A stretch of 64,000 nucleotides of DNA, taken from assembly GCA_945865665.1 (NCBI GenBank), contig CAMBEE010000001.1:71874-135873 (forward strand). The letters run 5' to 3'. Both the position numbers and the translations under genes were made by a program. The notes beneath the pieces were generated by a model. The model was not told the DNA's origin and made no database searches. It worked only from the letters and a program-made list of their open reading frames with translations. Positions 1-64,000 of the stretch are shown here, piece after piece (within the stretch, counting starts at the first letter, position 1; each line of letters starts with the position of its first letter). The stretch is from an uncultured Clostridium sp. (GTDB lineage: Bacteria; Bacillota; Clostridia; TANB77; CAG-508).

Positions 1-7
1 GAATTAA

Positions 8-382
8 TCAGATTCAACTAAAGATATAAAAAACAATGTAACTGAAATTGTAAAAGGAATAACAAATGAAATAGATGCAACAGAACCAACTAGAACAGAT
101 AATCAAACAAACAATCAAACAAATACAGTGACAAATTCTGAAACAACTAAAAATACTACTAATGAAAACAAAACAAATACAAATACCACAATTAATAAAT
201 CAAATACCACAACAAATACAACTACAAACAATGAAAAGAACAATAATACTACTGAAAAAAATCATAATACTAGCAATTCAACAGAAACAAATAATAAGAC
301 AAATGCACAGCATCCAAATAATAATATAACTGAAGAAAACTCAACGAAATCAAATGCAACACGAGAAAATACAGGTCAATAG
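8..382 (+). other. N/T-rich low-complexity ORF. Possibly the C-terminal remnant of a secreted protein; a gene fragment is likely.
   Basis: The frame is open from nt 8 to 382 with no in-frame ATG (the track start is GTG at 128). The product is an Asn/Thr-rich tail similar to the PBP1A C-terminal tail in this window. All three frames have stops within the first 30 nt, so no upstream gene reads into it. Confidence 0.25.
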
Positions 383-570
383 TAAGGTATTATAATTCTA
401 GAATATATCTAACATATAGTGTGAACCAGTAGTAGATGAAGAATATAATAAATTGCTATAAGAAAATTGACAAAAATTGCATTTTTTTTTCAAAAAAGCT
501 ATTGCAAAATAAGAATTTTTTTGATATAACAGTTTTGAAGGAAAAAGGTATAGTTTTTAAGGAGGAAGTT

Positions 571-2214
571 ATGCAACAAAAAGATTTGCATAAACTTGGG
601 AAAACTGACTTATTAACTTTGATATATAAGCAAGAAAAGCAAATACAAAAACTAACAAAAGAAATAGAAGATTTAAACCAACAATTAGAGAATAGAACAA
701 TACAGATGAAAGAAGCTGGTTCAATAGCTGAAGCATCATTAAAAATAAACAAGATATTTGAAGCAGCCCAACAGGCTGCAGATGAATATCTAGAAAGCAT
801 AAAAGAAGTTAATAAGCCATCTCATGAATATGCAAAAATTAATAAAAACATAACTAAAGATGAGCTAAGCAACAAAGACGAAATTCTTAGTCAAGATACC
901 TATGAAGAACAAATAAAGCACAAAATAAAAAAAGGTAAAAAACAAACCAAAGATAAAGTAATTAGTAAAGAATTAGTACTTGTAAATAATAAGATTGCGG
1001 TAATAAAACCCAAATTTCTTAAAAAAGTAATAATTCTTTTGTCGTTTATATTTGAAAAATTGTCAAAATTTAAAAGGACATGTGTAGAAAATATCAAAAT
1101 TAAGGTATGTTCATTTAAAAACAAATTGAAGGTAAATTTTACTAAGTTCTATAACAAATGTAAATCAAAAATAGTAGCATGCATAAACAAAATAAAAAAT
1201 ATAAAATTACCTAAGAAAAAAGCTAACAAACAATTAAATACTGAAAACAAATCTAATATAGAAAATTCGTTAATAAATATAAATAAGAGAACAATTTTAT
1301 ACTATAAGATACTAAGAATTTCAAAAAAATATTTGCAAAAACTACAAAATTGCATAATTACAAGTTATGGAGCTTGTATCAAATATTTTAAAAATAAATA
1401 CAAAATGCTTAATAATGCTAGAAACAAGATTCAATTATATCTTAAAAATTTTTTGGAAGGCCTAAAAAAGAAAATTGTAGTACTAAAATCTAAAATTTCA
1501 AATAAGATACATCAGATAAGAAAAACAAATAAAATTAATGAATTTATAAAAAAAGAAAAGCACAGAACTTCAGAATTTATTTCAAAAATAGTTTCTAATA
1601 TTAAAGAAAAAAAGAAACTTAAAGAAGTAAAACAGCAGACACATGAAGCAGTTGTGAAAAACATGGAAATATCCATACCAGAAATAGAAGAAGAACTAAA
1701 GAAAAGAAAAGATAGAAAAATCAAAATAAATTTTATAAAAACATTTGGATATTCCGCAATTGTAATTATTGCATTTGCTATAATTACTTCAACATCATTT
1801 TTTAAAATCTTACAAGTAAGTGGAAGTAGTATGGAGCCAAATTTACATGAGGGAGAATTATTAATAACATCAAATTTTTTCAAATTTGGAAAAGGAGATA
1901 TTATCGCTTTTTATTATAATGATAGTGTATTAATTAAAAGAGTAATTGCAACAGAAGGCGATGTTGTTAATATTGAAGATGATGGAACTGTTTTTGTAAA
2001 TAGTGTAAAGCTAGAAGAAAACTATGTAAAAGAATTATCTTATAAAAATTGTGATATAACATTTCCATATCAAGTTCCTAAAGATAGTGTATTTATTTTG
2101 GGAGATAATAGGAAAGTTTCAATAGACAGTAGAAGCAAGGCAATAGGAAGCATTTCAAAGGATAAAATTATAGGAAAAATAAAATTCAAATTAAATCCCT
2201 TTGTAATTTATTAA
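571..2214 (+). CDS. Signal peptidase I (S26 family, SipW/LepB-like) with an about 400-aa N-terminal coiled-coil and Lys-rich extension, pilus-associated
   Basis: Strong RBS AAGGAGG 6 nt before the ATG at 571. The frame stays open for 1.78 kb in 27% GC DNA. The C-terminus has a TM segment and S26 boxes: GSSMEPNL (Ser), LIKRVIATEGD (Lys) and ILGDNRKVSIDSRS. The N-terminus (MQQKDLHKL...QIQKLTKEIEDLNQQLE) is predicted coiled coil. Confidence 0.7.
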   Translation: MQQKDLHKLGKTDLLTLIYKQEKQIQKLTKEIEDLNQQLENRTIQMKEAGSIAEASLKINKIFEAAQQAADEYLESIKEVNKPSHEYAKINKNITKDELSNKDEILSQDTYEEQIKHKIKKGKKQTKDKVISKELVLVNNKIAVIKPKFLKKVIILLSFIFEKLSKFKRTCVENIKIKVCSFKNKLKVNFTKFYNKCKSKIVACINKIKNIKLPKKKANKQLNTENKSNIENSLININKRTILYYKILRISKKYLQKLQNCIITSYGACIKYFKNKYKMLNNARNKIQLYLKNFLEGLKKKIVVLKSKISNKIHQIRKTNKINEFIKKEKHRTSEFISKIVSNIKEKKKLKEVKQQTHEAVVKNMEISIPEIEEELKKRKDRKIKINFIKTFGYSAIVIIAFAIITSTSFFKILQVSGSSMEPNLHEGELLITSNFFKFGKGDIIAFYYNDSVLIKRVIATEGDVVNIEDDGTVFVNSVKLEENYVKELSYKNCDITFPYQVPKDSVFILGDNRKVSIDSRSKAIGSISKDKIIGKIKFKLNPFVIY

Positions 2215-2251
2215 ATTATAATAAATTAAATTTTTGAAGAAAGGAGCAAAA

Positions 2252-5200
2252 ATGAATAAAGCAATGACTGATATACTAAAAAACAAAAGAAAAACAGTTC
2301 TATTTGTAGTTTTAGCAATCATCTTAGTTCTAGCTACATGGTATAAGTTAAAAGTTCAAGGAATAACTATGACAGAAGATGCTTCATATGAGCAAGTTTT
2401 AGTTTGTAAAAATTCTGATGTGAACCATGTACATTCAGCAGAATGTTATGAAAAAGTAGCAGTTACTAATCAAAATGAGAAAGAAAATGTAGTTCAAGAA
2501 GAAAAAGCGAAGGATACAACAGATTCAAAAGCTGAAGAACAACAAACTAATAAACAAAATGAAACTTCAGACCAAACTAGCAAGACTGAGTTGAAAGAAA
2601 ATACACCAGAAACTTTAAATTCAGAAGAAATTGTAAAAAATGCAGATAGAAACAATAGAATTTCAACGACAGCATTAGAGAATGTTAGACATTCTGAAGA
2701 AAGTGATGCAGTTAATTTATATGTGAATATAGATAATAATTGGACATTAATTGGGGTTTTGAACCAAAAAACTAGTAAAAAAGGGAAAAAATATATTAGC
2801 GCAGATGATGTTACAAAGTTAATTAATAAAAAATTAGATATATCTCCTAATAAAGCTAGTGAATTCAATTTATGTTACTTTGTTGGAACAAAAAATATTT
2901 TCTCTATGACAAATATAAATAAAGATAAATATAATTTAGGAAATGATAATTTATATATAGATGCTTATATAACATCAAATGTCACATCTGAAGATGCCTG
3001 GAGAAATGGAAAAAACAACTTTAAGGTATACTCAATTACAGAGAAAACTGCAGAAAATGTTCCAATAGATGGTACACCTAAATATGTATATGCAACAACA
3101 AATAAACCAGCAACATATCAGCTATCAGATGAACACAATTACTATGTAAATAATGAAAGTGAAATTAAACAAGCTGAAACACAAATTAATATATCTGGTC
3201 CAACAGTATTAAAACAAGTTCCGGTTGAAAAATGTACAGTTACAATTGTTAGCGTGGATGGAACAGTTGCTACAAAACAAGTAAATAAGGGTTCAAAATT
3301 TACACTAGGAAGTAACCTAAAATGGAAGGTTGGAGATAGCACAGAATTAACAAATGGTGGAACACAAATAACTGTAAATGAAAATATTACAGTTACAGAA
3401 TCAAATGAAATAAAAATAAACTATACAGTAGATACATCAACAACTGCAACAAATATTAATGCAAGATATAAATACGATGGAATTGCAATACCAACAGTTC
3501 AGGGAAGTAATACATATTCAACAACAATCACATATAATAGTGGAACAACAACAGAACAACTTTCAGACAAATATGTAACACCATATAATAGTGCTGCTAC
3601 AGTAACAAAGGATAGAATAATTCTTGAATTTGCCGGTTGGAAAATAAATGGTGGTTCTACAGTTGTAAACGCACAAACAGAACTTAGCTGGAATGAATTG
3701 TATTCATATGCCCAAAATGGAGAAATTAATTTTAGCACAATTTGGAACCATATTAATAACAACAAGAAATACGTAAATTTCTATATGAGATATGATTCAG
3801 TAGCAGTAGATACAAATGGAAACATTACAGGACAAGACGCAAATAAATATACCCCATCACTATGGGCAAGTTATGTTGGAAATAGTGATTTAGCAAGAAA
3901 TATAGCTGATACTTCTTCAGACAATTCATATGGAGCTAATAAAGCAATTAGACAACTAGAAGGTGTAAAGGAAAATTCTGCATATATTTATAGTATTCCA
4001 ACAGATGAATATATCTTAAGCCAATTAAAAAAATATTCAAATGATCTTTCAATTGATGGTGAAAAAGTATCAGTAGATCAATTGGATTTGGAACATTATG
4101 AAATAAGATGGTATGTATTTAAAAATCAACCTGATTGTTGGCATATAGATGGAAAATTAGTTAGAAAAGAAGGAAAAATGACTGTAAGTAAAACATTTAA
4201 AGGTTCAAAAACAGCAATAGAAGCGGTAACTGGATATTCTTTTGATACTAAAAATTCTACTAATTCTAGATATCATTTAGAAATGAAAGGTGGAAATGCT
4301 GTTGCAACAACAACAGATTTGTATCTAGATTCTGCAAAACTAGAAGATAAGTCAACAACACAAGATGGAGTTACAACATATGAATTAAAATACACATGGG
4401 AAGTTAATGTTAAATATGGAATACATTATACAATTACTGAAAAAAATTACAATGTAGATAGATATATTACAAATGCCGTATATAATATTGTTGATCCAGA
4501 GAACACAAAATATAAAAAAGTATATAATTCAGATGGAACATATTATTATGAAAAAGACTCAGAAGGAAACTTTATTACAACATACGAGAATCAATCTAAA
4601 GGTTCAACAACTGCTGATAGTGCAAATGTTATAGGTGTAAATAATTATGCAATAGATAGTGGGGAAGTTATAGATAACTCAAAACTAATAAATGTAAACT
4701 TTACAAACACATATGCACCAACATCAGCAATAACAATAAAGAAAGATGACTCTGCAACGAATAATGGGCTTGCTAATGCACAATTTTCACTATATGAAGT
4801 AAATAATGGTAATATAGATAAAAATTCACCAATAAAATTTACTTATAATGAATCAATTTACAAGTATAATGAAAATGGAGACAAAACTGTATTAACGTCG
4901 CCATCTGGTGGATCAATAATTTTAGATAACTTACCAACAGGTAAAACATATAAATTAGTTGAAATTTCTGTTCCAGAAGGATATGATGGAAACAGTTCAG
5001 TAGAGGTTACTCTTACAACACAAAATGATGGAGTTGTAGTTCCAGTAATTTCAAAAGGAACAGGAAAAGAATATGACGATAAAAACAAAGTACTAGAAGT
5101 TGATAATGCTTCTAAATTGACAGAAGTAAAAGTAACAAAAGTATGGCAAGATGTACCAGAAAAATATGTTAAAGATGTAATTGTTGAATTATATTTAAAC

Positions 5201-6058
5201 AATATGCCAATTTCAAATTATAATTTAAAATATGATTTAAATGGCGACGGAAAAATTGATGACAAAGACATTGTTACAATTCAAAAGCAAGTAACCTTAA
5301 ATAAAGAAAATAATTGGTCTAACACATGGAAAAACTTACCATTATATATTGATGGAAAAAAAGCAATATATTCAGTAAGAGAAGTACAAATAGGAGACAT
5401 AAAAGCAGTTACAAATGGCCAATATAATTCAGAAAAGGGAACATGGGAAAGTTATGATGCATATACACAATATAGGGCACATACAACTGAACAGAAAGAA
5501 ACAACTGACTCAAATGGAAATGTAACACAAGTTTCATTTGATTTAGTAAACACGATACATTTAGTAAAAATAAATATAAACAAAATTAGTCCATTAGGAT
5601 TGCCAATTGATGGTGTAAAATTCAGATTACAAAAAATAGATGATTTAGGAAACATAGATTCTACATTTGAAGCTAAAGAGCTTGTAACTTCATTAGATGG
5701 AAAGTTAAGCTTTGTTGATTTAGAATATAATACAAAATATGTAATAACAGAAATTGAAGGTAATAAGGGATATTATCTTGACAGTACACCAATTTATGTA
5801 ACAATAAATAAAGGTGAACAAGGGCAGGAAGATACTTTAACTTTATATAAAGACAATACATTTGAGGAAGAAGCACAAAAAGGCAACTATGAGTATGTGT
5901 CATTAAACGAATCAAAAGACACATTGAATATTATTAATATTTCACATACACCAATGCCAAAGGCTGGAGGATGTGGTGTTTATGGTTTTTACATTTTGGG
6001 TATTATTCTAATGGGATGCTCAATAATTATAATATATTTAAGAAAAAATAAAATATAG
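2252..6058 (+). CDS. Large surface/pilus tip adhesin (about 1270 aa) with CnaB-type isopeptide domains, a dockerin-like Ca-binding motif and a non-canonical C-terminal sorting signal
   Basis: RBS AAAGGAG before the ATG at 2252 (MNKAMTDIL...). N-terminal TM/signal anchor. CnaB-like segments (VTKVWQDVPEKYVKDVIVELYL, YVITEIEGNKGYY). Motif DLNGDGKIDDKD. The C-terminus is HTPMPKAGG followed by a hydrophobic TM and RKNKI, which is sorting-signal architecture without LPXTG. Confidence 0.7.
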   Translation: MNKAMTDILKNKRKTVLFVVLAIILVLATWYKLKVQGITMTEDASYEQVLVCKNSDVNHVHSAECYEKVAVTNQNEKENVVQEEKAKDTTDSKAEEQQTNKQNETSDQTSKTELKENTPETLNSEEIVKNADRNNRISTTALENVRHSEESDAVNLYVNIDNNWTLIGVLNQKTSKKGKKYISADDVTKLINKKLDISPNKASEFNLCYFVGTKNIFSMTNINKDKYNLGNDNLYIDAYITSNVTSEDAWRNGKNNFKVYSITEKTAENVPIDGTPKYVYATTNKPATYQLSDEHNYYVNNESEIKQAETQINISGPTVLKQVPVEKCTVTIVSVDGTVATKQVNKGSKFTLGSNLKWKVGDSTELTNGGTQITVNENITVTESNEIKINYTVDTSTTATNINARYKYDGIAIPTVQGSNTYSTTITYNSGTTTEQLSDKYVTPYNSAATVTKDRIILEFAGWKINGGSTVVNAQTELSWNELYSYAQNGEINFSTIWNHINNNKKYVNFYMRYDSVAVDTNGNITGQDANKYTPSLWASYVGNSDLARNIADTSSDNSYGANKAIRQLEGVKENSAYIYSIPTDEYILSQLKKYSNDLSIDGEKVSVDQLDLEHYEIRWYVFKNQPDCWHIDGKLVRKEGKMTVSKTFKGSKTAIEAVTGYSFDTKNSTNSRYHLEMKGGNAVATTTDLYLDSAKLEDKSTTQDGVTTYELKYTWEVNVKYGIHYTITEKNYNVDRYITNAVYNIVDPENTKYKKVYNSDGTYYYEKDSEGNFITTYENQSKGSTTADSANVIGVNNYAIDSGEVIDNSKLINVNFTNTYAPTSAITIKKDDSATNNGLANAQFSLYEVNNGNIDKNSPIKFTYNESIYKYNENGDKTVLTSPSGGSIILDNLPTGKTYKLVEISVPEGYDGNSSVEVTLTTQNDGVVVPVISKGTGKEYDDKNKVLEVDNASKLTEVKVTKVWQDVPEKYVKDVIVELYLNNMPISNYNLKYDLNGDGKIDDKDIVTIQKQVTLNKENNWSNTWKNLPLYIDGKKAIYSVREVQIGDIKAVTNGQYNSEKGTWESYDAYTQYRAHTTEQKETTDSNGNVTQVSFDLVNTIHLVKININKISPLGLPIDGVKFRLQKIDDLGNIDSTFEAKELVTSLDGKLSFVDLEYNTKYVITEIEGNKGYYLDSTPIYVTINKGEQGQEDTLTLYKDNTFEEEAQKGNYEYVSLNESKDTLNIINISHTPMPKAGGCGVYGFYILGIILMGCSIIIIYLRKNKI

Positions 6059-6074
6059 AAAGGAAAGTAAAAGG

Positions 6075-7583
6075 ATGAAAACATTTAAAAAATTATTTAC
6101 AGTTTTAGCAATTATTTTGTTTGCTATAATTTCATTATTACCAGCAAGAAGTTTATCTGCTGAAAACGACCTAACAATCACAGTAACAGGAGATGTAAAA
6201 GGTAGAACACTTTCTGTTTATAAATTATTTGATTTAACAGTAACAGGAACAGCTGAAAAACCAGTTTACAATTATACTTGGGCTGGAGCTTCAGAAAAAT
6301 TCTTTAGTGATAAAAAATATGAAACAGTTGCTAAAGCAACAGATTACTTAAAAGGACTTGAAAATAACTCAACAGCATTAACTACAATTGCTGAAGAATA
6401 TTACCAATATTGCAAAGATAATGGTCAAACAGCAATTGCTAAAAAACAAGGAATTGACACAACAGAAGCAGTATTCACTGTACCAGGTCAAGGATATTAT
6501 CTAGTTTATGATGAAACAGAAATAAATGAAACAGGTAGAGCTAGAGCTGCTGCTATGTTATCAAATGTTACAAAAAATGCAGAAGTAGCATTAAAAGCTG
6601 AGAAAACAACAGTTGAAAAAATGGCTGATAAAGCAACAGCAGCTGTTGGTGAAACAGTAAATTACACAGTAACATCAAGAGTTCCAAATGTAGTAGGATA
6701 TGACTCATACAAATTTATAGTAACAGATACATTATCAAAAGGATTAACATTAACTGACAATACAGTTGTTACAGTTACAATTGGTGGTGAAACATATACA
6801 GCTTGGACAAAAAATGTTACTCCTAACGATGGTGGTACAACAACATTAACAATAACATTTAATCCAACAGAATTTGCAAAATTAAAAGATAAAACAGGTG
6901 CAGAAATAAAAATTACATATTCTGCAGTATTAAATAATGATGCAGCAACAATCTTAGATAACACAAACGAAGTAAAAATTGAATATTCAAACAACCCAAC
7001 AACAGATGGAACAGGAACAACAAACACAGATGTAATTCACGTTTATACATACAAAATTGACTTCACAAAGAGAAATACAGCTGGAGTAGCATTACCAGGA
7101 GCAAAATTTGTATTAAAATTATCAGATGGAAAATTTGCAACATTTGATGAAAAAGGTGTATTTACAGGAACAGTTGCAACAAAAGAAGAAGCAACAGTAT
7201 TAACATCAGATGATAATGGTAATATTGCAATATCTGGATTGAAAGCTGGAACATATACATTAATAGAAACAGAAGCACCATCAGGATATAGCGTTCCAAA
7301 CTTTGAATTTGTATTTACAATTAGCCAAAAATTAGATGAAAATGGAAAATTAGAAACAGCAACATTTGACTATAAAACAGATGAAAATCTTAAAGCAGCT
7401 AAAGGATATATGACAGATAAAACAAATACATCAGCTTCATTTGCAATAGAAGTATTAAATGCTAAAGAAGGATCATTACCAACAACAGGTGGAATTGGAA
7501 CAACAATATTTACAGTTGCAGGTATAGCTGTAATGGCTGTTGCAGTTGTAGCATTAGTTGCTCACAATAAAAAAAATGATTAA
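6075..7583 (+). CDS. Major (backbone) pilin, LPXTG-anchored
   Basis: Signal peptide. E-box YTLIETEAPSGY. Pilin-motif-like VIHVYTYKIDFTKRN with a conserved Lys. C-terminal LPTTGG followed by a TM and HNKKND. RBS AAAAGGA. Confidence 0.8.
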   Translation: MKTFKKLFTVLAIILFAIISLLPARSLSAENDLTITVTGDVKGRTLSVYKLFDLTVTGTAEKPVYNYTWAGASEKFFSDKKYETVAKATDYLKGLENNSTALTTIAEEYYQYCKDNGQTAIAKKQGIDTTEAVFTVPGQGYYLVYDETEINETGRARAAAMLSNVTKNAEVALKAEKTTVEKMADKATAAVGETVNYTVTSRVPNVVGYDSYKFIVTDTLSKGLTLTDNTVVTVTIGGETYTAWTKNVTPNDGGTTTLTITFNPTEFAKLKDKTGAEIKITYSAVLNNDAATILDNTNEVKIEYSNNPTTDGTGTTNTDVIHVYTYKIDFTKRNTAGVALPGAKFVLKLSDGKFATFDEKGVFTGTVATKEEATVLTSDDNGNIAISGLKAGTYTLIETEAPSGYSVPNFEFVFTISQKLDENGKLETATFDYKTDENLKAAKGYMTDKTNTSASFAIEVLNAKEGSLPTTGGIGTTIFTVAGIAVMAVAVVALVAHNKKND

Positions 7584-7652
7584 TAAGTAAAAAACTTAAA
7601 TATATTATAAAAATAGATATAGATAAACAATACAGACTGAAGGAGGAAAAAG

Positions 7653-8513
7653 ATGAAAAAGAAATTCAACATAAAAAAACAATTACCTAATATCATATTA
7701 GCAATCGTATTTATTGTTGGTCTTTGCATATTTTTATATCCTTCAGTCAGTGATATAATAAATTCATGGCTTCAAAGCAAAGAAATCAGTAAATATGAAA
7801 ACCTTGTAGCAGGCTTATCAACTGAAGAATATGATAAAATGCTATCAGATGCAAGAGAATATAACAAGAAATTAGTAGGAAATAATTTAACACAGAACAT
7901 AGAAAAATCAAAAAATACAAATTATAACCAACTACTTTCTCTAGATAATACGGGAATAATGGGATATTTATATATAAGTAAAATAAATGTTAGATTACCA
8001 ATATATCATGGAACAGATGCATCAGTTTTACAAAATGGTATTGGACATTTAGAAGGTTCATCATTACCTGTTGATGGAGAAACACAACATGTAGTTATAT
8101 CAGGACATACGGGACTACCATCATCAAAATTATTAACTGATTTGGTTGAGCTAGAAGTAGGTGACACATTTAAGTTAGACATACTTAACCAAAGATATAC
8201 ATATGAAGTAGATCAAATACTTGTAGTTGAGCCAAATGAGACCGATGCATTAGAATTAGTAGAAGGTAAGCAATATGCAACAATAATTACATGTACTCCT
8301 TATGGAGTAAATACACATAGACTATTAGTTAGAGGAAAACTTAAAGATGAAACTGTAGATGCTAACATTTCAGGAGATGCAATAATAATAAATTCTAAAA
8401 CATTAATACCAATAATTTCAATTCCGTTAATTATAATCTTATTTATAATTATGATTAGTATAAGAAGAAAAAGAAAGGAAAGGGAAATAGATGAAGAAGA
8501 TAATATTAAGTAG
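7653..8513 (+). CDS. Class C (pilus-polymerising) sortase
   Basis: N-terminal TM anchor. Catalytic His (ISGHTG), TLxTC motif IITCTPYG, conserved Arg (HRLLVRG). C-terminal TM lid. RBS GAAGGAGG. Confidence 0.85.
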   Translation: MKKKFNIKKQLPNIILAIVFIVGLCIFLYPSVSDIINSWLQSKEISKYENLVAGLSTEEYDKMLSDAREYNKKLVGNNLTQNIEKSKNTNYNQLLSLDNTGIMGYLYISKINVRLPIYHGTDASVLQNGIGHLEGSSLPVDGETQHVVISGHTGLPSSKLLTDLVELEVGDTFKLDILNQRYTYEVDQILVVEPNETDALELVEGKQYATIITCTPYGVNTHRLLVRGKLKDETVDANISGDAIIINSKTLIPIISIPLIIILFIIMISIRRKRKEREIDEEDNIK

Positions 8514-9144
8514 TTTAATTTTTATAATACTTGTAGCTAGTTTAGTTGGAACAGTATTAGCTGTAAATTTGGGGACGATTCAATTTGTGGCAATAGATAA
8601 TACTGACTCAAAAACAATAGAAAATTTAGAAGTTTCAGTATATCAAGTAAGTACACAAGATGAACAGGGGAATTTTAAATTTGCAGCTGGATTTGAAAAT
8701 TGTACATTAAACATAGAGGACTTATCAGAAAGAAATTTACAAAATTTAAAAGAATATGCAAAAGCAAATGCAAATCCAGTATCTATAAAAACAACTAATT
8801 CAAATGGTAAATTCAGTTTGAATAATTTAGATTTAGGAGTATACTTATTTGTACAAGAAAACAAAGAAAACGAAATCACTATGCAAACAATGTTAATCTC
8901 AATTCCTGAATTGAATAAAGAAAATGGCTTGAAATATAATGTTACAGTAAAACCTAAAATACTAAACAAAGAAATAGTAGATAAAAATGAAAACCAAAAA
9001 AATAGTACACTAGTACAAGATGACAAACTGCCATATACAGGAGTTTTAAATTGGCCTATACCTGTTCTTGTAGTTGTAGGAATAGTTATTTTTTGTATAG
9101 CCTGGCTAAAAGTTTACGGTACATCTAAAAAAAAAGTAAAATAG
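8491..9144 (+). CDS. Small LPXTG pilin (minor/basal pilin candidate), signal is LPYTG
   Basis: Signal peptide. C-terminal KLPYTG followed by a TM and KKKVK. The start overlaps the end of the sortase gene, implying translational coupling. Confidence 0.6.
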   Translation: MKKIILSSLIFIILVASLVGTVLAVNLGTIQFVAIDNTDSKTIENLEVSVYQVSTQDEQGNFKFAAGFENCTLNIEDLSERNLQNLKEYAKANANPVSIKTTNSNGKFSLNNLDLGVYLFVQENKENEITMQTMLISIPELNKENGLKYNVTVKPKILNKEIVDKNENQKNSTLVQDDKLPYTGVLNWPIPVLVVVGIVIFCIAWLKVYGTSKKKVK

Positions 9145-9155
9145 GCATATTTTTT

Positions 9156-9752
9156 ATGATATTTGCTGTCTTGATGTTAGCTAGTGCAGGAATATTATTA
9201 TTATACAACTCATCAGAAGATACAAGAGTTGAAGATGATAACCTAGAAACAGTTACACAATTAGAAAACATTTTAGAAAAGCAAAATGATAATCAAAATA
9301 ATGTGCAAAATTCAGAAAAAACAGAGAATACTGAAAATAATGCTATATCTTTAAATAATAATAGGACAAGTATTAACATTAAAGGAAATAACTATATTGG
9401 AATTATCTATATACCAATATTAAATAATCTTGCTTTGCCTGTTATAGAAGATTGTACAGTAGATAACTTAAAAATATCTGTATGTAGATATTCAGGAAAT
9501 ATTAATGAAAATAACCTTGTTATTGCAGGACATAACTATAAATCATCTTTTGGAAAACTTTCAAGACTTACTGTTGGAAATCTTGTATATTTTAAAGATG
9601 TTAATGGAAATGTATATAAATATCATTGCAAAGCAATTGAAACCTTATCTCCTAAGTCTGTAAATGAAATGATAACTGGAGATTGGGACTTAACTTTATT
9701 TACTTGTACCTATAATGGTGCTAATCGTATTGCATATAGATTTGAGTTGTAA
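9156..9752 (+). CDS. Sortase, second copy (small class B/D-like transpeptidase)
   Basis: N-terminal TM. Catalytic His (LVIAGHNY), Cys (LFTCTY) and Arg (RIAYRFEL). No obvious RBS. Confidence 0.7.
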   Translation: MIFAVLMLASAGILLLYNSSEDTRVEDDNLETVTQLENILEKQNDNQNNVQNSEKTENTENNAISLNNNRTSINIKGNNYIGIIYIPILNNLALPVIEDCTVDNLKISVCRYSGNINENNLVIAGHNYKSSFGKLSRLTVGNLVYFKDVNGNVYKYHCKAIETLSPKSVNEMITGDWDLTLFTCTYNGANRIAYRFEL

Positions 9753-9809
9753 AGTAGAACTTTTAAAATAGGAAAATATTATAAAAAGCATAATTTAAAT
9801 ATTATTAAG

Positions 9810-9845
9810 AGGTTAATGTGAGAAGTTATCCTCTTTTTTATTACC
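9810..9845 (+). terminator. Putative rho-independent terminator of the pilus operon
   Basis: Stem aagagg...cctctt followed by ttttttatt directly after the last sortase gene. Confidence 0.4.
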
Positions 9846-10001
9846 TAAAAAAGCACAATTTGCAATTATATAAGAGAAGTGATGAGAAATACATAGCTGA
9901 CATTTGGTTCAGAATTTATAAAAGAATATTACCAAACAACTGTTTACAAAATAAAAATAAAGTGATATAATACAATTAAAGTTTATTTTAGGAGGTGGAA
10001 T

Positions 10002-10957
10002 ATGCAGAAGCAAAATATATATGTAGCAATAGATTTAAAAAGTTTTTATGCTTCAGTAGAATGTCGAGAAAGAGGATTAAACCCTCTAACAACTAATCTG
10101 GTAGTAGCAGACAGTAGTAGAACAGAAAAAACAATATGTCTTGCTGTAAGTCCATCTCTAAAACAATATGGAATACCAGGAAGAGCAAGGCTATTTGAAG
10201 TAGTTCAAAAAGTAAGAGAAATAAATACAAATAGAAGATATAATGCACCTGGTCATATATTAAAAGGAAAATCTTATGAAGACATAGAACTAAAAAAACA
10301 TCCAGAATATGAACTAGATTATATTATAGCACCACCTCAAATGAAAAAATATATGAAGTATAGCACTAATATATATAATATTTATCTAAAATATTTTTCT
10401 CCAGATGATATATGTGTTTATTCCATAGATGAAGTTTTTATTGATGTAACACATTATTTAAAAACCTATCAAATGAAAGCAAGTCAATTAGCCACAAAAG
10501 TTATACATGATATATATAAACAAACTGGAATTACAGCAACTTGTGGAGTAGGAACAAATCTATATCTTGCAAAAATTGCAATGGACATAGTAGCAAAACA
10601 TGCACATGGTACGATAAATTTAGACCATAAAACTTCATCGAATAAACTTATTGGTGAATCAGTTATGAAATTATATAATAGAATAATTGATAAGCGTTTA
10701 TTAACTCGGAGAATTAATATAACTGCAAATAATGTAATTAGTGAAGAACAGGCTGAAAAAGAAAATAAATTTGAACAAATTGATTTATTTACTGATTATT
10801 CAGAAGTAGAAAGAAAAAAAAGAGCAAAATCTTCAAAGATCTATACTAGATATAAAGAAAAAATATGGTAAAAACGCAATTCTAAAAGGAATGAATTTTG
10901 AAGATGGAGGAACAACAATAGAAAGAAGTGAACAAGTAGGAGGTCATAAAGGTTAAT
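10002..10957 (+). pseudogene. Y-family (UmuC/UvrX/ImpB-like) translesion DNA polymerase, degraded
   Basis: The N-terminus YVAIDLKSFYASVECRE is the Y-family palm motif. The protein is far shorter than the about 420-aa norm. A +1 frameshift lies inside an A8 run (10813-10820); the shifted frame continues as KKYGKNAILKGMNFEDGGTTIERSEQVGGHKG, the typical family C-terminus. A promoter TTACAA-17-TATAAT lies upstream at about 9943-9971. Confidence 0.6.
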
Positions 10958-11121
10958 GGGAAAATACGATGATATTATAAATTTAAAAAGACCTGTATCA
11001 AAGCATCCAAAAAATTGATATTTACAAACAAAAAATGATAATGCAAAATGGTGCAATAATTGATATTAAAGAAATTATTGATATTAATAGTGATATTTTT
11101 AAAAATTTAAAATTTGAATAA
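10956..11121 (+). pseudogene. YolD-like protein (usual partner of UvrX/UmuC in Firmicutes mobile elements), frameshifted
   Basis: MGKYDDIINLKRPVSKHPKN then a stop inside an A6 run. A second frame continues as KIDIYKQKMIMQNGAIIDIKEIIDINSDIF. It sits directly downstream of the Y-polymerase, as in uvrX-yolD pairs. Confidence 0.35.
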
Positions 11122-11193
11122 AAAAAGAACTAGAGCAGAAGTGAATCACAATGATAAATATATTTGTATTTCATTTTTAGGCTAGTTCTTTAT

Positions 11194-11454
11194 TTAAATA
11201 TTATCAATAAAATCAGAAACTAAATCTTCAAGTTTAACATTAAAAACTTTAGCAAAACCACATAATTCATAATCAACAACAGTTCTTTTTCCAGTTTCAA
11301 TTTTATAAATCTCTTGTTTATGAATATCAATTCCGTGAAGCATAAGCTTGTCTGATAAACTTTGATATGAATAATTATTTAATTCACGATAATATCTAAT
11401 CTTATCCTTAACAATATTAAGACTATTTTCGATATTTGTATTTCTTTTACTCAT
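11194..11454 (-). CDS. XRE-family helix-turn-helix transcriptional regulator
   Basis: RBS AAGGAG before ATG (MSKRNTNIENSL...). HTH segment SYQSLSDKLMLHGIDIHKQEIYKIETGKR. A hairpin with a T-run lies about 30-90 nt downstream on the - strand. Confidence 0.65.
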   Translation of the reverse strand: MSKRNTNIENSLNIVKDKIRYYRELNNYSYQSLSDKLMLHGIDIHKQEIYKIETGKRTVVDYELCGFAKVFNVKLEDLVSDFIDNI

Positions 11455-11616
11455 ATTGAAAACTCCTTTTTTACTTATTTTTCCACATTGCATTGATTTT
11501 ATAATATAATTTTGATAGAATATAACCCACAGAGGTTATATATTATTTATGTTACAAGTTTCGACAAATTTTTAAGATACAATTGTTATAAAATTGAATA
11601 AGAAAGAGGTCAAAAA

Positions 11617-11883
11617 ATGGAAAAAATAAAAGTAATAATTGCAGATGATATACAAGCTATTGTAGAAAGTAATAAACGAATTGTTGCATCATTTGATAAT
11701 GTTGAGGTTATTGTGACTGCATACAATGGCCAAGATGAGTATGAGATGATAATAAACTTACAACCAGATTTTGTAAGCAATAGAAGAGAGGTAGAAGTAG
11801 ATATGGAAAAGTGTAAAAAAAAGAATACAGAACATTGCACAAAATCAAAGTTTTGTGCAAAAAGGAATAGGAGTAAAATATAA
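11617..11883 (+). pseudogene. Truncated response-regulator receiver-domain fragment
   Basis: MEKIKVIIADDIQAIVE...IVTAYNGQDEYEMIINLQPDFV is a CheY-like receiver N-terminus. It runs into repeat R1 after about 60 aa. There is no output domain. Confidence 0.5.
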
Positions 11884-12731
11884 AACCATAGTTATATGGT
11901 CCTACCCATGAAATCTTGCTACTCCTTTAATAAAGCCTATTTTAGCATCTTATACTAACAACAAACTATACTACTTTTATATAAAAACCTCTTAAAATTG
12001 ATTCTGAAGCTTCATTAATTTAGCTTTTACTTGGTTGGATTTTTTTTCATTATTGTAACTACATATTTTCAAAAAAATTTTATATAACTTTAGATTATTT
12101 TATCAAAATTTCACAAATCCCCATATTTCAGTATTTTGCTTGATTTTGCAGACAACAAGTTATATGCCTTAAAAATAAAAACGCCTTAAAATCGATTCTC
12201 GTGCGTCACTTTTTTAGCCATTTTTAAGCATTTTTAATAAATGCCTAAAAATCAGCATTTCTACTTAAATAATATAATAAATATTAGTTTTTTTAATTTA
12301 CACATCTAATTTAAAACATATAACTTGTTAAATAAAATATTAAAATGTCTTAAAATCTATTTTGACGTGTCATAAATATAAAATTATATTATGGATTTGT
12401 AATCTAAAATTATATAATAGTTATTCAAAAATTTTTATAAAATTATAATGAAAAATTTATTTACAAACATTTTTAACAAATGTTCGTTTTTTAAAAATTA
12501 ATAATAAAAATTCACTTTACACAAAATTTTTAAATTTTTAATTATTAGATTTTAATTATAAAATTTTTTAAAATTCTAATTCTAAATTTTAATATTAATT
12601 TTTTGAAAAATTTTATTTTATATCTTTTAATAGTATAAAAAATTTCTTTATGTATTTATTTTTTTGTTTTAAAATTTATTTAAAATTTCTATTTTTGTAT
12701 TTTCTCAAAAATAGCCTATTCCCCTATTCCC
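11846..12731. repeat. Non-coding repeat module A (R-box + three degenerate about 60-bp units + about 400-bp unit)
   Basis: Homologous at about 75-90% to 13486-14208. It ends with ctcaaaaatagcctattcccctattccct. The units share cttaaaatcgattct. Confidence 0.8.
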
Positions 12732-12795
12732 TATTGATTTTTCTACGTATAGTAATTATTATTTATTGTTCTTCATTCTATTTATAAGTATGTTA

Positions 12796-12822
12796 AAAGA
12801 GATGGTACTACCATCTCTTTTA
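12796..12822 (-). terminator. Bidirectional rho-independent terminator
   Basis: aaaagagatggtactaccatctctttt is a perfect 10-bp stem with A/T runs on both sides, 3' of the 12864-13286 gene. Confidence 0.6.
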
Positions 12823-12863
12823 GTCTGAGTTAATTAAATATTATCTATTGAAGTTGAAATTTC

Positions 12864-13286
12864 TTATACTCCAATAAGATAAGTAAAAATTTGACCTTCT
12901 ATATACCTGTTTGAAAATGCAAAGTCATGATTCTTATCTAGAAGATATTTTAATTTAAGTTTATGCTGTTTACAGAATCTTTGCATATCTTTATGTGTAA
13001 TATGTAATTTAGAGCCATTTTCTAGAATGATATATTTATTAGCATTATCTGTTGGACATAACATACAAGGAGAAGCGAGATCTATACTAATAAATTTTCT
13101 TCTTCTAAAACCTATTTTTCTATAAGGTTTAGAAGAAAGTTCAATTAACAAATTGCTAATATACTTCTCAATTATATTCCAATCTTCTGGTGACCGAATT
13201 AGCTTTTTTTCTTCCTCCTTACGTTTTTCCTTTTCTAATTGTTCATGTTCTCTTAACTCAACTCTTAATTGTTTTCTTAAATTCAT
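12864..13286 (-). CDS. Hypothetical protein with a CxxC...HxxH...CxxH zinc-finger/HNH-like motif
   Basis: RBS AAGGAGG 8 nt before ATG. Contains SPCMLCPTD...HITHKDMQRFCKQH. Charged coiled-coil N-terminus. Flanked by repeat modules A and B. Confidence 0.45.
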   Translation of the reverse strand: MNLRKQLRVELREHEQLEKEKRKEEEKKLIRSPEDWNIIEKYISNLLIELSSKPYRKIGFRRRKFISIDLASPCMLCPTDNANKYIILENGSKLHITHKDMQRFCKQHKLKLKYLLDKNHDFAFSNRYIEGQIFTYLIGV

Positions 13287-13485
13287 AAAAAAACCTCCTT
13301 TAAATGTTGTATTTACAAAAGTGATAGTTATATATTAACACATTTTACATAATATTTCAATATAAATCAATTAAACTTCACATTTTTAGTATCTAATATT
13401 AAACTTAATTTCACATTTTATATATTGTTTAAGTGAATTTTTTATAAAAATTTTAGAAATTCAAAACAAGTTTTTGGTTTGTATT

Positions 13486-14208
13486 ATCAAAGTTTTGTGC
13501 AAAAAGGAATAAGGGTAAAAATACAGACCTCGCATTTAGGTCCTACCCAGTACTTTCTAGGCCTTCTAGCCATTAATACATATATTATTACTATTATTAT
13601 CTTATTATTTAATATTGCATCTTTTTTTATCTAATGTTATTCAACATCTTATATTACTTTATATATTTATCATTTATTTATTTTTAATCCTTAAATTTTA
13701 AATTTATATCTTAATATTTTTTATAATTTCAGATCCTATCTTATAATTTTATCAAAATTGCTCAAAACGCCTAAATGTCCATATTCGACGTATTTTGCAG
13801 ACAACAAACTTGTTTGATTAAATATAAAAATGTCTTAAAATCGATTTTAACGTGTCATAAATATAAAATTATATTATGGATTTGTAATCTAAAATTATAT
13901 AATGATTATACAAAAAAATTATTAATTTATAATGCAAAAATTTATTTACAAACAATTTTAACAAATGTTCGTTTTTGAAAATTACATATATAAAATTAAC
14001 TTTACACAAAATTTTAAAATTTTTAATTATTAGATTTTAATTATAAAATTTTTATAAATTCTAATTCTAAATTTTAATATTAATTTTTTGAAAATTTTTA
14101 TTTTTATCTTTTAATCATATAAAAAATTTCTTTATGTATTTATTTTTTGTTTTTAAAATTTATTTTAAATTTGTATTTCCTCAAAAATAGCCTATTCCCC
14201 TATTCCCT
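13486..14208. repeat. Non-coding repeat module B (R-box + unit + about 400-bp unit), a direct repeat of module A
   Basis: Module A is at 11846-12731. The same end motif cctattcccctattccct is present. Confidence 0.8.
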
Positions 14209-14235
14209 ACTTGTGATATATATTTAATTATAAAA

Positions 14236-14272
14236 AAACTGAGAATATCCTTTAATATTCTCAGTTTTTTAT
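14236..14272 (-). terminator. Bidirectional rho-independent terminator
   Basis: aaaaaaactgagaatatcctttaatattctcagtttttt has a 10-bp stem with a T-run. Confidence 0.6.
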
Positions 14273-14301
14273 AAAACCTAAAAAGCATCTAATATTGTAT
14301 A

Positions 14302-14688
14302 TTAACTTATGAATTTTATTTTTGCACCACATTCGCAGCAACTATGTTCATATGTATATACATAAGCATAGCATATTGGACAATGATAATGTCCTTCTTC
14401 ATCTTTTTCTTCTACACAGTATTCTTCTTGTTCATCTTTCATAATGTTTTCATACAATTTTTCGGCTTCTTTTTTCTCTTGTTCAGTTACTGGACTACAA
14501 TCTTCAAAATCTTTAAAAAAGGATTCTAATTCAGTATTATTATCAAGTAAAACTTTTTTAGCTTTAGGGTATAATTTCATCCATTGTCTTAATGTTTTCT
14601 TAGAATTTGAAAATTTTGTTAATATTTTTATGTCGATACCAATTGCCGATTTCGTTTCCTTTTTTATAATTCCTAGATATTTATCCAT
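14302..14688 (-). CDS. Hypothetical acidic protein with a C-terminal zinc ribbon
   Basis: Ends with HCPICYAYVYTYEHSCCECGAKIKF. No family assigned. It is the last gene of a - strand string that follows the toxN-family gene. Confidence 0.45.
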   Translation of the reverse strand: MDKYLGIIKKETKSAIGIDIKILTKFSNSKKTLRQWMKLYPKAKKVLLDNNTELESFFKDFEDCSPVTEQEKKEAEKLYENIMKDEQEEYCVEEKDEEGHYHCPICYAYVYTYEHSCCECGAKIKFIS

Positions 14689-14707
14689 AATATATTTACC
14701 TCCTTAA

Positions 14708-14929
14708 CTAATCAGTTTTCGAGTTGTTATTAAAGGTATTATTAAAATACCAACATGCCCATGGGATATATACAATGCTAATTCCTATTATTTTACTTGT
14801 GTCAAAAGGACTATTCAATTCAATTGGCACAATATAAACTACTGTAAGATATAACATTACTAGTCCCATATACATCAGAAATTTGTGCATAAAATTATTA
14901 TACTGTTTACTCATATTTTCCTCCTCCAA
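14708..14929 (-). CDS. Small 2-TM membrane protein, hypothetical
   Basis: Its only long ORF is closely packed between its neighbours. Hydrophobic segments LMYMGLVMLYLTVVYIV and IIGISIVYIPWACWYF. Confidence 0.35.
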   Translation of the reverse strand: MEEENMSKQYNNFMHKFLMYMGLVMLYLTVVYIVPIELNSPFDTSKIIGISIVYIPWACWYFNNTFNNNSKTD

Positions 14930-14944
14930 TATTAATTGCGTTGT

Positions 14945-15154
14945 CTACAGGTTACTCTTTACAACATCATCTTGAAAATTTTCACGTGCCATATTGAATT
15001 GGTCTGTATTTTGTTTAGTCTTTTCTCTAATTGCTTTATCCAATTCTTCCATACGAGCAGATGATACTGGTATTCTTGCTTTAGGTGGTGTACGAGATAC
15101 AGCTGACATGTAATTTAGTTTTACTTTTTTAATAGGTGTTTTCTTTTCTGACAT
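14945..15154 (-). CDS. Small basic protein, hypothetical (possible DNA-binding/RHH-like)
   Basis: 69 aa with a Lys/Arg-rich N-terminus and MEELDKAIREK. GGAGG upstream. Confidence 0.4.
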   Translation of the reverse strand: MSEKKTPIKKVKLNYMSAVSRTPPKARIPVSSARMEELDKAIREKTKQNTDQFNMARENFQDDVVKSNL

Positions 15155-15349
15155 ATTTATTCCTCCTTAAAATAATAATTTTACAATAGTTGCTTTATAA
15201 TAAAACTATGATGAAAAATAGGAAAGTAAAAATTCAATTAGCTTTTAGCTAAGATTTATGTGAATTATATCATTATTTGAGCTAAAAGTAAAGATAAACA
15301 CAATATGTATCCATTATGTGTTTATTTTCTTTCTTACTATATCATATAT

Positions 15350-15841
15350 TTATTTGATCGTTAACTGTTCTAATATTCCATCAATATCAGGAAAAATAAT
15401 ATTTTTCATTCCATGATTATATAAATTTAAAACCTTAGTAGCTTTATATATTATTTCTTCTTGCAATTTGTTTGACAGTTTTATAACAACTTTATTTTTT
15501 ATATATTGACTTTCTATATATTCCTCTGTTACTGGAAACATATTTTGTATTAAGAAAGCACTGTATGTATTTGCAACATTTCCAAAAACAATAGTATCAA
15601 TTGAAGGTTTCTTTCCTAATTTTATTTGTTTTTTTATTTTATTATCATAGATTCTTTGATACTTATCTACTTTTGTACTAACAGGAATAAACCAAATAAT
15701 ATTATTATATTCTTTACTTTTAAAGCAATAATAGCATGGTCTTTTATTTCCATTTTCTTTATTTTGCATTAGTTCTGGATCATCTATAACATCAAAAAAC
15801 GAATCTTTAATAAAATAAAAACATCCTATATCTATTTGCAT
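15350..15841 (-). CDS. ToxN/AbiQ-family endoribonuclease toxin (type III toxin-antitoxin / abortive-infection family)
   Basis: 163 aa. RBS AAGGAG 9 nt upstream. My alignment to AbiQ/ToxN is from memory: FYFIKDSFFDV..NKRP..IIWFIPVSTK..IDTIVFGNV..LIQNMFPVTEEYI against MKFYTI..FD.KV..RP..APLSSPK..GVINLNNMIPV. Preceded by tandem repeats and a hairpin. Confidence 0.6.
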   Translation of the reverse strand: MQIDIGCFYFIKDSFFDVIDDPELMQNKENGNKRPCYYCFKSKEYNNIIWFIPVSTKVDKYQRIYDNKIKKQIKLGKKPSIDTIVFGNVANTYSAFLIQNMFPVTEEYIESQYIKNKVVIKLSNKLQEEIIYKATKVLNLYNHGMKNIIFPDIDGILEQLTIK

Positions 15842-15868
15842 ATTTATATTACTCCTTATATTATGAGA

Positions 15869-15890
15869 GGCTTACCATTTCTGGTAAGCC
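15869..15890 (-). terminator. Hairpin between the repeat array and the toxin gene (leaky terminator / processing element candidate)
   Basis: ggcttacca-tttc-tggtaagcc is a perfect 9-bp stem with a 4-nt loop. There is no strong U-tract. Confidence 0.4.
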
Positions 15891-15897
15891 CCAATTA

Positions 15898-16006
15898 ATT
15901 TATTCACTCTCTCATTTGTTAGTCGCTCAAAGAGGCGGCGACAAATACATTTATTCACTCTCTCATTTATAACTCGCCAAAGAGGCGGCGACAAACACAT
16001 TTATTA
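15898..16006 (-). ncRNA. 2.2 tandem 51-nt direct repeats: candidate ToxI-like antitoxin RNA of a type III toxin-antitoxin system
   Basis: atttattcactctctcattt(gttagtcgctc/ataactcgcc)aaagaggcggcgacaaa(t/c)ac occurs twice, followed by a partial atttatt. Each unit contains a GC-rich hairpin gtcgc...gcgac. It lies immediately upstream of the toxN-like gene on the same strand. Confidence 0.5.
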
Positions 16007-16094
16007 AAAACAATGATGTTCTTAATTATTATATTCATAATAGCATGAAATATGTTACTTTGTCAATAATTTTAATAAATTTTCTTTTTAAAAG

Positions 16095-16160
16095 CAGAAC
16101 AACAATTTGGTTTGTATTATCAAAGTTTTGTGCAATAAGAGATAGGAGCAAAAATTGTTA
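16095..16160 (-). promoter_or_regulatory. R-box copy R3 (shared with R1 at 11846 and R2 at 13486); a promoter/leader for - strand transcription of the repeat-toxin unit is likely
   Basis: tttggtttgtattatcaaagttttgtgcaa is shared with R2. The reverse complement contains ttgcacaaaactttgataatac, a -10-like GATAAT. Confidence 0.35.
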
Positions 16161-16249
16161 TAATTTGTGTGATAACTTGTAATTTATCGAGATGATTGTA
16201 ACATAAAAGTTAGATATTTTCAAATCAATATATAACTTTCTAAATTTTA

Positions 16250-17686
16250 TTATGCATGTATAATATTTGTATTCTTTGAAATTTCACTATTAGTTGTTAC
16301 AATATCATAATTACTCAAATTATGAATATCCTTGTTTCCTGTTATTCTTGCAAAAGTTTTTAATTCATCATTTACAACATTAAAATAATTCTCTAACCTT
16401 TTACTGCTTTTTTCAATATTTAATCTTTTTCTTAATTCTGAATCTTGTGTTCCTACTCCTACCGGACACATTCCATTATTGCAAACTCTGTACTGTTGGC
16501 AAGCAATTGCCATCATTGCAGCTGTTCCAATAGCGATAGCATCTGCTCCCATTGCAATTGCCTTAGCAAAATCTGATGAAGTTCTTAGTCCTCCCGTTAT
16601 GACAAGTGATATATCTTCTCCATGCTCATCTAAATATTTTCTTGCTCTATATAGTGCATATATTGTAGGTACTGTTGTTGCATCTTTTATGATTTTAGGG
16701 CTTGCACCTGTTGCACCACCTCTCCCATCTATTGTAATAAAATCCGGCTTTGCAAAACAAGCAAATTCTAGATCCTCTTCTATATGTCCTGCTGCAAATT
16801 TCACACCAATTGGTCTTCCTTCTGATTTTTCTCTTAATTCATCTACTAGAGATTTTAAGTCTTCTTTTGTTTCAATCTCTTTAAATTTAGATGGACTAAT
16901 AATATCTTCTTCTACTTTTTTACCTCTTATTTTTGCAATTTCTTCTGTTACTTTTTCTCCGGGTAGGTGTCCTCCCATTCCTGGTTTTGTTCCTTGACCT
17001 ATTTTAATCTCTATTGCACTTACCTTTTTTAAGTTTTCATCCGTAACACTATATTTATTTGGCACATATTCAAAAATATATTCATAAGCATTTTCAAATT
17101 CTTCTGGTAATATTCCACCTTCTCCGCTACATATTGCTGTTTTTACATTTTTCGTTCCTATGGCCAAGGCTGTTTTGGCTTCCTTTGATAATGCACCGAA
17201 AGACATGTGTGTTACAAATACAGGTGTTTCTAAAATCATTGGCTTTTTCGCATTTTTACCAATTACTGTTCTTAGACTAACTTCTTCATCCTCAAAAAGT
17301 GGCATTTTGCTAAGTTGTCCACCTAGAATTAGAATATCATTCCAGCTAGTTACAGGTAACTTTGTTCCCATTGCTGAAATAATACTTTTTCCTGTAATAG
17401 CCATTGTATGGATATCTTCCATTCTTTGTTCTACTTCGTCTGTACTACGAGTATATTCTTTTAAATAGTTTTCTAGCTTATTTTCATTCTTTCTTGTTTC
17501 TTCTTTAGATTCTACTTTTTCTTCTTGTTTTGCATCTTCTTCTACTAATTTAAACATATTCTTTGGTGCAAAACACATTGGACATTTCCAATCATCTGGT
17601 AAGTCTTCAAATTTAACTCCCTCTTTTTCTTCATCATAAATATGTCCACATAATTGACATTTATATTTAGCCATTTTTTCCTCCAT
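16250..17686 (-). CDS. Rubredoxin-fused glutamate-synthase-domain (FMN/Fe-S) oxidoreductase
   Basis: N-terminus is rubredoxin ([11 protein letters not shown]...WKCPMC). The remainder is a GltS FMN-binding domain ([28 protein letters not shown]). Confidence 0.75.
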
Positions 17687-17702
17687 TTTTAATTTCTATA
17701 AG

Positions 17703-17730
17703 AGATACAAAAAGGTATCTCTTATTTTAC
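17703..17730 (-). other. Intercistronic perfect hairpin between rbr and the downstream oxidoreductase gene
   Basis: taagagatac-aaaaag-gtatctctta is a 10-bp perfect stem. The T-run is only on the + strand side. Confidence 0.35.
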
Positions 17731-17737
17731 TAATATA

Positions 17738-18277
17738 TTAATAATTTTCTGCTTTTATTTCAAAATATGCTTTTGGATGACTACAAACTGGGCAAATTTC
17801 TGGTGCTTCTTTACCAATTACAATATGTCCACAATTTCTACATTTCCAAATTTTATCTCCATCTTTAGAAAATACTAACCCATCTTCTACATTTTCTAAT
17901 AATTTTTTATATCTTTCTTCATGTTCTTTTTCTATCTTTCCAACCGCTTCAAATAAATATGCTATTCTATCAAATCCTTCTTCCTTTGCTTCTTTTGCCA
18001 TTCTATCATACATATCTGTCCATTCAAAATTTTCTCCTTCTGCTGCTGCTTTTAAATTTTCAGCTGTAGATGGTATATCTTCATCATGTAATAGTTTAAA
18101 CCATAATTTAGCATGTTCTTTTTCATTATCTGCTGTTTCTTGGAATATTGCTGCTATTTGCTCATATCCTTCCTTTTTAGCTTTGCTTGCAAAATAGGTA
18201 TATTTATTTCTTGCTTGTGATTCTCCTGCAAATGCCTCCATTAAATTTTTTTCTGTTTTTGATCCTTTTAATTCCAT
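17738..18277 (-). CDS. rbr: Rubrerythrin
   Basis: Ferritin-like diiron domain ([18 protein letters not shown]) plus a C-terminal rubredoxin-like CxxC...CxxC (WKCRNCGH...CPVCSHP). Confidence 0.85.
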
Positions 18278-18280
18278 TTT

Positions 18281-18679
18281 TTATTCCTCCTCATACTTTA
18301 TTTTAGATTTACATTCTTCACATATTCCATATAAAATGATACTGTCTACATTAGTAATTACACTCGTTTGATTATGGATCAATTCTTTTAGTTTTTCCTT
18401 CTTAAACTGATACATAAAATCAAAAACTTTTCCACATTTGTTGCATATTACATGATAATGTTCTTTATCAATATAATCATATTTGTCTGGTCCAGTTAAT
18501 ACTTTTATTTTCTTGATAGTTTTATTTTCCAATAAAACATTTAAATTTCTATAAACTGTACTTTTACTAATAGTTGGATTATCTTGATGTACTTTATCAT
18601 ATATTTGTTCCGCTGTTGGATGATTTAAATACTTAAATGTTTCTAGTATAATTTCTCTTTGCTTAGAATAGTTATTCAT
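18281..18679 (-). CDS. perR: Fur-family peroxide-responsive repressor (PerR-like)
   Basis: Fur family fold: DNA-binding helix STVYRNLNVL, HYHVICNKCGKV, and C-terminal CEEC. Located upstream of rbr. Confidence 0.75.
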   Translation of the reverse strand: MNNYSKQREIILETFKYLNHPTAEQIYDKVHQDNPTISKSTVYRNLNVLLENKTIKKIKVLTGPDKYDYIDKEHYHVICNKCGKVFDFMYQFKKEKLKELIHNQTSVITNVDSIILYGICEECKSKIKYEEE

Positions 18680-18693
18680 GTATCCCCTTTCTA

Positions 18694-18714
18694 AATTAGG
18701 AATTATTCCTAATT
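18694..18714. promoter_or_regulatory. 10-1-10 perfect palindrome (Fur/PerR-box-like operator) in the perR promoter region
   Basis: AATTAGGAAT-T-ATTCCTAATT lies 15 nt upstream of the perR start. Confidence 0.45.
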
Positions 18715-18949
18715 TTGTTTTATTTTATATTATTTCATATAGTTTGTCAATAACTTTATGATTATTATTACTCAATTTTTTATAATTAGAAAGATAATTT
18801 GAGCGATAACTTACTATTATTTGAGATGATTATACCATACTATTTCTGCTTTGTTTCCACTAACTGAAACAAATATGCATCAAAAGTTTTTTCTGTTACA
18901 GAAGTGTAAATATATACAACATCATTTTCATTTCCTTGTCTAGGTCCGT

Positions 18950-19252
18950 CTACCGATTTCTTTGAGTTAAATCTGAAGGTCGCCACGGACAGTCTAAATG
19001 ATGAAGTGCAATTATTTTATTTTGGCAGTTTGTTCCTGCTCCCATTTTTGCAGTAGATCCCATTAAAACTCTTATATTTCCTGCTCTTACTTTTGAAAAT
19101 AATTCTTGTTTTTGAGTATCATTATTTGCATCATGTATAAACGCAATTTCGTTTTCTGGTATTCCTTTTTCAATTAATTTTCGTTTTAAATCTGTATATA
19201 CACCTGTAAATTTCCATTCTTTTAGTTTCCATTTTCTGTCTACAAGTTCCAT
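18950..19252 (-). pseudogene. C-terminal fragment of an SNF2/DEAD-like helicase (helicase motif VI region)
   Basis: IRVLMGSTAKMGAGTNCQNKIIALHHLDCPWRPSDLTQRNR. No upstream catalytic core is in frame. Confidence 0.45.
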
Positions 19253-19341
19253 CTCATATCATAAACAAATCAGAACTTTTTTGTGCTTCAGTTTGGGCTA
19301 TTCCTCCAACATTACGCATTTTCGTGTATAAATATAGATTT

Positions 19342-20028
19342 TTAAAACCGATGCGCTTCATCAACAAATAATTTATCTGTTCTTCTGCTATTATCTTGTA
19401 ATTGTTCATTAGACCTACCCATTTCATTTAGTCTTTCATTTTCAATTTCTCGTTTACTCCATCTTGTTTCGCCATTTTCTCTACTATTTGTTTTATCATT
19501 TTCGTTGCTTGTTCTTGTATTTGTGATAGATGTAAAGCTAATTCGTTGTTCATCACTAATATTGTGTATTCTGCTTTCTTCTGTGTTTTTAGATAATGTA
19601 GTCTCATTTTTGCGTATTTTCCATCTGGAATCTTCTCCCTCTCCATTGTTAGATTTGGTATATTGTAATCTCCTACTTTCGTGTATGTTATTTTCTTCAT
19701 AATCAATTTCTCCTTCAATTTTTTCTCTAGCATTAATATTGCACCTTGTCATCATCATATATGAAACACTTGCCCATACACAAGGAACATACAAACTATA
19801 TAGTTCATCATCTGTATATTGTTCAAATTGAGTTCCTTTAATGTATTTTTTTATAGATGACATATAATCTTGAATATTATCAGTTACCATATTATAAGCA
19901 TTACGAATAAAATCATATTTGAAATTCCAACTACTACTATCTAAAAATGAGAGCAAATTTTCTTCTGTTTTAGTTACTTCCAATAATGTTTCTTTATATA
20001 ATTTTCTTGTTTCTGTTATTCTTCCCAT
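19342..20028 (-). pseudogene. N-terminal part of the same large helicase-type protein, carrying frameshifts
   Basis: The frame ends with LFVDEAHRF (motif II DEAH). The middle of this frame is junk-like. An overlapping frame (19428-19733) encodes a protein-like segment MKKITYTKVGDYNIPNL..., implying at least two frameshifts. Confidence 0.45.
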
Positions 20029-20048
20029 CTAAAACCTCCCTCCTTTAT

Positions 20049-20276
20049 TTAATTCATATCAATAAAAAAGTCCCATAATCCTTTAGTTTCTATTGCTTCT
20101 TGCATACTCCATATTGTTTCTATATCTTTTAATGTTAATTTGGGTATATTATCATTTTGATTTATCTTTTTTAATTCAGATACTTTCATGTTCAAAATAT
20201 CTTTTTCATTTGTCATATTTATACTTTTTAATTTTTTTAATAAATTCTTTTTACTTTTAGAACTATTTTCTGGCAT
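20049..20276 (-). CDS. Hypothetical small protein
   Basis: 75-aa ORF with an AGG-rich upstream sequence. No recognisable family. Confidence 0.25.
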   Translation of the reverse strand: MPENSSKSKKNLLKKLKSINMTNEKDILNMKVSELKKINQNDNIPKLTLKDIETIWSMQEAIETKGLWDFFIDMN

Positions 20277-20338
20277 TTTGCACCTCTTTCACAAAAAAAT
20301 AACCTTACTTTAAGTTTTAATCAAAATAAGGTTTTCTA

Positions 20339-20368
20339 TTGACTTTTTTATTAAATTTGTATTATAAT
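20339..20368 (+). promoter_or_regulatory. Consensus sigma-A promoter TTGACT-17-TATAAT driving a short + strand RNA
   Basis: ttgact at 20339-20344, a 17-nt spacer, then tataat at 20363-20368. No ORF follows. Confidence 0.5.
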
Positions 20369-20374
20369 AAGTAT

Positions 20375-20466
20375 AGGAAATGACAATTCCGTAAGATACG
20401 GTTTTGCCACGAAAGAGTTTTTTATAAACCATTCGCCCTGCAAAAGTAGAATGGTTTATTTTTTAT
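20375..20466 (+). ncRNA. Candidate about 90-nt antisense small RNA (type I antitoxin-like), ending at a rho-independent terminator
   Basis: It is promoter-driven. The terminator is aaaccattc-(14 nt)-gaatggttt plus attttttatttat at 20426-20466. The RNA is convergent with, and overlaps the 3' end of, the small hydrophobic ORF on the - strand. Confidence 0.35.
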
Positions 20467-20582
20467 TTATGTAGTTGCTTATCAACCCAGTTCTTATAAA
20501 GAACTGCAATTAAGGCAACGTTTAATGTTAAAGATAACATTAGCAATATTACAAAAAATAGTATTACTTTAACCATAAACAT
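20463..20582 (-). CDS. 39-aa hydrophobic peptide MFMVKVILFFVILLMLSLTLNVALIAVLYKNWVDKQLHK: candidate type I toxin
   Basis: RBS AAAGGTGGTG 4 nt before ATG. A single TM followed by a charged tail. A 13-bp inverted repeat (acggttttgccac at 20398-20410 and its complement at 20614-20626) brackets the locus. Confidence 0.35.
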   Translation of the reverse strand: MFMVKVILFFVILLMLSLTLNVALIAVLYKNWVDKQLHK

Positions 20583-20711
20583 CACCACCTTTCCTACGAT
20601 GTAATCGCAAAATTGGTGGCAAAACCGTTCCACTAATCATCAATTTCCTATACAAAATATTCTACAATATTTTTTTAATTATGTCTATAATATTTCTAAT
20701 TTTTATTTACT

Positions 20712-21191
20712 TTACTTTTTTACTTTTTTCTTATAATCATAAATTAATGTACCAACAAATAATATAGCAGATAATCCGCCAATTAAAGCAAATATTCCTG
20801 TATGTCTATCATCTCCTGTGTTTGGCACTTCGATTATATCATTTTCAAAATTAATGTTATATATTGAATCATTTTCTGCTATTAAATCCCCATCAACAAA
20901 TACCCCATTATCATTTATTTCAATATTTACTACTTTATTTGATAATTCATATCCAGCTGGTGCTTTTAGTTCTTTTATATAATATTTTCCATATCGTAGT
21001 TCTTCAAATATAACATATCCATCATTTTTATTTGATTTTACTTCTTTTATCAAATTATTACATTCTTCATCTTCATAGATTCCAAATACAAATTTTTCTT
21101 TTATTAATTCTTTGGTTTTACTATCTATTTTATTTAGTTTGATATTTTTTAATATCGGCATCTCTTTCTTCTTGTGTTGTAAAGAAATCAT
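20712..21191 (-). pseudogene. C-terminal fragment of a sortase-anchored surface protein (CnaB/SpaA-like domain + VPNTG sorting signal) lacking a signal peptide
   Basis: FVFGIYEDEE...YIKELKAPAGYEL is a CnaB-like segment. The C-terminus is VPNTGDD, then a TM, then KKKVKK. There is no N-terminal hydrophobic signal. The start overlaps the parA stop. Confidence 0.5.
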
Positions 21192-22015
21192 CTATCTTGG
21201 AAAAGTGCATTTTTTCTTCTTTCTCTTTCATTATCTTTCAAAACCTCCTTCGCAAATAATGAATAAGCCTCTGTGACTTTACTATTTTTGTTATAGGCTA
21301 TTATACTTTTTCCTTTTGATGTAGTTTCTGCTGCTTTAATAGCAAATGGAATATTGGTATCATATATTTTTACAACATTACCAAAATTATTTATCAATTC
21401 TTCTTTTATAGCACTCGGCAATTTTGTCCTATTATCAACCAATGTTAGTAATATTCCTCCAACTTTTAGTTCTTTGTTTAGTTGTCTTTTAACTTTAGCT
21501 ACTATATTCAATAAATTTCCCATTCCTCTTGCCGATAAATACTGACTTTGTACGGGGATAATTACTTCATTACTACAAGCTAAAGCATTAGTTGTTATCA
21601 TATTTAGTGATGGCATACAATCAATAATTATAAAGTCATATTGTTCTTTCAAATCTTTTAAACAACCCTCAAGTGCATACTCTCTTTTCATTGCATTCAT
21701 AAGTTCTGTTTCAACCATTGCTAATCCTAAATTAGAAGGAATCAAATCAATATTTTCTTTATGATGTAATACGGACTCATGTACATTTATGTTCTTGTCT
21801 TTAATGTATCTATCTATTAAAGTTCCTAATGTAACTGGAATATTGTCCTCATCATAAAATCCCATACAAGTTGTTAGATTAGCCTGTGGGTCGGCATCTA
21901 CCACTAAAACTTTTTTACCATTATTGGCTAAAGCAACTCCTAAACTAAAAGTTGTTGTTGTTTTACCAACTCTTCCTTTTTGATTTGCTATACTAATTAC
22001 TTTGCATTTTGACAT
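21188..22015 (-). CDS. parA: ParA/Soj-family partition ATPase
   Basis: Deviant Walker A KGRVGKTTT, VVDADPQANLT. 275 aa. Confidence 0.85.
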   Translation of the reverse strand: MSKCKVISIANQKGRVGKTTTTFSLGVALANNGKKVLVVDADPQANLTTCMGFYDEDNIPVTLGTLIDRYIKDKNINVHESVLHHKENIDLIPSNLGLAMVETELMNAMKREYALEGCLKDLKEQYDFIIIDCMPSLNMITTNALACSNEVIIPVQSQYLSARGMGNLLNIVAKVKRQLNKELKVGGILLTLVDNRTKLPSAIKEELINNFGNVVKIYDTNIPFAIKAAETTSKGKSIIAYNKNSKVTEAYSLFAKEVLKDNERERRKNALFQDR

Positions 22016-22173
22016 TTTTTAAACCTCCTTTCTTTTAAATTTGCTTTTAAATCTATTGAAATAAAAGCTATGTATAAGTGCTATAAAAAATAAGCGAATT
22101 GATAATTAAAATCAACCCGCCTATTTTTAACAATATTTTCTTTTTAACTTAAACAATATCTTATCAAGATAAT

Positions 22174-22380
22174 CTACAATATTACCTTTATAATTTTAGC
22201 TGTATGCTTTGCTCTAATTAAAGGAGAACAAATTATAATATCATAATCAATTGTTTTTATTTTTTCTCTTAATTCTTCAGCCTGTTTTATACCTTTTTTA
22301 GTTAAATCTTCATTTTCATTATTATATTGTTTTAATGCGTTATGTGGGACTTCTCCATGTCTTATTATATATACTTTCAT
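22174..22380 (-). pseudogene. N-terminal 68-aa fragment of a histidine phosphatase (phosphoglycerate-mutase family)
   Basis: VYIIRHGEVPHN is the RHG motif. It is truncated at one third of normal length. Confidence 0.5.
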
Positions 22381-22396
22381 TATATTTCACTCCTAT

Positions 22397-22543
22397 TTAT
22401 AAATTATCAATATGCTTAAAAACTTCATCTAAAGAATATATTTTATTTGATTTTATATCATCTAAACCTTGTTGTAACTTGCTTTTCAAATCATTTTTAT
22501 CTCTAATTATTACATTTTCTGGAGTATACTCATAATTTAACAT
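22397..22543 (-). CDS. 48-aa ORF with a strong RBS; possible small antitoxin-like protein
   Basis: GGAGG 7 nt before ATG. MLNYEYTPENVIIRDKNDL...KIYSLDEVFKHIDNL. Directly downstream of the Doc/Fic fragment. Confidence 0.3.
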   Translation of the reverse strand: MLNYEYTPENVIIRDKNDLKSKLQQGLDDIKSNKIYSLDEVFKHIDNL

Positions 22544-22560
22544 ATTGTTTACCTCCAATT

Positions 22561-22851
22561 TTATTCATTATTCAAAAAATTCACCACTAAATCTATAATT
22601 ACTTCTTTTTCCTTTGGATTCGATTCAGCAATTAATAAAGTAAGAGCCGTTAATGTATTATTATCAATTACTTGTTTACCGTTTTTATATAATATTCCGT
22701 AAAAATTTAGAAAATATATAAACAAAGTTGCTGCAATTCTTTTATTGCCATCTGCAAATACATGATTTTTTACTATTAAATATAAGAAATTTGCTCCTTT
22801 TTCTTCTATACTCTTTTTATCAGCAAATTCGGAATTTCCGAATTTAGTCAT
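22561..22851 (-). pseudogene. Fic/Doc-family (death-on-curing toxin-like) fragment
   Basis: The Fic motif HVFADGNKRIAAT lies only about 30 aa from the start (normally about 65). The N-terminus is missing. There is no space for an upstream antitoxin. Confidence 0.5.
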
Positions 22852-22927
22852 AGTTTCTTTTTTTATTCCTTGGTTTTCAAATAAAATAATTTAATTTCTT
22901 TTTTCGTCCATAAGAACACATCCCTTA

Positions 22928-24268
22928 TTATATAAAATTTTTTTCATTTAAATATCTTTTTAATAAAAATGTAAGAAAATATGGAAATGTATAAAATTTT
23001 CCATTAAATCCAATATTTTTATTGCAAAGTTTTATTCCGTATTTTATATCTTTATATTTATCATTATCAATTAAATTATTTAAAGATATTGTGGCATTAT
23101 CACTTGCCTTCACTTCTACTGGAATTAAATAATTTGTATCTCTTACAAAGAAATCCATTTTAAGTCTGCCCGTTTCATCCCTATAAAAGTATAAATTATA
23201 TCCTTCTTTAACTAACATATCTGCAACTATATTTTCATAAATCGCACCTTTATAAGTATTGAAATTTTTATTTCTTCTTAAATCAAGTTGAGCTTCTTCA
23301 TCCAATGTTGCAATCAGTAGACCAGGATCTCCAAAATATAATCTATAATTATCAGGATTATAGTTTCCTTTTAACGGTAAACTTACTTGTTCAAGACAAT
23401 AGCAAATATTAACTATTCCAGCATTTTCTAGCCATTCTACAACTCCAACATATTCCCTATTTCGAGCTCCAGAAGAAATTTTTGTTATTTGAAATTTTTT
23501 ATTTTCATTACCCAGAAATACAGGAATTTTTCTATATGCATTTAGTATTTTTGTTTTATCAAGTCCACCTGCATATTTAGTAATATCCTCTTCGTAGTCC
23601 AATATTATTTGTTTTTGCATTTCTAGAATTCCAGTATATGTTTTGTTTTCAACAAATGTTTTAACAATTAGCGGCATTCCTCCAACAATCATATATTCTT
23701 GAAAATTTTCCATCATAACATCATATTGTATTTTTGATAATGGTTCATTTTTTGCCATACATTGATATAAATCTTCTATTTGCTCATTGCTATATCCTTT
23801 TGCCCATAAATATTCTTCAAAATCTAATGAATGCATTATATAATCAATTTTATTGCCTACACTATTTGATTCAATTTCTTCATAATTTATTCCCATTAAG
23901 GATCCTGAGCATATAACATCAAATCTTCCGTCTTCTCTAAAGGCTTTTAAAGCCGTTGCACAACTTGGATAGTCCTGTATTTCATCAAAAAATATTAATG
24001 TTTCTCCAGGTATGAATTGAAAATCTCCATTTTTAAATGTGATATCTTTAATGACTCTATCTATTTCAAATCCTTTATCGAAAATGTCTTTATATTCTGG
24101 CTGTAAAACAAAATTTATTTCAATTAAACTTTTATAATTATTTAATCCAAAGTTTTTTATTGATTCAGTTTTTCCAATTTGTCTTGCACCTTTTACTATT
24201 AATGGCATTTTATTTTTGCTTTTTTTCCATTCTATTAAATATTCATCAATTTTTCTTTTTAATCTCAT
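22928..24268 (-). CDS. AAA+ ATPase (DUF4143-type, COG1373)
   Basis: Walker A GARQIGKT, Walker B IFFDEIQ. 446 aa. Confidence 0.8.
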   Translation of the reverse strand: MRLKRKIDEYLIEWKKSKNKMPLIVKGARQIGKTESIKNFGLNNYKSLIEINFVLQPEYKDIFDKGFEIDRVIKDITFKNGDFQFIPGETLIFFDEIQDYPSCATALKAFREDGRFDVICSGSLMGINYEEIESNSVGNKIDYIMHSLDFEEYLWAKGYSNEQIEDLYQCMAKNEPLSKIQYDVMMENFQEYMIVGGMPLIVKTFVENKTYTGILEMQKQIILDYEEDITKYAGGLDKTKILNAYRKIPVFLGNENKKFQITKISSGARNREYVGVVEWLENAGIVNICYCLEQVSLPLKGNYNPDNYRLYFGDPGLLIATLDEEAQLDLRRNKNFNTYKGAIYENIVADMLVKEGYNLYFYRDETGRLKMDFFVRDTNYLIPVEVKASDNATISLNNLIDNDKYKDIKYGIKLCNKNIGFNGKFYTFPYFLTFLLKRYLNEKNFI

Positions 24269-24394
24269 ATTATCACCTTCAGCATTAGTATATCACATTT
24301 TTTACATTGTTTTTCGACAAATTATCACATTTTCTTATATAATTTAAAAGTATGTATAAAAAGCAAAAATTTATATATTTTATAAAAGACTCTT

Positions 24395-25060
24395 CTAATT
24401 TTGTTCAACCTTAATAACATTATCAAAACTAATTAAATCAGTAACAAAAGAATGTTCAGATTTCTTTTTATCTTTACCAATTATTTTAATGATATTATTT
24501 TTATATTTAGACATATCCAATTCAGTAACAATAATATCATTATCTTCAAGCATTTTTTTAATTTGATTTAAAGTTTCTTGGCTTTGTTTTTCAAGTTCAA
24601 TTTCTAGTTCTAACATATTATAATGTTCAATTTTATCAGATATCAAATATGAGTAAGATAAAATTACATAAACTAACGCTGTAGCAATTATTCCGCATAA
24701 ATAATATCCTGCACCTATACACAATCCAATACAAGTAACTGCAAGTAATGTTGAGGCAGTTGTTAAGCCTTTAACATTAAATCCATCTCTCAATATTGTT
24801 CCAGCACCTAGGAATCCTATTCCTGATAATAATTGTGCTGGTATTCTTGAAGAATCTACACCAAATGATTTTGACATATATTCACCACATATCATGACTA
24901 AAACTGCACTTATTCCAACTAAAGCATGTGTTCTAAATCCTGCTGGTTTGCTCCAAGATGATCTTTCTAATCCTATAATTCCTGCTAATATAATTCCCAA
25001 TAACAATTTTACAATTGTTTGGAATTCGAAACTGTTAATAATTGTTTTTGCTATTTCCAT
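24395..25060 (-). CDS. mgtC: MgtC/SapB-family membrane protein
   Basis: LLGIILAGIIGLERS...AGFRTHALVGISAVLVMI is the family signature, followed by a C-terminal soluble domain. Confidence 0.8.
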   Translation of the reverse strand: MEIAKTIINSFEFQTIVKLLLGIILAGIIGLERSSWSKPAGFRTHALVGISAVLVMICGEYMSKSFGVDSSRIPAQLLSGIGFLGAGTILRDGFNVKGLTTASTLLAVTCIGLCIGAGYYLCGIIATALVYVILSYSYLISDKIEHYNMLELEIELEKQSQETLNQIKKMLEDNDIIVTELDMSKYKNNIIKIIGKDKKKSEHSFVTDLISFDNVIKVEQN

Positions 25061-25168
25061 TTTTTCTCCCTTTCTATCTTAAAATTACTAAAACAAATAG
25101 CAGACATAATTGTCTTTGATTTAAAAGCTACATTTTTGTTTGCACACACAAATCTGCTATTGTTTATT

Positions 25169-27745
25169 TTATTCAACTTTACTTTTATTTTGATTTACAT
25201 CATTTTTTGAAGATGTTGTATTTTCATTTTTCTTATTTTCACTTGATGTTGACGAAGATGTATTAGTAGTATTTTTATTGGTGTTTGTTGATGTTGATTC
25301 ATGTTTATTATCACTTGCATCTGTTGTGTTTGTGGCATTTGGTTTAGTATTAGAATTGCCATTATTATCATGTTTTGTTCCGGCACTGCTGTTATTCGTC
25401 TTATTAGTATTTGTATTTCCATTAGAATTTGTATTTTCTTCTTTAATTGTTGTAGTTGGAACATCCAAATCATCTTTCGTAGTAGTATCAAATGAATCTG
25501 CATTAGAATTTGTATTATTTGTATTTTTATTAGATGTATTACCATCATTTATTTCAGTTCCGGCATGTTTTGTACATGTTGTTGGTTTTGTACCAATCAA
25601 AAAATATTCATCATAAGTATTTGGACAGCCAGTATTTGCTTTTCTACCAGTTTCAGCACAAACAGTTACTTTGAAAACTGATGATGGCTTATCAAATTTT
25701 TCACTTTGTAAATTTGAATGTACTCTACTCATAATATTAGCCCATAAAATTCCTGCTGGATTTTTTTTGCCATTATAATTGATTGACTCATTTTTGTCAT
25801 ATCCATACCATGTAACACCTGTATAATATGGTGTAAATCCGCAAAGCCATCTATCATAATTATCATCTGTTGTTCCTGTTTTTGCAGCAACATCCATTCC
25901 AGAAATAGAGCAATATGTAGCTGTTCCATAGTTTCCTTTTACAGGTTCTGTTAATAATTCTTTTACTATGTAAGCAACTTCTTTTGAAAATACTCTTTTC
26001 TTTTTCTGCTTTACTTCTACAATAACTTTTTTATTTGATGTCTCAGCTTTTGTATAAAATGTTGGTTCTATATATTCTCCGTCATTCGCAATTGTTGCAT
26101 ATGCCCCAGCCATTTGTAATGGGCTTATTCCTTTGTCTAACCCACCTAATGCAAGTGCTAAATTTTCGTCTTTTGGGCTAAGTGTTGTAATTCCCATTTT
26201 TTCAAGATATTTCATGGCTGTTTTTGGTCCTATTTTTTCCATCATTTCTACAAATGGAATATTTTGAGAAGATTCTAGAGCCCTTCTCACAGTTATATTT
26301 CCAAGATATTTACTATAGTTTTCAGGTTTGTATCCATCAGCAAATATTGTTTGTTCGTCCGCAAATATTGTTGATCCTGTAAACTCTTTTTTAGCAATTC
26401 CAGGAACTAAAACAGCTATTGGCTTTATGCACGAACCAGTTTGCCTAATTGATTGAGTTGCACGGTTTAATCCTCTTGATGTCGTTTTTTTACCAAGTCC
26501 ACCTACACAACCTACAACTTGCCCTGTTTTATGGTCTATCATAACCATAGCAGCTTGTGAAGAGTCTCCTCCTGTTTTTGATGCAAGTTGATATTTAGTT
26601 TTTTCAAATTCTTTTTCCATTTGATTTTGAACAGATGTATTTTGAGTGCTATAAATTGTAAGACCTGCCATATTTACATAGTTTGTGGCAAATGTTTTTG
26701 CAATTTTCTTTTTATCTGCAATGTCATCTATTAGTTGTGATATTAACGCATCTGTATGATATGAATAAACTGCATCATCTGTTTCAATTTTTCCTTTTTT
26801 AAATTTTAGTCCATTGTCAACATTTGCAACAGCTGTATTATATTCATCTTCATTAATATATTTAAGTTTCAACATTTTTGACAAAACAGTTTTTGTTCTG
26901 GTTTTAATCTTTTCTGTATTATCCTTGTCACCATAAGGATTATAGGAATTTGGTGAATTATTAATACCAGCCAAAAATGCACATTCTTCTAATGATAAGT
27001 CACTTACCGATTTATTAAAATAATAGTTTGCACCTGTTTCAATTCCATAAACATTTGGTCCTACATAGATTATATTTAAATATAAAGCTAATATTTCATC
27101 TTTATTCATAAAAGATTCAAGTATTAATGCTTTCCCCCACTCGTTTACCTTTCTAGAAATCTTACTTGAAGAATCTCCCGTTAAGTTTTTTACAACTTGT
27201 TGTGTTATACTACTTCCTCCAAATGATGATGAACCACGGTGAAATACATATGATACTATTGCAGCACTTGTTCTTTTTACATCTACCCCATGGTGCTTAT
27301 AAAATCTTTCATCTTCTATTGCTACATACGCATTCTTTAAATTGCTTGGAATTTCTGATGCAGAAATTTTATTTTTTGCTTTTTCACTTCCTATTTCCGC
27401 TATAGTTTTCCCATCTGTATCTTTAACAATTGAATTTTCATTTTTTGACATTTCCTGTACTAAGCTTTTCCATCTATTTGCTGATACAGCTGTACGTATT
27501 CCAAAAATTAAAATTAAAGCAATAATAAGTGATAATATTACTAGATTTATTTTCTTTTTTCTTTTTATTTGTTCTGGGGTTTTTGTTTGCCTTCTTCTAT
27601 CAGCTTTTTCAAATTTTTGATTATTAGAATTATTTATTATATTTTGAATGTTATCTGTTTTTCTATTTTGTTTTATTCTTTTTTTATTATCTTTTTTTGG
27701 TATCTTTATTATGGTTCTTCTTTCTTTTGAATGCTTACTTTTCAT
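25169..27745 (-). CDS. Class A penicillin-binding protein (PBP1A, transglycosylase + transpeptidase) with an about 150-aa N/T/S-rich low-complexity C-terminal tail
   Basis: GT51 motifs EDERFYKHHGVD and RGSSSFGGSSITQQ. Transpeptidase motifs STGSCIKP (the SxxK-motif region) and KTGTT. The tail is NTNNTNSN... Confidence 0.9.
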   Translation of the reverse strand: MKSKHSKERRTIIKIPKKDNKKRIKQNRKTDNIQNIINNSNNQKFEKADRRRQTKTPEQIKRKKKINLVILSLIIALILIFGIRTAVSANRWKSLVQEMSKNENSIVKDTDGKTIAEIGSEKAKNKISASEIPSNLKNAYVAIEDERFYKHHGVDVKRTSAAIVSYVFHRGSSSFGGSSITQQVVKNLTGDSSSKISRKVNEWGKALILESFMNKDEILALYLNIIYVGPNVYGIETGANYYFNKSVSDLSLEECAFLAGINNSPNSYNPYGDKDNTEKIKTRTKTVLSKMLKLKYINEDEYNTAVANVDNGLKFKKGKIETDDAVYSYHTDALISQLIDDIADKKKIAKTFATNYVNMAGLTIYSTQNTSVQNQMEKEFEKTKYQLASKTGGDSSQAAMVMIDHKTGQVVGCVGGLGKKTTSRGLNRATQSIRQTGSCIKPIAVLVPGIAKKEFTGSTIFADEQTIFADGYKPENYSKYLGNITVRRALESSQNIPFVEMMEKIGPKTAMKYLEKMGITTLSPKDENLALALGGLDKGISPLQMAGAYATIANDGEYIEPTFYTKAETSNKKVIVEVKQKKKRVFSKEVAYIVKELLTEPVKGNYGTATYCSISGMDVAAKTGTTDDNYDRWLCGFTPYYTGVTWYGYDKNESINYNGKKNPAGILWANIMSRVHSNLQSEKFDKPSSVFKVTVCAETGRKANTGCPNTYDEYFLIGTKPTTCTKHAGTEINDGNTSNKNTNNTNSNADSFDTTTKDDLDVPTTTIKEENTNSNGNTNTNKTNNSSAGTKHDNNGNSNTKPNATNTTDASDNKHESTSTNTNKNTTNTSSSTSSENKKNENTTSSKNDVNQNKSKVE

Positions 27746-27879
27746 TTATCTACCTCTCAAATTTTTTCAATCAAAATTATGTTACAGTTCAGTAACATAA
27801 TTATAACATATTTTTAAAAATAAATAAATAAATTATTCCATTTTAATAAATTTTATTATATAATATCAATGAATGGAGT

Positions 27880-28878
27880 GTGAAACATATGATAAATCAT
27901 GAAGATAACCCAGAATACTTAAACTCATTTTTAGACTATACAATGACAATTTTAAATAAATCACCTAACACTGTTAAAGAATATAACTATGATTTAGCAA
28001 CATTTTTAAAGTTTATAAAAATGCACTTTGGTTTAACAACTGAAGAAGATTTTTCAAAAATAGAAATTAAAGATGTTGATTTAAATACTATAAAAAAAAT
28101 CAAATTAGACGATATTCATGCTTTTTTAAGCTATTTAACTACTACATACCACAGCAAAGCCGCAACTCGTGCACGAAAAGTATCAAGTATTAGAGTTTTC
28201 TTTAATTATTTATGTGCTAAAGCAAATCTAATTGAAAATAATCCAGCTCAAAATTTGGAAACTCCAAAATTAGATAGACGTCTTCCAAAATATTTAAGTT
28301 TAGAAGATAGTCAAAAACTTTTAGAAGTTACAGAAAATGAAGATAATAGAAATTATCAAAGAGATTATGCTATTATCACACTATTTTTAAATTGTGGTAT
28401 GCGTTTGTCTGAATTGGTTGGAATAAATATAAATGATATAGATTTTTCTGAAAATAAAATGACTGTTATTGGTAAAGGTAATAAAGAAAGAACAATTTAT
28501 CTAAATAAAGCCTGTGTAAGAGCCATTGGAAATTATTTAGAGGTTAGGCCGAAAGATGGTATTAAGACAGATAAATTAAATTCAAGAAAAGCTCTTTTTT
28601 TAAGTGAAAGACGCGAACGTATTAGTAAAAGAACGGTTCAACATATTGTTGATAAAGAACTAATGGCTGCGGGCCTTGATACAAAAAAATATTCAACGCA
28701 TAAATTAAGACATACTGCGGCTACATTAATGTATCAATATGGAAAAGTTGATATAAGGGCTTTACAGGAAGTCTTAGGGCATGAAAGTATTTCTACTACA
28801 GAAATTTATACCCATGTTGCCAATCAGCAAGCAAGAAATGCTATTGAAAGTAATCCATTAGCAAATTTCAATAAATAA
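27880..28878 (+). CDS. Tyrosine site-specific recombinase (XerC/XerD family)
   Basis: N-terminal SAM-like domain NTVKEYNYDLATFLKF. Catalytic region HKLRHTAATLMYQYG...LGHESISTTEIYTHV carrying the R-H-R-Y residues. Confidence 0.85.
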   Translation: MKHMINHEDNPEYLNSFLDYTMTILNKSPNTVKEYNYDLATFLKFIKMHFGLTTEEDFSKIEIKDVDLNTIKKIKLDDIHAFLSYLTTTYHSKAATRARKVSSIRVFFNYLCAKANLIENNPAQNLETPKLDRRLPKYLSLEDSQKLLEVTENEDNRNYQRDYAIITLFLNCGMRLSELVGININDIDFSENKMTVIGKGNKERTIYLNKACVRAIGNYLEVRPKDGIKTDKLNSRKALFLSERRERISKRTVQHIVDKELMAAGLDTKKYSTHKLRHTAATLMYQYGKVDIRALQEVLGHESISTTEIYTHVANQQARNAIESNPLANFNK

Positions 28879-28906
28879 CAAGGTGCCCTAATTAAAGGAC
28901 ACCTTC
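28879..28906. terminator. Bidirectional terminator-like hairpin between convergent genes
   Basis: aaggtgccct-aatt-aaaggacacctt pairs 9 of 10 positions and is followed by cttctttc. Confidence 0.35.
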
Positions 28907-29281
28907 TTCTTTCAGTTTATATACGTTTAATGATACCCAAAGGTATTCAGCAAGTTTTTCTTTGGCTATATTAGATGGATTACAAATATATTTTATATTA
29001 GTTGTTCCATTTTCATAATACAACAAAGTAAACTCGACTTTATAAATATCTTGCTTTTTATATTCTATTGAAGTAACTTCCTTCTTAATGTCGTTAAATA
29101 CATTTTCTAGAATATCATAAATATCCTTGTACGACATATTTTTGTCCGGAGAAGACCAATCAATATCATATCTATCATTGTTTCTTGAAATATAAACTGA
29201 AATTTGAGCTTTTAACTCATACCGGTTTGAACTGGCGCTTTTATGGAAGTTTTTATTAAACGGTATAATTTTATTCCTCAT
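28892..29281 (-). CDS. Hypothetical protein
   Basis: 129-aa ORF convergent with the recombinase gene. No motif recognised. Confidence 0.35.
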   Translation of the reverse strand: MRNKIIPFNKNFHKSASSNRYELKAQISVYISRNNDRYDIDWSSPDKNMSYKDIYDILENVFNDIKKEVTSIEYKKQDIYKVEFTLLYYENGTTNIKYICNPSNIAKEKLAEYLWVSLNVYKLKEEGVL

Positions 29282-29364
29282 TAAAATACCTCCTTATTGA
29301 TACAAACCTTTTAAGTTGCTATATAGATTATACAATGTTTTAATACATAATTCAACGTTTTCCT

Positions 29365-29658
29365 CTAAAAACTGGGAATTTTTAATTTGTCTCCTTCTTT
29401 TAAGTTTGCACTTGCTAAATTATTTACATTTTTTAATTCATTAACAACATACCTTATATCTTTACCTTCAAAGTATTTATTGTTCTCTAATTCTTCTTGA
29501 GCTATTGACCACAATGTATCTCCAGCACACACATATTCTTCCTTATATTTTGTTTCTACATTTGAATATGCTTTAGTTGCAAAAATTACTATTGAACTTA
29601 TTAAAATTGCTAATATTACATTACTTCTTATAAATTTTGTTTTATTTACTATTCTCAT
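29365..29658 (-). CDS. LysM-domain protein with an N-terminal TM
   Basis: YVCAGDTLWSIAQ...GDKLKIP is a LysM motif. Start at MRIVNK. Confidence 0.6.
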   Translation of the reverse strand: MRIVNKTKFIRSNVILAILISSIVIFATKAYSNVETKYKEEYVCAGDTLWSIAQEELENNKYFEGKDIRYVVNELKNVNNLASANLKEGDKLKIPSF

Positions 29659-29775
29659 TATAATTACCTCCAATTTGCATTAAGAATATTTGTTTGCTTT
29701 GTAAGATAATTATATACGAACACTTATTCTTTGTCAATAGATTTTAGAAAAAATGTTCGTCTTTTTTATTTTATC

Positions 29776-30009
29776 GTTACATTTCAGTAGGAAAAATCCC
29801 TGAAATACCTGTGAATGATATTTTGAATATATTTCGAATGTGACCAAAATAGTGTTACAAATTCTTAAGTAAATGCTCTAAAGGGTCCTGCCTTCGGGTA
29901 TTGTTAGAGTATTTACATTAGAATTTGTTAACATTATGTAGGGAACCTGAGAAAATATGAAAAATATCATTCACAGGTATTTCAGGGATTTTTATTACTG
30001 AACTGTAAC
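29776..30009. mobile_element. 234-bp MITE copy 1, with about 49-bp terminal inverted repeats and an 8-bp target-site duplication ATTTTATC
   Basis: Terminal inverted repeats are gttacatttcagtaggaaaaatccctgaaatacctgtgaatgatatttt and the reverse complement at the right end. The target-site duplication attttatc is at 29768-29775 and 30010-30017. A second copy lies at 35639-35872. Confidence 0.75.
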
Positions 30010-30012
30010 ATT

Positions 30013-30939
30013 TTATCTTTTAAAATTAAATCTATAATAATACGGTTTTATATCATTCAATAGTTCGTCCATATATACCATGTTTCCATAGCTATCTTGA
30101 ACCTTTAAATTTGGAAACGTTTTTAGCATTTTCTTGTCTCCCCAATATTTATAAATAAAATTAGATAATTTTTTATCATTATAAATATCATCATATTTTT
30201 GCATAATTATTTCTTTGTCTGGTACATTTAAATCATAATTATGTACCATTCTTACTAAAAAGAATGATAACGCTATTCCTGTTGCAATACAATCAACAAG
30301 TAGCAATATCGTAACTGTCGTTGCAAGTACCTCCAATGCTTTAACAGAAAGTTTGCTTTTTATACAATTTATTAGTCTGTCTATTCTAGGATTAAATGAT
30401 GCAATTAGATATAATGCTAGAAATCCCCAAAATATTGAAAAATAAACACATATTCTTCCATTTATATTAAGTGGCATGTCTGAATAGTCCCACCATTTTA
30501 CACCTAATAACATCTCACCTATCCAACTAACCAGATATTCAACAATTGAACCAACTATAAAACCTCCAATGAATAGTCGGGTATAGTTTTTTGAATATTT
30601 ATGTAAGAAAATAATCATTATTGCTGCACCTAGTCCATATATCGCACAAAATGGTCCATATAAAAAGCTCTGCCTACTTTCCCATACTCCTTTTGTTATT
30701 ATTCCGAATATTGTTTCTATTATATATCCTACTACACTATATATTATGAAGTATGCCAGTATTCTCCATACTGACAACCCCATAATTGTAAATTTTTTCT
30801 TTTGATTTGTAGTTTTAGTATTTGTTTGCTCCAATTTATTATCTATTTCCGCTTCTTTATTGCTTTTTTTTACTGTATTTTTTATTTCAGCTTCTTTACT
30901 GCCTTTTTCAACTTTATTTTTTATTTCATTTTCTTTCAT
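30013..30939 (-). CDS. Polytopic membrane protein with a repetitive charged N-terminus, hypothetical
   Basis: Five or six TM segments. The N-terminus has a tandem 13-aa repeat KVEKGSKEAEIKN / TVKKSNKEAEIDN encoded by a 39-bp duplication. Confidence 0.55.
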   Translation of the reverse strand: MKENEIKNKVEKGSKEAEIKNTVKKSNKEAEIDNKLEQTNTKTTNQKKKFTIMGLSVWRILAYFIIYSVVGYIIETIFGIITKGVWESRQSFLYGPFCAIYGLGAAIMIIFLHKYSKNYTRLFIGGFIVGSIVEYLVSWIGEMLLGVKWWDYSDMPLNINGRICVYFSIFWGFLALYLIASFNPRIDRLINCIKSKLSVKALEVLATTVTILLLVDCIATGIALSFFLVRMVHNYDLNVPDKEIIMQKYDDIYNDKKLSNFIYKYWGDKKMLKTFPNLKVQDSYGNMVYMDELLNDIKPYYYRFNFKR

Positions 30940-30963
30940 AACTTATTTTCACTCCATTATATT

Positions 30964-32736
30964 TTATAATAAATTTTTTAGTTCTTTTATCTTCTTGTTA
31001 TAAAATTCTATAGCACTCTTATATGTATCTTTACTTTCTAAATCCACATCAACCATTTTAAGTAAATCAATTGATTTTTTAGAACATCCTTGTTTAAGCA
31101 TTTCAATATACTTTTCAACAAAGCCAGGTTCTTTATTTAATATTTTAGATGCAATAGCAATAGCTGAAGAGACACCTGTACAATATTTATACACATAAAA
31201 ATCACTATAAAAATGAGGTATTCTTGCCCATTCATATTTAATTTGTTCATCTATATTAACATCAGGTCCAAAGTATTTTTTATTTAAATTATAATATAAA
31301 TTATTCAAGTCATCAGATGAAAGCATAACATTATTTTCAATTTTATCATGTACATCTTTTTCAAATTCTGCAAACATTGCTTGTCTAAATAAAGTTGCTC
31401 TAATCATTTCTAATAACTCATATAACAATTCTGCTTTTTTCCTATTATCTTTTTCATTTTTGATTTGATAATCACTTAATAAAATTTCATTAACTGTTGA
31501 CGCAACTTCTGCAACCATTATTGTATAATTAGCATTTAATACATTTTGCTCTCTATTTGAATAATATGAATGCATACTATGGCCTAATTCATGTGCTATA
31601 GTACTTACATCTCTTTTACTATTTACAAAATTAGTTAACACATATGGATGTACTCCATATACACCCATACTATATGCTCCTCCTCTTTTATTTGGTTTTG
31701 CATATACATCTATCCATCTATTATCAAAAGCTTCTTCTAATTTGTTTATATACTCTTTACCTAATATTTGTAGTGCATTTAAAACTTCTTGTTTCGCATC
31801 CTCAAATGTTATTTCATCTTTTCCTTGCTCACATGGATTTACATATAAATCATACATATGCATCTCGTCTAATTTAAGCATTTTCTTTTTTAATTTTATG
31901 AATTCGTAATTTACATTCATATCTTCATTAACCGCTTCTATTAGTCTTTCATATACCTTAAGACTTGCATCATCATTATCAACCGCCCTTTCTAAACTTG
32001 AATTATACTTTCTAAGTTTCGCTATAGTTGATTTTGCTTTTACATTTGAAATATACATTTCTGTAATTGTATTTATGAATTCACTATATTTGTTATACAT
32101 TAAATTAAAAGCTTGTTTTCTTACATTTTGGTCCTTGCTCTTTAAGTATAAAGTATATGTGCTATCTGTCATTTCAACTTCTTTACCGCCTTCGTCAATT
32201 AAAGTACCAAATTTAAACTCTGCATTTGTTAATGTATCAAATGTATTTTCTGGAGCAGATACTGTTTCTGAAAAGTTTGCAAGTATATTTTCTTCTTCTT
32301 TACTTAATATATGTTTTTTCTTTTCAAGTATATCATTTATATCTCTTGCATATCCATTGAATCTATCTTCTTTGGTGTATCCTCTTATTGCATTTTCGTC
32401 TGCATATGTTATTTCTGGTGTTATAAATGATGTTGCAACACTAAATTCTGTTCCTAATGTTTCAACTTCTTTAAATATTTTTATTCCTTCTTGGTTTGAC
32501 ATGTCTAAATGATATTTTAACATTCCATAAGCATATACTTTTTCAAATTTTTCTAGTGCTTGTTCATATAGTTTATAACAATTATATAAATTATCTGATG
32601 TATTACATAGTACCCCTTGATATTCTTTTATTTTTTCTAAAATATCTGTTATCTTACTTTTCTCTTTTTTGAATTGTTCTTCGTTTTCGAAGATGTCTTG
32701 TAAGTTCCAGTTGTATTTTTCTTCCATTTTTATCAT
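30964..32736 (-). CDS. pepF: Oligoendopeptidase F (M3B family)
   Basis: Zinc motif IAHELGHSMH. 590 aa, typical PepF length. Confidence 0.9.
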   Translation of the reverse strand: MIKMEEKYNWNLQDIFENEEQFKKEKSKITDILEKIKEYQGVLCNTSDNLYNCYKLYEQALEKFEKVYAYGMLKYHLDMSNQEGIKIFKEVETLGTEFSVATSFITPEITYADENAIRGYTKEDRFNGYARDINDILEKKKHILSKEEENILANFSETVSAPENTFDTLTNAEFKFGTLIDEGGKEVEMTDSTYTLYLKSKDQNVRKQAFNLMYNKYSEFINTITEMYISNVKAKSTIAKLRKYNSSLERAVDNDDASLKVYERLIEAVNEDMNVNYEFIKLKKKMLKLDEMHMYDLYVNPCEQGKDEITFEDAKQEVLNALQILGKEYINKLEEAFDNRWIDVYAKPNKRGGAYSMGVYGVHPYVLTNFVNSKRDVSTIAHELGHSMHSYYSNREQNVLNANYTIMVAEVASTVNEILLSDYQIKNEKDNRKKAELLYELLEMIRATLFRQAMFAEFEKDVHDKIENNVMLSSDDLNNLYYNLNKKYFGPDVNIDEQIKYEWARIPHFYSDFYVYKYCTGVSSAIAIASKILNKEPGFVEKYIEMLKQGCSKKSIDLLKMVDVDLESKDTYKSAIEFYNKKIKELKNLL

Positions 32737-32882
32737 CCTTTCTTTTGCATTTTATGTTTGAATTGTATCACATTATTAATTTGTTTGCTAGATTTATTTT
32801 ATAATTTTTAAATTATCACAACAAAATAAATTCCAATTTCATATAATATATAAATGTCGAATGAAAGGAGGTTTTGTAGATT

Positions 32883-33461
32883 TTGGAATTAGAACATAAA
32901 AAAATAGGATTTGTTTTAACAGGTTCATTCTGTACTTTTAGTAAAACAATTCCGAAAATAAAAGAATTAGTTAAAATGGGTGCTGAAGTAATTCCAATTA
33001 TGTCATATAATGCTTACAACTTAGATACTAAATTTGGAAAAGCCGAAGATTTTATAAATGAAATTGAAGAAATTACAAACAAAAAGATTATTCATACTAT
33101 ACAAGAAGCGGAACCAATTGGTCCTAAACATTTAACAGATATTATGGTAGTTGCTCCTTGTTCTGGTAATACAATGTCTAAACTTGCAAACGATATTATT
33201 GATACCCCTGCTACTATGGCTGTAAAATCTCATTTAAGAAATAATTTACCAGTTGTTATCGCTGCTTCTACTAATAATGCTTTAAGTGGCAATGCTTCTA
33301 ATATTGGTACTTTACTTAATAGAAAAAATTATTATTTCGTTCCTTTTAGACAAGATAATCCTATTACTAAGCCACGTTCTGTTGTTTTTGATTTTGATTA
33401 TCTTATAAAAACTATTGAGTCTGCTTTAGATGGAAAACAGATTCAGCCTATACTACTTTAA
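32883..33461 (+). CDS. Flavoprotein of the dipicolinate-synthase B-subunit (DpaB/SpoVFB, HFCD) family
   Basis: KIGFVLTGSFCTF...VAPCSGNTMSKLANDI is the family signature. No dpaA is adjacent. Confidence 0.55.
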   Translation: MELEHKKIGFVLTGSFCTFSKTIPKIKELVKMGAEVIPIMSYNAYNLDTKFGKAEDFINEIEEITNKKIIHTIQEAEPIGPKHLTDIMVVAPCSGNTMSKLANDIIDTPATMAVKSHLRNNLPVVIAASTNNALSGNASNIGTLLNRKNYYFVPFRQDNPITKPRSVVFDFDYLIKTIESALDGKQIQPILL

Positions 33462-33777
33462 TTAAACTTACATTATTATGAATAATATTTAAAATAGTGT
33501 ATAAAATTTTATTAATATACGGTATTGACAAAATTTTAAAAATTATGTTATACATTATACAGTAGATCAAGACTCCGGAAACCTACGAGGCCCGGGGTTG
33601 TTTTTTACTAAAAAATTCTACAAGGAGAAAAAATGAAAAAAAATTTTAAAAATGGGGTTTCCTAAAAATTATGAAAAATTATTAGAATACATAAGCTAAA
33701 TTAATTTTAAGCTTATGTATTCCGATTTTTGATTTCGACAAAATTTAATAAATTTGTGAGACAAATTCGGACTGTCC

Positions 33778-35496
33778 CTACTGTCCCAAAATCTCTTTTA
33801 ATTCTTCATTCCTTTTAACCTTCTTAGTGGTTGTCTTAATAAGTTCCTTATCAGTCAAAATCATATTCATAATATGTTTATATCTAGGAACAGTAGTATT
33901 AACCTCATTTTTTATTCTATTCCAAATAATATCTCTAATCTCATCAAAAGAAATATCACCATATTTTTGTTTTACTTCATCTTTATTATAAACAACCTTA
34001 ACAGAAAGTTTAACATCATTTTTATCAACTTCGTCAGGCATTCCAAATACCATGCATTCATCTATTAAATCTATTCTATTAACTAGTGTTTCTATTTCCT
34101 CTGGGAAGATTTTTTTACCATTTTTAAGAACTATCATATTCTTTTGTCTACCTGTTATAAAAATAAAGCCATCTTTATCAATATAACCTAAATCTCCAGT
34201 GTAGAACCATCCATCTTTAAGTACTTTATTTGTTTCTTCTTCGTTTTCATAGTAACCAAGCATTACATTTGGTCCTTTTGCACGTAACTCCCCTATACCG
34301 TTATCGTCTTTATTTACAATTTCAACAGTCACATTTTCCATTGGAACTCCTATTGAACCTGTTCTTGATTTATACATATTTTCTGCTGCAATAACTGGTG
34401 ATGTTTCTGTTAAACCATATCCTTGTGCTAAATTTATTCCTAAATCTATAAATCCTTTTTGTATTTTAGGGTCTAATGGTGCTCCACCTGAAATTACAAA
34501 TCTCATTTTTCCGCCTAATTGGTCAATTAACTGTTTGAATAATTTTCTTCTAATATCTATATGGAATTTTAATAAGAAGTTACTAACTCTTATAGCATTT
34601 TTTATAAGTTTTGTTTTTCCCTGTTTATCAATTTCTTTTACCACTTTATTGTAGATTGCTTCTACCAATAGTGGTACGCCAACAAATACAGATACTTCAT
34701 ATTCTTTTAAGTTTTGTGCCACATATCTTAATCCATCTGGGAATGATGTCCTAGCACCACATGCTAACATAACGATTAGACATGTTGAACCAAATATATG
34801 GTGCATTGGTAAAAATGCTAAATTTGAGTCTGTGCTTCTAATGTCTTCAACTCTTTGCATTGCATATACATTTGATGCAATATTTTTTTGTGATAGCATT
34901 ACAGCTTTTGATTTTGATGTTGTTCCAGATGTGAATAACAAAATATTCATTGCATTTTCATCTATTTTTGCTGATATATATTCTTTGTTTCCTTCTTCTA
35001 GTAATTTTTGTCCTTCCTCTTTTAATGTATTTATATCTTTATATCCTGCTAGTTTTGACATACAAATATATTCTTTAACATTTGTATTGTTTCTGTTTTT
35101 TATTTCTTCTATTTTTTCTATGTATTTTTCGTCAAAATATATTGCATCTGCTTTACTTCTCATTAATGAGCTTTCTAGTTCATCTATTTGTAAATCTTTG
35201 TCTAATGGAATTGATACTATTCCGCCTAATAGACTTGTTAAGTGTCCCAGTGCCCATTCATATCTATTTCGTCCCAAAATGGCTATTCTTTTATTTTTAA
35301 ATCCCATACTGTATAATTTAGTACCTAATGCATTTATTTGTTCTAAAAGCATTTTATAAGTTATATTTTCGTATGTTTTGTTTTTTCCTTCTTGGTGTTT
35401 TACTATAAATGCTATATTGTTTGCATATGTTTTGGCTGAGTTGTATATTAGTTCTTTTATGTCCTTAAATTCTTGGACTATTTTTTCTTTTTTCAT
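33778..35496 (-). CDS. Long-chain fatty-acid--CoA ligase (AMP-binding enzyme)
   Basis: AMP-binding motif LLFTSGTTSKSKAVMLSQKN. Also YGLTET and GWFYTGDLGYID. Confidence 0.85.
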   Translation of the reverse strand: MKKEKIVQEFKDIKELIYNSAKTYANNIAFIVKHQEGKNKTYENITYKMLLEQINALGTKLYSMGFKNKRIAILGRNRYEWALGHLTSLLGGIVSIPLDKDLQIDELESSLMRSKADAIYFDEKYIEKIEEIKNRNNTNVKEYICMSKLAGYKDINTLKEEGQKLLEEGNKEYISAKIDENAMNILLFTSGTTSKSKAVMLSQKNIASNVYAMQRVEDIRSTDSNLAFLPMHHIFGSTCLIVMLACGARTSFPDGLRYVAQNLKEYEVSVFVGVPLLVEAIYNKVVKEIDKQGKTKLIKNAIRVSNFLLKFHIDIRRKLFKQLIDQLGGKMRFVISGGAPLDPKIQKGFIDLGINLAQGYGLTETSPVIAAENMYKSRTGSIGVPMENVTVEIVNKDDNGIGELRAKGPNVMLGYYENEEETNKVLKDGWFYTGDLGYIDKDGFIFITGRQKNMIVLKNGKKIFPEEIETLVNRIDLIDECMVFGMPDEVDKNDVKLSVKVVYNKDEVKQKYGDISFDEIRDIIWNRIKNEVNTTVPRYKHIMNMILTDKELIKTTTKKVKRNEELKEILGQ

Positions 35497-35638
35497 TTTT
35501 ATTTTCCTTCCTTAAAATACGAAATCTGTCAAAATTATTTTTAACAGATTAGTCTTGTTAGCAGTTGAATTAAATTACAATTGCTTTTACAATAATACAC
35601 TATTTTTAAAAATTTGTCACTAGTCTTGGTGGTCAGTT

Positions 35639-35872
35639 GTTACAGTTCAGTAAGGAAAATCCCTAAAATACCTGTGAATGATATTTTGAATATATTTCTA
35701 ATGTGACCAAAATAGTGTTACAAATTCTTAAGTAAATACTCTAAAGGGTCCTGCCTTCAGGTATTGTTAGAGTATTTACATTAGAATTTGTTAACGTCAT
35801 GTAGGAAACCTGAGAAAATATGAAAAATATCATTCACAGGTATTTTAGAGATTTTTCCTACTGAACTGTAAC
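35639..35872. mobile_element. 234-bp MITE copy 2, same orientation, with 8-bp target-site duplication GGTCAGTT
   Basis: About 95% identical to copy 1. The target-site duplication ggtcagtt is at 35631-35638 and 35873-35880. Confidence 0.75.
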
Positions 35873-35924
35873 GGTCAGTTATTATTTTAAAATTTCTGCA
35901 TATTCATTAAAGAGGTGAATTTAT

Positions 35925-37424
35925 TTGAGACAAAAAAGTAAACTATTTCTAATAAATGGTGCCATACTAACAAGTACATCACTACTTATGAAATTTGCAG
36001 CACTTATTTTCAATATATACATATCAAATCAAATAGGTTCAGAAGCGGTTGGTGTATTCAGCTTAGTAATGGCTGTATACCTATTTTTCATAACTGTTGC
36101 AACATCTGGATTAAACATTGCTGTAACTGTTATTGTTTCAGAAAAGTTTGCTTTAAATAAAAATAAACAAGCTATAAAGGCAATACGTACTTGTATATTT
36201 TTCAGCTTATTATTAGGAATAACTGCAGGTGGACTAATTTTATTTTTTTCTGATTTTATTACAAATAAATGCTTACACAATATGGTTTCTTCTAAGCCAT
36301 TATTTTATATTGCTATTGGCTTACCTTTTATTGCAATGTCTTCTTGTATCAGTAGTTATTTTACCACTGTACGAAAGGCTTATAAAAATGCAATTACCCA
36401 AGTTTTTGAATTTACAATTAAAATGATTGCAACAATAATATTGCTAAAAATAAATATAGCTAATGGTGTAGAAGCGGTTTGTATTTCGCTTATTTTAGCT
36501 GATGTAATTGCAGAAGTATGTTCTTTTACATTGATTTTTATTTTGTATATTATAGATATAAGACTTAAAAAATTGGAAGATGTCCGTTCATTTGGACAAA
36601 GATTTAATATTTTAAAAATTGCTTTTCCAGTAGCTGTTACATCATATATACGCTCTGGGCTTTCAACTTTAAAACAATTGATAATTCCTACCCAACTTGA
36701 AAAGTCTGGAATTTCTTGTAGCAGAGCTCTTTCACAATATGGTATGATTAATGGAATGGTACTTCCAGTTATAACATTTCCAACTGTTCTTACAGATTCT
36801 TATAGTATGCTTTTAATACCAGAATTTTCAACATATGTAGCACAAAAAAATTATAAAGCAATTAACTATGTTGCAAATAAGATTTTTAAAATTACTTGTG
36901 CATTTTCTATGTGTGTTTGCAGTATATTTTTTATATTTTCAAATGATTTAGGGCTTGCTATTTATAACAATATTGAAACTGGGTACTTTTTTAAGGTATT
37001 TACTCCATTTATATTTTTTATGTACATGGACCATATTATCGACTGTATTTTAAAAGGCTTGAACAAACAGTTTGGTGTTATGTGCTGTAATATTTTAGAT
37101 TTAAGTATTACTACTTGCTTTATTTATTTTTTGCTTCCTGTTTTAGGCATTAAAGGATATGTACTTTCTATCTTTTTTAGTGAAGTATTAAATTTTAGCA
37201 TTAGCCTTTTTCAGTTGTATAAGTATTCTAAAATAATGCCTAATTTAATAGACTGGATTATTGTTCCTTTAATTTGTAGCTTAATTGCTTATTTTATAAC
37301 AAATATTTTCCACTTTAACTTAATTACTCTTACCATTAATTTAATTTTTAATGTATTGTTTTTTGTTTTAATTTATATAATAAGTTTCTTTATAATAAAT
37401 TTACTTAGACAAAAAAATAGCTAG
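35925..37424 (+). CDS. MOP-superfamily flippase (polysaccharide biosynthesis / SpoVB-MurJ-Wzx-like)
   Basis: 14 predicted TM segments. The N-terminus LINGAILTSTSLLMKFAALIFNIYISNQIG is typical of PST-family proteins. Confidence 0.7.
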   Translation: MRQKSKLFLINGAILTSTSLLMKFAALIFNIYISNQIGSEAVGVFSLVMAVYLFFITVATSGLNIAVTVIVSEKFALNKNKQAIKAIRTCIFFSLLLGITAGGLILFFSDFITNKCLHNMVSSKPLFYIAIGLPFIAMSSCISSYFTTVRKAYKNAITQVFEFTIKMIATIILLKINIANGVEAVCISLILADVIAEVCSFTLIFILYIIDIRLKKLEDVRSFGQRFNILKIAFPVAVTSYIRSGLSTLKQLIIPTQLEKSGISCSRALSQYGMINGMVLPVITFPTVLTDSYSMLLIPEFSTYVAQKNYKAINYVANKIFKITCAFSMCVCSIFFIFSNDLGLAIYNNIETGYFFKVFTPFIFFMYMDHIIDCILKGLNKQFGVMCCNILDLSITTCFIYFLLPVLGIKGYVLSIFFSEVLNFSISLFQLYKYSKIMPNLIDWIIVPLICSLIAYFITNIFHFNLITLTINLIFNVLFFVLIYIISFFIINLLRQKNS

Positions 37425-37449
37425 AAATACACTAGCTATTTTTTTAAAT

Positions 37450-38418
37450 CTATTTTAACCACTCAGGATTTGCTAAATACCAATCAATAGTCTTAACAAT
37501 ACCGTCTTCAAACTTAGTCTTTGGATACCAACCAAGTTCATTTTTTATTTTTGTTGGGTCAATTGCATATCTATAATCATGTCCTTTTCTATCCGCAACA
37601 TGTTCAATTAGATCTTCAGATTTACCTAATCTTTGTAAAATCAATTTAACAATTTCAATATTTCTTCTTTCATTGTGTCCACCAATGTTATATCTTTCAC
37701 CAGCAACACCATTATGGAATACTAAATCAATTGCTTCACAATGGTCTTCAACATATAACCAATCTCTAATGTTTAATCCTTCACCATAAACAGGTAATTT
37801 TTCGTCATTTAATGCTAATTTAATCATATGAGGAATTAATTTTTCATTGTGTTGATATGGTCCATAGTTGTTTGAACAGTTTGTTACATTTACATTCATT
37901 TTAAATGTTTCATGATATGCAAATGCAATTAAATCTGAACTTGCTTTTGATGCTGAATATGGACTACTTGGTTTAATTGGAGATTTTTCTGTAAAATATC
38001 CATCTTCTTTAAGTGAACCATAAACTTCATCTGTTGATATATGAACAAATTTATTTGGACTTCCTTCTCCCCATACTTGTTTAGCTGCTTCTAATAAAGT
38101 ATGTGTTCCTATTACATTTGTGTGTGTAAATATAAATGGATTTTTAATGCTGTTATCAACATGTGATTCAGCTGCAAAGTGAATTACACCATTTATATCA
38201 TATTTTTTAAATAAATCTAGTACAAAATCAAAATCACAAATATCTCCTTGTACAAATGTTATTTTGTCCATTACTTTTTTTAAATTATCTAAGTTTCCTG
38301 CATATGTTAATTTGTCTAATACCACTACTTTATAGTCAGGATGTTTATTTACAAAATATTCTGCAAAGTTTGCTCCTATAAATCCTGCTGCACCTGTTAC
38401 TAATACATTTTTACTCAT
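37450..38418 (-). CDS. rfbB: dTDP-glucose 4,6-dehydratase
   Basis: VLVTGAAGFIGANF Rossmann fold. YSASKASSD catalytic motif. ATG start with RBS AGAAAGAGG (the track ORF starts at an upstream TTG). Confidence 0.9.
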   Translation of the reverse strand: MSKNVLVTGAAGFIGANFAEYFVNKHPDYKVVVLDKLTYAGNLDNLKKVMDKITFVQGDICDFDFVLDLFKKYDINGVIHFAAESHVDNSIKNPFIFTHTNVIGTHTLLEAAKQVWGEGSPNKFVHISTDEVYGSLKEDGYFTEKSPIKPSSPYSASKASSDLIAFAYHETFKMNVNVTNCSNNYGPYQHNEKLIPHMIKLALNDEKLPVYGEGLNIRDWLYVEDHCEAIDLVFHNGVAGERYNIGGHNERRNIEIVKLILQRLGKSEDLIEHVADRKGHDYRYAIDPTKIKNELGWYPKTKFEDGIVKTIDWYLANPEWLK

Positions 38419-38446
38419 TTTAAATACCTCTTTCTTTCGAACGAAT

Positions 38447-38541
38447 TTCAACCAATGGGGACGTTCTTAAATTGGTTGAAATTCCTTTAAATTATTTTAT
38501 TTTTTTATTCAACCAATTTAAGAACGTCCCCATTGGTTGAA
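38447..38541. other. Perfect 34-bp inverted repeat (27-nt spacer) filling the rfbC-rfbB intercistronic gap
   Basis: ttcaaccaatggggacgttcttaaattggttgaa at 38447-38480 and its exact reverse complement at 38508-38541. Each arm is itself a 10-bp hairpin (ttcaaccaat/attggttgaa). Confidence 0.6.
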
Positions 38542-38542
38542 T

Positions 38543-39136
38543 TTATAAATTACTAAATAAATCTGTTTCTTTTAATTCTTTAAGTGATGGCCATTTTCCG
38601 TCTTTTTCAGATGTTAATAAATCTTCTGGTTTTAAATCACCCATAGGCCATTCAATTCCTATATCTGGGTCATCCCATTTAAGTCCACCTTCTGATTCAT
38701 GGTTATAAACATCATCACATTTATAAGCGAATTCAGCTTCATCTGATAAAACTAGAAATCCATGTGCAAATCCTTTTGGTATCATAAACATTTTTTTATT
38801 TTCTTCTGTTAATACAACACCTTCCCATTTTCCATATGTTTTGCTTCCTGGTCTTAAGTCGACTGCAACATCAAATACTGAACCTTTAATACATCTAACT
38901 AATTTTGATTGTGTATTTTCTTTTTGGAAATGTAATCCTCTTAAAACACCTTTTTTTGATTTTGATTGATTATCTTGTACAAAGTCATAATTTAATCCTA
39001 ATTCTTCAAAATCAGCCTTGCTGTACGTTTCCATAAAGTATCCTCTGTTATCACCAAATACTGTTGGTTCTACAATACATACACCTTCAATAGATGTATC
39101 AATTTTTTTAAATTTTCCCATTTTAATTATCTCCAT
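38543..39136 (-). CDS. rfbC: dTDP-4-dehydrorhamnose 3,5-epimerase
   Basis: GVCIVEPTVFGDNRGYF...GLHFQ...QSKLVRCIKGSVFDVAVDLR is the RmlC cupin fold. The start is uncertain: the track uses TTG at 39157; ATG alternatives are at 39136 and 39121. Confidence 0.9.
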   Translation of the reverse strand: MEIIKMGKFKKIDTSIEGVCIVEPTVFGDNRGYFMETYSKADFEELGLNYDFVQDNQSKSKKGVLRGLHFQKENTQSKLVRCIKGSVFDVAVDLRPGSKTYGKWEGVVLTEENKKMFMIPKGFAHGFLVLSDEAEFAYKCDDVYNHESEGGLKWDDPDIGIEWPMGDLKPEDLLTSEKDGKWPSLKELKETDLFSNL

Positions 39137-39191
39137 TCTTTCAACATTATTCGACAAATCATTGAGACATATTTGGACTGTCCCACTTGTC

Positions 39192-40064
39192 CTATTTTAT
39201 TAAAGCTTTTAAATATTTTCCATAGTCTGTTTTCATATATTTATCAGCTAATTTAGATAATTGTTCTGCTGTTATCCATTTGTTTTGATAAGCTATTTCT
39301 TCTGGGCAACATACTTGCATTCCTTGTCTTTTTTCTATTGTTTGTACAAAGCTTGCTGTTTCTAGTAATGCATCATGTGTTCCTGTATCAAACCAAGTCA
39401 TACCTCTTCCAAATGTTTCAACATATAATTTGTTCATTTTCATGTATTCTTCATTTACTGTTGTTATTTCTAATTCTCCTCTTGCTGATGGTTTTACATT
39501 TTTAGCAATTTCTACAACATCATTTGTATAGAAATATAATCCTGGTACAGCATAGTCAGATTTTGGATTTTCCGGCTTTTCTTCTATTGATATTGCTTTG
39601 CCATTTTCATCTATTTCGACAACACCATAAGCTCTTGGATCTTTTACTTTATATCCAAATATTGTTGATTCATTTTCTCTATCATTTGCTCTTTTTAGCA
39701 TTTCTGATAAATGAGAACCATAGAACATGTTGTCACCTAGAATCATTGCAACATTATCTTCTCCGATAAAATCTTCACCAATTATAAATGCTTCTGCAAG
39801 TCCATTTGGTTTTTCTTGTATTTTGTATTCAAATTTCATTCCCCATTGTGAACCATCACCTAATAATGTTTTAAATGTCTCATTGTCTCTTGGTGTTGTT
39901 ATAATTAATACTTCCCTGATTCCTGCTTCCATTAATACTGATAATGGATAGTAAATCATTGGTTTGTCGTATACTGGCATAATTTGTTTTGATATAGCAT
40001 GTGTTAATGGATATAATCTTGTTCCACTTCCTCCTGCTAAAATAATTCCTTTTCTGTTTTTCAT
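39192..40064 (-). CDS. rfbA: Glucose-1-phosphate thymidylyltransferase
   Basis: [16 protein letters not shown] nucleotidyltransferase motif. 290 aa. Confidence 0.9.
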
Positions 40065-40133
40065 TTTACATTCATTCCCTTCATTTAAAACTAAATGTTA
40101 ATTAAAAATTTATTATTAAAATTTATTTCAGCT

Positions 40134-41006
40134 TTATTCTTCTATATTTTTTGCTTCTTCTAAATATCTTCTTAAACCATCTTTCCACTCTGGAACAACT
40201 ATTCCACATGCTTCAAGTTTTGCTTTTGACATTTGAGAGTTAAATGGTCTTTTAGCTTGTGTAACTTTCATCATTTCAATATATTCTTCTGTTGTTACAG
40301 GATTTACTTTACATTCAATTCCTTGTTCTTTTAAGATTTCTTTTGTAAAGTCATACCATGTTGTATATCCATTATTTGTTGCATTATATACTCCATAAGG
40401 TATTTTTTTTGTTACTGCTTGATATATTATTTCTGTTAAATCTTTTGCATATGTTGGACTTCCATGTTGATCTGATACTACACTTATTTCATCTCTTGTT
40501 GAACCCAATTTTGTCATTGTTTTAACAAAATTATTTCCACCAACTCCATATAACCATGCTGTTCTAAAGATGTAGTATTCATCCATATTTTTTTCTATTC
40601 CTTCTTCACCATGCAACTTTGTTTTTCCATATACTGTTACAGGTGCTTTTGTATCATCTTCTTTATAATCTTTTGAAACATCTAAATCTCCACCAAATAC
40701 ATAGTCTGTTGAAATATGTACTAGTTTTGCTCCAGCTGCTTTTGCTGCTTTTGCAAGATTTGTTGGTCCATCTCCATTTATTTTATCTGCTAATTCATAG
40801 CATTCTTCTGCTTTATCAACAGCTGTAAATGCTGCACAGTTTATTACATAATCAGGTTTTAAATCTGTAATAAATTTCATAACAGCGTCTCCGTCTGTTA
40901 TGTCTAATTCTGCTACATCTGTTGCTATTATTTCATTTCCTTCTGCAAATTTTTCTTTTACTTCTTTTGCGAGCATTCCATTTGCTCCTGTTACTAAAAT
41001 TTTCAT
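40134..41006 (-). CDS. rfbD: dTDP-4-dehydrorhamnose reductase
   Basis: MKILVTGANGMLA NAD-binding fold. YGKTKLHGE catalytic YxxxK. Confidence 0.9.
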   Translation of the reverse strand: MKILVTGANGMLAKEVKEKFAEGNEIIATDVAELDITDGDAVMKFITDLKPDYVINCAAFTAVDKAEECYELADKINGDGPTNLAKAAKAAGAKLVHISTDYVFGGDLDVSKDYKEDDTKAPVTVYGKTKLHGEEGIEKNMDEYYIFRTAWLYGVGGNNFVKTMTKLGSTRDEISVVSDQHGSPTYAKDLTEIIYQAVTKKIPYGVYNATNNGYTTWYDFTKEILKEQGIECKVNPVTTEEYIEMMKVTQAKRPFNSQMSKAKLEACGIVVPEWKDGLRRYLEEAKNIEE

Positions 41007-41119
41007 TTTTTTACCTTCTTTCTTTTATTTAAGAAATTTTTGTATTTTACCGTTACAATAATATCATTAAAAAGCAAAAAGTGCAAGTATTTCTTGCACT
41101 TTTTACAATAATATAATTC

Positions 41120-42496
41120 TTACAAATGTATATATTTTATTATATTAACAAAACCTGAAACTAAAATAAATATTATTAATATAACATAAAATTTATTTTT
41201 ATTCTCATTTTTAAAGAGTTCCTTTAGTAAAGCAGAACATACAATTAAGTTCATAATATCATTAACAAAAAAGATTCTGCTTCCTGATGCAAAAATCGTA
41301 GGTGAAAAGCTCAAAGCAAGCGAAGCACAAATTCCAGCAAAATATATTAATGTATATACAATTGATTTTTTTAAGTCTTTAAAACTATAAAAAACTAATA
41401 CACTTAACAATAGTAAAACAAAAGTTCCAATTATTATTTGAAAATATTTAAATGGGCTACATATTGTATCTATAGAATATGTACTAAATGAAAATAATAA
41501 TTCATTTAATTTAGCTTCTATATTAAAACTTACAACTCTTGAAAATAAAGCATTAAAAGGTATTGTTTTTAATAAAGAGTATCCTAATGGTATTATGGAT
41601 AAAATTGTTCTATTTTTATCTTTACTTTTTATTGATAATAATGTTATTGCTATTGAAATTATTAATATAATCAATGGGCTTTTATTTATCAAATGGTCAA
41701 TTGTTAATGAACCACCTAGAAATATTTTATCAAACATAGATAACATATCAAAGTCTTGATAATATCTTAATAATTCGGCTTCAAATCTAACATTATTTCC
41801 CTTTACAGCAAAAGATGTTATAAAAACCATTATTGTAAGTATATAATTAAATATCATAGCTTTAGGAATTTTCTTTTTTCCAATTATTGATAAAATTAAT
41901 AGTATAGTGGAAAATACAACCAATACTGCTCCTGTTTGTTCAATATTGCTTGCCAAAACTCCTGATAAAAAGTATATAATATATTCCCATTTTTTTATCT
42001 TTTGACAATTTAATATTTTTACAAATGGTATCATTGCAATCACCAATGCTGTAGTAGGCCATAAATAATTAAATGCACCAGTTATCCATATTACAGCTTC
42101 TCCCAATATTAATTCATCAATACATAAGAATAGTGAAATTATCATAAATAACATAACTCCCTTATTTCCTATTTCTTTTTCTGTACTTATATTTATTATT
42201 TTATAAATTGAATAAATCAATATAGTTATTACAAATGCATTTGCAAGTATAAATATTTTTGTATTAATATTTAAAAATATTGTACACAGTCCTAGAGCTA
42301 TTATTCTTCCTCCCCATAAAGTTCTAAATTCTTTAGCCCATGTAAAAAAAGTAAAAATACTGTTAAATGTGTTTTTATATACCACGTCATCTGGTGTATT
42401 ATTTAATGGTATTGACATTACTATCAAACCGCAAATAAAAATTATTCCAAATATAATAATATTTTTTAATTTATTTTTTTTCATTATTTTCTCCAA
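41120..42496 (-). CDS. Polytopic membrane protein (polymerase/ligase- or GT-C-like), hypothetical
   Basis: More than 10 TM segments. Embedded in the polysaccharide locus. Confidence 0.5.
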   Translation of the reverse strand: MEKIMKKNKLKNIIIFGIIFICGLIVMSIPLNNTPDDVVYKNTFNSIFTFFTWAKEFRTLWGGRIIALGLCTIFLNINTKIFILANAFVITILIYSIYKIINISTEKEIGNKGVMLFMIISLFLCIDELILGEAVIWITGAFNYLWPTTALVIAMIPFVKILNCQKIKKWEYIIYFLSGVLASNIEQTGAVLVVFSTILLILSIIGKKKIPKAMIFNYILTIMVFITSFAVKGNNVRFEAELLRYYQDFDMLSMFDKIFLGGSLTIDHLINKSPLIILIISIAITLLSIKSKDKNRTILSIIPLGYSLLKTIPFNALFSRVVSFNIEAKLNELLFSFSTYSIDTICSPFKYFQIIIGTFVLLLLSVLVFYSFKDLKKSIVYTLIYFAGICASLALSFSPTIFASGSRIFFVNDIMNLIVCSALLKELFKNENKNKFYVILIIFILVSGFVNIIKYIHL

Positions 42497-43037
42497 TTAT
42501 TGTTAAATTTTTATAATATACTTTATCTAATTTTTTATAATCTTCTTTGTAATCTTTTTTAATAATTCCAACACTGTATTTATCATTCAAAATATTCTTA
42601 TTTAAGAAAATCCCAACTATATAAATATATCCATCTTTATCCATTTTATCAAAATTATCAAGCAAATTTTTGTCATCAATTATAGTTTTTACTTTATAAT
42701 TTTTATCATTATTGCTTAATATAATTGTATAATTGAAATAATAATTTCTTCCTTCTCCCAAAGTATAGTTATAACGTTTTTTTAATTCTTCTTCATTCAT
42801 TTTTTTCTTTACAGTTATTTTAGAAAAAGTATTTCCTTGTTCTATACTTTCAATTTCAAATGTTTCATTATTATTTTCAACCATTTGAACGTCATCTTTT
42901 ATTGAGACTTTTTTAGGTACTATATTATTTATATAATATATTGCTGCTCCTAAACAAACTATTATAAAAAATATTAAAGAAAGTACTATTAAATTTATAT
43001 TTTGTATTTTTTTCATTTCTAATATCTTTCCTCTCAT
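42471..43037 (-). CDS. Membrane-anchored hypothetical protein
   Basis: Single N-terminal TM LIVLSLIFFIIVCLGAAIYY then a soluble domain. It overlaps its neighbour. Confidence 0.45.
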   Translation of the reverse strand: MRGKILEMKKIQNINLIVLSLIFFIIVCLGAAIYYINNIVPKKVSIKDDVQMVENNNETFEIESIEQGNTFSKITVKKKMNEEELKKRYNYTLGEGRNYYFNYTIILSNNDKNYKVKTIIDDKNLLDNFDKMDKDGYIYIVGIFLNKNILNDKYSVGIIKKDYKEDYKKLDKVYYKNLTIIGENNEKK

Positions 43038-43111
43038 AATATATAAATTTGGTTGAAAAACAATTTAAATTAATGATATTCAAATTTATAATTATTTTTC
43101 AACCTAATTTT

Positions 43112-44053
43112 TTATTTTATATTAATTTTTTTATCAACAATATATTGTGGTCTTTGTTTACATTCATCATAGATTCTGCCAACGTATTCAGCAATAATCC
43201 AAATAGACATCAATTGAATACCTGCAAAAAATGTTATAACAACCATTATTGAAGTCCATCCAGCTGATAAATTAGGAGAATGGCAAGCAAAAGAAACTAA
43301 TGCATAGATCAATAATATAACTGATATTACAATTGATATCATTCCTAAAGCCCCAACTAATTTTAAAGGTTTTGTTGAAAAACTAATTATACCATCTGAA
43401 GCTAATTTTAACATTTTCTTTAATGGATATTTTGTTTCTCCAGCAAATCTTTCTTTTCTTTCATATTCAAATGGAGCTTGTTTATATCCAACCCAGCTGA
43501 ATAATCCTCTTAAAAATTTATTGTGTTCTGGTAAAGAATTTACAGTATCTACAACTTTTCTATCAACAAGTCTGAAATCTCCTGTATCTTTTGGAATTTC
43601 GACATCTGATAATGCATTTAAAGTTTTGTAGAACATTTTTGCTGTAAATAATTTAAATGCACTCTCCCCTTCTCTTGATTTTCTTTTTCCGTAAATTACT
43701 TCGTTTCCTTCTTCCCATAATTTTAACATATCTGGTATTAGTTCTGGTGGGTCTTGAAGGTCTGCATCCATTATTACTATTGCATCACCTGTTACATATT
43801 GAAGTCCTGCTGTTACTGCTGCTTGATGTCCAAAGTTTCTTGAAAATGATATTACTTTAACATCTGTATCTTTTTTTGCAATGTCATCAAGAATTTCTAA
43901 TGTTTTGTCTTTACTTCCATCATTTACAAAAATTATTTCATGATCATAATTTTCTAATTTTACTAAATTTTCTTTAACTCTTTTGTAGCATTCTTCTGCA
44001 ACTTTTTCTTCGTAGTACATTGGTATTACTAGTGTTACTTTTTTCTTTTCCAT
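43112..44053 (-). CDS. GT2 polyprenol-phosphate glycosyltransferase (GtrB/CsbB/ArnC-like)
   Basis: VTLVIPMYYEE...NDGSKDKT...IMDADLQDPPELI, plus two C-terminal TM segments. Confidence 0.85.
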   Translation of the reverse strand: MEKKKVTLVIPMYYEEKVAEECYKRVKENLVKLENYDHEIIFVNDGSKDKTLEILDDIAKKDTDVKVISFSRNFGHQAAVTAGLQYVTGDAIVIMDADLQDPPELIPDMLKLWEEGNEVIYGKRKSREGESAFKLFTAKMFYKTLNALSDVEIPKDTGDFRLVDRKVVDTVNSLPEHNKFLRGLFSWVGYKQAPFEYERKERFAGETKYPLKKMLKLASDGIISFSTKPLKLVGALGMISIVISVILLIYALVSFACHSPNLSAGWTSIMVVITFFAGIQLMSIWIIAEYVGRIYDECKQRPQYIVDKKINIK

Positions 44054-44116
44054 ATATATCTTCTCCTTTTTTATATAATAGAAAATTTATAATTTTCTAT
44101 ATACAATGATTTTAAT

Positions 44117-45754
44117 TTATTTGTGCTTAAAAGTCAATATTATTTTTCTTAAACTATTTGTCAAACCATATGTTCCTACCAATATAAATATTGGAATATG
44201 ATTAATTAAATACCTTGATCTACCTTCAAATAATAATATAAATAAAATTATTCCAATTATTGTTATTTTACATATGTCTATATTCTTTTTGTTTTCTTTT
44301 CTATTATTTGAAAATATTAACCCAATTGTTACCAAAATCCATGATATTTGCATTATATTTGCAGTAATATTTTTATATATTTTTGTAGTTGGATCAACGA
44401 ATTTTTGAACTTTTTTTGCTATATTACTTTTATTATAAAAAATTTCTGAATTCCAGTATCCCTCTTGTCCATAAAAAAATGTTCCATCTGATAATATCCA
44501 ATTTGCCTTATTATATAGAAATTTGGAATATCCCAATACCCCGAAATCTTTTAATCTTTCTTTTATTATTTTTATATTATGTTCTTTTTTGGCTTTACTT
44601 CCAGTAATAGCTACAGTTCCACTTACGTCATTTTCATTGTATGCCCCATATAACGTTTGATTTTTTCCCTCTGTTTTAAAATCATTTGGTCTTTCTTGCA
44701 TTCCCATCATTAAAAAATGTACAAATGATACTGAATTATTTTCATATTCTTCCTTAGAAATAATTTTGCCTAAATTTTTTTCTTTGATTTTTGAATATCC
44801 AGAAAAATATCCCCCAAATCCAATTACAAATATGGCAATTATTATTAATATATACTTAGATTTTTTTATAAAATCTTGTCTAGTAAATTTTATATTATTA
44901 ATATTTAAAATTTCTACTAGTATAATTGCTATTGGCATAATAGCTACTGTTGGTTTTAATGTTATTCCAAATGCAGTTATTATACTATTCAAAAATATCA
45001 ATAAATATTTTTTTACATCTTTACATGATTTTTCTTTTTGCTTTATATATAAATATAATATCATTATAGGAAATACCATTGTTATAGTATCTGTATATGG
45101 TATTAATATATTAGGTGAAAATATCATTAATGGTAATATAAAAATTAATGATAAATATGCTTGTTTTTTTCCTAAAATTTTTTTTGCACATAAAAATGTA
45201 AAAACTGCTGATATATCAACAACAACAATATTGAAAATTGTTGCTATAAAGAAAGCTCTTGATGCTGTTAAATTATGTATAAATATTTTAAAAAATGCAA
45301 ATAAATATTTCATTAAAAGTAATATACCAATGTTATTAGGATATCTAGAAAAATATATACTAAACAAATCATCTCCGTTTATTAATGCAAGAGCATTATT
45401 TATTACTAGGCTACAATCCCATCCACATGAGGTATATGAAAATTTTGCCAATAAAAATTGCAATAAAAAAATTACTAAAAATATGAAAAGTCCAAAAATC
45501 CATTTTGGACTTTTCTCTAAAAAACTGCAATTTTTCTTTTTATACTCATAATATATAATTAGCAGCATTAAATAAGCTAAAGCCGTCACTATTATCATTA
45601 CAGGTATACTATAATTAAAAGCTATAGTTTTATTAAAAAATAAAGTATTTAATAGAACTATACTAAAAAATATCGAAAATATTATCGAAATTATTTTAAT
45701 CACTATTCTCTCTAAATTTTTCATTTTTAATATTTTCTCCTTTATAAAGTACAA
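44117..45754 (-). CDS. Large polytopic membrane glycosyltransferase (GT-C / type-specific Gtr or YfhO-like)
   Basis: About 12 TM segments. Sits between the gtrA-like and gtrB-like genes. Confidence 0.55.
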   Translation of the reverse strand: MYFIKEKILKMKNLERIVIKIISIIFSIFFSIVLLNTLFFNKTIAFNYSIPVMIIVTALAYLMLLIIYYEYKKKNCSFLEKSPKWIFGLFIFLVIFLLQFLLAKFSYTSCGWDCSLVINNALALINGDDLFSIYFSRYPNNIGILLLMKYLFAFFKIFIHNLTASRAFFIATIFNIVVVDISAVFTFLCAKKILGKKQAYLSLIFILPLMIFSPNILIPYTDTITMVFPIMILYLYIKQKEKSCKDVKKYLLIFLNSIITAFGITLKPTVAIMPIAIILVEILNINNIKFTRQDFIKKSKYILIIIAIFVIGFGGYFSGYSKIKEKNLGKIISKEEYENNSVSFVHFLMMGMQERPNDFKTEGKNQTLYGAYNENDVSGTVAITGSKAKKEHNIKIIKERLKDFGVLGYSKFLYNKANWILSDGTFFYGQEGYWNSEIFYNKSNIAKKVQKFVDPTTKIYKNITANIMQISWILVTIGLIFSNNRKENKKNIDICKITIIGIILFILLFEGRSRYLINHIPIFILVGTYGLTNSLRKIILTFKHK

Positions 45755-46201
45755 TTATTTTTCTTTTGTTGTTTCATTTTTACTCTCTTTTTTAAAAACA
45801 AATAATTTGCTAAAAATATAATTAGATACAATTATAACTATTTGTGATATTATCTTTACTATTTTATCGTTGCAACGTAATACAGTTACACCTAGCCACA
45901 TTATTATCATATCCATTATAAGTGTTGTTACTCTTGCTAAAACAAATTTACTAGCTTCTTTTACTTTGTTTTTTTCACTACTTTCAAAAACATATTTTCT
46001 ATTGGTAAAATACGCAAATGTAACACCTGCCACCCATGATAAAATATTTGCAATTTGTAACTGTATTGCGTTATCTGGATTTAAAAATGTATACACAGAT
46101 GCATAGTATACTATTAAAGACACAACTGTTGTTAATACTCCAAATATTAAATAATTTATTACTTCTTTATATTTTTTATATAACTCTGTTATTTTTTCCA
46201 T
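45755..46201 (-). CDS. GtrA-family flippase-like small membrane protein
   Basis: 148 aa, 4 TM. YLIFGVLTTVVSLIVYY...AYFTNRKYVF is the GtrA signature. Confidence 0.8.
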   Translation of the reverse strand: MEKITELYKKYKEVINYLIFGVLTTVVSLIVYYASVYTFLNPDNAIQLQIANILSWVAGVTFAYFTNRKYVFESSEKNKVKEASKFVLARVTTLIMDMIIMWLGVTVLRCNDKIVKIISQIVIIVSNYIFSKLFVFKKESKNETTKEK

Positions 46202-46260
46202 TTACTTTTCCTCTTCTAAATTTTTATAATACATCATTATGCTATAATCATAGTCATCCA

Positions 46261-48447
46261 TTATAACATATATTTTTTGTAGCATATATTTCTATCAACA
46301 TTTCCTAATATACCACTTGTCTGTCCAGAACTTGTATATTGCCAAATAGAATATTTTCCATTATATCCAGGATCATTAGCTCTATAACTTGCAATCCAAG
46401 TATCATACGCTGACAAATCTGACATATTTAGATAATTATATGCCCAATCAACGTTACAGTATATTATTGGAACGTATCCAGCATTTTGTATTACTTCACA
46501 AAATAGTCTTGCTAGATATGTACGTGTGTTTTTGTCTAAATTTTGTGTTCTTGGTATATCTGATGGACTTTCTAATTTGGGTGCTTCTATATCAATTGCT
46601 ATAGGATAATCAATTTTATATTTTTTAACTCTTTCAACCACCCAATTAGCTTCTTGAATTGCTTCTTCACCATTTGTAGCTTGTGTTACAAAATAAACTC
46701 CAACAGGTAGCCCAGCTTGTCTTGCTCCTTGCATATTTAATCTAAACTGAGTATCTTCATTAAGTGTTCCTCTTGAACCATAACCTCTAAATCCAGCTCT
46801 TATAAAAGCAAAGTCTACTCCATCTCTTTTTACAAGTCCCCAGTTAATACTTCCATTAAACTGGCTTACATCTATTCCTTTATATGATCTTTTTTCTTTT
46901 TTAGGTACTAACCTTATTTCTATTGCCTCAATTCTTCTTCTTTGTCCAACTGTCCCTGCTGTTTCTCCATCTCTATACCAATCTGTCCATCCTTTATCTT
47001 GTATATGTACTTTATATTCCACTGTATATTTATCCATATTTTCAAGCATTATTTCTATAGCTTCTATTCTATAGGCCATTCCAGATGTTCCAGCCATGTT
47101 TCCATTTTGTTGCCAGCCTTGCCAGCCTATATTTTCTACATGAGTTCTATACACAATTTTAGCGTTTTGTGGTGCATTTAATAGGTTGATATTTAAAGCC
47201 TCTACTCTATACCCTAATCCTGTTGTACCTGACATATTTCCATCTTTTACATAACCCTGCCATCCAATTTCTTGTACATGAGATCTATATTGAACATGTA
47301 AACTATTGTCTATATTAAACGTAACGGAGTCTTTTACAAGTACAGTGTTGTCACTAGTATAAACTTCTATATATATTTTATGTTTTCCTTCAGACATTTC
47401 AGATGGGTCAATAGAAAATTCAAATCCCGGATTAGGATTTTCTATTTCTGTTCCAAATCCTTCTACCGATTTTATAACGTCTTTTCTTTCTTTATATGTT
47501 ATAAGTTTGTCTTCAACAACTTGATAATTATTGTCTATATAAGCTCTAATTTTAGTATTAGAAACATTTGACATTTTCCATCCACTTATCTTTATAGTAT
47601 TTAAGTTATAATATGTATAATCATTAGTTGGTGTATCTATATACATTTTACCTTTTTTTACTTTAGGAACTATTTTTATTTGTATTGCTTCCAAACGTAA
47701 ACATTTGCCTTGTGTACCAGCTATTTCTCCATCTGTCTTCCAGTCTTGCCATCCAATGTCTTGCACATGTACTCTATACATAATAGAATAATTTTCTGAA
47801 TGCTCCAGTTTTATTTTTATTGCTTCAAGTCTTAAGGCATTTCCTTGTGTTCCTGCCATTTCATCATCTTTCTTCCAATTTTGCCATCCAATATCTTGTA
47901 CATGTACTTGATAATCTATTTTTAAATTATTATCATTATTACCAATAAGTCTTATATTAAGCGCTTCAAGCCTATAGCACTTTCCTTGTGTTCCTGCAAC
48001 TTCTCCATTTTTAACATAATCTTGCCAACCTAGATTTTCTACATGCGTTCTATATTCGACTCCAAGTGTTTCAATTTTATTTGAATCTTCTGAACTATTC
48101 TCTAATACTTGAATATTATCCTCATATGTATTATTTCCTAAATCAGAATTATTTAGTGTGGCATTATTTTCTATAATATTATTAACAGACTCTGTATTTT
48201 CATTATTACTTTCATTTATTGCACTATTTTCTGTTTTATTTGTAGTATTATTTATTATTTCATTTAAATTGGTGTTGTTTTCACTATTTTCTAATTGATT
48301 TTCTTCTTTAGTTAATTCATTATTTGTTATATCTTTTACATTATCATTACCCAAATTCAATGCTTTTACATTATGCCCTATATTTAATAAAGCATTTAAT
48401 AAAATTACTAAAATTGTAATAATTGCTAAAAATCTACTTTTTTTCAT
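46261..48447 (-). CDS. Secreted GH25 muramidase (autolysin) with about 9 ChW-type repeats
   Basis: Signal peptide. Repeated 45-aa units Y(R/Q)(T/V)HV(E/Q)(N/D)IGWQ..AGT.G...R.EA, which are ChW-like. C-terminal GH25 domain GIDVSQFNGSINW...DFAFIRAG. Confidence 0.75.
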   Translation of the reverse strand: MKKSRFLAIITILVILLNALLNIGHNVKALNLGNDNVKDITNNELTKEENQLENSENNTNLNEIINNTTNKTENSAINESNNENTESVNNIIENNATLNNSDLGNNTYEDNIQVLENSSEDSNKIETLGVEYRTHVENLGWQDYVKNGEVAGTQGKCYRLEALNIRLIGNNDNNLKIDYQVHVQDIGWQNWKKDDEMAGTQGNALRLEAIKIKLEHSENYSIMYRVHVQDIGWQDWKTDGEIAGTQGKCLRLEAIQIKIVPKVKKGKMYIDTPTNDYTYYNLNTIKISGWKMSNVSNTKIRAYIDNNYQVVEDKLITYKERKDVIKSVEGFGTEIENPNPGFEFSIDPSEMSEGKHKIYIEVYTSDNTVLVKDSVTFNIDNSLHVQYRSHVQEIGWQGYVKDGNMSGTTGLGYRVEALNINLLNAPQNAKIVYRTHVENIGWQGWQQNGNMAGTSGMAYRIEAIEIMLENMDKYTVEYKVHIQDKGWTDWYRDGETAGTVGQRRRIEAIEIRLVPKKEKRSYKGIDVSQFNGSINWGLVKRDGVDFAFIRAGFRGYGSRGTLNEDTQFRLNMQGARQAGLPVGVYFVTQATNGEEAIQEANWVVERVKKYKIDYPIAIDIEAPKLESPSDIPRTQNLDKNTRTYLARLFCEVIQNAGYVPIIYCNVDWAYNYLNMSDLSAYDTWIASYRANDPGYNGKYSIWQYTSSGQTSGILGNVDRNICYKKYML

Positions 48448-48553
48448 AACCATTATACCCTTTTCTATAAAATATAATTTTATTATATATTTTTATTATA
48501 TATTTTTATTATATATTTTTAAAATCGTAAAATCAATGTTTTTATTTGGAAAT

Positions 48554-48934
48554 TTAAGCTGTTTGTTTCCAATTCATAACAACAATTCCAACTATTACAA
48601 GACTTGCACCTATAATTCCAGCTGTTGTTATATTTTCTTTGAATATAAATTTAGATGCTACTAAAGTTAATACTTGTACAATTCCTGTACATATTGGCAT
48701 TATATAGCTTAAATCAAACATAACAACTATTCTTGTAAATAATAAGAAACTACATAGATAGCAAACTAATCCTGCTAAACTTATTAAACTTATCCCAAAG
48801 TTTGCAGTACCTTCAGATACTGACAAACTTCCTGGATTTCCACCTTTTTTCATAAGTATTAATCCTGAAAGAGTTAATACTAAATATATTAATACTAATA
48901 CAAATTTCATAACGTTTTTTCTCCCTTTGATCAT
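48554..48934 (-). CDS. Small 4-TM SMR/EamA-like protein (ArnE/ArnF-like flippase subunit candidate)
   Basis: 126 aa with four hydrophobic helices, inside the glycosylation locus. Confidence 0.55.
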   Translation of the reverse strand: MIKGRKNVMKFVLVLIYLVLTLSGLILMKKGGNPGSLSVSEGTANFGISLISLAGLVCYLCSFLLFTRIVVMFDLSYIMPICTGIVQVLTLVASKFIFKENITTAGIIGASLVIVGIVVMNWKQTA

Positions 48935-48958
48935 TAGAATTTCTCCTCGTTTTTTATA

Positions 48959-50728
48959 TTAAATTTTATTATCTTCATCTTTTTTTGCTCTATTTATAAT
49001 TAGACAATACATTATGCTTAATGGCATATACATTGGTATAATATATCTAAATTCAGTATTAGATGGTCCCATCAAAACAATTATATAATTAAATATTGAT
49101 GGCAATAATGGAACTAGTAAATAGTATTTTCTTTTATATATAATATAGAAAATTAAGAACATAAGTATCCATAAAGTAAGACCAGCACTAAATAACATTC
49201 CAACTATTGGCAGTTGTCTATTATCTGTAAGTTTATCTAATTTATCTAATAAAGAATTATTTATTAATTGTTTAGTTTCTATTCCAAAATCATTAACAAT
49301 TACACCTTTATCAAATAGTGTTTTATGTTTTTCTGGTAACCAATATCCAGATGTATTGCACAATATAGATTCAATATAATAATTTGGATAATGAGCAAAC
49401 AATTTTATATTTAAAATTACATATTGTAATTTATGTTCTGTCATATATTCTTTTCTAAAATGTCCCATTTCTGGGTCTGCTAAGCTAGGATTATAAGAAG
49501 CGGGTAATTCGTCATATTCTACAAATAAATTTATCTCTTCTCTTTCTTGTTCTGTTAGATTGTCACCATTTAATTTTACAAGTCTTGCCATCGCTTGCAT
49601 TGGAACACATAATAATCCAAATGATGAACTTTGTGCTACATCAAATACTGCAAATGCTATAGTATTTATTAAATATACACTCAATAAAGTTGATGCAATA
49701 AATCCTGTCAATTTTAAATAATTTTTTCTTAATGTTATGTATAAAAATGGTATCAATAATACATATATGTACATTCCATTGTGTCTAACTAATGCAGTTA
49801 GTAACACAAATATAAATGATAAAATCATATAAAATTTTGATTTTATAAAATTATCTTTGTTTGTTACAAATTCAAATAATAATATAAAATCCATTACAAA
49901 TATACTTGCAAATAATGAATCTTTATCTATGCTAATTGCATAAAAAGAAAATACTGGGTTAAAAGCAAAAAATGCTAAAACTAATAAACGTATTTTATAA
50001 TTAATTCCTTTTTTGGCTAAATAATAAATACTATATGAAATTATTAATGCTGTAAACATCATTTTCAAAATTGTGCAAATAGCCATAGAAATATTCAAAT
50101 TATTAAATATTGGCATTGTAATATCAATTATAAGTTTTAACGTTAATGTTGTGCATATAGGGCTTCCATTCCACATTGGACTTGTTCCAAGTGCTTCTTT
50201 TAATTGCTCCAATGTATCAAATCCTATAATTCCAGGAAAATATTTTAAAAAATATGGTAGCCATGAAATAATTAAAATTACAAAAACAACCAATATTGAT
50301 TTTATGTTATTTGTAAATAATTTATATTTTTTTAGTTCTTCAGTATTTTCAATTTTGTCAAAATACGACATTAATATTTTTACTACAGAATATATTATTA
50401 TTAAATAATACATTAATTTTATGCTACTTTGTAAAAAAGCAACATTACTGTATAATATTCCTTCAAGATTACCATAATTTACTATTGAATTTCCTACAAC
50501 CTCAAAAATTGAAAAAATAAATCCTATAATTAAAGAAATTATATTTAGTCTTTTGTCTTTGTTTTCCAAAGCTTTACTAATAAAAAATATAAAAACTATA
50601 AATATTATAAGAACTGAAATTTCATTTCCACTAAACGACTGTAATAAGTCTAAATTTTTATCTAATTTAATATTCATTCCAACTGTAGCTATAGCTGCAA
50701 GAATAACTGCTAAAATATTTCTTATCAT
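48959..50728 (-). CDS. Polytopic membrane protein (glycosyl-transfer or polymerase-like), hypothetical
   Basis: 589 aa with more than 12 TM segments. Confidence 0.55.
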   Translation of the reverse strand: MIRNILAVILAAIATVGMNIKLDKNLDLLQSFSGNEISVLIIFIVFIFFISKALENKDKRLNIISLIIGFIFSIFEVVGNSIVNYGNLEGILYSNVAFLQSSIKLMYYLIIIYSVVKILMSYFDKIENTEELKKYKLFTNNIKSILVVFVILIISWLPYFLKYFPGIIGFDTLEQLKEALGTSPMWNGSPICTTLTLKLIIDITMPIFNNLNISMAICTILKMMFTALIISYSIYYLAKKGINYKIRLLVLAFFAFNPVFSFYAISIDKDSLFASIFVMDFILLFEFVTNKDNFIKSKFYMILSFIFVLLTALVRHNGMYIYVLLIPFLYITLRKNYLKLTGFIASTLLSVYLINTIAFAVFDVAQSSSFGLLCVPMQAMARLVKLNGDNLTEQEREEINLFVEYDELPASYNPSLADPEMGHFRKEYMTEHKLQYVILNIKLFAHYPNYYIESILCNTSGYWLPEKHKTLFDKGVIVNDFGIETKQLINNSLLDKLDKLTDNRQLPIVGMLFSAGLTLWILMFLIFYIIYKRKYYLLVPLLPSIFNYIIVLMGPSNTEFRYIIPMYMPLSIMYCLIINRAKKDEDNKI

Positions 50729-50739
50729 GCGTTTCCTCC

Positions 50740-51531
50740 CTATTTCACTTCATTTGTATCTATAGCTTTACTATAAAATTTCATTAAAAGCTTAGCAATT
50801 GGCTTTGGCCAAAATTTTGAAAACATAATTAAGTCCTCTTCTAATCTGGTGTTATTTTCAATTAAATTGGAGGTTTCTGACCCTTCATGTATTCTATGGT
50901 CCATTAGTTCTTTTGAAATGTACAAAAAGTTTCCTTTAAATTTTGTCATTTGATACCAAGTATCCCAGTCTAAATCGCATTTCAAATCTGTTTTATATGG
51001 TTCTTTTCCCACTATTTTTGTATTTACTGTAACACTTGGACAGCAAATGCTACATCCAAAAGACAATACTCTTCTCTTAATAAATATTGATTTTGGAAAA
51101 ATTTTCAAAGGACTTAATAATATTTTTTTCAATTTTAAATTTTTTGTTAAATTTATTTCTTTATTCTTTTTTATTTCTCTGTAATCAGAAAATGCAATAA
51201 CAAAATCTTTTCCTTTGTTTAAATATTTTACTATTTCTTCTAAATAATTTTCCTTATATATATCATCTTGATGAGCAACTGTTACATAGTCAGTTTTTGT
51301 ATTACTAATTCCAAAATTCCAGTCTTGACCAATTCCAGATTTACCAGTATTTACAAATAATTGTAAATTATATTTTTTAGCCAAGTTTTCTATGTATTCA
51401 TTAGGTGTTGAAGTTGACATTATAATATTACTTTTTACTGTTTGATTTAACACAGATTTTATACATTCTTCTAAGTATGGTGATTCTTTATATGCACATA
51501 TAACAAATGTATGATTTTGAAATTTTTCCAT
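50740..51531 (-). CDS. GT2-family glycosyltransferase
   Basis: FVICAYKESPYLEECIKSVLNQT...DYVTVAHQDD. Confidence 0.8.
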   Translation of the reverse strand: MEKFQNHTFVICAYKESPYLEECIKSVLNQTVKSNIIMSTSTPNEYIENLAKKYNLQLFVNTGKSGIGQDWNFGISNTKTDYVTVAHQDDIYKENYLEEIVKYLNKGKDFVIAFSDYREIKKNKEINLTKNLKLKKILLSPLKIFPKSIFIKRRVLSFGCSICCPSVTVNTKIVGKEPYKTDLKCDLDWDTWYQMTKFKGNFLYISKELMDHRIHEGSETSNLIENNTRLEEDLIMFSKFWPKPIAKLLMKFYSKAIDTNEVK

Positions 51532-51905
51532 TATTTTTCCCCCTCAATATCCTTATCTTTTTTTTCTAATTTTTCAACTCTTTTTTTCAATAATGATATT
51601 TCTTGAATTAGTAATACATTGTTTTGATATTCTTTTGATAATTTTATTGTTAAATTAAATATCAAATAGAAAGCTGTAAATATCGTTATACAAAATAACA
51701 TATTTGATGGAACTTCAAATCCTAACAATTTAGTTAAATCTTCTATAAAATTTGGTATTATAATTGATAAAATTAGTAAAGCTCCACTAATTATCCAAAA
51801 GATAGCAAAAGATAATTGCATCTTTTTCTCTCTTATTTTTTTTAACATTAATCCAACATATATTAAAGTCATAATAATTAATGCTATTTTTAAATTTATT
51901 GCCAT
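51531..51905 (-). CDS. DUF2304-like small membrane protein (GT2 partner)
   Basis: Three TM segments plus a C-terminal coiled coil. Overlaps both neighbours by 1 nt. Confidence 0.55.
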   Translation of the reverse strand: MAINLKIALIIMTLIYVGLMLKKIREKKMQLSFAIFWIISGALLILSIIIPNFIEDLTKLLGFEVPSNMLFCITIFTAFYLIFNLTIKLSKEYQNNVLLIQEISLLKKRVEKLEKKDKDIEGEK

Positions 51906-52633
51906 TATCTTCTTTCCCCTTTCTTTCTAAAGTGCATACTATCTATTATTACAGCTAAAGAGACTTTAACCATATAATCAATACTTTTCCAAACATTTAT
52001 TGATGATTTACCACCTGTTCTTTCATTCATACTTACAGGTACTTCTACAACTTTAAAATTATCCACCAAAACTTCTACTGTTGATTCAGGTTCTGGGTAA
52101 TCTGTAGGATAATCGTTTGCAAATATTTTTATAACATTTTTGTCTATTGCTCTAAATCCTGATGTTGGATCTGTTATTTTCTTATGACAGAATAGTTTTA
52201 TAAAAAATGATATAATATTTTTTCCTAATCTTCTCATAAAAGTAGATTGGAACTCACTAGAGTTTTTATCTAAATATCTTGTTCCAATACACATATTAGC
52301 TTGTCCATCAATAATTGGCTTTGTAATATTAGGTACACAATTAATATCATGTTGTCCATCTCCATCAAATTGAATTGCTATATCATAATTGTTTTCATAT
52401 GCATATTTATAACCTGTTTGAACGGCGCCACCAATTCCTAAATTATGTACTAAATTAACATGATTAAAATTATTTTCTTGTAAAATTTTAAGTGTGTTAT
52501 CTTTTGAACCATCATTAATTACAATGTAATCTACTTTTGTTTCGTTTTTCTTGTTATATTCTTCTATATTTAAGCATACATTTTTGATATTTTCTTGTTC
52601 ATTATATGCTGGTATTATTAATAAAATTTTCAT
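51905..52633 (-). CDS. GT2 polyprenol-phosphate glycosyltransferase
   Basis: ILLIIPAYNEQENI...NDGSKDNT...QFDGDGQHD. Confidence 0.8.
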   Translation of the reverse strand: MKILLIIPAYNEQENIKNVCLNIEEYNKKNETKVDYIVINDGSKDNTLKILQENNFNHVNLVHNLGIGGAVQTGYKYAYENNYDIAIQFDGDGQHDINCVPNITKPIIDGQANMCIGTRYLDKNSSEFQSTFMRRLGKNIISFFIKLFCHKKITDPTSGFRAIDKNVIKIFANDYPTDYPEPESTVEVLVDNFKVVEVPVSMNERTGGKSSINVWKSIDYMVKVSLAVIIDSMHFRKKGERR

Positions 52634-52647
52634 TTACTTCTCCTCAT

Positions 52648-54348
52648 TTATCTTAATATTGACCCTATTAAATTAACTATTATAAATGCTAATTGCATAC
52701 TTGAAATTTTTAATACTATTTCATTATCCTCTTGAGCCTTTAAGATTTTGCTTGATGCACAAATCATAATTAATGAAATAATTGGGAATATATATCTTGG
52801 TTGATATCCTAAAACATAGTTGGCTCCAACTGGTGCACACGCAATATATAATATACCACTTGTAAAACAAAATGTTAGCATAAATGCAGTTAAAAATACT
52901 ATTTTTTCTTTTTTATTAAAATTCCTTGAATCATCCCTTACTGCAACATAAAAATAATATAAAAACATAACCACAAATATATTAGATGAGTTTTGAGCAA
53001 AATACAAATTAGAGTTAAACATTTGTAACCATGTAAAATTAAGTAAACAATTTTTTACTTGATTTTTTATTACGCTTAATATAATTAATGGGTTATGTAT
53101 TGCATTTTTTATTTGCTCAGTTGCATTTACATTTTCATATCTATTGTCTGTTAAATTGATTTTTGGTTGAAGATATAATATTAATAAATTAACAATAATA
53201 AATGCAATTAATATTACAGGTATTTGTTTTTTGTATTTTTTTATAATGTCTTTTAAAGGTAATAAAAACATTATTAGCCCAACAAATATATATGACATTG
53301 ATTTAAACATCAATAACAGTGTATACAAGCATAGTAATACAATTATATTTTTTAATGTTATATTTTCTTTATCATTATACAATTTTAAGAAATATGCTAT
53401 AAACAAAGAAGCTAGTCCAACTCCAATTCCATCAACAGAGTATGTTGATGCAAAACATAAAAACATTGGAATTGTTAATATTATGAAAAACGTATTCTTT
53501 TTATATGGTAATATTTTCAATGCTAATGCTATTAATGCTATATATGTTGCTAAGTTAAAAATTCTACCCATAAAAAATACATCTGCAACACTTCCTTGTA
53601 GTATTCTACCTACAAGTATTCCCAAAGTTGATGGAATATATATTACAGCATTATATGATGTTGGCATAGAATCAACCAAATATTCTTCTGGTAAATTTCC
53701 ATTTTGGAATTCATATTTTTCTCCAAAAAGAGATACAAAAATTGAATAATGTGTTCCTCTAGGTATTTCTTCCATAAATTGTTTATCAACAACAGGATTT
53801 TCAACATCTAAATTTCCATATGATAAATTATATGCAGACATAAAATGTCTTTTTTCATCTAAAATATGATATACATTTACTGTAAAACAAAATATCATTC
53901 CTATCATAAATATTGAAATTAAATTTGTATAATATTTTTTTGTTAACATTTCAACTGACATAAATCCGGTTATTAATGATACTGATATTAAAGCAAAATG
54001 TATTAATGCCAAATCTTGTTTAACTAAAAACTTATATGCATATATTGCAATTGCTACAATTGCTAATAAAACATATAATATCATTACTGTCTTTTTTGTT
54101 TTGCTTTTAAATGATTTGCTTACATCATCTATTATTTTGCTTCTGTTTATAAAGAATATTGCTATTAGTATTCCTAAATATGTAATCCCTCTACATAAAG
54201 AAAAGTAAAATCCTTGAATAGGTTGACGTGTTACTAAATCTGTTGTGAATTTAACATTACAATATCCAAATTCAAAAATTATAAGATTTATAATTATAGC
54301 TATCCAATTAAAAATTTTTATATTTCTTTTACTGAAAATCTTTTCCAT
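52648..54348 (-). CDS. Polytopic membrane protein (DUF2142/GT-C-like), hypothetical
   Basis: 566 aa with more than 12 TM segments. Confidence 0.55.
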   Translation of the reverse strand: MEKIFSKRNIKIFNWIAIIINLIIFEFGYCNVKFTTDLVTRQPIQGFYFSLCRGITYLGILIAIFFINRSKIIDDVSKSFKSKTKKTVMILYVLLAIVAIAIYAYKFLVKQDLALIHFALISVSLITGFMSVEMLTKKYYTNLISIFMIGMIFCFTVNVYHILDEKRHFMSAYNLSYGNLDVENPVVDKQFMEEIPRGTHYSIFVSLFGEKYEFQNGNLPEEYLVDSMPTSYNAVIYIPSTLGILVGRILQGSVADVFFMGRIFNLATYIALIALALKILPYKKNTFFIILTIPMFLCFASTYSVDGIGVGLASLFIAYFLKLYNDKENITLKNIIVLLCLYTLLLMFKSMSYIFVGLIMFLLPLKDIIKKYKKQIPVILIAFIIVNLLILYLQPKINLTDNRYENVNATEQIKNAIHNPLIILSVIKNQVKNCLLNFTWLQMFNSNLYFAQNSSNIFVVMFLYYFYVAVRDDSRNFNKKEKIVFLTAFMLTFCFTSGILYIACAPVGANYVLGYQPRYIFPIISLIMICASSKILKAQEDNEIVLKISSMQLAFIIVNLIGSILR

Positions 54349-54386
54349 AATTTTTATCCGTTTTTCCTTTCATTTATATTTATTTC

Positions 54387-55433
54387 TTATTTTCTAATAA
54401 TTCTACTTTTTGTTGTCCGCTTTTGTTCTATTTTAAAAAGATTTTGGATATTTTTATTTAAAACATACAAAATTTTTGCACATATACCAATAACTATCCA
54501 ACAAGTAATATATAAACATATTGTTTCTGATATACGTAATGTTTTATTTGTAAATGTACTTTCTATTTTCATTATTATATAATGATGTACTAAAAATATT
54601 GCATATGAGTATTTACCTATAATATTAAATATTTTTTGAATATTAATATTTTCAATTTTTTCTCCTATATATCCTAATACAATAAATAAATTATATCCCA
54701 TAAAATTAGCTATTAATACAGTTTTGTTTAAACTACTTGAGCTATTTGGAATCAAATAAGCTATAATTGCTAATATAAGTGTCACTATGGTTTGCCATAA
54801 CTTAAATTGTTTTATATATTTAATAACATACATTCCTAATACAAAACTATATGTGCAAATAATTAAATTTTTATTTATAGGCATTACACCATTTCTATAA
54901 AAAATTAATAGTGCAAAATTTATAATTGTATATACTCCAATAAATGTTTTTGGATACTTATTAACAATTTTTCGTAAAATTGGAAACAGTATATATATAA
55001 ATACTATACAACCTAAAAACCATTCACCTATTAAATAAAATGTCTGTGTATATGGGCTTAAATATCCATCCATTGCTAATAATGATATTCCTAATTTATA
55101 AGTTGGTAAATCCCATATTATTCCTTTACATCCATAAAAAATGTATATAAATACAAGTGTATATGCTATCCAAAACATAGGATAAATTCCTAAAAATCTT
55201 TTCTTAGCATATTTTTTCAAATCTAATTTTTCTCCATAATTATACATTAAAGATGCACCTGATATCATGAAAAATAGTGTTACACCTATCATTCCCCATT
55301 TTCCATTTGAAAAAATTTTAAATCCTGTAATATTATTTTCTGCAAAGTGCACATAAAAATGATATGTTACTATCATAATCATTGATATAACTCTTATAAA
55401 ATCTAAATAAAAAATTTTTTTCTTTTTCTCCAT
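54387..55433 (-). CDS. Acyltransferase family 3 (O-acetyltransferase)
   Basis: YLDFIRVISMIMIVTYHF. 10 TM segments. Confidence 0.8.
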   Translation of the reverse strand: MEKKKKIFYLDFIRVISMIMIVTYHFYVHFAENNITGFKIFSNGKWGMIGVTLFFMISGASLMYNYGEKLDLKKYAKKRFLGIYPMFWIAYTLVFIYIFYGCKGIIWDLPTYKLGISLLAMDGYLSPYTQTFYLIGEWFLGCIVFIYILFPILRKIVNKYPKTFIGVYTIINFALLIFYRNGVMPINKNLIICTYSFVLGMYVIKYIKQFKLWQTIVTLILAIIAYLIPNSSSSLNKTVLIANFMGYNLFIVLGYIGEKIENINIQKIFNIIGKYSYAIFLVHHYIIMKIESTFTNKTLRISETICLYITCWIVIGICAKILYVLNKNIQNLFKIEQKRTTKSRIIRK

Positions 55434-55434
55434 T

Positions 55435-57669
55435 TTATTTTCCTTTTATCTTTCCCTTTATTTTCTTAGATATTTTCCATATCTTTGTATTTCTTAATTT
55501 TTCATATTTGTAAACAACATGTCCATATAATGCTTGATATTGATCAAAATCTTGCTCTCTTGTTTTCGTTCTATATTCCATAAAGCTGTAGACATCCGCT
55601 ACTGCTTTTGTGTTTTCAATTTTAACATTATTATATAATTCGATATAATATTTTTGCATTTCTGTAACTGTCTTAAATTTATAATTTTCAAAATTATTTT
55701 TCTTATTGTTATATTCTTCCTTATTATTACGTATTTCTTCTATTTTTTCAAGTATTTTTGTAGAATTTGTAGAAAAACTTATTGTCCATCCTAGTTCATC
55801 TTTTTTAATCCTATCCCCTACTGCTCCAATATCAAATGTAAGTACTGGTACACTTGCCATATAGCATTCTGTTAATGTATATGAATATGTTTCTGGCCAT
55901 GTTGCAAAAATGCATACCAAGTCAATGTTATTATCTATCAATAATTGAGGTAATTCTCCTCTTCTATATGGTCCATGGTTTATATAATTCTTTTGATTTT
56001 TTGTTAATTCTGGTAATTCAGATTTTCCAAATAAATGTATTTTTATGTTTAAATTATTATTTGTTCTAATTAAATCTTTTAATATGTTTCCACCTTTGTG
56101 GATAGCCATTGCTCCAACAAATGCTACATTAAATGTACTGTTTTCCGCTTTTCTTTCTTTGTTTTTTACTTCTATTACATCAACGCCATGTTCTACTACT
56201 TCAAATTTCAAACCTTTATATGTTTTTTCAAAAATATTTTTTGTGTTTTCAGATGGAACTATTATTTTATCAAACTTTTCTAATATTTTTTTACAGGTGT
56301 TTTTCCAATTTTCTATTATATTACTATTTATACCATATCTATTGTGTAAACATTCTTTGCAATCTTTTTCTTTATCATATTCACAATAAATATCTTTATA
56401 TACCATATTTATTGAAGGACAAATCATATATAAATCATGTAATGTAATTATTGAATATATGTTTCTTTCTTTTGCAACATCTATTGCATCAAACGTTTGG
56501 AATAAGAAATGATGTACATGTAATATATCAATTTTGAAACTATCAAATATATTTTCTAACATTTCTTTATACCTATTATTTGTATAAACTATTTGACCAT
56601 ATTGATTTATATCTGTTTTGTAATTTGCTATTTCTCTCCCAACTTTATCTGTATATAAATATAATTTAAATCTTGATAAATCATTTTTATCTGGTGCTAG
56701 TACAAAACTTGCTATTCCATTTTTGTTATTAGCAATAATTATATCTTTTATATGTAATGATGTTCCTCCTGTCATTTCCATATTTGCTTCCCATTCATTT
56801 ACAAGATACAAAATTCTTTTTTTGCCATATAATTGTATATTTAAGCTTACATTTTCTTGTATATCTCTAATTGGATTATTTGCTAGAAAATTATCTGTTT
56901 TTTGCACATATATTGGATGTTTTTTTCTTAATAAATTCATATGTTCTTCAATTAACGCTGCTCTTGATGCTGTAAGGTTTTCCTTTTTAAAACTTTGTGT
57001 CCCTTTATGATATATAAATGTATTGTCACATAATACATTTGTGTACCCATGGTCTAGAGCTCTATAACAAAAATCATTTTCTTCGCCATATCCTTTTCCA
57101 AATGTTTCATCATCAAATAAACCCAATTCATTTATTACATCTCTTTTAATGTACATGCAAAATCCATTTCCAGTTGTCAATTGTGGATATCTATTTTTTG
57201 ATATTTCTTCTATCATTTTTGCATATTCTTCAAGTGACATATTTTCTGGTAAATCGTTGTCTACTCCAAAATTTGGTACTGATGCAATTGTTCCATTGTT
57301 TGTAAGCGGTGTTACTGTTGCTATATACTCATTTGAATATGCACATTTTTGTATTTTTTCTGTCCATCCCTCTGTAACTTCTGTATCGCTGTTTAATAAG
57401 ATTACATCATTTTCTGAATATTGCATACCTTTATTTACTGTTTTTACAAATCCCATATTTTGTTCATTATCCAAGACTACGATTTTCTTATCTGTGTTTT
57501 CATTTTTATATTTTAATAGCATTGGTAATATTTTTTCGTCTGGGCTTTTGTCATTTATTAATACAAGTGTATGTACTGTTAAATCAGTATTTTTTATTAC
57601 ACTTTTTATACATTCTTCTGTAAATTCATATGCATTATAAATTGGTACTATTATATCTATTGGTTTCAT
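55435..57669 (-). CDS. Two-domain glycosyltransferase (N-terminal GT2 + C-terminal GT4-like)
   Basis: IIVPIYNAYEFTEECIKSV...NDKSPD, then a GT4-like C-terminal half. RBS AGAGAGG before ATG (MKPIDI). Confidence 0.8.
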   Translation of the reverse strand: MKPIDIIVPIYNAYEFTEECIKSVIKNTDLTVHTLVLINDKSPDEKILPMLLKYKNENTDKKIVVLDNEQNMGFVKTVNKGMQYSENDVILLNSDTEVTEGWTEKIQKCAYSNEYIATVTPLTNNGTIASVPNFGVDNDLPENMSLEEYAKMIEEISKNRYPQLTTGNGFCMYIKRDVINELGLFDDETFGKGYGEENDFCYRALDHGYTNVLCDNTFIYHKGTQSFKKENLTASRAALIEEHMNLLRKKHPIYVQKTDNFLANNPIRDIQENVSLNIQLYGKKRILYLVNEWEANMEMTGGTSLHIKDIIIANNKNGIASFVLAPDKNDLSRFKLYLYTDKVGREIANYKTDINQYGQIVYTNNRYKEMLENIFDSFKIDILHVHHFLFQTFDAIDVAKERNIYSIITLHDLYMICPSINMVYKDIYCEYDKEKDCKECLHNRYGINSNIIENWKNTCKKILEKFDKIIVPSENTKNIFEKTYKGLKFEVVEHGVDVIEVKNKERKAENSTFNVAFVGAMAIHKGGNILKDLIRTNNNLNIKIHLFGKSELPELTKNQKNYINHGPYRRGELPQLLIDNNIDLVCIFATWPETYSYTLTECYMASVPVLTFDIGAVGDRIKKDELGWTISFSTNSTKILEKIEEIRNNKEEYNNKKNNFENYKFKTVTEMQKYYIELYNNVKIENTKAVADVYSFMEYRTKTREQDFDQYQALYGHVVYKYEKLRNTKIWKISKKIKGKIKGK

Positions 57670-57700
57670 AATTTCCTCTCTTTTTATACTAATATTTTTA

Positions 57701-59404
57701 TTACACATTTAAGCTTAATCCTGTATTCGTTTTACTTAAATTTGGACTAAAGAATATATCACCTTTTTCGTACATATCATTCCATTTCTTTTGAATCTTT
57801 GTTTCTTCTGATGGTATTTTTTCAGCTTGTCCTAATTTTTTAACTTCAAAAGTAATTATTGGATTTATTACAACTTGTTTTCCAGAAGCTAACATTTTTA
57901 AACATGTATCTATGCTTTGTGCTAGTCCTCTAAAATCGCCTGTAAATCCGCCTGTCTGCATAAATATATCTTTGTCAATCATTGCATATTTTACATATAC
58001 ACAAGATACATTATGAATTATTAATAATCTTTGCATATATGTCCCAACATCTTTTGGTGCACCTTTATATAGAAAATCTCCAGCTCCATTCATTCCTAGA
58101 ATAATTCCACTGTGTTCTACTTGACCATCTTTATTGTACAATTTAGTTCCTACTATTCCAACATTTTTATCTTGGCAAATTCCAACCAAATCTTCTATAT
58201 ATGTTGATTTACCAATTTTATTTAAGTTTTCATCAACTATCATGAAATACTTTCCTTCTGCTTGTATAACAGCTTCGTTATAATCTTTAAATATGTCATT
58301 TGTTGGTCTTATTACTTTTTTAACATTTTCTACATCTTTGCTTGAAATCACAATTACTTCATAATTTTCATAATTTGTATTATTGTCTATTTTTCTAACT
58401 ATTTTTTCTACATCATTTTCAAAGCAATTTCTTCCATCAACTATTATACTAACTTTTGGATTATCTTTTATTGCATATTTTATTTCATAACTTCCTGGTG
58501 TTAAACCATCTGTAACTTCAACATCAGTATCTAAGCTTCTTTTTATATGGTCTTTAATAACCTTTTTTCCAACTTCAAAAGCATATGGTTTTGAATCAGA
58601 ATTTTGCGCCGTTGAATTTTTATGTGCTCTCCAATGATATAAAACCTTAGGAATGTGAACTATATTTTGTGTTAATTCAGATGCTCTTGCTACAATATCA
58701 AAATCTTGGCTTCCATCATATTCACTTCTAAATCCGCCTAGTTTATCCATTAATTCTTTTTTAAATATACTAAAATGGCAGATATAATTTGCACTATTTA
58801 ATGTATATGGTGAAAAGTCTGGTTTAAAGAATACTCCATATCTAGGTCCTTTTGCTGTTTCTAATTTATCTTCATCTGAATATAAAAATTCTACATCAGG
58901 ATCTTCGTTTATTGCTTTTACAACTTCATACAAAGAAAATACTGGTAATAAATCATCATGATCTAATAGTCCTATAAAATCTCCTGTCACAAGTGTTAAA
59001 GCTTCATTTGTATTTCCTGAAATTCCTTTATTTTCGCCTATTATTTTGTATTTAATTCTATTATCTTTTTTTGGATATTCTTGCATATATTTTATTGGTT
59101 CTGGTGAACCATCTGCTAAGCATAATTCCCAATTAGAATAAGTTTGATTTTGTAAACTTTTTACTAATTCCTCAAAGAATTTTTGTGGTGTGTTATATAC
59201 TGGAACCACTATACTAATTTTAGGTTGAATTTTAAACTTAGTGTTTCTTTGTTTTTCTAATTCTTTTTTATTTGGTTCATTTGTATCTATCCATTTTTTA
59301 TATATTCTTTCTTCTTCGTTATATTTTGCAAAAAATTTATTATATATTTTTTTTGCTACTTCTCTTCTTTTTGATCCTTCTGGTAATATTTTTTTAATAC
59401 ACAT
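57701..59404 (-). CDS. Two-domain GT2 glycosyltransferase (rhamnosyltransferase-like)
   Basis: ISIVVPVYNTPQKFFEELVKSLQNQTY..LADGS...DHDDLL. Confidence 0.8.
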   Translation of the reverse strand: MCIKKILPEGSKRREVAKKIYNKFFAKYNEEERIYKKWIDTNEPNKKELEKQRNTKFKIQPKISIVVPVYNTPQKFFEELVKSLQNQTYSNWELCLADGSPEPIKYMQEYPKKDNRIKYKIIGENKGISGNTNEALTLVTGDFIGLLDHDDLLPVFSLYEVVKAINEDPDVEFLYSDEDKLETAKGPRYGVFFKPDFSPYTLNSANYICHFSIFKKELMDKLGGFRSEYDGSQDFDIVARASELTQNIVHIPKVLYHWRAHKNSTAQNSDSKPYAFEVGKKVIKDHIKRSLDTDVEVTDGLTPGSYEIKYAIKDNPKVSIIVDGRNCFENDVEKIVRKIDNNTNYENYEVIVISSKDVENVKKVIRPTNDIFKDYNEAVIQAEGKYFMIVDENLNKIGKSTYIEDLVGICQDKNVGIVGTKLYNKDGQVEHSGIILGMNGAGDFLYKGAPKDVGTYMQRLLIIHNVSCVYVKYAMIDKDIFMQTGGFTGDFRGLAQSIDTCLKMLASGKQVVINPIITFEVKKLGQAEKIPSEETKIQKKWNDMYEKGDIFFSPNLSKTNTGLSLNV

Positions 59405-59418
59405 AATTATACCTCTTT

Positions 59419-60912
59419 TTATTTTTTTATATTCAACATTCTTTCTAAATTAGTTATATATTCTTGTTTTTTTTCATTATCATGTTTTAAATCAGAATAA
59501 TACTGTTCTAAGTTCTTTATATATTTATCTTTATTGTTTATTTCTTCTAAATATGATTTGTTTTCATTTATTAGATTATCGATTGCTTTTAAATTTTCTT
59601 TTTTATACATTGCATCATATATTTTCTCATCTAATATTTCTTCTCTTAGTTTTTTATCAATTTCATTAAAGAACTTTTTATATTTTAAAATATTCAATCT
59701 TTCTAGCAATTCATCTAAATTTATTTTTCGAACTAAATCATATGAATTAATAACTGACCTATATATTATAAATTCAACTGGCAAATATTCTTTTTCCCAT
59801 TCCTGGTCAAAAAATATAAATTTTTTATCTATATAAAAACAGTTTTTAGATATCATATCCCAATACCCATTTTTCATATAATTTAAATTTTTCATTAAAT
59901 CTTCATCTGTTCTAAAAGTCAATTTATCATTGCATTGTTCATATTTTAAAGAATTTTTCAACAATATATTTTTTAAATCATTTAAAATATTTACTATTGC
60001 ATTTATATCATCAATTTTTTCATATAATACTTCATCTAAAGTTGTTTCATTTTTTATTAATTTGCTATATATTTTTCCATCTTTTTCATAATCTAATATT
60101 TCTATATTTTCATCCTTAACATTTTGAATTATATTTGTCATATTTGCAATATGTTTATTTGCTTCTTCATTTGCTGGCAATTTTTCTACAACATTATCTT
60201 TTATTATTGTCATAAGTTGATATTGTTCTTTTCTGCAATTATTGAAAGATATATATTTTATATCATTTTTACTTTCAAAATTTGATGCCTCCATAAAATA
60301 TGAATTTGCAAATATATCAAGCATTTCTGGTGAAGATGATATTACTGTTTTTAATACATTTTTTTCATCGAACACCTTTATTTCTTCTTCTGAAATATCA
60401 GGATTATATTTATCAATTTGTCCTTTTCCAATTTTAAAATTTTTATTTATAATTAGCTCAGCTGTTCTGTAGTTTGGAAAAGCATAAAATATGTTATTAA
60501 CATTCAAGTTATTATTTTCTATTTCATTTTCAATGCAATTTATTGTTTTTATTTTGTTATTATCTTCTAGGCTTAAAACTCCATTCTGTCTGTTTATATC
60601 ATATTTACTCCAATTATTAATTCCTAAACCATTATTTCCTATAATTAATATTTTGCCAGTATCATTTAATATGTTTTTAACTATCTCAATTATATTTTTA
60701 TATCTTTCATATCCATATATTAAAATATAATCATATTTAAGGCTTTGTTCAATTTCTTCAGTATCATTAATTACATTAACACTAATAAATTTTTTCCTTA
60801 ATTCTTTTGTTATATAATTATTTATACCAATTTGAAGTATTGTTTTATTTTTTTCAAAAGGATACCATTTGATTATATTTGAATTAAATTTTTCTAATTT
60901 ATCTTGATTCAC
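59419..60912 (-). CDS. Hypothetical protein with a Rossmann-like N-terminus and a long C-terminal coiled coil. A WbdD-like chain-length terminator or ruler role is possible.
   Basis: ILQIGINNY...ILIYGYERYKN...ILIIGNNG, then an about 90-aa heptad-rich tail. Located next to a Wzt-type ABC ATPase. Confidence 0.35.
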   Translation of the reverse strand: MNQDKLEKFNSNIIKWYPFEKNKTILQIGINNYITKELRKKFISVNVINDTEEIEQSLKYDYILIYGYERYKNIIEIVKNILNDTGKILIIGNNGLGINNWSKYDINRQNGVLSLEDNNKIKTINCIENEIENNNLNVNNIFYAFPNYRTAELIINKNFKIGKGQIDKYNPDISEEEIKVFDEKNVLKTVISSSPEMLDIFANSYFMEASNFESKNDIKYISFNNCRKEQYQLMTIIKDNVVEKLPANEEANKHIANMTNIIQNVKDENIEILDYEKDGKIYSKLIKNETTLDEVLYEKIDDINAIVNILNDLKNILLKNSLKYEQCNDKLTFRTDEDLMKNLNYMKNGYWDMISKNCFYIDKKFIFFDQEWEKEYLPVEFIIYRSVINSYDLVRKINLDELLERLNILKYKKFFNEIDKKLREEILDEKIYDAMYKKENLKAIDNLINENKSYLEEINNKDKYIKNLEQYYSDLKHDNEKKQEYITNLERMLNIKK

Positions 60913-60927
60913 TTACGTTCCCCCATT

Positions 60928-61830
60928 TTAAAAAATCTTAATATTTTGAACTCCATTAAACGCTAAGTAATTCACCTTAACCTTTAAATCTTCCATCCAT
61001 TTTCTAGTTTCTTTTGTTGTCCAAGGTCCATCATCTTCAGTTCCGTACATATTGTTTTCCCATATTCTTTGTGTTGTTGGCCACAAACATATTTCTGGTT
61101 TTACAATTTTATATAACTCCTCTGTTGCTCCTGCTTGTCCATGATGTGCAACTTGAACAATATCAGCTCTTAAATTTTCGCCTTGATTTTTTATTAATTT
61201 TTCACTACTTTCAGTTCCTGTATCACCCAAAAACAATATATCTTTCTGATTTACAGCAAATTTTATTACCATACTTGAATTATTTATAGAATTTGTTGTT
61301 ATTTCAGGATTTTTGACTCCCAATATTTTAGCAGTTACATTATCAATCCTTATTGTATCATTTATTTGTGGCTCTACGATTTTTTCTTTTATTCTTTCTT
61401 GTTCTATCACGGGGAAAAACATGTCTATATCATCTTGTCTTGATGGCTCATTTTCTATATACCACTGTTTATCATTTACAGACATGTATATTTTTTCGAT
61501 GTCTATATTTTCATTTTGTGATATAATTTCAAATGCTCCCGCATGGTCTGAATGTGGATGTGTTATAAACCAAGCATCTACTTTACTTCCATTATCTACT
61601 ATATATTTTTCTAATTGTCCTGCATCATCTGTTGTTCCACCATCAATTATTATAATTTTTCCATTTATTGTTTTTATTGCATATCCCATCATTTGTCTTG
61701 CTGAACACGGAGAAAATTCTGTTAATATTATATAATCATTTCTTCTTTTTATATAAAAAATACTAAATACTATGCATATTATTAATATTGTTATTATTGA
61801 TATTTTTACAATCTTCTTTTTTTCTTTCAT
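60928..61830 (-). CDS. MBL-fold metallo-hydrolase, membrane-anchored
   Basis: WFITHPHSDHAG. N-terminal TM. Confidence 0.75.
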   Translation of the reverse strand: MKEKKKIVKISIITILIICIVFSIFYIKRRNDYIILTEFSPCSARQMMGYAIKTINGKIIIIDGGTTDDAGQLEKYIVDNGSKVDAWFITHPHSDHAGAFEIISQNENIDIEKIYMSVNDKQWYIENEPSRQDDIDMFFPVIEQERIKEKIVEPQINDTIRIDNVTAKILGVKNPEITTNSINNSSMVIKFAVNQKDILFLGDTGTESSEKLIKNQGENLRADIVQVAHHGQAGATEELYKIVKPEICLWPTTQRIWENNMYGTEDDGPWTTKETRKWMEDLKVKVNYLAFNGVQNIKIF

Positions 61831-61906
61831 TTATACATTTTCCCCCTTTGAATATATAAAATTGATTTTTAATTTACAAAATTACATTTTTTATATAATA
61901 TTTAAA

Positions 61907-63223
61907 TCATAATTTTGTAACAGTAATATCAGAATCTAATCTATAAAGTCCAACGCAATCCTTATTTGATGTTATCTCTACCAATAGAGCATCATATTTT
62001 CTACTTAAGACTTCTAATTCTCCATTAGCATTAAAGTGTGTACAACTAAAAGACAATGTATATTTGTTTGGTGCTAAACTTAATTTTTGTCTAAATTCCG
62101 CAACAGCAGTATCACCTTTTTCAAACACACCTGTTACAATTTTTTCTTGAACTGTATTTGTCCCCATCATATCTAAACCTTTAAAATCTTTTACTGTCAT
62201 TGTAAATATTGGATCTGTAACCTTATCATGGAATACAACTTTTGATTTTAATACAACTTCCTTATCATTTTCAATTGATGTTAAAATATTTCCATCTGTA
62301 TCAAAAATACCAAAATCAATTAAATCTGCCTGTCCGTTTCCATATTCTATTATATTAGGATTTATTGTATAATTTTTCTTCCATTCACCTTGTGGGACAT
62401 TAACAGCTTTTACATTTCTTATATCCTGTTCCTGTTTTAACTTTTCATTTTCTTCAAGTTTTTCTCTATCTTCGTCTAATTTAACAATTATTTTCTTATA
62501 TTTTTCTACTCCGCCTTTTACATCACCATCGTAAATTTTTTTACCACCATTTATAATTATTGCTCTAGTACAATTTCTTATAACATCTGTGACATTATGA
62601 GTAACAAAAAGTATAGTTTTACCCTTTTCTTTAAATTGTTCAAACTTTTTAAAACATTTTAATTGAAATGCCATATCTCCAACTGATAACACTTCATCAA
62701 CAATTAAAATATCTGGATCAACATTTATTGCGCATGCAAATGCTAATCTTGCAAACATTCCTGAAGAATATGTTTTTACTGGTTGATATAAATGATCTCC
62801 TATATCAGCAAATTCTATTATATCTTGTTTTGTTGCTTCAATTTGTTCATTAGTTAATCCCATTACCTGTCCATGTTGATATATATTTTCAATTCCTGTT
62901 AATTCTGAATTAAATGCTGCTCCTAATTCAAGTAATGAACTTATTTTTCCGTTGACTTTAATTTCACCACTCGTTGGCGTAACAACACCTGTTATCATTT
63001 TTAATAAAGTTGATTTTCCAGCTCCATTTTTTCCTAATATTCCAAGTACTTCGCCTTTTTTCAATTCTAGATCAAGTCCATCAATTGCACTAAATGTTTC
63101 ATGGTTTTTATAAAATGGTAATACTGCTTCTAATAATCTTGCTTTTTTACTTGTATACATTTTATAATCTTTTTTTAAATTTTTAATTTCAATTATATTT
63201 TGAGAATTTTCTTGTTTGGTCAT
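61907..63223 (-). CDS. Polysaccharide/teichoic-acid export ABC transporter ATP-binding protein (Wzt/TagH-like) with a C-terminal carbohydrate-binding domain
   Basis: Walker A GKNGAGKST, signature YSSGMFARLAF, Walker B ILIVDE. An about 180-aa extra C-terminal domain. Confidence 0.85.
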   Translation of the reverse strand: MTKQENSQNIIEIKNLKKDYKMYTSKKARLLEAVLPFYKNHETFSAIDGLDLELKKGEVLGILGKNGAGKSTLLKMITGVVTPTSGEIKVNGKISSLLELGAAFNSELTGIENIYQHGQVMGLTNEQIEATKQDIIEFADIGDHLYQPVKTYSSGMFARLAFACAINVDPDILIVDEVLSVGDMAFQLKCFKKFEQFKEKGKTILFVTHNVTDVIRNCTRAIIINGGKKIYDGDVKGGVEKYKKIIVKLDEDREKLEENEKLKQEQDIRNVKAVNVPQGEWKKNYTINPNIIEYGNGQADLIDFGIFDTDGNILTSIENDKEVVLKSKVVFHDKVTDPIFTMTVKDFKGLDMMGTNTVQEKIVTGVFEKGDTAVAEFRQKLSLAPNKYTLSFSCTHFNANGELEVLSRKYDALLVEITSNKDCVGLYRLDSDITVTKL

Positions 63224-63303
63224 TTTTTCATTCCTTCCTAAGAGAGTAAAGTTAATTATATTTTTTAAAATTCACAAATTACTTTGTAAACTATAATCTC
63301 ATT

Positions 63304-64000
63304 TTATCTTTTCTTTAAAAGTTTTAATATTTTATATCTCAATGCAAATACTGGTTTTCCTAACAATGGCATATTCATTATAACAAAGTTCATCATATAA
63401 TATTTAAAATTTTCTGTTTTATATAATTTGTGATAAATATTCCATTTTCTAAAGTTAAAGTTTTTCTTTCTTTCTACCATTTTAAAATATTCATAAGCTT
63501 CTGTATTTAATTTTTGGATATCTTTCGGAAATCTATCATTATTTTCTACATATGTTCCAAATACTCCAAGTTTTACATTTATAAAATGTGTTCTTACCTG
63601 TTCTATTTTATCAAATCCATGAGATATTTTATTTGTACCAACTTGATTGTCTCCATGCTGTCTATATTTTATATATTTTTCAGGCATATATGCTAATCTT
63701 CCATATATTCCAACCATTAATCCAATCCAGTAATCATGAATCAAAAACCTAGAATATGTAGGTAATGGTAATATTTTTTCAATAAATTTCTTTTTTGATA
63801 TTACTGTACAACCTGTTACACAATTATACAAATAGTTAACTTTATAGCTATTTATATATTTTTCTATTTTTTTATTTAATAACATAAAATCTCCAAATGA
63901 TGGATATATAGTGTTTAAACCTTGGTCAACTACCTCCAAGTCACCAAAAACCAAATCTGCATTTTTCCTTTTCAATGTTTCAACTGATTTTTCAACTTTT
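63304..64000 (-). CDS. GT2-family glycosyltransferase, partial (N-terminus beyond the window edge)
   Basis: The C-terminal half of a GT2 fold. The ORF is open to the window end. Confidence 0.5.
   Translation of the reverse strand, partial: KVEKSVETLKRKNADLVFGDLEVVDQGLNTIYPSFGDFMLLNKKIEKYINSYKVNYLYNCVTGCTVISKKKFIEKILPLPTYSRFLIHDYWIGLMVGIYGRLAYMPEKYIKYRQHGDNQVGTNKISHGFDKIEQVRTHFINVKLGVFGTYVENNDRFPKDIQKLNTEAYEYFKMVERKKNFNFRKWNIYHKLYKTENFKYYMMNFVIMNMPLLGKPVFALRYKILKLLKKR

Follow-up and report, generated by a model that had tools for sequence, protein, structure and literature searches.

Bacterial MITEs are non-coding, multi-copy, intergenic elements, mostly shorter than 200 bp and up to about 400 bp long, which have terminal inverted repeats, are flanked by target duplications, carry no transposase gene and can form a long stem-loop (PMC3184786). 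Correia/NEMIS of Neisseria and RUP of S. pneumoniae are examples treated in the same review (PMC3184786). Two further types of bacterial repeats described there are relevant for comparison (PMC3184786): the REP/BIME palindromes, which are G+C-rich hairpins of about 35 bp without target duplications, and bcr1 of the Bacillus cereus group, a transcribed element of about 155 bp. The latter has direct repeats of 5 bp and forms a cruciform with two stem-loops; its genomic distribution is not conserved, and its secondary structure is kept by compensatory changes (PMC3184786). The element analyzed here is very probably of this ordinary kind, a bacterial MITE. A literature search returned no description of such an element in Clostridia, and the family seems to be undescribed.

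The window, i.e. the whole stretch of 64,000 nucleotides that was analyzed, comes from an uncultured Clostridium sp. and has a G+C content of about 26% (about 74% A+T). A repeat search of the window detected two copies of the element, which are 94% identical over 234 nt and lie 5863 nt apart from start to start. The original prediction had proposed two 234-bp copies of about 95% identity, and its coordinates proved to be exact. The features of the two copies are as follows.

29776-30009, plus strand: MITE copy 1, 234 bp, full length (repeat search of the window)
35639-35872, plus strand: MITE copy 2, 234 bp, in the same orientation as copy 1 (repeat search of the window)
29776-29833, plus strand: left arm of copy 1 (58-nt terminal inverted repeat; complementarity of 90% with the right arm)
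29952-30009, minus strand: right arm of copy 1 (58-nt terminal inverted repeat; complementarity of 90% with the left arm)
35639-35696, plus strand: left arm of copy 2 (58-nt terminal inverted repeat; complementarity of 90% with the right arm)
35815-35872, minus strand: right arm of copy 2 (58-nt terminal inverted repeat; complementarity of 90% with the left arm)
29887-29898, plus strand: central stem-loop CCTGCCTTCGGG at the palindrome tip of copy 1 (sequence reading and fold)
29768-29775 and 30010-30017: duplications ATTTTATC flanking copy 1, perfect over 8 bp (read directly)
35631-35638 and 35873-35880: duplications GGTCAGTT flanking copy 2, perfect over 8 bp (read directly)

The ends of the element read 5'-GTTACAGTTCAG..., and the GTTAC.../...GTAAC termini are the exact limits of similarity between copies of the family. 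A 21-mer common to all four arms is found four times in the window, against 0.00 expected. The terminal inverted repeats had been put at about 49 bp; the arms are longer, at 58 nt, and the palindromic character extends through the whole element. As the element matches its own reverse complement at about 78% identity over the full 234 nt, the entire element, and not merely its ends, is an imperfect palindrome. Copy 1 folds as one long hairpin of -113.9 kcal/mol, compared to -42.6 ± 4.1 kcal/mol in shuffles (z = -17.6). The tetraloop UUCG, which had been described as conserved, is present in copy 1 as C(UUCG)G, and copy 2 has UUCA at this position; in the alignment of full-length copies, TTCG occupies the center of the element in 34 of 38 family members. 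The element is A+T-rich and contains no credible ORF, only spurious ORFs of 30 and 37 aa overlapping copy 1, in agreement with the original suggestion that the interior has no ORF.

The direct reading of ATTTTATC and GGTCAGTT in the sequence bore out the proposal that perfect 8-bp duplications flank both copies. In order to place these repeats in a broader context, we aligned 38 full-length copies of the family, which represent about 28 distinct sites. The 8-bp flanking repeats are perfect in 20 of the 38 copies and have a single mismatch in another eight; poor flanking matches were seen at the copies L005_5019, L014, L025 and L007. The sequence of the duplication varies between sites, and 8-bp duplications are found at about 20 different sites. 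When other repeat lengths were tried on the same 38 copies, perfect flanking repeats were found in none at k = 5, 6, 7 or 10, and in one at k = 9. As a control, left flanks were compared to the right flanks of different copies, and 3.5% of these pairs matched with at most one mismatch. The target 8-mers are 77% A+T, which is near the genome composition. Homologous loci in relatives that carry the element and lack the duplicated flanks were not seen, and at the loci examined the element does not lie inside a larger annotated IS. The claim that the copies arose by transposition and are not a structured host RNA is thus upheld by their dispersion, by the site-specific duplications and by the fact that only a length of 8 fits; the lack of coding capacity, of an Rfam family and of an enclosing larger IS further supports the assignment. 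Taken together, the element is very probably a bacterial MITE, that is, a non-autonomous DNA transposon without a gene of its own.

The distribution of the family was analyzed by an exact-word scan of 185,579 species, each represented by one genome. The exact 21-mer AATACCTGTGAATGATATTTT was found at 31 loci in only five genomes, all from uncultured human-gut Clostridia: the Hadza MAGs CAKOWP and CAKOUU, UMGS1516, HGM13651 and Clostridium sp. 28_17. A BLAST search of the element against the loci of these carriers returned full-length copies at 90-97% identity as well as partial copies. There are at least 14 full-length copies in CAKOWP, four in CAKOUU and at least six in UMGS1516, in addition to remnants; the family is thus multi-copy and dispersed in several genomes. 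The terminal arms are conserved across 44 arms of 22 copies. Additional copies were found in human-gut metagenome contigs using a slightly degenerate pattern, and this metagenome scan returned copies, remnants and two chance matches in coding sequence (L074 and L087). A scan of viral contigs gave no match, and BLAST searches of plasmids and phages with the element and with a 60-nt arm gave only chance matches (E ≥ 1). Beyond the five gut Clostridia species, no sequence relatives of the element were detected. One CAKOWP locus, L023, is syntenic with positions 29355-34269 of the window at about 95% identity, and an orthologue of copy 1, with the same site and the same duplication, is present in both L023 and strain L047.

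Copy 1 is located between two minus-strand genes, a LysM-domain gene (29365-29658, with its true start at 29658) and a CmpB-like gene (30013-30939). It directly follows the stop codon of the CmpB-like gene (30013-30015, minus strand). As this TAA stop lies inside the right-hand duplication, the CmpB-like protein was not altered by the insertion. Copy 1 had been placed downstream of the LysM gene; it is actually upstream of it, since the LysM gene is on the minus strand and its predicted promoter is close to the left end of the element.

29709-29737, minus strand: predicted promoter of the LysM gene, TTGACA-17-TATAAT, a perfect match to the sigma-70-type consensus, 39 nt from the left end of copy 1

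Copy 2 is located in the divergent intergenic region between an AMP-binding gene (33778-35496, minus strand) and the gene of a MOP flippase (35925-37424, plus strand), whose product matches the Polysacc_synt/MatE domain. It ends 52 nt upstream of the flippase start, in agreement with the position originally given to it. The best promoter-like site of the flippase gene (35565-35593, plus strand) is to the left of copy 2 and is weak, with 9 of 12 consensus positions; if this site is used, copy 2 would be part of the flippase 5' leader. Judging from these positions, effects of the copies on the expression of their neighbors are possible: the hairpin of copy 1 could separate the LysM promoter from the CmpB-like gene as a barrier, and the flippase leader could acquire a 234-nt hairpin from copy 2.

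A scan of the window for the terminal 12-14 nt of the element identified a third copy, overlooked in the original prediction, of which only a short remnant is left.

27773-27804: third insertion site, with a 16-nt remnant GTTACAGTTCAGTAAC at 27781-27796 that keeps both termini, flanked by AAAATTAT and ATAATTAT

The two flanks of this remnant are identical at seven of eight positions. The remnant adjoins a gene of a Phage_integrase-family tyrosine recombinase (27880-28878), which is 0.9 kb from copy 1. The state of the three sites in other strains was analyzed using exact-protein look-ups with the neighboring epimerase and LysM proteins, which provided 20 other strains. The 16-nt remnant is also present in strains L042-L050. 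At the site of copy 1, the full element was found among the strains only in L047, and additionally in the MAG locus L023; in seven strains a 36-nt remnant, GTTACAGTTCAGTAGGAAAAATCC-CTGAACTGTAAC, is left between two intact duplications, and in L045 merely the last 13 nt of the element are left. At the site of copy 2, full-length orthologues were found in five strains (L032, L035, L037, L039 and L041), a 75-nt remnant in L033, L036, L038 and L040, and a 6-nt remnant in L034. The window sites are thus polymorphic, with a full element or a deleted remnant. Shortened forms were also found at other loci, namely a 63-nt mini-element in L016/L019 with ATATGTAT on both sides, and a 146-nt form in L015.

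The deletion junctions of the remnants are located at microhomologies of 3-8 nt (CTGAA, TATTTT, TTTTTATT, TCAGT and GTA), which are short direct repeats present in the full element. The preserved duplications and the microhomology junctions suggest that the insertions are old and decaying. Long palindromes are known to be unstable and to be eroded by deletion during replication. Excision by a transposase would remove the termini, whereas the remnants retain up to 54 nt of arm and are probably better explained by slipped-strand or hairpin-stimulated deletion.

None of the strains examined, not even the more divergent L044, lacks an insertion at any of the three window sites; each site has the full element or a remnant, which also indicates that the insertions are old. 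Consequently, no clean empty site was recovered at the window sites in the 20 strains. One element-free allele was found elsewhere, in L094, for the insertion site at L013; its junction has diverged, and the precise empty site cannot be reconstructed. At L013 (3040-3100, MAG CAKOWP), the upstream gene runs on into the MITE copy and takes from it the last four codons and the stop (…NGEVTVQ and stop); in the element-free allele (L094, 10150-10200), the same gene ends in …EEWKTGKK and stop. Among L100-L119 (about 370 kb), of which only L110-L119 are syntenic with the window and L100-L109 are from other genomic contexts, there is no copy and no insertion polymorphism, and the length differences are runs of N. 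On balance, we consider it probable that the family is now largely inactive in the lineage of the window. A different situation was observed at L005 (5019-5251, CAKOWP), a MITE copy with non-matching 8-mers, in place of which CAKOUU (L008, 4625-5824) has a 1.2-kb segment encoding a 348-aa protein with a Fic motif, HPFSDGNGRMSR, read by eye; this difference suggests an element-associated deletion or replacement.

The comparison of the 38 copies revealed an unusual pattern of variation in the arms. Within the outer ~28 nt of the arms, positions 13-28 are far more variable between copies than the core: the pairwise identity is 62% vs 95% in the core for the UMGS1516 copies, and 82% vs 96% for the CAKOWP copies. 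Within a single copy, the two arms nevertheless mirror each other, with 0-3 mismatches in 16 (none in L007, L025 and L054, and one in L014). In the hairpin as a whole, 17 of 77 pairs show compensatory double changes (RNAalifold and pair counting), compared to 5.2 ± 1.4 in column shuffles; none of 500 shuffles reached 17, and sliding the partners by 1-3 columns gave 5-7. The mismatches between arms are roughly balanced (38 G.T and 28 A.C), which argues against selection on one RNA strand and for a process at the DNA level. Arm-to-arm gene conversion, template switching within the palindrome and a required pairing of the arms during mobilization are candidates for the origin of the mirrored arms. 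The arm variants AAGG.. and AGGA.. were found in both left/right arrangements among the copies, a pattern that recombination between the arms, with inversion of the core, would produce. The possibility that the variable arm segment serves as a target "guide" was also considered and rejected, since the score for the copies' own flanks (9.63) is close to that for the flanks of other copies (9.44 ± 0.94).

If a DDE transposase simply recognized double-stranded ends, a mirrored variation of the outer arms would not be expected. In view of this variation, and as no transposase with matching ends was found in any of the representative genomes searched, the element may instead be an orphan foldback transposon, whose arms would pair or be copied from each other during mobilization. 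We regard this as unlikely; if it is true, it would imply hairpin-dependent transposition or a regeneration of the ends that still produces 8-bp duplications.

Another explanation, that the copies form a family of structured ncRNA genes or of host regulatory hairpins kept for their RNA fold, has the very stable fold (-113.9 kcal/mol) and the compensatory changes in 17 of 77 pairs in its favor, and it has a precedent in bcr1 of the Bacillus cereus group, which is mobile, is transcribed and shows compensatory changes (PMC3184786). The site-specific 8-bp duplications, however, show insertion by transposition, and the G.T and A.C mismatches (38 vs 28) lack a one-strand RNA signature. Moreover, Rfam 15 gave no match at the gathering threshold in the entire window; the best sub-threshold match to the element was MIR821, a generic long plant miRNA hairpin, at 53 bits compared to a gathering score of 249. 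No promoter or terminator signals above the shuffled expectation were found inside the element, and its copies decay by deletion in many strains without being replaced. An RNA family is thus very unlikely.

HUH enzymes and tyrosine or serine recombinases are not known to make fixed 8-bp target duplications. It is equally improbable that an HUH-type (IS200/IS605-like) enzyme moves the element as a single-stranded DNA hairpin of the foldback type, or that the element is a recombination hairpin on which the tyrosine recombinase encoded at 27880-28878 acts. Such mobility would agree with the palindromic nature of the whole element and with arms that stay complementary within copies despite the strong variation between copies, and the Phage_integrase-family gene is indeed only 0.9 kb from copy 1 and beside the 16-nt remnant. 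No TnpA- or TnpB-like ORF, however, adjoins any copy, no recombinase gene is found beside the copies in loci with ORFs listed, and the integrase gene near copy 1 is in conserved synteny, unchanged in strains that have only remnants.

The same orientation of the two window copies and the 5.6 kb of genes that they bracket could suggest a composite transposon of 6.1 kb, with the copies as its ends and the CmpB-like, PepF, flavoprotein and AMP-binding genes as its cargo. We rejected this idea as extremely unlikely: both copies are flanked by perfect duplications of their own, the outermost 8-mers (ATTTTATC to the left of copy 1 and GGTCAGTT to the right of copy 2) do not match, and the intervening synteny is kept where one or both copies are reduced to remnants. 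As the two duplications differ, the copies must have been inserted independently. Finally, the notion that the 8-bp repeats are coincidences of AT-rich DNA and that the copies arose by duplication or recombination, for which one could invoke the A+T content of the genome (about 74%) and the poor flanking matches at L005_5019, L014, L025 and L007, can practically be dismissed, given that 28 of 38 copies have 0-1 mismatch vs 3.5% in the cross-copy control, that only k = 8 works, that GGTCAGTT is not AT-rich and that the homology between copies stops exactly at the element ends.

According to the preferred explanation of a bacterial MITE, the element would be moved by a transposase supplied in trans, which would recognize the terminal inverted repeats (ends 5'-GTTACAGTTCAG...) and cut the target with an 8-bp stagger; repair of the stagger would then generate the 8-bp duplications. 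The fixed stagger points to an enzyme of the DDE type. The family would be old and mostly inactive in the window lineage, where internal deletions between short direct repeats would erode the long palindromic copies.

We searched for an autonomous partner of the element in several ways. Only host genes, and no transposase-like ORF, were found beside solo or truncated arms (L016, L018, L023, L008, L029, L025 and L053). An nhmmer profile of 44 arms, run over all loci, detected no two arms at a distance of 0.6-4 kb other than those of neighboring independent copies. About 1.2 Mb of related DNA was also scanned for structure, and no stretch of 600-3500 bp bracketed by inverted repeats (14 nt or longer) together with an 8-bp duplication was found. 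The 60-nt arm, whose consensus is GTTACAGTTCAGTAGGAAAAATCCCTGAAATACCTGTGAATGATATTTTGAATATATTTC, gave only chance matches in a BLAST search of 7.3 Gb of plasmids. Altogether, the window, the loci, the genomes, the metagenomes, the viral contigs, the plasmids and the phages yielded no autonomous IS with matching ends, and mobilization in trans is for this reason an inferred step. It is important to mention that these searches needed an exact 21- or 22-mer or similarity at the BLAST level, which a diverged parent could escape, and that short-read MAGs, which often lose multi-copy IS elements, limit them further. Contig ends fall inside the element at L002, L003, L009, L010, L057, L068, L075, L080 and L099; as the element breaks assemblies in this way, a multi-copy autonomous IS may also be hidden.

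Several other features of the window and of related loci were observed during this analysis. A second repeated palindrome is located at 38444-38544, just upstream of a dTDP-glucose dehydratase-like gene; it has two inverted arms of about 37 nt, which are 97% complementary and separated by a 27-nt spacer, and each arm is itself a hairpin (TTCAACCAAT...ATTGGTTGAA). Its unit of about 34 nt recurs in the same MAGs (L071 10084-10233, L017 79-112 and L022 3763-3926), and it resembles a dispersed family of REP-like hairpins. Near 12 kb the GC skew reverses its sign, and the G+C content is only 20% at 12-14 kb, within a region (11800-16200) where the repeats D2 (298 nt, 12322-12619 and 13807-14104, 89-91%), D5, D6 and D11 are located upstream of three small minus-strand ORFs. 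The ORF at 15350-15841 in this region has a weak ToxN-like Pfam match, below the cutoff (E = 0.002), and a 73%-similar paralogue in L023 (3605-4087). The region may consist of repeated toxin-like cassettes or be origin-proximal. Compared to positions 32804 and 33461-33726 of the window, L023, which belongs to a MAG of a sister species, has two extra segments (3603-4398 and 5067-7454): one contains a 160-aa ORF related to the window ORF 15350-15841, and the other, of 2.4 kb, contains a gene of a 627-aa secreted protein and a small HTH gene. A Fur-rubrerythrin-rubredoxin/glutamate-synthase-like cluster is located at 16250-18679; its exact rubrerythrin protein occurs in 4997 blocks of the collection, in quite different contexts, several of them beside large serine recombinase, Mob_Pre and TnpV genes, and the cluster looks like a horizontally spread cassette. 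At 46261-48453, the 135-nt (45-aa) repeats D1/D4 correspond to six ChW (clostridial hydrophobic W) repeats in a GH25 muramidase gene.

These results add a MITE family to a poorly known lineage of uncultured low-G+C human-gut Clostridia; the family is well defined by its exact ends, the length of its duplication (8 bp), its consensus and its occurrence at about 20 independent sites. The element is useful for annotation, because it breaks short-read assemblies at contig ends, and it can be used as a strain marker, because strains differ in whether they carry full or remnant alleles. The remnants found at identical sites provide a clean natural example of the erosion of long palindromes by microhomology deletions, and the mirrored, hypervariable part of the arms poses a minor puzzle in transposon biology. 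These results leave the general picture of MITEs unchanged; the mirrored arms, together with the absent partner, might be the sole point of specialist interest.

When compared to known systems, the element resembles the bacterial MITEs in its size, inverted repeats, duplications, lack of a transposase gene and long stem-loop. Correia and RUP duplicate TA, and an identity with such TA-duplicating MITEs (IS630-type) was ruled out, as the duplications here are 8 bp long and of varied sequence; the element differs from Correia and RUP in this 8-bp duplication and in its host range of five uncultured gut Clostridia species. A REP/BIME-type identity was likewise ruled out for an A+T-rich element of 234 bp with 8-bp duplications. 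With bcr1 and the group A repeats, the element shares a MITE-like nature in Firmicutes, flanking direct repeats and compensatory changes (17 of 77 pairs here), whereas it differs from bcr1 in its length of 234 bp, its 8-bp duplications, its single long hairpin and the lack of an RNA-strand mismatch signature. The original prediction took the 8-bp duplications as a pointer to a parent IS from a family that produces them, and such a parent would be a candidate partner of the element. Duplications of 8 bp (or 8-9 bp) are made by the IS families ISL3, IS256, IS6/IS26, IS1595 and IS66, with which the element is compatible only in its duplication length and in having terminal inverted repeats. The typical ends are GG... 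in ISL3, IS6, IS256 and IS1595 and GTAA in IS66, and the end GTTAC... has no obvious resemblance to those of any of the five. MITEAba12 of Acinetobacter is an IS-derived non-autonomous element of about 113 bp, with inverted repeats, a 9-bp target duplication, a limited clade and a proposed parent transposase. The element described here is similar to MITEAba12 in its inverted repeats, its target duplication and its restriction to a limited clade, and it is longer and has a duplication of 8 bp.
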